A stretch of DNA of 45,562 nt, taken from assembly GCA_032718475.1 (NCBI GenBank), contig JAUCBJ010005501.1:1-45562 (forward strand), given 5' to 3'. The stretch comes from Nemertoderma westbladi (taxonomy: Eukaryota; Animalia; Xenacoelomorpha). Both the position numbers and the translations under genes were made by a program. Below are positions 1 to 45,562 of this stretch, in pieces. Below the pieces are notes generated by a model, which worked only from the letters and a program-made list of their open reading frames with translations, did no database searches and was not told where the DNA came from. How positions within the stretch are numbered: the first letter of the stretch is position 1; the number at the start of each line of letters is the position of its first letter.

Positions 1-149
1 TCGCTCTCGTTAAAGTTGTACGTAGTTTAATTTCGTTTTATATTAATATTAAATTGTACTGTACATAGTTACATCTTTATCGTTGAGTCGTACAATTCTC
101 ACGTTCTCGGTAAAGTTGCACATGTACATAGTGTAATTACGTTTTATAT

Positions 150-330
150 TGGTTTTAGGTTAGCATAGTGTAATATTGTATTTGTAACCAAGTAACATAA
201 AGGACCCCCTTGGAAATAAGCTGCAAAGCTTTAGGGGTAAACCTATATGCTACAGTATGTTGGACAATACCTATATGCATTATTTGGTGCATCTGTTATT
301 GATTTTTACATGTATAAATAAATCTATCCA
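150..330 (+). mobile_element. Possible 3' end of a CR1/L2-group LINE or related SINE
   Basis: AT-rich tract with GGACCCCCTTGGAAATAAGCTG...TAGGGGTAAACC followed by AATAAA (~316). Resemblance is from memory of such 3' UTRs only; no ORF. Confidence 0.2.
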
Positions 331-332
331 TT

Positions 333-505
333 TGTCTTATTCATTTGTTTTATATGGGACGCCAATTTAGATGTAAAAGGTTTACAATGTGCCAACTATA
401 AATATGTGAACAATTTGCCAATTTCGTGAACAAAAGACTACATAACGCCAGTATGTATGTAAAATAGTTATATTTCGCCAAAAGTGACGATAGCCAATAT
501 GATCT
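333..505. repeat. Dispersed direct repeat module A, copy 1 (others at ~1786-1960 and ~3870-3977)
   Basis: Shared TTTGTTTTATATGGGA...ACGCCAATTTAGATGTAAAA.GTTTACAATGTGCCAACTATAAATA... in three diverged copies. Confidence 0.85.
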
Positions 506-584
506 TATTGTGTGGTTCTGCTTAGGTTCTGGATACGACATGGTTCATTGTGTGTCTTTGAGGAATGATTCTGTTTTGCGTTTT

Positions 585-865
585 AAAGTAAAGTAAAGTA
601 AAAAAAGTAAATTTTCTTCGGCCGCTTGGCCAGGGATTACGCACAAAGTCTGATTTCCAGTGCGGTCCCCCCAGAACTTAACTCCCCAGAGGAAACTCTA
701 GTACTCATTTAGCTACCACTTAAGGATGCAAGGCAGAGATGAGCCCTGGCTGGTCCCTTTAAAGCATTCGTGCCGGAACAAAAACTGCCCTGGCCCATGT
801 AAGGATCGAAACCACAACCTACAGGAGATGTGAATTCAATGCAACCACCACACCAAGGTAGAACC
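585..865 (-). mobile_element. tRNA-derived SINE, apparently full length
   Basis: Minus strand: A-box-like TGGTGTGGTGG, B-box-like GTTTCGATCC, body motif CTCTGCCTTGCATCC...TAAATGAGTAC (related to the 37105 motif) and a (TACTT)n tail at 585-610. No TSD found. Confidence 0.7.
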
Positions 866-1054
866 TAATGTGGTTGAGTATTTTAGTCAGCACAGACTCG
901 TCTTCATTACAACTATCATTGCACTCGTTTAATAAGTCTGCGTTCACCAAAATAAATGGGCTGGTCCAGACCGACCCCAATAAGCTAAACTTGGTGAATG
1001 CAATCACTGATCAGCCGACGGCAGCCATCTGATCGGTAGGTTTCTCCTCACGAT

Positions 1055-1195
1055 TGAAGGCATTCTCAAGAGGCAGGCCAAGAGATGACATTAAGAGTGG
1101 AGCCCCAAAGGGGATGGGACGGCTGATGAAACGAACATATGTGTGAACAATAAACATCCACTGGGAAGCAGCACCGAAAACTTGCACCAATCACG
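1055..1195. repeat. Direct repeat, second copy at 4028-4169
   Basis: TGAAGGCATTCTCAAGAGG...CCAAGAGATGACA.TAAGAGTG...TCCACTGGGAAGCAGCACC...CCAATCACG in both places. Confidence 0.85.
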
Positions 1196-1410
1196 TTTCA
1201 GTACTGGTATTGGTATGACGGACTGTTCAATGTCTAGGTACGCCCTACAAGTAATAATGACAAGGTTTTAATGTTGTTCATGTTAAGGTTAGGATAAAGA
1301 TTCGTATTATGCGATCAGACAACTTTAATGATGGGGGTTTTTTCAATTTTAATGACCGGTTTTTTTAATTTAAATGATAGGGGTTTATTTATGACATATA
1401 AATATGAAAT

Positions 1411-1746
1411 ATGATGCTAAATATGTTAACAATTTGCCAATGAGGTTATTAAGTCTACATATCGCCAGGTTATATGTAAAATGGTTTCAATACGCCCAGA
1501 GTAAGGGTATGGTTCAGTTTTGCGTTATCGTTATTATGGTTTCATGTAAGGGTTCTGTTTCAAGATATGATTATGATTCGGGTACGGCTTTAGATCTCTT
1601 AAGGTCACAGTGCAGGTAATGATACCGGTATGGTTTTGTTATGATCCATATTATGGTTCAGATTAAGGTTTGGCTATTGGTTCAGTGGCTTTCCAAACAA
1701 ATTACTGTACGCTGGACATTCCTAAATATTACCCGCAGAATTCTGC
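1411..1746. repeat. Direct repeat module B, uninterrupted copy; the paralog is split into ~2150-2308 and ~3670-3862
   Basis: ATGCTAAATATGT.AACAATTTGCCAATG...TTCTGTTTCAAGAT|ATGATTCGGGTA...AATATTACCCGCAGAAT. Provides the empty site for the 2311-3669 transposon. Confidence 0.85.
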
Positions 1747-3290
1747 TCAGTTAATTTTGTGGTTTCTGACATATAAAAAATAACATGTCTTATCAATTTG
1801 TTTTATATGGGAATTTGAATTGAAACGCCAATTTAGATGTAAAATGTTTACAATGTGCCAACTATAAATATGCAAATTTCGTGAATAAAAGACTACATAA
1901 CGCCAGTATCTACGTAAAATGGTTTTAATTCGACAAAAATTGTCGATAGCCAATATGATCTCTTCAGCTCTTCATATATTGTATAATTATATATAATGTA
2001 TATTATATTATTATATAATAGGAGCTCTTCATAGCATTTCTACTAAGTATATTCTGGCACACGAACATCAAAAAACTTGTCTCAATTTGTAATATTTACG
2101 AACATGTAATGAAACACCAATTTTGTTATAAAATATTCGGCATGCGCCAGATGCTAAATATGTAAACAATTTGCCAATGTGGTTATTAAAAGTCTACATA
2201 TCGCCAGGGTATATGTAAAATGGCTTCAGTACGCCCAGAGTAATGGTATGGTTAAGTTTTGCGATTTTTGGTGTTATGGTTTCATGTTATAGTTCTGTTT
2301 CAAGATTTTATCGTCCCTTTCATTTTCAAACAACCTAAATGACAAAAATGTATTTTCCTGTAAAACGGCATTTTCGATTCTAATTTTGTTTGAAAGTAAT
2401 ATTCCCGGATTTTGGTCTTATTTACTTTTGAATCCATTAAATTTAACGATTTTAAACGAAAAAAGTTATGGTATTGGAATTATGTAACATATTAGGTAGG
2501 AAACAATGTATAGGGATATAGGTTGTTTCAAAAAAAATATTTCATTTTTCACAATGATCACTCAAAAATTATTAAAACCCTTAAGACGAATTCGATTATT
2601 AAGTTTTAAAAATATAAAACAAATCTCCCTCTATCATAATAAACAACAATTCTAGCTCCTGATTCGTTGTTTCCAATTTTAAATCAACGTTTCGTAAATT
2701 TCTTTATCATGCGGTCTATGCAAAACTGGCATATAGGTGGTTTTGAAAAGTTAAATATCTCAGTTATACGTGGGAGGGGGCATGGCCTTCTAAGTGTGTT
2801 AATCGGATTCAGAATACATTTTGATTATTGATAGTAACAATGTGTTGGCAAGCTGTATTTTTCGAGGTGTTTGTTATTTTACTTTTATAAGAAGGGATCT
2901 AGGGGTCTTAACCTCGAATGATAAGTTTATTTTACCGAAAATAACTTATCTTTTATTGGCGCAATTGTAGGACTAATCCCATCACATGCGTACTTTTTAA
3001 CCGGGTAGTGTACAAATTTAGGAATCGCGTAATTTTTCTTGAAATTAATATCTCATATCTCTCCAAACCATGTGATGGGATTAGTCCTACAATTGCGCCA
3101 ATAAAAGATAAGTTATTTTCGGTAAAATAAACTTATCATTCGAGGTTAAGACCCTAGATCCCTTCTTATAAAAGTAAAATAACAAACACCTCGAAAAATA
3201 CAGCTTGCCAACACATTGTTACTATCAATAATCAAAAATCAGGGGCTAAAAAATGGCAGCTGTCTTTGAAATTAATACTCCATATCTCAA

Positions 3291-3353
3291 GAACATGTGG
3301 CCTAGTGGTTGTAGTCTCGGCTTCCGCCTCGAGGTCCCAGGTTCGAATCCGAC
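3291..3353 (+). promoter_or_regulatory. tRNA-like internal RNA Pol III promoter
   Basis: A box TGGCCTAGTGG (3298-3308) and B box GGTTCGAATCC (3340-3350), both consensus-quality with tRNA-like spacing; no full cloverleaf. Confidence 0.8.
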
Positions 3354-3396
3354 ACCACGCTGATGAGACCCAGTAAGGTCGAAACGCGTACGTGGT
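3354..3396 (+). ncRNA. Minimal type I hammerhead ribozyme
   Basis: Stem I ACCACG (3354-59) / CGTGGT (3391-96); core CTGATGA (3360-66); stem II GACC-cagtaa-GGTC; GAAA (3381-84); palindromic minimal stem III ACGCGT; predicted cleavage after GUA (A3390). Confidence 0.88.
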
Positions 3397-6392
3397 TTGG
3401 AGAGATATGAGATATTAATTTCAAGAAAAATTACGCGATTCCTAAATTTGTACACTACCCGGTTAAAAAGTACGCATGTGATGGGATTAGTCCTACAATT
3501 GCGCCAATAAAAGATAAGTTATTTTCGGTAAAATAAACTTATCATTCGAGGTTAAGACCCCTAGATCCCTTCTTATAAAAGTAAAAGAATACATTTTAAC
3601 ATAGAGAAACGCAGAAATCACCATTTCGGCAAAAATGGCATATAGGTGGTTTCAAAATGAAAGGGACGATATGGTTATGATGATTCGGGTAAGTCTTTAG
3701 ATCTCTTAAGGTCACAGTGCAGGTGATACCGGTATGGTTTTGCCTATGATTTTGAAGGTCCATGTATGTTATGGTTCAGTTGATGTAAATAATGTGGCCT
3801 TCGAAACAAATTACAGTACACTGGACTGGACATTCCTAAATATTACCCGCAGAATCATTCTGCTTATTATTAATTTGTTTTATATGGGAATTTGAATTGA
3901 AACGCCACTTTAGTTGTAAAATGTTTACAGTGTGCCAACAATAAATAGGTCAACAATTTGCCAATTTCGTGAATAAACTCGTCTCCATCACTAGACTGGT
4001 TGCGCTCGTACTGTTTCGCATCACAAATGAAGGCATTCTCAAGAGGGAGCCCAAGAGATGACAATAAGAGTGAAGCCTCAAAGGGGAAAGGAACGGCCTA
4101 CGAAACTAATATAGTTGTGGGCAGTAACTATCCACTGGGAAGCAGCACCACAAACTTGCGCCAATCACGCTTCTGTATTTAATTTTTGTATATTGGCTGT
4201 TTGGTATAACTGGTACATGCGATGCAGCCTGCAGGATAAAAAGTCTAAATTAGATCCTAAAAAACCTGACTTTGGTGAACCTAGCAAACTTCTTAGGCTT
4301 CTTATGCGAACATAAATCGTAAATTGCTGATAATTTACTGTAGGTCCCGTGTTTTTACTTAGGCCTATATACCACAATAAATGCCATTAATAGTCACCCC
4401 ATGAGTTTATAGCTTTAATTAATATTATGCTCATTTTAATTGTTTATATTAAAAATGGTTTATTTTTTATTGCTAGCCAGGGTGCCGTCAAAAAGAATTA
4501 TAAATCGTTCCCCAGGAACATATGCTTTTTTCGTTGCATGAAATACAAGAGATGATAGGATGATGACAAACGCCACTTATGATGAATTTTTTGGTCTTAA
4601 GTAGCATTATCGCCATTGTGGCGTTAAGATGACGTGCCTACAAAACGCCATTATATCCCGCAGAACGCCCTCATCTTATATAAACAGGTCGCAAAAGCGC
4701 CAATATACATATTTCGACATGGCGTATTTGTTAAGCGCAACATCTATATATATATATTATGCCTGTTATATATAATTCCTGGAAATAGGTGGCAAAGTCG
4801 AAACGAACCTCAGGTGCGAATGGTGATAAATTTGAATCTGATGCACTTATGAATCAAGAGTTGATCATATTGATCCATTACCTCATACCGAAATTATTCC
4901 CACAAAAACTTCCACATCAGTCTTGTTTCCCACCGCATTATATGTTCTGTAGATGTTCTAGTAACTGTTTAAATTGCCAAGATTGGAATTGGTGTAATAA
5001 TCTCTTACTTAATGAGAGAATGTCAGAGTTGTGAAGTGCAACTACAGGTGTTTTGATTAATCATGCAGACCGAACAATGGAACCGAAAACTAGCGCTACT
5101 CCAAATGTGACGGTTGGCTAAAGGGGGTAACAGACGTTTCGGTCTAACACGTTTTGGCCTAGGACGTTTCGGCCCAATGAATGAATTACAAGATTTGCTT
5201 GTCGGACGTTTTGGCCCAAAGATGCACTTTACTCCCTTAAATAATAATATTAAATAATAATAATAAGTTATTCAATATATTTGTTTTTGTTTTGTAGTTG
5301 TTACGTTCGTTACAAGAGGAGTTGTCAGTAGGAACTGCTCCGACACCTGTTTGAAAGTCGTCAAGATCGAAGTTCTACATTACATTTATAAATAATAACT
5401 AATGTAATATTATTATTATTATTTATTAATATAAATTTACACCGAACTGTAACTTAGAACAAAGATAACATATTATGCTGATAAATTAACTTTAGTATTA
5501 TGATGATGGGGTTTCCCCCATGACCCAACCGATCAACTGATGTTGCAATTACTACGCGTCGCCGCGTTAGGGAATACTGATGGCTGAAAGCCGGGTAAAA
5601 TAAGAGTTTGTTGTTAATTATCGTTGTTAATAATTATGAAGGAGTATGTATTGACACTCGCTTAAATGTTAGGTGATTATTGAAATTAATTTAGTATAAG
5701 TTAACAATAATGTATTCCATGAAATGAGATTCTCAGTGATTCATGCATTCGTCTTTCGAGCTTACCGTTTTAGTTGCATCATTCAACTTAGCCTGTGTTT
5801 TGTATTGGTTACAATCTTCCAGAAACTTAGGTGTGGGTGGGTAGTGGGTGGGTGGTCTCGGTGTGTGGGGTAGGGTAGCGGGTTTGTGTATGTTGATTTT
5901 ATGTTCATTTTCGTCGGAGATCGGGAGTGGGAGAGGTGATGAGTTGGGGCAGTTCCGCGGCAATAATAATACTGCCCCTCAATAAAGAGACCCCCTTTAC
6001 TGCTATCAGGGACGCGTTGTTCGACAGAGCCCCGTCAGCAAAAACAGTCAGTACCGCTAGTCGGTGGGGTTGACTTGTTGACGAGAGGCTATTTACAGGC
6101 GCATCGGTCAACCATTACTGACCAAGGCTCAGATAGTTTACCGTTAAATTAATTACAGCCCAATCAGTATATAATATTAGTTACGGATGATGGTGAAAAC
6201 TGTGCGACATCCTACATAAATGATATAGCCAACAGAATTGGTAGGAACGTGATATCAATATGTTTAAAAACAGGGAAAAACACAACAACGTAGGCTTAAC
6301 ACGTATAATTGGCCATCCAAACAATACACATCCCAATAATCGCTTGGTGTCCTTCATTAGTCGGCATATACCAGCCTCACAATTCCAATCTC

Positions 6393-8326
6393 CCCTTGGT
6401 GTTCCACATTGTTGCTCATTTCTCCCCATTGTTGCTCATTGCTCCGCATTGTTGCTCGTTGTTGCTCATCAGTGCTCATTATTGCTCGGTGTTCCACAGT
6501 GTTGCTCATTGCTCCCCATTGTTCCTCATTGTTGCTCATTTCTCCCCATTGTTTCTCGTTGTTGCTCATTATTGCTCGTTGTTGCTCGGTGTTCCACATT
6601 GTTGGTCATTGTTGCTCATTGCTACCCATTGTTCCTCATTGTTGCTCATTTCTCCCAATTGTTACTCGTTGTTGCTCATTATTGCTCGTTGTTGCTCGGT
6701 GTTCCACATTGTTAGTCATTGTTGCTCATTGCTCCCATTGTTACTCGGTGTTTCACATTGTTTCTCATTGCTCCCCATTGTTACTCGTTGTTGCTCATTT
6801 CTCCCCATCGTTACTCATTGTTGCTCATTTCTCCCCATTGTTTCTCGTTGTTGCTCATTATTGCTCGTTGTTGCTCGGTGTTCCACATTGTTAGTCATTG
6901 TTGCTCATTGCTCCCATTGTTACTCGGTGTTTCACATTGTTGGTCATTGTTGGTCATTGCTACCCATTGTTCCTCATTGTTGCTCATTTCTCCCCATTGT
7001 TACTCGTTGTTGCTCATTGCTCCCCATTGTTCCACATTGTTGGTCATTGTTGCTCATTGCTACCCATTGTTCCTCATTGTTGCTCATTTCTCCCCATTGT
7101 TACTCGTTGTTGCTCATTATTGCTCGTTGTTCCCCATTGTTGCTCGTTGTTCCTCATTGTTACTCGTTGTTGCTCATTGCTCCCCATTGTTACTCGTTGT
7201 TGCTCATTATTGCTCGTTGTTGCTCGGTGTTCCACATTGTTAGTCATTGTTGCTCATTGCTCCCATTGTTACTCGGTGTTTCACATTGTTTCTAATTTCT
7301 CCCCATTGTTACTGGTTGTTGCTCATTTCTCCCAATCGTTACTCGTTGTTGCTCATTTCTCCCCATTATTACTCGTTGTTGCTCATTGCTCCCCATTGTT
7401 CCTCATTGCTCCCCTTTGTTACTCGTTGTTGCTCATTATTGCTCGTTGTTGCTCGGTGTTCCCCATTGTTGCTCATTGCTCCGCATTGTTGCTCATCATT
7501 GCTCGTTGTTGCCCGTTGGTCATTGTTGCTCATTGCTCCACATTGTTCCTCATTGCTCCCCATTGTTACTCGTTGTTGCTCAATTCTCCCCATTTTACTC
7601 GTTGTTGCTCATTGCTCCCCATTGTTACTCGTTGTTGCTCATTGCTCCCCATTGTTACTCGTTGTAGCTCATTTCTCCCCATTGTTCCTCATTGTTGCTC
7701 ATTGCTCCCCATTGTTACTCGTTGTTGCTCATTATTGCTCGTTGTTGCTCGCTGTTCCCCATTGTTGCTCGTTTCTCCTCATTGTTGCTCATTGCTCCCC
7801 ATTGTTACTCGTTGTGGCTAATTATTGCTCGTTGTTCCCCATTGTTGCTCGTTGTTCCTCATTGTTGCTCATTGCTCCCCATTGTTACTCGTTGTTGCTC
7901 ATTATTGATCGTTCTTGCTCGGTGTTCCCCATTGTTGCTCGTTGTTCCCCATTGTTGCTCGTTGTTGCTCATTGCTCCCCATTGTTACTCGTTGTTGCTC
8001 ATTATTGCTCGTTCTTGCTCGGTGTTCCCCATTGTTGCTCGTTGTTCCCCATTGTTGCTCGTTGTTCCTCATTATTACTCGTTGTTGCTCATTGCTCCCC
8101 ATTGTTCCTCATTGTTGCTCATTGCTCCCCATTGTTACTCGTTGTTGCTCATTATTGCTCGTTCTTGCTCGGTGTTCCCCATTGTTGCTCGTTGTTCCCC
8201 ATTGTTGCTCGTTGTTCCTCATTGTTGATCATTGCTCCTCATTGTTACTCGTTGTTGCTCATTATTGCTCGTTCTTGCTCGGTGTTCCCCATTGTTGCTC
8301 GTTGTTGCTCATTGCTCCCCATTGTC
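6393..8326. repeat. Complex minisatellite of 9-12-bp subunits (CATTGTTGCT / CATTGCTCCC / CGTTGTTGCT variants)
   Basis: Continuous reiteration of related subunits; produces overlapping low-complexity ORFs in all three + frames. Confidence 0.95.
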
Positions 8327-8683
8327 GTTCTTGGACTTACTCTGGACTTACTGGTTCACTTTACTTAACTTTATATTCTTTATGATAAGGAGGGAGGTTT
8401 CCGTTTGTGTTAAACAATATCTGATTTGATTTATAATCATTTAATAATTCTATTAATTCTATTAATTCTAATAACTCATAACAATTTGCTTTAAAATGAC
8501 AGTGATTGGCACATTAATTAAATATTAGTTGTTTGCAACGATAATAATTAAACACAATGAATCCGCACTTTATGGAAAAATATACAAAACAAATGTTCAG
8601 ATCAGATGCGTTATAAACAAATTACAAGTTGTAGATATTGTGCAGGTTAAAAATTCAGAGAGCCGTCCTTCAAACAGTGAATA

Positions 8684-8705
8684 TCTAATATATATAAATC
8701 TCGAT

Positions 8706-8737
<32 letters not shown>

Positions 8738-10025
8738 ATCAGCTATACAATCGAACCCATCTCGATGAAATCTCGCTTGCTATAGCTCGTTAGAAAGGTC
8801 TCGCTCTAACTCGTTGCAACGTAATACTCAGAGTCGTCTGAAGTTCACCCGTCTGCCGCTAGAGGGCGATTTTCGTGATTTTCGGGCGAAATTTATCGAA
8901 TTATTTCGGTTCTTCTATCGGTAATTAATGATTTAGAGGGCTAACATTTATCCCACCTGGTATAAAATTAACATGGGTAGATTCGCCGTGTCCCATTCTC
9001 ACAAAGTTTTTATTTTATTCGAGTGTTTAATATAAATATGTATGCTTATTTATTGATTAAAAATCAAATAGTGTATAAATATGTCATATTCGCCAAGCAC
9101 GATCGAATTGGCCTATTGCTATTGAATAGGGAAGGATTGTTTTCTGTATCATAGCAACGTTAAGGTAATTATTGAACTCGCAGCTAGCTGGCTGGGCACA
9201 GATAAGGAGCAAGCAGGCTGGAGTGTTGATTGGGGTGGGTTTGGGTTGTCTATTGCTAATTGCTCAGAGTAATTCTGCTTTTTCAATCATTGGCTGCATG
9301 GAAGGAGAGGTTTATAACATTTTTGTTTTACTGTTATGAATATTAAAAGGAAAATAATTATTTCTGTAGGCCTATACTTACTGTATTATTATTTTATCTA
9401 ATAGTATACATCTAATCTCGATGAAATCTCGCTTACTATAGCTCGTTAGATAGGTCTCGCCCTAAGTCGTTGCAACGTAATACTCAGAGCCGTCTGAAGT
9501 TCCCCCGTCTGCCGCTAGAGGGCGAAATATCTGATAGTGAACACCTCATCCCATTTGGTTCTTTTTAATCCTATTGAGCTGGAACTTGGCAGGAGTCTAC
9601 TACAGCATATTCTGTATCTTTACGGAGTCCCAGAGTCGTCTACAGTTCTTCAGTCTACCGCTAGAGGGTGAAATGTCTGAATGTGAACATCTACACCAAT
9701 TTTGTTATTTACAATCTGTTTAAGCTGAAACTTGAAAGGCAGGCATTTTACTTCACCATAAACCCAATCTTTACCAAACTGCAGCGCCGTCTGCATTTCA
9801 CCAGTCCGCAGGTAGAGGGTGGATCTGAAAGTGATCATTTTCTGGAAATTTTGTTATTTACAATCTGCCTAAAGTTGAAACTTGACAGTTATCTCTTATG
9901 GGGGTGGTGTTTTATTTAATGATGGTGTCTGTTCCGTATGCAGTTCTCAAATCTCCCACACATATTCATATATCATCTGCACGTGCACTAGAAAGCTGTG
10001 GCCCGAAGGGCCACAGGCTTTCTAG
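8684..10025 (+). mobile_element. Helitron unit 1 (short; most of the internal satellite is missing)
   Basis: TC start, CTAG end joined directly to the next TC. Confidence 0.9.
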
Positions 10026-10539
10026 TCTAATATATATAAATATCGATTGTCTGTCTGTCTGTCTGTCTGTTTGTCATCAGCTATACAATCGAACCCATCT
10101 CGATGAAATCTCGCTTGCTATAGCTCGTTAGAAAGGTCTCGCTCTAACTCGTTGCAACGTAATACTCAGAGTCGTCTGAAGTTCACCCGTCTGCCGCTAG
10201 AGGGCGATTTTCGTGATTTTCTAATATATATAAATATCGATTGTCTGTCTGTCTGTCTGTCTGTTTGTCATCAGCTATACAATCGAACCCATCTCGATGA
10301 AATCTCGCTTGCTATAGCTCGTTAGAAAGGTCTCGCTCTAACTCGTTGCAACGTAATACTCAGAGTCGTCTGAAGTTCACCCGTCTGCCGCTAGAGGGCG
10401 AATTGTTCGATACTGAAAACCTGATCTCATTGGGTTGTTTTTAATGCTTTTGAGCTGAAACTTGGTTGCTATATACTGCAGCAGCAGCATAGGCTGTATA
10501 TTTCCGGTCCACAGTTTTATGTTGTCCACAGTTCCCCAG

Positions 10540-11660
10540 TCTACCGTTAGAGGGCTAAATGTCTGAGAGTTAACATCTTCTCCAACTTTGTTATTTACAA
10601 TCCGTTTAGACTGAAACTTGGTAGGCATCTACTACAGCAAAGGCTGTATCTTTACTGAGTCGCAGAGTCGTCTACAATTCCCCAGTCTACCGCTAGAGGG
10701 CGAAATGTCTGAAAGTTAACATCTTCTCCAACTTTGTTATTTACAATCCGTTTAGACTGAAACTTGGTAGGCATCTACTACAGCAAAGGCTGTATCTTTA
10801 CTGAGTCGCAGAGTCGTCTACAATTCCCCAGTCTACCGTTAGAGGGCTAAATGTCTGAGAGTTAACATCTTCTCCAACTTTGTTATTTACAATCCGTTTA
10901 GACTGAAACTTGGTAGGCATCTACTACAGCAAAGGCTGTATCTTTACTGAGTCGCAGAGTCGTCTACAATTCCCCAGTCTACCGCTAGAGGGCGAAATGT
11001 CTGAGAGTTAACATCTTCTCCAACTTTGTTATTTACAATCCGTTTAGACTGAAACTTGGTAGGCATCTACTACAGCAAAGGCTGTATCTTTACTGAGTCA
11101 CAGAGTCGTCTACAATTCCCCAGTCTACCGCTAGAGGGCTAAATGTCTGAGAGTTAACATCTTCTCCAACTTTGTTATTTACAATCCGGTTAGACTGAAA
11201 CTTGGTAGGCATCTACTACAGCAAAGGCTGTATCTTTACTGAGTCGCAGAGTCGTCTACAATTCCCCAGTCTACCGCTAGAGGGCGAAATGTCTGAAAGT
11301 TAACATCTCCTCCAACTTTGTTATTTACAATCCTTTTAGACTGAAACTTGGTAGGCATCTACTATAGCATAGGCTATATCTTTGCGGAGTAGTAGAGTCA
11401 TCTACAGTTCCACAGTCAGCCGCTAGAGGGCGAATTGTCTGATAGTGAAAACCTCATCCCATTTGGTTCTTTTTAATCATTTTGAGCTGAAACTTGGTTG
11501 GTATCTACTACATCATAGGCTGTATCTTTACGGGGTTGCAGAATCCTATTCACTTCCCCAGTCTACCGCTAGAGGGTGAAATGTCTGAAAGTTAACATCT
11601 TCTCCAACTTGTTATTTACTAACGGTTAGACTGAAACTTGGTAGGCTTCTACTACAGCAT
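10540..11660. repeat. Example block of the Helitron-internal 146-bp satellite
   Basis: CTGAAACTTGGTAGG recurs at 10611, 10757 and 10903 (period 146). Similar blocks at ~13.3-14.4, 15.5-16.9, 18.7-20.0, 21.8-23.5, 24.6-25.7, 26.5-27.6 and 28.8-29.5 kb. Confidence 0.95.
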
Positions 11661-11692
11661 AGGCTGTACCTTTTCGGAGTCACAGAGTTCTA

Positions 11693-11750
11693 AGTGGTTA
11701 GCATAACTGAACGTTTTTCGGGAGACGCGGGTTCGATCCCCGCTGGTGGC
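11693..11750 (+). pseudogene. tRNA/SINE-head fragment inside the Helitron (also ~16953-17010 and ~20029-20086)
   Basis: AGTGGTTAGC...GCGGG-TTCGATC-CCCGC (perfect T-arm/B box); absent from other copies, e.g. GTTCTATACATTCCGTATC at ~25521. Confidence 0.75.
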
Positions 11751-12276
11751 AGTCCGTATCTGCCGCTAGAGGGCGAAATATCTGATAGTGAACACCTCAT
11801 CCCATTTGGTTCTTTTTAATCCTATTGAGCTGGAACTTGGCAGGAGTCTACTACAGCATATTCTGTATCTTTACGGAGTCCCAGAGTCGTCTACAGTTCT
11901 TCAGTCTACCGCTAGAGGGTGAAATGTCTGAATGTGAACATCTACACCAATTTTGTTATTTACAATCTGTTTAAGCTGAAACTTGAAAGGCAGGCATTTT
12001 ACTTCACCATAAACCCAATCTTTACCAAACTGCAGCGCCGTCTGCATTTCACCAGTCCGCAGGTAGAGGGTGGATCTGAAAGTGATCATTTTCTGGAAAT
12101 TTTGTTATTTACAATCTGCCTAAAGTTGAAACTTGACAGTTATCTCTTATGGGGGTGGTGTTTTATTTAATGATGGTGTCTGTTCCGTATGCAGTTCTCA
12201 AATCTCCCACACATATTCATATATCATCTGCACGTGCACTAGAAAGCTGTGGCCCGAAGGGCCACAGGCTTTCTAG

Positions 12277-14693
12277 TCTAATATATATAAATATCGATTG
12301 TCTGTCTGTCTGTCTGTCTGTTTGTCATCAGCTATACAATCGAACCCATCTCGATGAAATCTCGCTTGCTATAGCTCGTTAGAAAGGTCTCGCTCTAACT
12401 CGTTGCAACGTAATACTCAGAGTCGTCTGAAGTTCACCCGTCTGCCGCTAGAGGGCGATTTTCGTGATTTTCTAATATATATAAATATCGATTGTCTGTC
12501 TGTCTGTCTGTCTGTTTGTCATCAGCTATACAATCGAACCCATCTCGATGAAATCTCGCTTGCTATAGCTCGTTAGAAAGGTCTCGCTCTAACTCGTTGC
12601 AACGTAATACTCAGAGTCGTCTGAAGTTCACCCGTCTGCCGCTAGAGGGCGATTTTCGTGATTTTCGGGCGAAATTTATCGAATTATTTCGGTTCTTCTA
12701 TCGGTAATTAATTATTTAGAGGGCTAACATTTATCCCATCTGGTATAAAATTAACATGAGTAGATTCGCCGTGTCCCATTCTCACAAAGTTTTTATTTTA
12801 TTCGAGTGTTTAATATAAATATGTATGATTATTTATTGATTAAAAACCAAATAGTGTATAAATATGTCATATTCGCCAAGCACGATCGAATTGGCCTATT
12901 CTTAGTGCTGTAGTGAATATAGGGAAGGATTTTTTTCTGTATCATAGCAACGTTAAGGTAATTATTGAAATCGCAGCTAGCTGGGCACAGATAAGGAGCA
13001 AGCCAGGCTGTAGTGTTGATTGGGGTGGGTTTGGGTTGTCTGTTGCGAACTGCTCAAGTGTAATTCTGCTTTCTCAATCATTGGCTGCATGGAAGGAGAG
13101 GTTTATAACATTTTTGTTTTACTGTTATGAATATTAAAAGTAAAATAATTATTTCTGTAGGCCTATACTTACTGTATTATTATTTTATCTAATATTATAC
13201 ATCTAATCTCGATGAAATCTCGCTTACTATAGCTCGTTAGATAGGTCTTGCCCTAACTCGTTGCAACGTAATACTCAGAGCCGTCTGAAGTTTCCCCATC
13301 TGCCGCTAGAGGGCGAATTGTCCGATAGTGAAAACCTGATCTCATTGGGTTGTTTTTAATGCTTTTGAGCTGAAACTTGGTAGCTATATACTGCAGCATA
13401 GGCTGTATATTTCCGGAGTCACTGAGTTGTCCACAGTTCCCCAGTCTACCGTTAGAGGGCTAAATGTCTGAGAGTTATCATCTTCTCCAACTTTGTTATT
13501 TACAATCCGTTTAGACTGAAACTTGGTAGGCATCTACTACAGCATAGGCTGTATCTTTACTGAGTCGCAGAGTCGTCTACAATTCCCCAGTCTACCGCTA
13601 GAGGGCGAAATGTCTGAAAGTTAACATCTTCTCCAACTTTGTTATTTATAATCCATTTAGACTGAACTTGGTAGGCATCTACTACAGCATAGGCTATATC
13701 TTTACTGAGTCGCGCAGAGTTGTCTACATTACCCGCGTCTGCCGCTAGAGGGTGAAATGTATGAAAGTTAACATCTTCTCCAACTTTGTTATTTACAATC
13801 CTTTTAGACTGAAACTTGGTAGGCATCTACTATAGCATAGGCTATATCTTTGCGGAGTAGTAGAGTCGTCTACAGTTCCACAGTCAGCCGCTAGAGGGCG
13901 AATTGTCTGATAGTGAAAACCTCATCCCATTTGGTTCTTTTTAATCATTTTGAGCTGAAACTTGGTTGGTATCTACTACATCATAGGCTGTATCTTTACG
14001 GGGTTGCAGAATCCTATTCACTTCCCCAGTCTACCGCTAGAGGGTGAAATGTCTGAAAGTTAACATCTTCTACAACTTTGTTATTTACTAACGGTTTAGA
14101 CTGAAACTTGGTAGGCATCTACTACAGCATAGGCTGTACCTTTACGGAGTCACAGCGTTGTATACAGTCCCCCCATCTGCCGCTAGAGGGCGACATATCT
14201 GATAGTGAACACCTCATCCCATTTGGTTCTTTTTAATTCTATTGAGCTGGAACTTGGCAGGAATCTACTACAGCATATTCTGTATCTTTACGGAGTCCCA
14301 GAGTCGTCTACAGTTCTTCAATCTACCGCTAGAGGGTGAAATGTCTGAATGTGAACATCTACACCAATTTTGTTATTTACAATCTGTTTAAGCTGAAACT
14401 TGAAAGGCAGGCATTTTACTTCACCATAAACCCCATCTTTACCAAACTGCAGTGCCGTCTGCATTTCACCAGTCCGCAGGTAGAGGGTGGATCTGAAAGT
14501 GATCATTTTCTGGAAATTTTGTTATTTACAATCTGCCTAAAGTTGAAACTTGACAGTTATATCTTATGGGGGTGGTGTTTTATTTAATGATGGTGTCTAT
14601 TCCGTATGCAGTTCTCAAATCTCCCACACATATTCATATATCATCTGCATGTGCACTAGAAAGCTGTGGCCCGAAGGGCCACAGGCTTTCTAG
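12277..14693 (+). mobile_element. Helitron 5' fragment (12277-12470) plus unit 3 (12471-14693)
   Basis: Same doubled 5' end as the previous unit (offset 2251); hairpin-CTAG end. Confidence 0.88.
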
Positions 14694-17536
14694 TCTAATA
14701 TATATAAATATCGATTGTCTGTGTGTTTGTCATCGGCTATACAATCGAACCCATCTCGATGAAATCTCGCTTGCTATATCTCGTTAGAAAGGTCTCGCCC
14801 TAACTCGTTGCAACGTAATACTCAGAGCCGTCTGAAGTTCGCCCGTCTGTCGCTAGAGGGCGATTTTCGTGATTTTCGGGCGAAATTTATCGAATTATTT
14901 CGGTTCTTCTATCGGTAATTAATGATTTAGAGGGCTAACATTTATCCCACCTGGTATAAAATTAACATGGGTAGATTCGCCGTGTCCCATTCTCACAAAG
15001 TTTTTATTTTATTCGAGTGTTTAATATAAATATGTATGATTATTTATTGATTAAAAATCAAATAGTGTATAAATATGTCATATTCGCCAAGTAGGATCGA
15101 ATTGGCCTATATTATTGAATAGGGAAGGATTGTTTTCTGTATCATAGCAACGTTATGGTAATTATTGAACTCGCAGCTAGCTGGCTGGGCACAGATAAGG
15201 AGCAAGCAGGCTGGAGTGTTGATTGGGGTGGGTTTGGGTTGTCTGTTGCGAATTGCTCAGAGTAATTCTGCTTTCTCAATCATTGGCTGCATGGAAGGAG
15301 AGGTTTATAACATTTTTGTTTTACTGTTATGAATATTAAAAGTAAAATAATTATTTCTGTTGGCCTATACTTACTGTATTATTATTTTATCTAATATTAT
15401 ACATCTAATCTCGATGAAATCTCGCTTACTATAGCTCGTTAGATAGGTCTTGCCCTAACTTGTTGCAACGTAATACTCAGAGCCGTCTGAAGTTCCACCG
15501 TCTGCCGCTAGAGGGCGAATTGTTCGATACTGAAAACCTGATCTCATTGGGTTGTTTTTAATGCTTTTGAGCTGAAACTTGGTTGCTATATACTGCAGCA
15601 GCAGCATAGGCTGTATATTTCCGGAGTCACTGAGTTGTCCACAGTTCCCCAGTCTACCGTTAGAGGGCTAAATGTCTGAGAGTTAACATCTTCTCCAACT
15701 TTGTTATTTACAATCCGTTTAGACTGAAACTTGGTAGGCATCTACTACAGCAAAGGCTGTATCTTTACTGAGTCGCAGAGTCGTCTACAATTCCCCAGTC
15801 TACCGCTAGAGGGCGAAATGTCTGAAAGTTAACATCTTCTCCAACTTTGTTATTTACAATCCGTTTAGACTGAAACTTGGTAGGCATCTACTACAGCAAA
15901 GGCTGTATCTTTACTGAGTCGCAGAGTCGTCTACAATTCCCCAGTCTACCGCTAGAGGGCGAAATGTCTGAAAGTTAACATCTTCTCCAACTTTGTTATT
16001 TACAATCCGTTTAGACTGAAACTTGGTAGGCATCTACTACAGCAAAGGCTGTATCTTTACTGAGTCGCAGAGTCGTCTACAATTCCCCAGTCTACCGTTA
16101 GAGGGCTAAATGTCTGAGAGTCAACATCTTCTCCAACTTTGTTATTTACAATCCGTTTAGACTGAAACTTGGTAGGCATCTACTACAGCAAAGGCTGTAT
16201 CTTTACTGAGTCGCAGAGTCGTCTACAATTCCCCAGTCTACCGCTAGAGGGCGAAATGTCTGAGAGTTAACATCTTCTCCAACTTTGTTATTTACAATCC
16301 GTTTAGACTGAAACTTGGTAGGCATCTACTACAGCAAAGGCTGTATCTTTACTGAGTCACAGAGTCGTCTACAATTTCCCAGTCTACCGCTAGAGGGCTA
16401 AATGTCTGAGAGTTAACATCTTCTCCAACTTTGTTATTTACAATCCGTTTAGACTGAAACCTGGTAGGCATCTACTACAGCAAAGGCTGTATCTTTACTG
16501 AGTCGCAGAGTCGTCTACAATTCCCCAGTCTACCGCTAGAGGGCGAAATGTCTGAAAGTTAACATCTCCTCCAACTTTGTTATTTACAATCCTTTTAGAC
16601 TGAAACTTGGTAGGCATCTACTATAGCATAGGCTATATCTTTGCGGAGTAGTAGAGTCATCTACAGTTCCACAGTCAGCCGCTAGAGGGCGAATTGTCTG
16701 ATAGTGAAAACCTCATCCCATTTGGTTCTTTTTAATCATTTTGAGCTGAAACTTGGTTGGTATCTACTACATCATAGGCTGTATCTTTACGGGGTTGCAG
16801 AATCCTATTCACTTCCCCAGTCTACCGCTAGAGGGTGAAATGTCTGAAAGTTAACATCTTCTCCAACTTGTTATTTACTAACGGTTTAGACTGAAACTTG
16901 GTAGGCTTCTACTACAGCATAGGCTGTACCTTTTCGGAGTCACAGAGTTCTAAGTGGTTAGCATAACTGAACGTTTTTCGGGAGACGCGGGTTCGATCCC
17001 CGCTGGTGGCAGTCCGTATCTGCCGCTAGAGGGCGAAATATCTGATAGTGAACACCTCATCCCATTTGGTTCTTTTTAATCCTATTGAGCTGGAACTTGG
17101 CAGGAGTCTACTACAGCATATTCTGTATCTTTACGGAGTCCCAGAGTCGTCTACAGTTCTTCAGTCTACCGCTAGAGGGTGAAATGTCTGAATGTGAACA
17201 TCTACACCAATTTTGTTATTTACAATCTGTTTAAGCTGAAACTTGAAAGGCAGGCATTTTACTTCACCATAAACCCAATCTTTACCAAACTACAGCGCCG
17301 TCTGCATTTCACCAGTCCGCAGGTAGAGGGTGGATCTGAAAGTGATCATTTTCTGGAAATTTTGTTATTTACAATCTGCCTAAAGTTGAAACTTGACAGT
17401 TATCTCTTATGGGGGTGGTGTTTTATTTAATGATGGTGTCTGTTCCGTATGCAGTTCTCAAATCTCCCACACATATTCATATATCATCTGCACGTGCACT
17501 AGAAAGCTGTGGCCCGAAGGGCCACAGGCTTTCTAG
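14694..17536 (+). mobile_element. Helitron unit 4
   Basis: TC...CTAG with an expanded 146-bp array. Confidence 0.9.
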
Positions 17537-20500
17537 TCTAATATATATAAATATCGATTGTCTGTCTGTCTGTCTGTTTGTCATCGGCTATACAATCGAA
17601 CCCATCTCGATGAAATCTCGCTTGCTATAGCTCGTTAGAAAGGTCTCGCCCTAACTCGTTGCAACGTAATACTCAGAGTTGTCTGAAGTTCGCCCGTCTG
17701 CCGCTAGAGGGCGATTTTCGTGATTTTCGGGCGAAATTTATCGAATTATTTCGGTTCTTCTATCGGTAATTAATGATTTAGAGGGCTAACATTTATCCCA
17801 CCTGGTATAAAATTAACATGGGTAGATTCGCCGTGTCCCATTCTCACAAAGTTTTTATTTTATTCGAGTGTTTAATATAAATATGTATGCTTATTTATTG
17901 ATTAAAAATCAAATCTAATATATATAAATCTCGATTGTCTGTCTGTCTGTGTGTTTGTCATCGGCTATACAATCGAACCCATCTCGATGAAATCTCGCTT
18001 GCTATAGCTCGTTAGAAAGGTCTCGCTCTAACTCGTTGCAACATAATACTCAGACTCGTCTGAAGTTCACCCGTCTGCCGCTAGAGGGCGATTTTCGTGA
18101 TTTTCGGGCGAATTTAACGAATTATTTCGGTTCTTCTATCGGTAATTAATGATTTCGAGGGCTAACATTTATCCCACCTGGTATAAAATTAACATGGGTA
18201 GATTCGCCGTGTCCCATTCTCACAGAGTTTTTATTTTATTCGAGTGTTTAATATAAATATGTATGATTATTTATTGAGTAAAAATCAAATAGTGTATAAA
18301 TATGTCATAATCGCCAAGCACGATCGAATTGGCCTATTGCTATTGAATAGGGAAGGATTGTTTTCTGTATCATAGCAACGTTAAGTTAATTATTGAACTC
18401 GCAGCTAGCTGGCTGGGCACAGATAAGGAGCAAGCAGGCTGGAGTGTTGATTGGGGTGGGTTTGGGTTGTCTGTTGGGAATTGCTCAGAGTAGTTCTGCT
18501 TTCTCAATCATTGGCTGCATGGAAGGAGAGGTTTATAACATTTTTGTTTTACTGTTATGAATATTAAAAGTAAAATAATTATTTCTATAGGCCTATACTT
18601 ACTGTATTATTATTTTATCTAATATTATACATCTAATCTCGATGAAATCTCGCTTACTATAGCTCGTTCGATATGTTTCGCCCTATCTCGTTGCAACGTA
18701 ATACTCAGAGCCGTCTGAAGTTCCCCCGTCTGCCGCTAGGGGGCGAATTGTCCGATAGTGAAAACCTGATCTCATTGGGTTGTTTTTAATGCTTTTGAGC
18801 TGAAACTTGGTAGCTTTATACTGCAGCATAGGCTGTATATTTCCGGAGTCACTGAGTTGTCTACAGTTCCCCAGTCTACCGTTAGAGGGCTAAATGTCTG
18901 AGAGTTAACATCTTCTCCAACTTTGTTATTTACAATCCGTTTAGACTGAAACTTGGTAGGCATCTACTACAGCATAGGCTGTATCTTTACTAAGTCGCAG
19001 AGTCGTCTACAATTCCCCAGTCTACCGCTAGAGGGCGAAATGTCTGAAAGTTAACATTTTCTACAACTTTGTTATTTTTAATGCTTTTGAGCTGAAACTT
19101 GGTAGCTATATACTGCAGCCTAGGCTGTATATTTCCGGAGTCACTGAGTTGTCTACAGTTCCCCAGTCTACCGTTAGAGGGCTAAATGTCTGAGAGTTAA
19201 CATCTTCTCCAACTTTGTTATTTACAATCCGTTTAGACTGAAACTTGGTAGGCATCTACTACAGCATAGGCTGTATCTTTACTGAGTAGCTGAGTCGTCT
19301 ACAATTCCCCGGTCTACCGCTAGAGGGCGAAATGTCTGAAAGTTAACATCTTCTCCAACTTTGTTATTTTTAATGCTTTTGAGCTGAAACTTGGTAGCTA
19401 TATACTGCAGCATAGGCTGTATATTTCCGGAGTCACTGAGTCGTCTACAATTTCCCAGTCTACCGCTAGAGGGCTAAATGTCTGAGAGTTAACATCTTCT
19501 CCAACTTTGTTATTTACAATCCGTTTAGACTGAAACCTGGTAGGCATCTACTACAGCAAAGGCTGTATCTTTACTGAGTCGCAGAGTCGTCTACAATTCC
19601 CCAGTCTACCGCTAGAGGGCGAAATGTCTGAAAGTTAACATCTCCTCCAACTTTGTTATTTACAATCCTTTTAGACTGAAACTTGGTAGGCATCTACTAT
19701 AGCATAGGCTATATCTTTGCGGAGTAGTAGAGTCATCTACAGTTCCACAGTCAGCCGCTAGAGGGCGAATTGTCTGATAGTGAAAACCTCATCCCATTTG
19801 GTTCTTTTTAATCATTTTGAGCTGAAACTTGGTTGGTATCTACTACATCATAGGCTGTATCTTTACGGGGTTGCAGAATCCTATTCACTTCCCCAGTCTA
19901 CCGCTAGAGGGTGAAATGTCTGAAAGTTAACATCTTCTCCAACTTGTTATTTACTAACGGTTTAGACTGAAACTTGGTAGGCTTCTACTACAGCATAGGC
20001 TGTACCTTTTCGGAGTCACAGAGTTCTAAGTGGTTAGCATAACTGAACGTTTTTCGGGAGACGCGGGTTCGATCCCCGCTGGTGGCAGTCCGTATCTGCC
20101 GCTAGAGGGCGAAATATCTGATAGTGAACACCTCATCCCATTTGGTTCTTTTTAATCCTATTGAGCTGGAACTTGGCAGGAGTCTACTACAGCATATTCT
20201 GTATCTTTACGGAGTCCCAGAGTCGTCTACAGTTCTTCAGTCTACCGCTAGAGGGTGAAATGTCTGAATGTGAACATCTACACCAATTTTGTTATTTACA
20301 ATCTGTTTAAGCTGAAACTTGAAAGGCAGGCATTTTACTTCACCATAAACCCAATCTTTACCAAACTACAGCGCCGTCTGCATTTCACCAGTCCGCAGGT
20401 AGAGGGTGGATCTGAAAGTGATCATTTTCTGGAAATTTTGTTATTTACAATCTGCCTAAAGTTGAAACTTGACAGTTATCTCTTATGGGGGTGGTGTTTT

Positions 20501-20612
20501 ATTTAATGATGGTGTCTGTTCCGTATGCAGTTCTCAAATCTCCCACACATATTCATATATCATCTGCACGTGCACTAGAAAGCTGTGGCCCGAAGGGCCA
20601 CAGGCTTTCTAG
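17537..20612 (+). mobile_element. Helitron 5' fragment (17537-17913) plus unit 5 (17914-20612)
   Basis: Fragment breaks at AAATCAAA|, then a new TCTAATA start. Confidence 0.88.
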
Positions 20613-23600
20613 TCTATCTAATATATATAAATATCGATTGTCTGTCTGTCTGTCTGTTTGTCATCGGCTATACAATCGAACCCATCTCGATGAAATCTCG
20701 CTTGCTATAGCTCGTTAGAAAGGTCTCGCCCTAACTCGTTGCAACGTAATACTCAGAGTTGTCTGAAGTTCGCCCGTCTGCCGCTAGAGGGCGATTTTCG
20801 TGATTTTCGGGCGAAATTTATCGAATTATTTCGGTTCTTCTATCGGTAATTAATGATTTAGAGGGCTAACATTTATCCCACCTGGTATAAAATTAACATG
20901 GGTAGATTCGCCGTGTCCCATTCTCACAAAGTTTTTATTTTATTCGAGTGTTTAATATAAATATGTATGCTTATTTATTGATTAAAAATCAAATCTAATA
21001 TATATAAATATCGATTGTCTGTCTGTCTGTGTGTTTGTCATCGGCTATACAATCGAACCCATCTCGATGAAATCTCGCTTGCTATAGCTCGTTAGAAAGG
21101 TCTCGCTCTAACTCGTTGCAACGTAGTACTCAGACTCGTCTGAAGTTCACCCGTCTGCCGCTAGAGGGCGATTTTCGTGATTTTCGGGCGAATTTAACGA
21201 ATTATTTCGGTTCTTCTATCGGTAATTAATGATTTCGAGGGCTAACATTTATCCCACCTGGTATAAAATTAACATGGGTAGATTCGCCGTGTCCCATTCT
21301 CACAGAGTTTTTATTTTATTCGAGTGTTTAATATAAATATGTATGATTATTTATTGAGTAAAAATCAAATAGTGTATAAATATGTCATAATCGCCAAGCA
21401 CGATCGAATTGGCCTATTGCTATTGAATAGGGAAGGATTGTTTTCTGTATCATAGCAACGTTAAGTTAATTATTGAACTCGCAGCTAGCTGGCTGGGCAC
21501 AGATAAGGAGCAAGCAGGCTGGAGTGTTGATTGGGGTGGGTTTGGGTTGTCTGTTGGGAATTGCTCAGAGTAGTTCTGCTTTCTCAATCATTGGCTGCAT
21601 GGAAGGAGAGGTTTATAACATTTTTGTTTTACTGTTATGAATATTAAAAGTAAAATAATTATTTCTATAGGCCTATACTTACTGTATTATTATTTTATCT
21701 AATATTATACATCTAATCTCGATGAAATCTCGCTTACTATAGCTCGTTCGATATGTTTCGCCCTAACTCGTTGCAACGTAATACTCAGAGCCGTCTGAAG
21801 TTCCCCCGTCTGCCGCTAGGGGGCGAATTGTCCGATAGTGAAAACCTGATCTCATTGGGTTGTTTTTAATGCTTTTGAGCTGAAACTTGGTAGCTTTATA
21901 CTGCAGCATAGGCTGTATATTTCCGGAGTCACTGAGTTGTCTACAGTTCCCCAGTCTACCGTTAGAGGGCTAAATGTCTGAGAGTTAACATCTTCTCCAA
22001 CTTTGTTATTTACAATCCGTTTAGACTGAAACTTGGTAGGCATCTACTACAGCATAGGCTGTATCTTTACTAAGTCGCAGAGTCGTCTACAATTCCCCAG
22101 TCTACCGCTAGAGGGCGAAATGTCTGAAAGTTAACATTTTCTACAACTTTGTTATTTTTAATGCTTTTGAGCTGAAACTTGGTAGCTATATACTGCAGCC
22201 TAGGCTGTATATTTCCGGAGTCACTGAGTTGTCTACAGTTCCCCAGTCTACCGTTAGAGGGCTAAATGTCTGAGAGTTAACATCTTCTCCAACTTTGTTA
22301 TTTACAATCCGTTTAGACTGAAACTTGGTAGGCATCTACTACAGCATAGGCTGTATCTTTACTGAGTAGCTGAGTCGTCTACAATTCCCCGGTCTACCGC
22401 TAGAGGGCGAAATGTCTGAAAGTTAACATCTTCTCCAACTTTGTTATTTTTAATGCTTTTGAGCTGAAACTTGGTAGCTATATACTGCAGCATAGGCTGT
22501 ATATTTCCGGAGTCACTGAGTCGTCTACAATTCCCCAGTCTACCGCTAGAGGGCGAAATGTCTGAAAGTTAACATCTTCTCCAACTTTGTTATTTATAAT
22601 CCGTTTAGACTGAACTTGGTAGGCATCTACTACAGCATAGGCTATATCTTTACTGAGTCGCGCAGTGTTGTCTACAGTACCTGTGTCTGCCGCTAGAGGG
22701 CGAAATGTATGAAAGTTAACATCTTCTCCAACTTTGTTATTTACAATCCTTTTAGACTGAAACTTGGTAGGCATCTACTATAGCATAGGCTATATCTTTG
22801 CGGAGTTGTAGAGTCGTCTACAATTCCCCAGTCTACCGCTAGAGGGCGAAATGTCTGAAAGTTAACATCTTCTCCAACTTTGTTATTTTTAATGCTTTTG
22901 AGCTGAAACTTGGTAGCTATATACTGCAGCATAGGCTGTATATTTCCGGAGTCACTGATTTGTCTACAGTTCCCCAGTCTACCGTTAGAGGGCTAAATGT
23001 CTGAGAGTTAACATCTTCTCCAACTTTGTTATTTACAATCCGTTTAGACTGAAACTTGGTAGGCATCTACTACAGCATAGGCTGTATCTTTACTGAGTCG
23101 CAGAGTCGTCTACAATTCCCCAGTCTACCGCTAGAGGGCGAAATGTCTGAAAGTTAACATCTCTAGCTTTGTTATTTATAATCCATTTAGACTGAACTTG
23201 GTAGGCATCTACTACAGCATAGGCTATATCTTTACTGAGTCGCGCAGAGTTGTCTACATTACCTGCGTCTGCCGCTAGAGGGCGAAATGTATGAAAGTTA
23301 ACATCTCCTCCAACTTTGTTATTTACAATCCTTTTAGACTGAAACTTGGTAGGCATCTACTCTAGCATAGGCTATATCTTTGCGGAGTAGTAGAGACGTC
23401 TACAGTTCCACAGTCAGCCGCTAGAGGGCGAATTGTCTGATAGTGAAAACCTCATCCCATTTGGTTCTTTTTAATCTTTTTGAGCTAAAACTTGGCAGGT
23501 ATCTACTACATCATAGGCTGTATCTTTAGGGAGTTGCAGAGTCCTATACACTTCCCCAGTCTACTGTTATTTACTAACGGTTTAGACTGAAACTTGGTAG

Positions 23601-26600
23601 GCATCTACTACAGCATAGGCTGTACCTTTACGGAGTCGATCTGAAAGTGATCATTTTCTGGAAATTTTGTTATTTACAATCTGCCTAAAGTTGAAATTTG
23701 ACAGTTATCTCTTATGGGGGTGGTGTTTTATTTAATGATGGTGTCTGTTCCATATGCAGTTCTCAAATCTCCCACACATAGTCATATATCATCTGCAGGT
23801 GCACTAGAAAGCTGTGGCCCGAAGGGCCACAGGCTTTCTAGTCTATATATATAAATATCGATTGTCTGTCTGTGTGTTTGTCATCGGCTATACAATCGAA
23901 CCCATCTCGATGAAATCTCGCTTGCTATATCTCGTTAGAAAGGTCTCGCCCTAACTCGTTGCAACGTAATACTCAGAGCCGTCGGAAGTTCGCCCGTCTG
24001 CCGCTGGGCGATTTTCGGGCGAAATTTATCGAATTATTTCGGTTCTTCTATCGGTAATTAATGATTTAGAGGGCTAACATTTATCCCACCTGGTATAAAA
24101 TTAACATGGGTAGATTCGCCGTGTCCCATTCTCACAAAGTTTTTATTTTATTCGAGTGTTTAATATAAATATGTATGATTATTTATTGATTAAAAAGCAA
24201 ATAGTGTATAAATATGTCATATTCGCCAAGCACGATCGAATTGGCCTATTCTTATTGAATAGGGAAGGATTTTTTTCTGTATCATAGCAACGTTAAGGTA
24301 ATTATTGAACTCGCAGCTAGCTGGCTGGGCACAGATAAGGAGCAAGCAGGCTGGAGTGTTGATTGGGGTGGGTTTGGGTTGTCTATTGCGAATTGCTCAA
24401 GAGTAATTCTGCTTTCTCAATCATTGGCTGCATGGAAGGAGAGGGTTATAACATTTTTGTTTTACTGTTATGAATATTAAAAGTAAAATAATTATTTCTG
24501 TAGGCCTATACTTACTGTATTATTATTTTATCTAATATTATACATCTAATCTCCATGAAATCTCGCTTACTATAGCTCGTTAGATAGGTCTCGCCCTAAC
24601 TCGTTGCAACGTAATACTCAGAGCCGTCTGAAGTTCCCCCGTCTGCCGCTAGAGGGCGAATTGTCCGATAGTGAAAACCTGATCTCATTGGGTTGTTTTT
24701 AATGCTTTTGTGCTGAAACTTGGTAGCTATATACTGCAGCATAGGCTGTATATTTCCGGAGTCTCTGAGTTTCCACCAGTATATTTCCGGAGTTGTCCAC
24801 AGTTTCCCAGTCTACCGTTAGAGGGCTAAATGTCTGAGAGTTAACATCTTCTCCAACTTTGTTATTTACAATCCGTTTAGATTGAAACTTGGTAGGCATC
24901 TACTACAGCAAAGGCTGTATCTTTACTGAGTCGCAGAGTCGTCTACATTTCCCCAGTCTACCGCTAGAGGGCGAAATGTCTGAAAGTTAACATCTTCTCC
25001 AACTTTGTTATTTATAATCCATTTAGACTGAACTTGGTAGGCATCTACTACAGCATAGGCTATATCTTTACTGAGTCGCGCAGAGTTGTCTACATTACCC
25101 GCGTCTGCCGCTAGAGGGCGAAATGTATGAAAGTTAACATCTCCTCCAACTTTGTTATTTACAATCCTTTTAGACTGAAACTTGGTAGGCATCTACTATA
25201 GCATAGGCTATATCTTTGCGGAGTAGAGTCATCTACAGTTCCACAGTCAGCCGCTAGAGGGCGAATTGTCTGATAGTGAAAACCTCATCCCATTTGGTTC
25301 TTTTTAATCATTTTGAGCTGAAACTTGGTTGGTATCTACTACATCATAGGCTGTATCTTTACGGGGTTGCAGAATCCTATTCACTTCCCCAGTCTACCGG
25401 TTAGAGGGTGAAATGTCTGAAAGTTAACATCTTCTTCAACTTTGTTATTTACTAACGGTTTAGACTGAAACTTGGTAGGCTTCTACTGCAGCATAGGCTG
25501 TACCTTTACGGAGTCACAGAGTTCTATACATTCCGTATCTGCCGCTAGAGGGCGAAATATCTGATAGTGAACACCTCATCCCATTTGGTTCTTTTTAATC
25601 CTATTGAGCTGGAACTTGGCAGGAATCTACTACAGCATATTCTGTATCTTTACGGAGTCCCAGAGTCGTCTACAGTTCTTCAGTCTACCGCTAGAGGGTG
25701 AAATGTCTGAATGTGAACATCTACACCAATTTTGTTATTTACAATCTGTTTAAGCTGAAACTTGAAAGGCAGGCATTTTACTTCACCATAAACCCCATCT
25801 TTACCAAACTGCAGCGCCGTCTGCATTTCACCAGTCCGCAGGTAGAGGGTGGATCTGAAAGTGATCATTTTCTGGAAATTTTGTTATTTACAATCTGCCT
25901 AAAGTTGAAACTTGACAGTTATCTCTTATGGGGGTGGTGTTTTATTTAATGATGGTGTCTGTTCCGTATGCAGTTATCAAATCTCCCACACATATTCATA
26001 TATCATCTGCATGTGCACTAGAAAGCTGTGGCCCGAAGGGCCACAGGCTTTCTAGTAGTGTATAAATATGTCATATTCGCCAAGCACGATCGAATTGGCC
26101 TATTGCTATTGAATAGGGAAGGATTGTTTTCTGTATCATAGCAACGTTAAGGTAATTATTGAACTCGCAGCTAGCTGGCTGGGCACAGATAAGGAGCAAG
26201 CAGGCTGGAGTGTTGATTGGGGTGGGTTTGGGTTGTCTATTGCTAATTGCTCAGAGTAATTCTGCTTTTTCAATCATTGGCTGCATGGAAGGAGAGGTTT
26301 ATAACATTTTTGTTTTACTGTTATGAATATTAAAAGGAAAATAATTATTTCTGTAGGCCTATACTTACTGTATTATTATTTTATCTAATAGTATACATCT
26401 AATCTCGATGAAATCTCGCTTACTATAGCTCGTTAGATAGGTCTCGCCCTAAGTCGTTGCAACGTAATACTCAGAGCCGTCTGAAGTTCCCCCGTCTGCC
26501 GCTAGAGGGCGAATTGTCCGATAGTGAAAACCTGATCTTATTGGGTTGTTTTTAATGCTTTTGAGCTGAAGCTTGGTAGCTATATACTGCAGCATAGGCT

Positions 26601-27978
26601 GTATTATTTAACTGCAGCATAGGCTGTATATTTCCGGAGTCACTGAGTTGTCTTCAGTTCCCCAGTCTAACGTTAGAGGGCTAAATGTCTGAGAGTTAAC
26701 ATCTTCTCCAACTTTGTTATTTACAATCCGTTTAGACTGAAACTTGGTAGGCATCTACTACAGCATAGGCTGTATCTTTACTGAGTAGCTGAGTCGTCTA
26801 CAATTCCCCGGTCTACCGCTAGAGGGCGAAATGTCTGAAAGTTAACATCTTCTCCAACTTTGTTATTTTTAATGCTTTTGAGCTGAAACTTGGTAGCTAT
26901 ATACTGCAGCATAGGCTGTATATTTCCGGAGTCACTGAGTCGTCTACAATTCCCCAGTCTACCGCTAGAGGGCGAAATGTCTGAAAGTTAACATCATCTC
27001 CAACTTTGTTATTTATAATCCGTTTAGACTGAACTTGGTAGGCATCTACTACAGCATAGGCTATATCTTTACTGAGTCGCGCAGTGTTGTCTACAGTACC
27101 TGTGTCTGCCGCTAGAGGGCGAAATGTATGAAAGTTAACATCTTCTCCAACTTTGTTATTTACAATCCTTTTAGACTGAAACTTGGTAGGCATCTACTAT
27201 AGCATAGGCTATATCTTTGCGGAGTTGTAGAGTCGTCTACAATTCCCCAGTCTACCGCTAGAGGGCGAAATGTCTGAAAGTTAACATCTTCTCCAACTTT
27301 GTTATTTTTAATGCTTTTGAGCTGAAACTTGGTAGCTATATACTGCAGCATAGGCTGTATATTTCCGGAGTCACTGATTTGTCTACAGTTCCCCAGTCTA
27401 CCGTTAGAGGGCTAAATGTCTGAGAGTTAACATCTTCTCCAACTTTGTTATTTACAATCCGTTTAGACTGAAACTTGGTAGGCATCTACTATAGCATAGG
27501 CTATATCTTCGCTGAGTAGTAGAGACGTCTACAGTTCCACAGTCAGCCGCTAGAGGGCGAATTGTCTGATAGTGAAAACCTCATCCCATTTGGTTCTTTT
27601 TAATCTTTTTGAGCTAAAACTTGGCAGGTATCTACTACATCATAGGCTGTATCTTTAGGGAGTTGCAGAGTCCTATCAGCCTATACACTTCCCCAGTCTA
27701 CTGTTATTTACTAACGGTTTAGACTGAAACTTGGTAGGCATCTACTACAGCTTAGGCTGTACCTTTACGGAGTCGATCTGAAAGTGATCATTTTCTGGAA
27801 ATTTTGTTATTTACAATCTGCCTAAAGTTGAAATTTCACAGTTATCTCTTATGGGGGTGGTGTTTTATTTAATGATGGTGTCTGTTCCATATGCAGTTCT
27901 CAAATCTCCCACACATAGTCATATATCATCTGCAGGTGCACTAGAAAGCTGTGGCCCGAAGGGCCACAGGCTTTCTAG
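20613..27978 (+). mobile_element. Host Helitron (20613-20993 + 26056-27978) interrupted by two tandem Helitron units (20994-23841, 23842-26055)
   Basis: Intact copies read AAATCAAA-TAGTGTATAA; here AAATCAAA|TCTAATA...CTAG|TAGTGTATAA. Confidence 0.88.
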
Positions 27979-29544
27979 TCTATATATATAAATATCGATT
28001 GTCTGTCTGTGTGTTTGTCATCGGCTATACAATCGAACCCATCTCGATGAAATCTCGCTTGCTATAGCTCGTTAGAAAGGTCTCGCTCTAACTCGTTGCA
28101 ACATAATACTCAGAGTCGTCTGAAGTTCGCCCGTCTGCCGCTAGAGGGCGATTTTCGTGATTTTCGGGCGAAATTTATCGAATTCTTTCGGTTCTTCTAT
28201 CGGTAATTAATGATTTAGAGGGCTAACATTTATCCCACCTGGTATAAAATTAACATGGGTAGATTCGCCGTGTCCCATTCTCACAAAGTTTTTATTTTAT
28301 TCGAGTGTTTAATATAAATATGTATGATTATTTATTGATTAAAAATCAAATAGTGTATAAGTATGTCATATTCGCCAAGCACGATCGAATTGGCCTATTC
28401 TTAGTGCTGTAGTGAATAGGGAAGGATTTTTTTCTGTATCATAGCAACGTTAAGGTAATTATTGAAATCGCAGCTAGCTGGGCACAGATAAGGAGCAAGC
28501 CAGGCTGTAGTGTTGATTGGGGTGGGTTTGGGTTGTCTGTTGCTAATAATAATAGTAATTCTGCTTTCTCAATCATTGGCTGCATGGAAGGAGAGGTTTA
28601 TAACATTTTTGTTTTACTGTTATGAATATTAAAAGTAAAATAATTATTTCTGTAGGCCTATACTTACTGTATTATTATTTTATCTAATATTATACATCTA
28701 ATCTCGATGAAATCTCGCTTACTATAGCTCGTTAGATAGGTCTTGCCCTAACTCGTTGCAACGTAATACTCAGAGCCGTCTGAAGTTCCCCCATCTGCCG
28801 CTAGAGGGCGAATTGTCCGATAGTGAAAACCTGATCTTATTGGGTTGTTTTAATGCTTTTGAGCTGAAACTTGGTAGCTATATACTGCAGCATAGGCTGT
28901 ATATTTCCGGAGTCACTGAGTTGTCCACAGTTCCCCAGTCTACCGTTGGAGGGCTAAATGTCTGAGAGTTAACATCTTCTCCAACTTTGTTATTTACAAT
29001 CCGTTTAGACTGAAACTTGGTAGGCATCTACTACAGCATAGGCTGTATCTTTACTGAGTCGCAGAGTCGTCTACAATTCCCCAGTCTACCGCTAGAGGGC
29101 GAAATGTCTGAAAGTTAACATCTTCTCCAACTTTGTTATTTATAATCCATTTAGACTGAACTTGGTAGGCATCTACTACAGCATAGGCTATATCTTTACT
29201 GAGTCGCGCAGAGTTGTCTACATTACCCGCGTCTGCCGCTAGAGGGCGAAATGTATGAAAGTTAACATCTCCTCCAACTTTGTTATTTACAATCCTTTTA
29301 GACTGAAACTTGGTAGGCATCTACTATAGCATAGGCTATATCTTTGCGGAGTAGTAGAGTCGTCTACAGTTCCACAGTCGGCCGCTAGAGGGCGAATTGT
29401 CTGATAGTGAAAACCTCATCCCATTTGGTTCTTTTTAATCATTTTGAGCTGAAACTTGGTTGGTATCTACTACATCATAGGCTGTATCTTTATGGGGTTG
29501 CAGAATCCTATTCACTTCCCCAGTCTACCGCTAGAGGGTGAAAT

Positions 29545-29857
29545 GTATGATTACTGGTAACTGGTTATATTGCACGGTGGCCTTATTGCTACTCAATCGA
29601 TGCCTTTCCCCCCTCTGATTGGTTGATACCCCTGTTGGCACCCTTTGCCCCCCTCTGAAGTGCTTCCCTTCGCCCTTGCTGTTCTCTCTCTTGTCAGGGG
29701 AGTAACCCCTGACCCTTATTGTGTGTGTCTCCTTTGGGGCCTATTGTCCCCGTTTACTGGGCTGACACGAGGTTGATTGGTAATCAACCTCGTGCTCCCA
29801 ATATTGCTTTATGGCTCACTCTATGGGTTTGTGTTAGCGGAATTGGATAAGCTAACA
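29545..29857 (-). repeat. 3' LTR (U3 part only)
   Basis: Identical by eye to 35959-36271; begins TGTTAGC on the minus strand right after the PPT. Confidence 0.9.
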
Positions 29858-29866
29858 CTCCCCCCC
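29858..29866 (-). other. Polypurine tract
   Basis: Minus strand GGGGGGGAG directly before the LTR TG. Confidence 0.75.
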
Positions 29867-30229
29867 ATGCTATCTTCCCGGTGAGAAGATAGCATCCAAC
29901 TCAAGTGCGCTACAATTCCGCTGGATCCCGATCTATTATCGGGTGTGGGGTGGGTCTATTTTTTCGGAGTCGGCTTTCCAGGCCGCTCCCTATGGGTATG
30001 ATGTCACTACCCTCTGGCGTCTCGTGTCGGGCCGATCGTGCGCTTCTCTCACACAATTTTTGTTTCCCCAACACTCTCACCATTCTACTCCAACTCTCGC
30101 ATACCCCCGGACCTCCTCGTCCCACACTCTTTCTCTCACTTCTCCTCCCCCACACTTGAATTGCGCCCACGCTCTCTTCGCACTCCGCACTATTACTCCA
30201 TCCCTCCTTGTCACTCCCTAAGGCTTTAA

Positions 30230-31920
30230 TCTCTAATGCTACCCCTGTGCTATCATACTATCTACCTACTGCTTACTAACTCTAACTATCTAACTAACTC
30301 TGCTAACTACTAACTCTTACTACTTCTAGCTCTAACTGAGAGCCTCTAACTTTCTACTGACTCTAACTCTCTACTAAGTCTAACTAACTCCTACTAGCTC
30401 TCTACTTCTACTAACTCTACTTGACTCCTCTGAGTCTACCAGCTCTGCTAACTAGCTCTACTAACTCTACTCCACTAGCTCTGCTAACTCTACTCCACTA
30501 GCTCTGCTAACTCTACTAACTAGCTCTACTAACTCTACTCCACTCTTCTAACTACGTGGCGCTTGCGGTGCCCACAACCACTCTACTATCTGGCACCCTA
30601 TGTGCCCTCTCTTCTACTCTACTCTATCTCTAACTTTACTACCTGGCACCCTATGTGCCCGTCTCTACTATTCTACTCTATCTCTAACTTTACTACCTGG
30701 CACCCTATGTGCCCTCTCTGTTACTCTACTACCTGGCACCCTATGTGCCCTCTCTACTACACTACTACCTCTCTAACTTACTACCTGGCACCCTATGTGC
30801 CCGTCTCTACTCTTCTACATCCCCTTTACGTCTCATCGCCTACACGTGACGCTCTGAGTGCCGGCAGAGTGGGTACGTTAATTATGTGAACTACTACTGA
30901 CTCTACTAACTCTACTAACTCTCTTCTAACTCTACTAACTCTTTTTGTGCCCGGCACCTCTTGTGCACGGCACCTTCTAACTCTACTAACTCTCTACGTG
31001 GCGCTAACGGTGCCCACAACCACAACCGGTACTACGTACCCTCTTACTAACTCTACCTCTATCTACGTGGCGCTAACGGTGCCCACAACCACAACCGGTA
31101 CTACTACGTACCCTCTTACTAACCTCTAACTCCCACTAACTCTAATTAACATACCCTGCTCTTACATCACACACATCATCACGCCCGTGCCCCACTAAGT
31201 TCAGCGCATTCCCTACTAACTCTAACTACGTGGCGCTTACGGTGCCCACAACCCTCTACTGCTACTACTAACACCTCTAACTAGCGGTACTACGTACCCT
31301 CTTACTACTCTAGCTCTCTCTACTAGCTAGCGGTACTACGTACCCTCTTACTCTTACTAACTCTCTAACGGTACTACGTACCCCTTAACTCCTACTCTCT
31401 AACGGTACTGCGTACCCTCTAACTCTCTAACTATCGGTACTACGTACCCTCTAACTCTAACTAACTCTAGGTACTACGTACCTACTAACTCTAACTAACT
31501 CTAGGTACTACGTACCTACTAACTCTCTAACTATCGGTACTACGTACCCTCTAACTCTAACTAACTAGCGGTACTTCCGTACCCTCTATCTCTAACTAAC
31601 TAGCGGTACTTACGTACCCTCTAACTCTCTTCTACTAACGGTACTACACGTACCCTCCTACTAACTCTTCTACTAACGGTACTACACGTACCCTCTAACT
31701 CTCTTCTACTAACGGTACTACGTACCTACTTAACTCCTACTCTCTAACGGTAGAGAGACTCTCTAACTCTAGGTACTACGTACCTACTAACTCTAACTCT
31801 GATTAGGTACTACGTACCTACTAACTCTCTAACTAGCGGTACTTACGTACCCTCTTTAACTAACTAACTAACTGACTAACTAACTAACTCTTACTACCTA
31901 ACTTCTACCTACTCTATTAT
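30230..31920. repeat. Low-complexity/tandem-repeat 3' region of the LTR element
   Basis: CTACTAACT-type repeats, 5x CTGGCACCCTATGTGCCC (~30590-30802), 4x CTACGTGGCGCT.(A/G)CGGTGCCCACAACC, ~18x GGTAC-n3/6-GTACC (31028-31851). Confidence 0.9.
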
Positions 31921-31942
31921 TTAATTATTTTCTTAATTTTAA

Positions 31943-34900
31943 TTAAATAATTATTTTATATTTTGTGCGTGGGAAGGGCGTCTCGCCCTCATTCCCACCC
32001 CCCTCAGTCCAAAACTTTGGACGACTAAAAACTCTCACGTGCCCCTTCTTCCGGTAGGCACTCTCCTGCTGCCCTCCTATACGTCCTCTAGCTCTTCGCC
32101 ACACTCTCTTCGGTGCCACCTTTACTGGCCTCCCCCTTCGTATGTGCGCTGGCATTAGGGCCCTCGACGACCCCCGCTCGTCCCTCGGTATACGCGGTGT
32201 CTGCCCGTGCAATGCCCCCTCGCACTGTGTCCGTCCTGTGTGTGTATGCAACACGCCTCCTTCTACTTTCCCGACTCCCTTATGTTTTCTAATGGGCTTC
32301 TCTGCCCCTGGTTTAGTCCTTTCATATCCTCTCTCTTTCCAACACTCTCCGGATCTGTGTCCTTTTACCACACATCGATGACATAGTCCGTTTGCGTCTG
32401 TGTAGGCTACACGATCTCGTTTGGGCAACGCTTGCCAATACTTGCAACTCCTGGTCTTGTGGGTTCCGTCCCGATGTAATTGACATTGGAATCTTGGATT
32501 ATAGCGTTTCCTGTATAGTCCTTCACGTATCGCGCTTAGGTTTATATGTACCGATTTAATGTTTTGGTTGTCTAGACTCGGCCTACTGGGTATATTGGGA
32601 TTGTGTTTATTTATGGTGTTATTTTCTTTCTGTCCCTGCCACGGTGTGGCCCTGCTCCCAGCTAACTGTGGACTGGTAGTCCCCTGTATGGCCGCGTGTG
32701 GTGGTGACTGTCCGCACGACCTGTTCTCGTCCAGGGAGTTCGATGTTCTCGCTCCTATCGGGGTACATTGTCGATATTGTAATGGGGGAATGTCACCCTG
32801 TCCCCCCCCAGCCGGTATGTTTGGTACTGGGGTTGATGTTAATACATTGGGGCCCATACGTCTATCTCCAATAACTCCCCCCTCCCCTGGATATATGTTA
32901 TGTCCCTGTGTATTATAGTCATGCTGCTGTACCGATATAGGCCTACCTACCTCTCGCCTATCTACCGGTATGTACTCCGCGACTTCCGGGTTTAATCCCG
33001 TCGTTCGCGCTACCCCATCGCCTACTCTATCTCTCCCAGCATGGCCTATAATAGTATGTGCAGTAAGGCCTACAGTATGTCCTGCAGTCTGCATGTGCCC
33101 TTCCGAACCGAAGTTTATTCTTCGCGAATCTCGAATCTCCCCGCGACTACTGCACTCTCGATCGGCAGCTATATCCCGTCGGGAAGCTTCCCTTCGATCC
33201 CCTATCCTGCTCTCGTCTTCGTATTGGTACGTCTTGTACCCCTCTCTTGGCGTGCGGTGCGTTTCTCCGGGGCGACGGCAATCTCCCGAAGTTCGACCCC
33301 ACTGGCCCCCTGTCTCCATCTCTACTATCGACGGTTCGTTATCCGTCCTCGCGCTGCTATCGTTCGTGGCGACACTTCTTCTACTATCTTCTCTTCTTCT
33401 CTTTTCTGTGTAGTATTCCGGCTCGTGAGATCTCTCGTCGACCTCCCGGTTAAACTCCACTCTTCCTCCTCCCTCTTCTGATCGGGCTCGACGCTTCGTC
33501 TGCCCTCTCGCGACGTCAACCTGCCTCTCTCTACTCGATCGCACGCCGCTGGGGATACTCGCAATCCCCCTATTACTCTCCGTCGCCGGGTGTTGCGGTT
33601 TACCTGATTCGGCCCGCGCATTATCCGCTGACGGCTGTGGGACACTCTCTGCCCCCCCTCTCTCTCTACTAATCTCTCGCGGTGGGGTGCCCGCAGCCCC
33701 CCCCCCCACCCGCCACTTCTAACTTCACTATTTCTTACTACACTTCTATACCCCTCTTGTGGGGCATTCTCTGCCCCCCCTCTCTCGCCACTAATCTTAT
33801 GTGGTGGGGCGCCCGTAGCCCCCCCCCACCCGCCACATCTAACTTCACTATCTCTTACTTCGTCTCTACACCCCTCTCTAGTCGACGCACTGTCTCTACT
33901 ACGGCTGGGTCTATTCACCCCCGCCTCTCTCTCTACTACTGCGTGGCCCACCAGGCCTACTTCGGGTTGGCTCAACCCCGCTACCTCCTGCCTACCAACT
34001 ACGTGGCCTACCAGGCCGCCGTCGGGTTGGCTCAACCCTGCCACTTCCTGCCTACTAACTACGTGGCCTACCAGGCCACCGTCTGCCGGGTCATGTACGT
34101 CCGACACGCTCATATTAATAGCACCATTCCCAATATTATTTGTTAAATCAATTAAATTATTAGAATTTGAAACGGAATTATTATTTAAATTATTTAAATT
34201 ACTTAGATCACTACTATTCTCTAAACTTAAATTATTATTCGAATTATTTTGCGGGTTTGAATTGAAATTATTATTTAGAATATTTGTATTTAAATTTAAA
34301 TTACTACTACCCGGTAAAATATTATTTCCTGTAATAAAGGGATTAGGGTTATCTACTACGGTACTATTAATATTAACTGTCTCTAACGTACTACTACTAC
34401 CCCCCCCGCCCGTACGGCTACACCAGTTCTGGCTCTCTCGCCCGGTGCCTGTAAGTGGGGGCTCACTCTCTGATATCTCCAACCGCGCCAGTTCTAGTCG
34501 GCGCCGTTTAAGTTTGGCCCGATATTGCGCAAGCAGCGCCAGTCGGTCAAGCAAAAGATATCGCTCACGCTTTTGCTTTAACTCTCTCTCTCCGCACTCT
34601 CGGGACTCTCTCGCAAGCATCCCAGGCTGCCTCGCCGGCTCGCTCTCTATTCTCCCGGTTATTATCGCGATATGCTCCCGCTCTCTACGCTCCTCGGCCC
34701 TCTCTCTATCCTCCCTTACCAACTCTAATAATGCGGTTTGCTCTCTCAATTGCCCCTCTAACTGTTTCCGCTCTGCCGCCGCCTTTTCTAATTTATACGC
34801 CACGCGTTCACTCTCTCGCACCCTTCTTTCTTTTGCGGAGGATGTAGCAGACTTATCGGTTGCGACGGACTCCCGTCGCCCCTCCGTCCTACTAACTTTC

Positions 34901-35661
34901 CCCCGCTTCCCGGAACTTCCTCCGACCGACGAGACCGAATCCTCGGAGTTAACCTCGGATTCGCCCTCCCCAGGTCTCTTCCAACCCACTAACCTAAATT
35001 CCCTGGCATCGACTAAGTATGGCCCTATGTACACTACACCAGGCCCCATACCCCTACGTTCCCATAGTTTAAACAGTTCGAAGGCAACCCCTCTCGCTCG
35101 CTCCCTGGCCAGTTCTCCCTGCCCAGAACGCACTAGGTGATCAAAGTATCTGTTCGACTCACCTAGTCGTCTCCTCAGTCTCACCTCGTCTATCTTCGCC
35201 CCTCCTTTGGCCTCTCTCAGTTGCTCCCTGGTCGCGAGGTAGGCCCGTCGAAGTCGATCAGAAACCCCGACGTCCTCGTCGCCGACCTCTCCTCTGTCTC
35301 TCCGGGTCCGACGTCGTACCGACGGCCCCACCGTCGCCGTTCCGGTGGACCGTTTGTCGTCCTCGGCCTGTGGCGGACCGGCGACATCGGTTCGTCGACC
35401 CTCGCTCCGCGTCGACTCGTCTTTCTCTTCTCCTCCCGACTCGTCTCCTCTACTCGACTCGCTCTCTCCTGGTAGACGACCCCCCACACCTTGGTTCGCC
35501 GTGTTGCTCGTTATCGACGTGGCGTCAACGTGCGTCGACGTGGTCGGCGTAGCATCGACCGGCGTCGTGGGTTCGCATCGTCTCGCCGTGGCCTCGCGGA
35601 TCGTTAGATCGTCGTCCGGGGTCCGCGGCGGTGTCGTTCCTTTCTCTCCTATTCGGCTCAT
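31943..35661 (-). CDS. Gag-derived ~1240-aa protein, split by one frameshift in a homopolymer run (33697-33707)
   Basis: First true ATG at 35661 (MSRIGEK; the track's start at 35868 is GTG). Charged coiled-coil-like region, Asn-rich tract, peptide repeats, and C-terminal CQLH...HKTRSC...LCHRCVVKGHRSGEC knuckles (CX2CX4HX4C) of BEL/Pao type. Confidence 0.7.
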
Positions 35662-35808
35662 CTTTGTCTTTGGTGTCAGTCTATCACTGTCAGGGCAGCT
35701 GGGCGGATCTAGTTCTGTCACTGTGACGGGATCTACGGATCCCGGTTTATCCGTTTGGGTTTTCTGCCCACGCGTCCCCGCCGTGTGTGAAAGGTAAAAG
35801 AGTTCTGA

Positions 35809-36271
35809 TGTTGGGTAATATGTATAAAGGTATAATAGTCCGACAGTTGATATAATGTAGTATGACACAATAGGTAATATATAATGGCGGTAGCGGACGG
35901 TGACAGAAGTCCCCGTTCCACCCTACTGATCTGACTGAGTAAACTGAATAACTGACCGGTATGATTACTGGTAACTGGTTATATTGCACGGTGGCCTTAT
36001 TGCTACTCAATCGATGCCTTTCCCCCCTCTGATTGGTTGATACCCCTGTTGGCACCCTTTGCCCCCCTCTGAAGTGCTTCCCTTCGCCCTTGCTGTTCTC
36101 TCTCTTGTCAGGGGAGTAACCCCTGACCCTTATTGTGTGTGTCTCCTTTGGGGCCTATTGTCCCCGTTTACTGGGCTGACACGAGGTTGATTGGTAATCA
36201 ACCTCGTGCTCCCAATATTGCTTTATGGCTCACTCTATGGGTTTGTGTTAGCGGAATTGGATAAGCTAACA
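35809..36271 (-). repeat. 5' LTR (inner boundary inferred)
   Basis: Starts TGTTAG; putative end CCAACA at 35809 gives TGTT/AACA termini. Only 35959-36271 is confirmed by the second copy; no PBS recognised. Confidence 0.55.
35950..36036 (-). promoter_or_regulatory. LTR Pol II core promoter
   Basis: Minus strand CCAATCAG (~36036-36029), TATAA starting at 35983, Inr-like TCAGTT with A at 35953, i.e. TATA at -30. Confidence 0.6.
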
Positions 36272-37031
36272 CTGAAAGTTAACATCTTCTACAACTTTGT
36301 TATTTACTAACGGTTTAGACTGAAACTTGGTAGGCATCTACTACAGCATAGGCTGTACCTTTCCGGAGTCACAGAGTTGTATACAGTCCCCCCATCTGCC
36401 ACTAGATGGCGACATATCTGATAGTGAACACCTCATCCCATTTGGTTCTTTTTAATCCTATTGAGCTGGAACTTGGCAGGAATCTACTACACTACAGCAT
36501 ATTCTGTATCTTTTTACGGAGTCCTAGAGTCGTCTACAGTTCTTCAGTCTACCGCTAGAGGGTGAAATGTTTGAATATGAACATCTACACCAATTTTGTT
36601 ATTTACAATCTGTTTAAGCTGAAACTTGAAAGGCAGGCATTTTACTTCACCATAAACCCCATCTTTACCAAACTGCAGCGCCGTCTGCATTTCACCAGTC
36701 CGCAGGTAGAGGGTGGATCTGAAAGTGATAATTTTCTGGAAATTTTGTTATTTACAATCTGCCTAAAGTTGAAACTTGACAGTTATCTCTTATGAGGGTG
36801 GTGTTTTATTTAATGATGGTGTCTGTTCCGTATGCAGTTCTCAAATCTCCCACACATATTCATATATCATCTGCACGTGCACTAGAAAGCTGTGGCCCGA
36901 AGGGCCACAGGCTTTCTAGTAATACATATAATAATGATTATCGTAAATCAATTTTGTTTTTTTTTAAATGTTCCAAATGCCAGTTTCATAAAAATCACGT
37001 TCTTTGATGGAAAATATACTATGTATACGAA

Positions 37032-37140
37032 GGCGGGGTAGCTCAGTTGGTTGAGCGCCGAGCCTATAATCTATTGGATGAAGGTTCGAGCCCCGCCAAG
37101 GTCCACTCAGCCTTTCACCCACTGATAAAATAGAAGCAGT
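37032..37140 (+). mobile_element. tRNA-derived SINE head
   Basis: GGCGGGG (37032-38) pairs with CCCCGCC (37091-97); A box TAGCTCAGTTGG; D-arm GCTC/GAGC; B box GGTTCGAGCC; followed by CCACTCAGCCTTTCACC...GATAAAAT. Confidence 0.8.
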
Positions 37141-37154
37141 TGAATAAAACTTGG

Positions 37155-38544
37155 GATAGGAGTAGCGACCACCCCTACAACCCTACCTTCGGGTAGCAAA
37201 TAGGAGTAGCGTCCACCCCTACAACCCTACCTTCGGGTAGCAAATAGGAGTAGCGTCCACCCCTACCTTCGGGTAGCAGATAGGAGTAGCGTCCACCCCT
37301 ACCTTCGGGTAGCAGATAGGAGTAGCGCCCACCCCTACCTTCGGGTAGCAGATAGGAGTAGCGCCCACCCCTACCTTCGGGTAGCAGATAGGAGTAGCGC
37401 CCACCCCTACCTTCGGGTAGCAGATAGAAGTAGCGCCCACCCCTACCTTCGGGTAGCAGATAGGAGTAGCGCCCACCCCTACCTTCGGGTAGCAGATAGA
37501 AGTAGTGCCCACCCCTACAACCCTACCTTCGGGTAGCAAATAGGAGTAGCGTCCACCCCTACCTTCGGGTAGCAGATAGGAGTAGCGTCCACCCCTACCT
37601 TCGGGTAGCAGATAGGAGTAGCGCCCACCCCTACCTTCGGGTAGCAGATAGGAGTAGCGCCCACCCCTACCTTCGGGTAGCAGATAGGAGTAGCGCCCAC
37701 CCCTACAACCCTACCTTCGGGTAGCAAATAGGAGTAGCGTCCACCCCTACCTTCGGGTAGCAGATAGGAGTAGCGTCCACCCCTACCTTCGGGTAGCAGA
37801 TAGGAGTAGCGCCCACCCCTACCTTCGGGTAGCAGATAGGAGTAGCGCCCACCCCTACCTTCGGGTAGCAGATAGGAGTAGCGCCCACCCCTACAACCCT
37901 ACCTTCGGGTAGCAAATAGGAGTAGCGTCCACCCCTACCTTCGGGTAGCAGATAGGAGTAGCGTCCACCCCTACCTTCGGGTAGCAGATAGGAGTAGCGC
38001 CCACCCCTACCTTCGGGTAGCAGATAGGAGTAGCGCCCACCCCTACCTTCGGGTAGCAGATAGGAGTAGCGCCCACCCCTACCTTCGGGTAGCAGATAGG
38101 AGTAGCGCCCACCCCTACCTTCGGGTAGTAGATAGGAGTAGCGTCCACCCCTACCTTCGGGTAGCAGATAGGAGTAGCGCCCACCCCTACCTTCGGGTAG
38201 CAGATAGGAGTAGCGCCCACCCCTACAACCCTACCTTCGGGTAGCAAATAGGAGTAGCGTCCACCCCTACCTTCGGGTAGCAGATAGGAGTAGCGTCCAC
38301 CCCTACCTTCGGGTAGCAGATAGGAGTAGCGCCCACCCCTACCTTCGGGTAGCAGATAGGAGTAGCGCCCACCCCTACCTTCGGGTAGCAGATAGGAGTA
38401 GCGTCCACCCCTACCTTCGGGTAGCAGATAGGAGTAGCGCCCACCCCTACCTTCGGGTAGCAGATAGGAGTAGCGCCCACCCCTACCTTCGGGTAGCAGA
38501 TAGGAGTAGCGCCCACCCCTACCTTCGGGTAGCAGATAGGAGTA
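37155..38544. repeat. 36-bp minisatellite, ~38 copies, with higher-order structure
   Basis: Unit CCCTACCTTCGGGTAGCAGATAGGAGTAGCG(C/T)CCAC. An 8-bp insert coupled to a CAAATAGG variant recurs at spacings of 296, 188, 188 and 332 bp. Confidence 0.97.
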
Positions 38545-38551
38545 CCCTATT

Positions 38552-39945
38552 TTGGTTACCCTATGTTGGTTACCCCAAATGGTATACCCGACGCAAAGAA
38601 AGTCAACAGGCCGGACGGGCGGACCGCACCCAACGGGAGAATCTGTACAGCATCCTTCGAACCCATTGGAAGCACAGGCAATGGGAATGGCAACACTTAT
38701 CGATGCACTCAAGACCAGAATCGAGCTACCACCAGTAGAGCCATTTAAATTCGACGGAAGCAGACCGGAAGAATACCTGCAATTCCGGCGCATGTACAGC
38801 AACGAGATATTAACTAAGAACCTGACGCAGGCAGAGTGCCTAAAATATTTACAGGTATACACATGAGGCCCAGCGTACGACATCGTGAGGCAGTATCAGG
38901 GCATCGAGGGTGGCTTCACGACTGCATGGCGGGCCCTAGACAGGGAGTACGGACACCCTGCCAAGATCATCCGGCAGACCTTAAGGGGTATAACTTCGGG
39001 TGGCCTACAGGATAACCCTGTTAACATAAAGACCTTTGCGACCAAGGTCGAAAAGGCGTTAAACATGCTGAAAACGCTAGATGCGCCATACAAACTCAAC
39101 GCATCTAATAATATCACCACGATAGCGCAGGCACTGCCAATCTGGCTGCGAAATAAATGGAGAAAGATCGCCTTCTCCACCCGGGAGAAGAAAGGTGCGG
39201 CACCGGGCCTAGAGGAAATGTCGAACTTCTTCAACTATGAAGCAGAGTTAATCATGGACCCAGTCTACAGCGATGATAGTCTGGGGAAGGCACCGAGGGC
39301 CGAATACAACAGGCCGAAACCAGTGCATAACGCGGCAAATGCGTTGCCAAAATTAAGACAATCCCTACCATACGCGGCGACACAGGGGACTGCAAGTCCA
39401 CAGATAGCTGGAAGTGGGGCCAGACTGTGGCATGAACAGGGACAAAATAACAACACGAACAAATATAATCCCAACATACCCAGTAGGTCAAACTCAAATA
39501 ACCAAAACATTAAACCGGAAGACGTAAACCTACGCGCAATACATGTAGGGTTATATAGGGAACGTTACAACCCAGAAAACAAATGTCAATTGCATAAAGA
39601 CAGAACCCATAAGACCATGGGCATTGGCAGGCATTACCCGAACAAGATCGAAAAGCCTATGCGGATAAGAATGGAATTTGTCACCGATGTGTGATAGGAG
39701 GACACAAGGTTGAAGAGTGTAAGGAGACACCAGTAAGATTCGGTCAAGGCAAAGGTCAAACAATGGCGACAAGCACCATAGGGGCGAAGAAAAGGGGAAC
39801 GGTACTACTCGGGATAGTGCCAGGGGAAGGCGGTCGATCAGTTACTACGCTGATGCTGGTCGACAGCGGAGCAGCCTTCACATTGGTGGAGAATTGGGTG
39901 GCCGAGGAGATAGGGCTAAAGACGAGGCCAAGTATTTTAATCAAT
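38552..39945 (+). pseudogene. BEL/Pao gag-protease relic
   Basis: IELPPVEPFKFDG..EEYLQF...KYLQVYT*GPA...AWRALDREYGHP...LPIWLRNKW (DUF1759-like Gag); in-frame TGA at 38864-66; frameshift at ~39620; GICHRCVIGGHKVEEC knuckle; aspartic protease MLVDSGA; truncated afterwards. Confidence 0.88.
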
Positions 39946-40417
39946 GGAAAGGACCTGAGTCATTTTTACAAAACTTGGCACAATAAAATTTTAACCAACT
40001 GAAACAAGTTGGTAGTTATCCTCACAATCCAGGTTGTTTTACTCCGCATTGCGTACTGGTACACTGTTTATCAAATACACTGTTCATAGCATAAGATACA
40101 AATGATAATGATTACATAGTCAATAAGATAGTACAGTAATAATTGCACAACTTCGGCAAGATTGCAGGTGTTTTGTCTCCGTCTTTCTGTGGATACTCAG
40201 AGAGCAGAATGACAATATCAAAACGCCATTAATGTAGATGTCTATATACTGTCGGTACTGATATGTATTCTATCTGAAAATCAGTACCAGTAACCACCAT
40301 TACACTAAAACCAGTATACTGCTATATATTAAAGCACGCAACTCAACATTGTATAGTAACCCGCCACCAGCTGTTCTGTATGAAAAGAGGATATAAGAAA
40401 ATGATTATATTGGTCTA

Positions 40418-40446
40418 TCCCCACCCCCTTTCCTTTTTTTTCCTTT
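40418..40446 (-). other. Possible polypurine tract of the Gypsy relic (a 3' LTR would lie to the left)
   Basis: Minus strand purine-rich run GGAAAAAAAAGGAAAGGGGGTGGGGA downstream of the integrase relic; no second LTR available to confirm. Confidence 0.3.
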
Positions 40447-40889
40447 CGATTTTGACAGTCAAAATCGTTAATGAATAAATTTACTATTTTCTTTTGAAGC
40501 CTTTCGCTTTGTTAATGCATTGTGTCGGGTTTACTTTCAGTTTCTGTTTAACTTTAATTTCCATACTCATCTAGTGTAAAATCTAAATTTTTCTTCAGTG
40601 ATATGGTCTAAGAAAACGTTGGTTTCGCCACCAGGTGCGTCACGATGGTAGCTTAACCATATAATGGCGGTTTCTACCCACACCAGCAATCGTACCAATA
40701 TGTGACCAGCGATTGGTATTGGAGTCTTGTACACGAACATTAGACCCGATTTTGAGGCTGGGTAGATCAGTAGTGGTGTGGTTGTATAATTCCTCTGTTT
40801 TCTCACGGTGAGTGGCAGTTGCTGTGTCTCTTTCATCAGCCTCGTCTCATCATCACTGTGATGCTTCACTTGGGGAGTCTCCGTCACAC

Positions 40890-41010
40890 GAGGACAATTT
40901 CTGAGTTCCATAAATCCTTGGAGGAACTCCTCAGAGTGAATGTCGGGTTGAGAATACTTTGCCAGTAATGACTTGAGTCGTTTTACTAATGCTTCAGCAT
41001 GATCATTACT
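40890..41010 (-). pseudogene. Ty3/Gypsy integrase relic, C-terminal part of the core
   Basis: SNDHAEALVKRLKSLLAK...FLQGFMELRNCPR continues the TPHYPTSN motif from the other side of the LINE. Confidence 0.75.
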
Positions 41011-42245
41011 ACTACTAGGAACGGCATGCTGCATTTCAGCTGCATTTTTAAGAATGCTGTGCCGGCTTGTCGACAAAATTGCGCCGCCACAACTCCCTAT
41101 CACCCATGACATTTGCTAGATCATCGGCATCTTCAAGGCCAGTGTCCTTTAAGATGCGCCTCAAGAAAGTCATGGGCTGTCCACCATGCTTATTCACTCC
41201 ATGAGGCTGCCAAAGTACAAGATTATGCACTGGCTGGTCCTCACGGCGAAAGCAATGTCCTGCAAAGCGGAGGCGATTTTGTTCTAGTGTCAAGCTTGGG
41301 GGAACCAATGAGACAACTCCAATGTTATATAGTGTCTGGTTGAAGATGTGAGCATTGTACTTGACACAATGAACCCGGCGTAGCATTCTTGTGAATGTGC
41401 CATCCAGAGATTTGGTGTCCTCAGCAGTTAGAGCCCAGCATGGACTCCCATAGAGGAGTACTGGAACTACCGCTGCTCTAAATAATCGGACCTTAAGTTT
41501 CCGATTAATTCTCGGTGACTTCCAAATCCTAGAAAGCCTATTGAAGGCGGCCCATGCCTTTCCCTTACGTATTCGAAGGTCCTCACCTGACTTCCGGATC
41601 CATGATCCCAGGTAACAGAAGTCGTCCACATGCCCAAGCATACCATCCTTTGAGCTTATGCTCATCCGATCAGAGACTTGCTGAGGGCTTTCAAAGTTAA
41701 CTGTCAAAATGTTGGTCTTTCTGGAGTTAATAAAAAGACCAACACTAGAAGCAGCATGTTCTAGTGAGCTGAGGAGCCGTTGGGCTCCCTCTAGTGATTC
41801 TGAGAGTACTCCTAAGTCATCAGCAAAGTCTAGATCAGGATCTAGATCAGGATTTCCTCGACTTCTGGAGCCAGTAGGTGGAGTAATTATAATTATCATC
41901 ATATCATCATATGATCATCATAATTATGATGATCTAAGGACATGCGTAGAACATAGTCAACCACAATTATGAACAAGAATGGTACAAGTGTGTCTCCCTG
42001 GAGGACGCCCCATAACACTTCAAATGGTTGTATCACCGTCAACAGTAGACACAAATGTTGCCGAACCATCGTATACTGATCTGATTGCTGCAATAATTTC
42101 GTCAGGAATCCCATATAATGAAAGTATGCTGAACATACGTGAGCGAGAGACTGAATCAAAGGCCTTGAAGAAGTCAACAAAGATAACAGCCAGATGCCTG
42201 TCTTTCTTTATTGATAACTCTTCAATTATCCTTCTAAGTGCCAAA
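41011..42245 (-). mobile_element. 5'-truncated RTE-clade LINE (reverse transcriptase pseudogene)
   Basis: FVDFFKAFDSVSR, GVLQGDTLVPFLF, LDFADDL, FCYLGS, VLLYGSPCW across three frames; (AGT)n tail; 12-bp TSD ATGATCATTACT at 40999-41010 and 42246-42257. Confidence 0.92.
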
Positions 42246-42790
42246 ATGATCATTACTGGTTGGGTAGTGGGGTGTGCTGGTTTTCCATGCAAAGCCACAA
42301 TATTTCCGGAAATCCCTGTTGAAACGGGCCGAAAATTGTGGTTCCTCATCAGTTCTTAATACAATTGGAACCCCCAAGTCTACAAAGTGTTTGCATAATA
42401 CACTTATTTGGCACATGGTGTTGTTTGCCACTCCGTGATGCTTGGGTAACCAGACAAGCAGTCAGTATATACCAAAAAAGGCATCTCATCAATTAAATAG
42501 GTCTGCAGTTGTGAGCTGAAATGTTCGGGTAGGTGGGTCATCTGCCTTGAGAGTTTCTTTCGGTAGACTTGGCAATCGCTGCTGACAGTGTTAGCATACC
42601 CGTGTCATTGCCTTAATGTCCCTGCTAATTGCGGGCCATTATACCGTTTGGCGCACACATTGTTTGGTACTCGTCACTCCTTGATGAGGACTATGAAGGC
42701 ATTCTAGAATATCACTTCGAGCAGCCTTTGGTGTGACTACGTGATCACCAAACAGGATGAAGTTGCAGTTTACCGACAGGGAGTCACTTA
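42246..42790 (-). pseudogene. Ty3/Gypsy integrase relic (H2C2 zinc domain and rve core)
   Basis: Manual minus-strand reading HSPHQGVT...WPAISRDI...C*HCQ, then FVDLGVPIVLRTDEEPQF...WKTSTPHYPTSN; several stops and frameshifts. Confidence 0.8.
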
Positions 42791-45562
42791 TAGATTTAAA
42801 AAGTGTTCGCGCTTTCAGACCTTTGGCAGTTTAACCCACCAAATTAAGATGTCTTCTAGATATTAAATCTGCTTTTAGTCTATGACAAGTATTTTATTCA
42901 CTACACTAGTCGAAACCAATCCGTGCGCGACCATTCACCCGCTGGATATTCCCGGGAGATTGGGTTCGACGGTTTAATTTTTATTGCTATGTAAGCCTAA
43001 TGTATTATTCGACTGACAGTATTATATAATCTCTGACAATATTATTCACCTTCGGTAATATTAACAGTTCCTTTAGGACGTGGCGCTTTATCTATATAAA
43101 CAGAGTTATGACTTAAACTACTCACAACGATATGGCTTAATTATAATCCACATATATGACGCATTCTTTAGGAATTGCTTCTTTAACAGACTCACTCATA
43201 CACTATGCTGCACAATACTGCACACTAATCTGCCAATCTTCACTGATTTTAGTCACATATAAAAGGAACACAGACTGAATCATGTAGGGTCTATCAAATA
43301 ACATTAGATTCACTTCAAACCACTTTAACATAAGTCACAATCGTTTATTTGTAACCCTTCTCTCTTACCTTAGGTATATCAAGAATATTGGGTTTAGGGG
43401 TTGTTTATCGTTATTCCAAATATAATTATTCATCAACCATATTATGAAGAACTGACGGTAAATAGCAGTATAAAACAACAATGAAAACACTGATTGTTAT
43501 GAGTTTGCAATGTTTCAGCAGTCAGCATGTATGATCAGTCAGCAGTCATCAGGAGTCGTTAGGTATGTTAAATTGCTGCAGTCCGTTAAAGGATATATGC
43601 CCTTTATAATTAAACCTACTAGTGTACGACTAAAAAACAGTAAGGCACAAAAATACTTCCAAGCCGTTCTTTCTTTGGCTCAAGACTCAATGTAAACACT
43701 GCACATAGGCATTGCGTCATTTCTCGGAAATTTTCTGTACAAGGAGCCACAAAAACGCTCTCATTGGCTGACTGAACTGAGAGACGCCGTAGAACAAAGG
43801 AAATCAACACGTATGAATGTCAGCTGTTAACCGTAGTCATAGTAACTACTGTTCAAGAGTAGCTATCACCCTTTTGCGTCACGAATTGCCATAGAATCAT
43901 AAAATATGCCTTTCACAGTACACATACGGAGGAAATAGGTCTTAGATCCTCTAAAAACACCGATACAGCAATAATACGGTCTCTTACACTTATTAAATCA
44001 ACTACAGAGTATTTTAATGTAAGAGATAATAAAAATAACGGGGCAATTCAGCAAAGGCTTTTACACCGCTCCCAGAAAATGGGATTTTCAGTCTATAAAA
44101 TATAAAAATCACAGTTTCTAAAACACAAAGATACTCTAAACAGTTAGTCTTTCTTGCGCGGACGGCGTTTACGCAGTTTTTTGAGGCTAGCAAGAGTCTT
44201 TTTCTCTTTGGGGGGAGCCACTTTACTAGGAGGGCCATAACTCCTGGGTGAAGGGTGCAATATGATTGCATCAGAAGGTGTAGGATTGTGGTCGAGGTAT
44301 CTGCCGCCTCGATCTGCTTCTCCTCGAGCTGATTTTCCTCCGCTCGTAGCTGGATACGTTCATCCAAAAACTCTCGCAGAGAATAGGATCGTCCAAGTTC
44401 GATAACTTCTTAGAGATTCTGGATTTCCCAATCGAATTGAGATAAGGCCAATTCGTTTATCGATTGGACTCACTGTTATAACTTACGTTTATCTGAACAA
44501 ACGCAGGCTTCCCTTTTGATCTTTATAAAATAGCGTTTAACTCGTTTCGTACAACGCTCTCCTTCACCTTGATGAGGGGTTGTATCGCGTTAAACGTGGA
44601 CGACCATACGGTTGGATAGTGATCTTAGGTGTCCGCGTCACAATCCGGCTAGGTAAGATGGACGGCTAGCTAGAAATCACTGTAGGAGTGTTACCGATTA
44701 ATTGTTAGGGTAGCACTAGATCTTGAACAGTGAATACCGTCCGCGAGGATCCGCGACACCACCAGGATCGCAGGTCTGAGGTCCAACTAAGGAATGAGGA
44801 GGTTTGACCGAGTATTCCGGGACTCTGATCGTAGGTTTACTCCAGGATCGTTCGAGCCGAGTGAGCATAGGTGATACGTCAACAAGTTTCGGTTTACGTG
44901 GATGTTTATGTCTTTCCGTTTATTAGTTGGGTCTAGGGCATTTATCGTCATAATACCAAAGACGCACGTCTGGGAGGGTAAACGCGGGTGATATTTGTTT
45001 GTTGTTACAATGCTTCTATCAAGAATTCCAAATATACGTTGGAGTTACCGCGTCCATTTGTTTCTTTAGTGTCTTTTCTTTAGAGTCGATTTCGAATAGA
45101 ATTTTCGCATTCGAATTTCAGTTTATGGTTCCGACTCCGCTGGGCAGGATATATAGTCGACATAGTCCGTATTGTGTAAATCGATAGGATGACCAGTAGT
45201 TAAGAAGCCCATATACGTACCATTACGCCGCGTATATCGAGCAGCGAATTTTCTATAGTCTAACTCGCGCGAGCTGCTCTTGGGACATTGGCGGTTCGAT
45301 ATAACGACCATCGTCCTCCGCAGCAGTTGGACTAACGTCGCCGCGTATTAAGCTATCAACAAACGCTTGCAAAAGTAGAGTATATCGCTCCCCGATACCA
45401 AGACCATCTTCTATCAACTCCGTCATATCTGCTATATATGAGTTTATCCATATTATAATGAGTTTATATTTAGGCGAGCGGGCGTCGCTGCCTACCCCAA
45501 TCAACCCCGGACAGTACGAGATCCTCAGCGCCGATGTGTCGTCGCCGCCGTACTTTCGCCAA

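Follow-up and report, generated by a model that had tools for sequence, protein, structure and literature searches.

For the metazoan non-LTR retrozymes, mobilisation by Penelope-like elements (PLEs) and the use of circular RNA templates have been proposed (PMC7229834, in its available text). An origin of animal retrozymes from PLEs has already been argued in the literature. Kinship with the pLTRs of PLEs is presented as demonstrated for the retrozyme families of Xenopus, and a preprint (bioRxiv 10.64898/2026.07.22.740005) backs the kinship of retrozymes with PLEs by phylogeny and, in the part available, defers the mechanism. The Schistosoma Sm-alpha repeats are laid out, in the accessible portions of PMC6765202 and PMC2770079, as a promoter followed by a hammerhead. 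The insertions of PLEs themselves are described as a partial tandem with a neighbouring inverted 5'-truncated copy and a tail at one end (PMC8557442), and Pen2a_Av is reported with an inverted pLTR, a 31-bp tail and a 9-bp target-site duplication (TSD; PMC3846280). According to the sections available of PMC11167929, a PLE protein nicks and extends both strands at ATT motifs, starts at two sites inside an AC-rich stem-loop, with their spacing giving the tail, and takes uncut RNA as its main substrate, cleavage being dispensable in vitro. Here we compare these systems with an inserted block in a 45,562-nt stretch of DNA (the window, that is, the whole stretch that was analysed).

Layout of the insertion and its target

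We numbered the repeat unit from the first nucleotide past the predicted ribozyme cut (+1 = C3391), and the parts of the insertion are as follows.

2309..3671, no strand: host repeat whose inverted ends match imperfectly (2309-2344 and 3636-3671, 89%), with the element inserted inside it
2811..2822, plus strand: left TSD, whose terminal four T also serve as the microhomology at which the inverted arm is primed in the proposed mechanism
2819..3073, minus strand: inverted 5'-truncated copy, unit +254 to +3 (+1/-1 with one mismatch)
2819..2877, minus strand: one-sided tail of 55-59 nt on the inverted arm, missing at the right end, 71% A+C
3069..3073, no strand: head-to-head junction, 2 nt common exactly, 4/5 with one mismatch
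3069..3237, plus strand: 5'-truncated upstream copy, pseudo-LTR-like, +85 to +254, with the tail at 3179-3237
3238..3585, plus strand: downstream copy, comprising the upstream segment, tRNA head, hammerhead and body up to the first priming site (+195)
3586..3597, plus strand: right TSD, from the sequence

The block is 775 bp long and is flanked by the 12-bp TSD AGAATACATTTT, of which there is no third copy in the window; a direct repeat of at least 12 nt turned up in only 1 of 3000 random flank pairs. The forward arm (3069-3585) runs for 517 nt, or 1.27 units, with 3069 aligning to 3475 at a period of 406, or 407 past an indel of one C, and the unit at this locus measures 406/407 nt, with a GC content of 0.39. 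The inverted arm (2819-3070; 252 nt, including the four T common with the TSD) corresponds in reverse complement first to 3393-3585, with 0 mismatches over 193 nt, and then to 3179-3237, identical over 59 nt; it reaches 3390 if one mismatch is allowed. Both arms have 169 nt of template in common, and no frame of at least 110 codons overlaps the block. An earlier note on this DNA had described the 12-bp TSD, a ~1.27-mer of period 406, a 252-nt inverted copy starting at 3393 and near-identity of the copies, and our comparison bears out these observations, the arms differing by one indel. The junction could also have originated by an 8-nt deletion after a 6-nt match (3386-3391 with 3470-3475), which is less simple.

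The target is AT-rich, with ATT on both strands. Two pieces of the host repeat from sequencing run X4 end precisely at 2822, as expected of host copies free of the block; the empty-site joint 2822-3598 is absent from the best 15 of 95 joints, and the window holds no second copy of the insertion site. The earlier note would have abandoned its reading had all copies of the host transposon contained the block, and we find instead a multi-copy family distinct from the host repeat.

The predicted ribozyme and the tRNA-like head

3265..3288, plus strand: 5' arm of the outer stem predicted to close the tRNA and ribozyme module, from sequence and fold
3295..3361, plus strand: decayed tRNA-like head, A box at 3298-3308 and B box at 3340-3350
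3354..3396, plus strand: minimal type I hammerhead with a palindromic two-pair stem III, from sequence and fold, predicted cut between 3390 and 3391
3402..3425, plus strand: 3' arm of the outer stem, from sequence and fold
3522..3525, plus strand: T4 run ahead of both priming sites, where Pol III might terminate; another lies at 3116-3119

The hammerhead consists of stem I (3354-3359/3391-3396), the core (3360-3366), stem II (3367-3370/3377-3380), GAAA (3381-3384) and GTA (3388-3390), with pair probabilities of 0.76-1.0 for stems I and II in the predicted fold. It matches Rfam Hammerhead_HH9 (E=3.5e-4, 26.6 bits) below the gathering score of 52, which nothing in the window reaches; Rfam matches to miRNAs were rejected, as they reflect the fold-back. 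The pattern of an A box and a B box has 1 match in the window and 0 in 100 shuffles, and ARAGORN has to be relaxed to 80% before it reports a tRNA. The complementary arms that the earlier note had placed at 3266-3288 and 3402-3424 were recovered by sequence comparison, as was its T4 at 3522-3525. The module of tRNA head and ribozyme folds with a z of -4.5, against -0.07 and -1.84 for the two remaining parts of the unit, and the circular fold of the whole unit has a z of -3.8, compared with -2.1 to +1.9 for 9 control stretches. A stem predicted at 3139-3146/3188-3195 carries the +195 priming site in its loop.

There is one ribozyme core in the 1.27 units at this locus, and this copy cannot itself yield a unit circle. 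With a palindromic stem III of two pairs, a ribozyme would cut poorly except when paired with a second one. A cut monomer carries the promoter at its 3' end and therefore requires a tandem that is at least partial, as in the descriptions available for Sm-alpha.

Abundance of the family and the ends of other copies

The family is present in high copy in sequencing runs X1, X2 and X4, which come from three studies of one organism, with 3797, 1551 and 101 contigs, respectively, aligning to a 1401-nt stretch that includes the host flanks. Its repeat length is ~407-411 nt. When summed depth is folded on the unit, it varies by no more than about twofold from one part to another in X1 and X2, which indicates that head, ribozyme, body and tail move as one; it amounts to 100-290 times the flank median in these two runs, a ratio that is not a copy number. 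Even depth also fits arrays elsewhere, which short contigs cannot display. At 2879, this copy carries a rare letter that differs from 72001 of 72353 in depth in X1 and 55883 of 55925 in X2. All three arms carry family-rare letters and there is a single indel among them, which points to one source allele and a very recent event.

The ends of other copies cluster in two places, one at about +188 to +205 and the other at about +246 to +255, in agreement with the expectation from two-site priming by a PLE. The rows behind these end counts were chosen by support and not randomly (the best 15 of 95 joints, 12 of 56 in a second table, 18 of 650 loose ends and 25 of 5617 pieces). Among the best 18 of 650 loose ends, position 3578 is where 24 X1 contigs and 19 X2 contigs break off; 5 contigs of X2 end at 3238, and 3 contigs of X4 at 2824 and 2827. 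Beyond 3578, the contigs agree with each other at 0.55 and 0.49 only, and their flanks are therefore unlike; the present copy has a rare 3-nt deletion that halts alignments and makes the pile-up at this position sharper. Nine further head-to-head joints were listed (7 of the 15 joint rows and 2 of the 12 rows of the second table), and some fold-back joints of other copies recur in two studies. The 8 of 15 joint rows left out comprise 3 within the host repeat, 2 opposite-strand joints read as same-sense jumps, and 3 internal deletions or duplications.

None of the listed contigs crosses this locus to confirm its junctions from a second data set. Under another organism label, X5 gave one 441-nt contig over 3152-3578, with 8 differing letters and 4 gaps, whose length fits one unit of ~410-411 nt plus a 30-nt overlap; we dropped it as evidence of a closed loop, since an identical loop would result from DNA in tandem and the contig may be DNA. 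A motif scan of metagenome contigs found 5 loci, none of which resembles the insert (0/5), and a scan of viral contigs found 0 loci.

Proposed mechanism of insertion

The block is a young copy of a non-coding repeat with a tRNA-like head and a predicted hammerhead, and we propose that it was probably inserted by the reverse transcriptase (RT) and endonuclease of a PLE acting in trans, likely on an RNA that was unbroken across the ribozyme site. What is seen directly in the DNA is how the insertion is laid out, that the family has many copies, that ends recur at two sites and that the arms are nearly identical. Our analysis supports what the earlier note had put forward, a recent target-primed insertion from a template of more than unit length, with an inverted 5' arm and an RT borrowed in trans. 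That note had left the enzyme as Penelope-like or LINE, a choice that can be narrowed to Penelope-like, because an inverted arm with a tail, a partial tandem, two internal start sites and no poly(A) make up the published PLE signature. The tail of 55-59 nt is longer than the 30-40 nt of published PLE tails. The 8 ORFs of the window that were scanned gave no match to a GIY-YIG domain, the RT fragment in the window (41051-42355) is of another class, and no autonomous PLE with the same end sequence was found within the window.

Under this reading, source arrays would be transcribed into multimers, likely by Pol III via the A and B boxes of an upstream unit, and multimers left uncut would occur side by side with monomers released by cutting and with circles closed by ligation. 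The PLE enzyme would nick both strands of the AT-rich target, 12 nt apart; the bottom nick would prime at +195 and be extended by 517 nt through the ribozyme site into a second round, and the top nick would prime at +250 to +254, where four T pair with four A, with extension down to +3/+1. The two cDNA 3' ends would then pair through a CA(C/T)GT microhomology, followed by fill-in. As to the template within the PLE reading, our judgement gives a little under half of the weight to an uncut multimer, slightly less to a circle or nicked circle, and a small remainder to a jump between linear monomers; whether the inner end of the inverted arm marks a real cut is, in our judgement, evenly balanced.

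A strict form of the earlier note's reading takes this inner end for a self-cleaved end at +1 and has a ligated 406-nt circle copied in rolling fashion, which we regard as possible but doubtful. Under this model, stem I together with the 23-nt outer stem would keep a single monomer, circular or nicked, shut; one RT would go 1.27 rounds, and the second would stop at the nick. The inner end does lie at +1 to +3, with a chance of ~1.3% if ends were uniform over 230 nt, or 4% for a 10-nt zone, both calculated post hoc; a cDNA stopping exactly at +1 would pair with the other cDNA at 3/4 positions, with a terminal G-C pair; one rare allele is common to all arms; and the circular fold has a low z and leaves the cut ends paired. 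The cycle is also the one proposed in PMC7229834, as far as its available text describes it. However, the check suggested earlier, that ends should cluster at the cleavage site, is not borne out among the listed rows: 0 of the 9 other listed fold-back joints end there (they range from +82 to +222), and the best 18 of 650 loose ends include none at 3391-3393 or 3070-3073. Moreover, the microhomology (4/5) can by itself set the junction, it is the local module and not a rod-like circle that accounts for the fold signal, and for the anole PLE the available sections of PMC11167929 report no RNA ends at the cut. An uncut read-through multimer would leave identical DNA, and neither a circular template nor a recorded cut could be established. 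In a tentative and less probable course, Pol III would drive the synthesis of a circular RNA with a tRNA head, and a Penelope enzyme would copy it, with one RT of a dimer rolling 1.27 times round the circle, or round a nicked circle clamped by the 23-nt stem, and the other running off at the ribozyme nick. If true, the genome would here directly preserve a product of rolling-circle reverse transcription from a retrozyme, and the family could be called a "PLE-dependent SINE"; our literature search, within the texts it reached, found no description of this combination.

It is unlikely that the copies represent end-pieces clipped from an autonomous PLE with a tRNA-like motif in its pLTR, and not a self-standing family. 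Truncated PLE insertions do have the same layout, and some contigs exit the unit at the tail end (3238). Yet these contigs disagree mutually (0.51), as flanks would and one ORF would not, and the tail end continues directly, at high depth (bins 3205-3392), into head and ribozyme, closing a loop of ~407 nt. The block holds no ORF with RT and GIY-YIG, in line with the absence of long frames noted above.

We consider it quite improbable that a LINE of RTE or L1 type copied a tRNA-derived SINE by twin priming. The A and B boxes, the 12-bp TSD and the RT fragment at 41051-42355 speak for it, as does the top-strand cut at TTTT/AA, the L1 endonuclease motif. Twin priming on one linear RNA gives abutting arms, but the arms here overlap by 169 nt of template. 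The block lacks poly(A) and any simple-repeat tail, its two ends are internal to the unit and recur at two sites, and the unit holds sequence upstream of the tRNA head that a plain SINE transcript lacks. Neither the 5' end at the tRNA head nor the 3' poly(A), simple repeat or LINE tail of classical LINE-dependent SINEs is seen.

An assembly artefact or local template switch is scarcely credible, for although assemblers are troubled by inverted repeats (PMC8557442, in its available part) and no listed contig spans the locus, the TSD is exact, similar fold-back joints exist in other copies, some from two studies, and the two host-repeat pieces of X4 stop exactly at 2822.

Comparison with known systems

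The element belongs to the non-LTR retrozyme or Sm-alpha kind, with unusually clear signs of PLE mobilisation at the level of the insertion. The layout and each ingredient are already known, and what is gained is a good test system and not a new class. Being young, very abundant and readable at its junctions, the family opens the way to counting tests of 5' ends at the cut and of cDNAs beyond one round; it links the Sm-alpha layout of tRNA promoter and hammerhead to PLE-type ends, and bears on how animal retrozymes move and on the role of the hammerhead in the cycle of PLEs.

In the descriptions available to us, metazoan non-LTR retrozymes are non-coding repeats of 150-450 bp with less than 50% GC, a type I hammerhead and a TSD of more than 4 bp, and the present element has the size, GC content, many copies, TSD and lack of coding capacity to match, together with a type I hammerhead that scores below Rfam gathering. 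With one ribozyme in 1.27 units, this locus falls short of the rule of two full units for an "active" retrozyme, as given in the accessible part of the 2026 preprint. Unlike the retrozymes described there and in PMC7229834 (where "pol III" and "polymerase III" have 0 occurrences), as far as these accounts go, the element has a tRNA-derived promoter, and its inverted arm and tail are visible at the insertion.

With Schistosoma Sm-alpha and Sj-alpha, as portrayed in the available sources, it shares a very high copy number and a tRNA-derived Pol III promoter with the hammerhead directly after it; the A and B boxes indeed stand directly before the hammerhead, and Pol III use is predicted. The likeness is one of layout, and unlike Sm-alpha the present element has a longer unit and a 23-nt stem closing the module of head and ribozyme. 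PLE-type ends are visible here and go unmentioned for Sm-alpha in the available parts of PMC6765202 and PMC2770079.

As in the EN+ PLE insertions portrayed for Pen2a_Av and the anole PAc, we find an inverted 5'-truncated copy beside a partial tandem, a one-sided tail lying between two recurring internal start sites, a TSD in the class of about 8-12 bp, an AT-rich target and a minimal palindromic hammerhead; unlike those elements, in their available descriptions, the present one has no ORF, a tRNA head and a tail of 55-59 as against 30-40 nt. The non-autonomous PLEs of Chlamys, such as MRC1 (PMC8557442), and the short non-autonomous Penelope elements of Heliconius (10.1101/596502) are likewise non-coding; they have pLTRs or head-to-tail copies and rely on a PLE, and in the accounts available of them no tRNA head or hammerhead is described, both of which mark the present family.

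Structure of the inserted block

The block is built, from one target-site duplication (TSD) to the other, solely of one non-coding unit of about 407 nt, numbered here from C3391 (+1), the first nucleotide after the predicted hammerhead cut. The element is real, young and abundant, and we consider it quite probable that it is a non-LTR retrozyme with a tRNA-like head, put in place by a Penelope-like enzyme. Its parts are as follows.

2811-2822 and 3586-3597, TSD AGAATACATTTT, the only two copies in the window (sequence search)
2819-3070, left arm, inverted, unit positions +254 down to +3
3069-3585, right arm, forward, from +85 via +407 and on to +195

A direct repeat like the TSD pair was obtained in 1 of 3000 random flank pairs (randomisation test). 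The left arm matches 3393-3585 with zero mismatches, its outermost 59 nt are identical to 3179-3237, and the first forward copy differs from the two other copies by one C indel only. On re-check, every coordinate given in the earlier note stands: the TSD, the partial tandem of period 406, the inverted copy from 3393, the complementary arms and the T4 run at 3522-3525.

The unit contains one match to an A box plus B box pattern (0 of 100 shuffles), with a tRNA predicted in this head at a relaxed threshold only, and a minimal type I hammerhead follows directly, its stem III a two-pair palindrome and its score below the Rfam gathering cut-off. A 23-nt stem encloses head and ribozyme, and the folding signal resides in this module (z -4.5, against -0.07 and -1.84 for the two remaining parts of the unit). 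The locus holds a single ribozyme and could not itself produce the unit circle.

Abundance and age of the family

The stretch was found in sequencing runs from three studies of one organism, X1 (possibly the window's own source data), X2 and X4 (other studies). Summed contig depth increases 17-20-fold at block entry in X1 and X2. Folded on the unit, it reaches 434,000-769,000 in X1 (flank median 4,300), 206,000-484,000 in X2 (1,650) and 3,200-11,500 in X4 (90), values that are summed contig depths and not copy numbers. These depths show that the family is far commoner than the host, the repeat around the block, and that all parts of the unit move together. Two X4 host pieces end exactly at 2822, as expected of block-free host copies; the joined empty-site form was absent among the joints listed. 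The depth rise and the recurrence in three studies mark the block as one copy of a family rather than a local accident.

Letters rare in the family are common to all three arms (at 2879, 72001 of 72353 of the X1 depth differs), so the block derives from a single, very recent event fed by one source allele. This copy departs several times from the family majority within 3250-3326, twice in the tRNA head: 99.9% of the X1 depth has another letter at 3295, and 93% of the depth differs at 3326, where the majority letter makes the anticodon loop more tRNA-like. A minority variant probably served as the source, given these departures and arms that differ by a single indel. Deep variant contigs in X4 (depth 401-1158) carry other joints (2977-3340, 3382-3463 and 2923-3423), which suggests subfamilies differing in internal structure.

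Template and inner junction

The forward arm requires a template unbroken across the ribozyme site, which any of three routes would supply: a circle closed by ligation, a multimer left uncut, or a jump from one monomer to another. The rare allele common to all arms favours a single molecule or a homogeneous source. Of the circular or multimeric RNA proposed earlier, the continuous, more than unit-length template stands, but circularity does not follow, since an uncut multimer or a monomer jump would also suffice. By analogy, uncut multimers are to be expected, because hammerheads with a palindromic stem III are described as cutting efficiently only as dimers (PMC6765202) and the main in vitro substrate of a Penelope-like element (PLE) is reported to be uncut RNA (PMC11167929). 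The bolder reading, that the block directly records rolling-circle copying with run-off at the ribozyme nick, seems to us rather doubtful.

The inner end of the inverted arm lies at +1 to +3 (about 1.3% chance if uniform, post hoc), and a cDNA run-off at +1 would pair 3/4 with the other cDNA; to this extent the claimed match between the RNA 5' end and the ribozyme cut survives. This very microhomology, however, can by itself place the junction without any cut, and the predicted clustering of copy ends at the cleavage site failed to appear among the joints and ends listed: none of the nine other head-to-head joints listed stops there (they span +82 to +222), nor does any of the best 18 of 650 loose ends. 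Of the 12 listed pieces with a start inside 3314-3427, ten cross the cut from a start 10-77 nt upstream of it. As the listed joints and ends are a small fraction of the total, selected by support, the claim that the inner end records the cut is lowered to a weak one rather than killed.

Insertion ends and the mobilising enzyme

PLE insertions are described as partial tandems next to a copy that is inverted and 5'-truncated, one end carrying a tail of 30-40 bp (PMC8557442), with TSDs of 8-10 bp in some cases (PMC3846280). A PLE protein is reported to nick and extend both strands at ATT motifs, and to initiate inside a stem-loop rich in A and C, at two sites bounding the tail (PMC11167929). Our block ends at +195 on the right and at +250 to +254 on the left; the 55-59 nt between, a tail longer than the one described, are 71% A+C. 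Among the best 18 of 650 loose ends, other family members stop at these two sites: at 3578 (at least 24 contigs in X1 and 19 in X2, a peak that a rare 3-nt deletion carried by this copy makes sharper), at 3238 (at least 5 in X2) and at 2824/2827 (at least 3 in X4). At least nine further head-to-head joints occur among the matches listed. By their likeness to these descriptions, the block ends are of Penelope type. The earlier note had an enzyme acting in trans, Penelope-like or LINE; the former agrees with the end layout, whereas a LINE is unlikely, since the block has no poly(A), ends recur in other copies at two PLE-like sites and further head-to-head joints exist. The partner PLE was not seen in the window, where none of the 8 ORFs scanned has a GIY-YIG match.

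Other repeats, and hammerheads beside tRNA-His

The host region (260-4177) consists of nested diverged repeats with several partial copies, and decayed retroelements occupy 31943-42359. The composite repeats look like a Helitron-type non-autonomous repeat, and we take the element at 38870-39999 to be BEL/Pao-like.

2309-2344/3636-3671, imperfect inverted ends of the host
6295-8325, degenerate 10-bp units arrayed over 2 kb
8677-29550, composite repeats over about 21 kb, each a (TGTC)n stretch plus an array of 146-bp units
31943-35922, two long ORFs, no Pfam match
37181-38544, 36-bp minisatellite
38870-39999, DUF1759 and aspartyl-protease matches (Pfam)
41051-42355, minus strand, RVT_1 and DUF6451 (Pfam)

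A hammerhead adjoins tRNA-His at 2 of the 5 loci of one motif scan, both in metagenome contigs. The tRNA cluster of the first (L001:347-553), likely phage, has a well-formed type I hammerhead between tRNA-Thr and tRNA-His, with no match in an Rfam search at E<=0.1. Its stem I joins the 3' end of tRNA-Thr to the 5' end of tRNA-His by base pairing; the cut is predicted between 478 and 479, at position -1 of tRNA-His. On this model it could be a ribozyme making tRNA ends, for which literature titles gave nothing. In the other cluster (L002:1027-1302) hammerheads lie on each side of tRNA-His.

L002:169-639, GOLLD RNA
L002:1027-1073, Hammerhead_1, above gathering (40.4 vs 34 bits, Rfam)
L002:1128-1201, minus strand, tRNA-His
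L002:1239-1302, Hammerhead_3-like (E 0.003, Rfam)

Comparison with known elements

Titles and abstract openings, mostly outside subscription journals and hence a weak guide, yielded no report in which PLE-type ends go together with a tRNA head and a hammerhead. Our element agrees with the metazoan non-LTR retrozymes described in PMC7229834 in the size and GC of its unit, in its type I hammerhead and in its long TSD; mobilisation of those retrozymes by PLEs is proposed there, and phylogenetic support for PLE mobilisation of retrozymes is reported in bioRxiv 10.64898/2026.07.22.740005. In Sm-alpha, as described in PMC6765202 and PMC2770079, a hammerhead comes after a Pol III promoter derived from a tRNA, a layout that the unit studied here shares.

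Follow-up and report, generated by a model that had tools for sequence, protein, structure and literature searches.

Hammerhead ribozymes are carried by Sm-alpha and Sj-alpha, the SINE-like retroposons of Schistosoma (PMC6765202, PMC2770079, PMC2576457, PMC8490949, excerpts), and in Sm-alpha the cut is described as separating the promoter from the downstream unit, with the promoter left at the 3' end (PMC6765202, excerpt). Tandem hammerhead repeats were also reported as widespread retrozymes of animals (PMC7229834, PMC7761336, excerpts). A 2026 preprint proposed that retrozymes derive from Penelope-like elements (PLEs), based on their co-occurrence in Xenopus and on pLTR homology (bioRxiv 10.64898/2026.07.22.740005, excerpt). 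Here and below, a citation marked as an excerpt rests on passages of the source.

The window analysed here, i.e., the whole 45,562-nt stretch of Nemertoderma westbladi DNA, harbors a non-coding unit of ~410 nt, about a quarter of which consists of promoter-like boxes and a hammerhead. As in Sm-alpha, the tandem unit is present at high copy and places A and B boxes of tRNA type directly upstream of a type I hammerhead; it measures 406-411 nt here versus 335 bp in Sm-alpha. Unlike in Sm-alpha, stem I follows the B box after only 3 nt and is predicted to draw in the last bases of that box, helix III amounts to a 6-nt palindrome and the insertion has a Penelope-type shape; moreover, the relatives of Sm-alpha are tRNA-Gln-like, whereas the head found here was matched to no tRNA by ARAGORN or Rfam. 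By analogy of layout rather than by sequence homology, the element may work like Sm-alpha. An initial annotation of this DNA, made from the letters alone, had drawn the same comparison, which is apt given the common design of boxes followed by a hammerhead. The design is not new: a tandem unit with promoter and hammerhead is known from Sm-alpha, and the motif pair is no surprise once this design is known from blood flukes.

Judged from its sequence, the family bears the features of a non-LTR retrozyme, namely a unit within the 150-450 bp range, a G+C content below 50%, a type I hammerhead, no ORF, a target duplication of more than 4 bp and a predicted self-paired circle. It differs from metazoan non-LTR retrozymes by its promoter-like boxes, which these elements appear to be without according to PMC7761336 (excerpt), and by the single ribozyme at the locus. 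With PLEs it shares a partial tandem, an inverted truncated copy, a one-sided tail, an AT-rich target and a hammerhead within the repeat, and it departs from them by the lack of an RT/GIY-YIG ORF, by its canonical hammerhead, by a tail of 54-58 nt and by its tRNA-type head. Ordinary tRNA-derived SINEs similarly present A and B boxes, are non-coding and dispersed, and are flanked by a target duplication; unlike them, the copies described here are circularly permuted, extend upstream of the promoter and encode a ribozyme directly behind the B box, and in place of a SINE tail only four A are found at the end, common to the target duplication. On balance, the unit is probably a ~410-nt head-to-tail retrozyme copied into DNA by a Penelope-like reverse transcriptase. 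In the literature searched, neither the family nor any Pol III hammerhead SINE mobilised by a PLE was reported; repeat databases and most subscription papers lay outside this search, and the supplement of PMC7229834 (excerpt), which contains many invertebrate retrozyme sequences, could include the family.

The ribozyme and its tRNA-type head

The core structure of the type I hammerhead spans 3354-3396 on the forward strand and begins 3 nt after the B box; including an extended stem I, the motif occupies 3348-3401 (+). Stem I (3354-3359 with 3391-3396, 6 bp) encloses the CUGAUGA box (3360-3366, +), stem II (3367-3370 with 3377-3380, 4 bp, G-C closed, with a 6-nt loop), the GAAA box (3381-3384, +), the palindrome ACGCGT that is all that remains of helix III (3384-3389, +) and the GUA triplet (3388-3390, +), after whose A3390 the cut is predicted. 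Five further predicted pairs (3348-3352 with 3397-3401) extend stem I at the expense of the B-box end. The elements expected of a type I hammerhead are all found, i.e., CUGANGA and GAAA boxes, an NUH triplet and a three-way junction. A structural descriptor applied to both strands of the window retrieved one hammerhead, and none in 300 dinucleotide shuffles (0/300). The joint pattern of boxes and hammerhead was equally absent from the shuffles (0/300 dinucleotide shuffles); a chance motif was rejected.

Rfam gave no match at gathering score over the window. Its HH9 model aligned with 3200-3500 at 26.6 bits (E=1e-4), below the cut-off of 52, so that the Rfam check proposed in the initial annotation yielded a sub-threshold match and nothing beyond it. 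Stems I and II have predicted pair probabilities of 0.64-1.0 in three sequence contexts, and the 106-nt stretch of boxes and hammerhead (3291-3396) folds on its own no better than shuffles (z 0.18). When two copies are co-folded, they associate through the palindrome with their stems I swapped, at -31.7 kcal/mol compared to -11.7 for one copy (2 x -11.7), a result by which the dimer fold would be favoured over two monomers in silico. Position 1.7 is a U and loop 2 ends in an A, which we take to fit the contact made between the loops in natural type I hammerheads. The conserved reverse Hoogsteen pair itself is confirmed in PMC6155905 (excerpt), the numbering is not.

Canonical metazoan type I hammerheads are defined by a 6-bp helix I, a 4-bp helix II and a helix III of 1-2 bp with a palindromic loop, and the minimal hammerheads of PLEs by a helix II of 7-8 bp, a helix I of 4-5 bp, an extra base in front of stem II and hardly any helix III, if any (PMC4209133, excerpt). 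By these definitions, the predicted stems place the ribozyme among the canonical metazoan type I hammerheads. The label of a PLE minimal hammerhead was discarded, as helix II has 4 bp, helix I 6(+5) bp and the extra base is missing. Helix III resembles that of the axolotl HHR_Amex1, with one pair closed by a palindromic tetraloop; HHR_Amex1 cleaved to 6% as a monomer and far more as a dimer (PMC7229834, excerpt).

Upstream of the ribozyme, a degenerate tRNA-like head (3291-3350, +) contains an A box (3298-3308, +) and a B box (3340-3350, +), both matching the consensus. Their spacing is tRNA-like, with 43 nt from the first A-box T to the second B-box G. The initial annotation had reported consensus A and B boxes followed 3 nt later by a complete hammerhead, and both were recovered in place with every motif that it named; its suggestion that the ribozyme acts as a dimer agrees with the modelled energies (-31.7 versus 2 x -11.7 kcal/mol). 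Its assignment to the minimal, Penelope-like class was revised, because a 6-bp stem I and a 4-bp stem II form a canonical geometry. A/B pairs alone are a weaker signal, with 5 in the window against a mean of 0.38 per dinucleotide shuffle. ARAGORN predicted no tRNA in 3291-3350, Rfam at E-values up to 10 gave no tRNA match for the head, and the parent tRNA was not found by these searches. Both boxes are without variants at or above 5% in the four public runs that were aligned (X1, X3, X4 and X5, described below), unlike other positions of the head, at which window copy and family disagree. A further predicted pairing joins the first bases of the head (3291-3297) to the beginning of the B box (3338-3344); the family majority base at 3295 would give a full 7-bp helix, which the window copy breaks.

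The sole run of four T in the unit lies at 3522-3525 (+; again at 3116-3119), inside a predicted hairpin, and is a possible weak Pol III terminator. As it precedes both 3' ends of the family, Pol III would need to read through it. Elsewhere in the window, a tRNA-like piece with A and B boxes and without a hammerhead occurs in three units of a tandem array (11699-11745, 16959 and 20035). Another tRNA-like head with A/B boxes is found at 37034-37155, and directly behind it extends a tandem array of ~36 copies of a 36-bp unit (37155-38544).

The insertion and its surroundings

The locus carries one hammerhead only and no ORF of at least 120 aa. Its head-to-tail unit measures 406-411 nt, with a period of 406-407 nt in the window and a G+C content of 39%. 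Positions 3069-3178 recur at 3475-3585 with one 1-nt gap, by which 3069-3586 (+) corresponds to 1.27 head-to-tail units of 406-407 nt. This tandem arm includes 220 nt of unit upstream of the head and stops at the first family 3' end, without a tail. It is preceded by an inverted, 5'-truncated partial copy (2819-3073, - strand), the 3' end of which is equivalent to 3233-3237, i.e., the second, tailed end. Over 3393-3585 the inverted copy is identical (193/193), and its comparison with 3069-3236 gives 168 identities and one gap. Its inner 5' end is equivalent to 3390-3393, at most 3 nt from the predicted cut, and the junction of both arms presents 2-5 nt of microhomology. Both outward ends of the insertion are 3' ends of the unit, and the A/C-rich "tail" of 54-58 nt that separates the two family 3' ends (3180-3237, +), at which loose contig ends pile up, is present on the left only.

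An exact 12-bp repeat (2811-2822 and 3586-3597, both +) flanks the entire structure, indicating a target-site duplication around one insertion of ~763 nt (2823-3585). The left duplication closes with four T, which share their positions with the four A that terminate the inverted copy at its 3' end, and the empty target site reads TTTT/A. Overlapping segments of the insertion share variants and differ by one 1-nt gap, which points to one template. Differences between the window copy and the family majority fall at 3233, 3249-3250, 3263, 3295, 3326 and after 3578. An assembly artefact was considered for the inversion and rejected, as the target duplication and the positions of the ends fit the family. 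The locus is probably a daughter copy, itself unable to release a monomer.

The window as a whole is repeat-rich DNA of animal type, with ~34-55% G+C by block. The retrozyme insertion is hosted by a MITE-like element with 36-bp imperfect terminal inverted repeats (TIRs; 2309-3671), which itself interrupts a repeat whose uninterrupted copy lies at ~1413-1889. A strand-skewed minisatellite of 1.9 kb (6407-8325), made of 10/20/30-bp units, generates spurious long ORFs in several frames. Further downstream, a higher-order tandem array of composite 2-3-kb units with an internal 146-bp satellite covers ~8680-29600 and 36882-36919; nine palindromic ends of 38 bp in it are identical to each other and close in CTAG, and directly behind most of them come a TC start and a CTGT microsatellite. 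Such CTAG-closing palindromic ends with TC starts are, we presume, those of non-autonomous Helitron-like elements. BEL/Pao-like fragments of gag (DUF1759) and aspartyl protease, below the Pfam cut-off, are encoded at 38867-40002 (+) and 32356-32712, with an inverted paralogous stretch of 74-77%. The long ORFs 31943-33718 and 33325-35922 (-) had no match in Pfam, and no longer relatives of the gag-like ORF were found. A non-LTR reverse transcriptase fragment (41051-41914, -), with RVT_1 and DUF6451 and presumably RTE-like, has 249 relatives with a best identity of ~50%; ctenophore and lancelet were the only organism names among the 120 of 249 listed, and atlas clusters give a weak pointer to molluscs or chordates.

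The family in public contigs and the fold of its unit

Public runs were used to describe the family: 12 were listed, 7 contained part of the stretch (5 studies), and four were aligned to 3200-3640, X7, of small share, being left out. No RNA data set containing the stretch was among those listed, which is no evidence on expression. The aligned material of X1, X3, X4 and X5 consists of contigs only, and summed depth was not used as a copy number; X4, which stands under another organism label and whose RNA nature is a guess, served for unit length only. In total, 2972 (X1), 1115 (X3) and 67 (X5) contigs were aligned, of which 323, 284 and 30, respectively, continue into other sequence, suggesting at least hundreds of loci. 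In X1, 1354/2972 contigs are at least 99% alike, and the family is young and abundant. Positions 3354-3396 show no variant at or above 5% in X1 or X3, in a family that is young and nearly uniform as a whole. One X5 contig, with a depth of 401, represents a copy with changes at core positions and is a decayed family member.

These contigs bear on what the initial annotation had claimed of the family. The abundant SINE- or retrozyme-like family that it foresaw is borne out by thousands of contigs, hundreds of which run into other sequence, and the family majority equals the window copy through both boxes and the hammerhead. Its element of 106 nt did not hold: the actual boundaries are 2811-2822 and 3586-3597, the unit is ~410 nt long and circularly permuted, and copies of the family include sequence on the 5' side of the predicted Pol III start.

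Cover drops sharply after 3578, and a head-to-tail joint from 3578 to 3200 is found in X1 (2 contigs) and X4. The single aligned contig of X4, 441 nt long, is a closed loop with a period of 411 nt, a form that tandem DNA and circular RNA would both produce. In X4 it appears as one unbranched 411-nt loop of family majority sequence, at a depth of 13.8, and may stem from carry-over, a mixed sample or abundant RNA alike. Though head-to-tail joints are present, no contig of the four aligned runs spans two ribozymes. In X1, summed depth amounts to 4-7e5 over the spacer that precedes the predicted start (3260-3289), and to 5-8e5, of the same order, elsewhere; being as deep as the body of the unit, this spacer implies that typical copies do not start at the promoter.

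Among the 18 of 418 entries listed, loose ends accumulate behind 3578 (33 in X1 and 34 in X3) and behind 3232/3238 (17+5 in X1, 20+5 in X3), where an even spread would give ~4 per 11 positions. The family has two preferred 3' ends, which match the two ends of the insertion in the window; both pile-ups, at 3578 and at 3232, are partly inflated since the window copy departs from the family there. Pieces starting at 3391 account for 2 of the 26 listed, probably one locus seen in two runs, and 3391 does not figure among the loose ends in the 18 of 418 entries listed. Loose ends also occur before 3426 in 6 contigs of X1 and 1 of X5, and long pieces start there in three runs; the A-run at 3426 is a possible preferred 5' junction.

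Scans of viral, metagenome and prokaryote collections gave no relatives. A loose pattern of B box and core hit 47 viral loci, none with a hammerhead recognised by the descriptor (0/47); an exact 31-base pattern had 0 matches in metagenome and genome contigs, and the B box with a canonical core had 0 in metagenome and viral contigs. These blanks weigh little, because the collections searched contain little animal DNA.

Folded as a circle, the unit reaches a predicted -97.1 kcal/mol, compared to -78.0 for shuffles (sd 5.1, z -3.8, 0/100 as low), and the ribozyme stems are predicted to be free to form in this fold. A predicted helix of ~22 bp encloses the promoter head and the ribozyme; its 5' arm (3265-3288, +) lies upstream of the predicted Pol III start and its 3' arm is at 3402-3425 (+). 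As this helix needs sequence upstream of the predicted start, it would exist in circles or multimers only. The minus strand folds at -95.4, near the -97.1 of the plus strand, so that the energy reflects inverted repeats and is by itself no proof of selection at the RNA level.

Proposed mobilisation and rival explanations

Each step that we propose for the family has a precedent in PMC7229834, PMC6765202 or bioRxiv 10.64898/2026.07.22.740005 (excerpts). Tandem source copies would be transcribed from their internal boxes, likely by Pol III, with a start near 3287-3291 and read-through of the T4 at 3522. Paired hammerheads would then cut the RNA to unit length through the palindrome, helix III being too weak for a single ribozyme, so that cutting would need two. 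Since a cut monomer would have its promoter 3'-terminal, the promoter together with its upstream spacer, as carried by most copies, would be passed on by circles or uncut multimers only. The unit RNAs would likely be joined into circles by a host ligase, as described for the retrozymes of axolotl and mussel (PMC7229834, excerpt). A Penelope-like reverse transcriptase/endonuclease would nick both strands of AT-rich DNA and use each nicked strand as a primer, at two fixed internal sites with a distance of ~55 nt, so that one outward end would bear a tail and the other none. At this locus, one cDNA would measure 518 nt, i.e., more than one unit, and would run through an intact cut site; the other, of ~250 nt, would have stopped at the cut site, as expected for cleaved RNA.

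Insertions of PLEs are described as partial tandems with an adjacent inverted 5'-truncated copy and a tail of 30-40 bp at one end (PMC8557442, excerpt). The locus shows the partial tandem with the adjacent inverted 5'-truncated copy expected of a PLE-mobilised sequence, and a one-sided tail and two end pile-ups are seen, the tail being 54-58 nt long and the pile-ups partly inflated. In vitro, the anole PLE protein primed from both strands and at two internal sites that bracket the tail, and used AT-rich targets (PMC11167929). The shape of the insertion suggests circular or multi-unit RNA as its likely template and an enzyme of Penelope type as the likely copying enzyme. Several observations speak against such a model: a stop at the cut site was seen once, for which the chance is ~7/411 within +/-3 nt; the tail of 54-58 nt exceeds the published 30-40 bp; the anole PLE mainly used uncut RNA as its substrate, with no reads ending at the cut site (PMC11167929), and 8/9 Xenopus dimers failed to cleave in vitro (bioRxiv 10.64898/2026.07.22.740005, excerpt). 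No autonomous partner was found in the window, nor did the 8 ORFs scanned, of 33 long ones, include a PLE ORF, and no source was found for the length of target duplications in PLEs.

In the main rival reading, the inversion would result from twin priming on a multi-unit RNA by a LINE of L1 or RTE type, in which the nick would fall at TTTT/A, the A-rich 3' end would prime the first cDNA and an internal A-rich site the second. TTTT/A is the L1 endonuclease motif and comes with a duplication of 12 bp, A/T complementarity extends over 4 nt at the left end and is partial at the right end, and the window contains the presumed RTE-like reverse transcriptase fragment. An inversion together with a target duplication is, besides, a hallmark of twin priming (PMC2837659, excerpt). 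Neither a poly(A) nor a simple-repeat tail is present, however, the right end is a family-wide pile-up in two studies rather than chosen by the target, and copies extend upstream of the predicted start, unlike those of ordinary SINEs; mobilisation by a LINE is in our view unlikely. Another idea has the unit spreading at the DNA level, as a satellite, MITE or Helitron cargo with the hammerhead as an idle passenger. The insertion does lie inside the TIR-bounded element (2309-3671), near arrays of rolling-circle appearance, and the X5 contig of depth 401 carries changes in its core. Yet it is the unit, rather than the TIR element, that the 12-bp duplication flanks, the two preferred 3' ends connect the unit with other sequence in hundreds of contigs, and the predicted cut site is where the inverted arm ends, which makes spread by DNA alone very improbable.

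A further reading accepts a genuine retrozyme and questions its promoter: the A and B boxes would be vestiges of a captured tRNA piece kept as RNA structure, and the RNA would arise by read-through from neighbouring promoters, as proposed for other animal retrozymes. The head, indeed, is no longer recognised as a tRNA and folds back on the B box, the B-box end pairs in stem I, the T4 lies 230 nt downstream, and metazoan retrozymes seem promoterless according to PMC7761336 (excerpt). It is rather improbable all the same, as both boxes match the consensus at tRNA spacing without a variant at or above 5% in four runs, and as Sm-alpha, with the same layout, is reported to be transcribed by Pol III. 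As for a stand-alone promoter-ribozyme SINE of 106 nt, the unit of the initial annotation, its motifs are compact and richer in G+C than their flanks; no target duplication surrounds 3291-3396 and contig depth continues on both sides, and we give this reading almost no credence.

Returning to a retrozyme copied by a Penelope-like enzyme, a bolder version can be put forward tentatively, and as a possibility rather than an expectation: a SINE with a tRNA-type promoter outside schistosomes, mobilised by a Penelope-like element instead of a LINE via ribozyme-cut, circularised RNA, with both intermediates recorded at one locus, as an arm copied from a circle across the rejoined cut site and an arm run off a cut 5' end. 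If true, this would provide genomic evidence for the use of a hammerhead in vivo during Penelope-driven transposition, and it would name the mobiliser of elements of the Sm-alpha type. Two questions are open in the literature, namely what transcribes animal retrozymes, for which no promoters are apparent (PMC7761336, excerpt), and what inserts them, PLEs being the proposed candidates. A young and abundant family with A and B boxes and a Penelope-shaped insertion offers a direct test bed for both.
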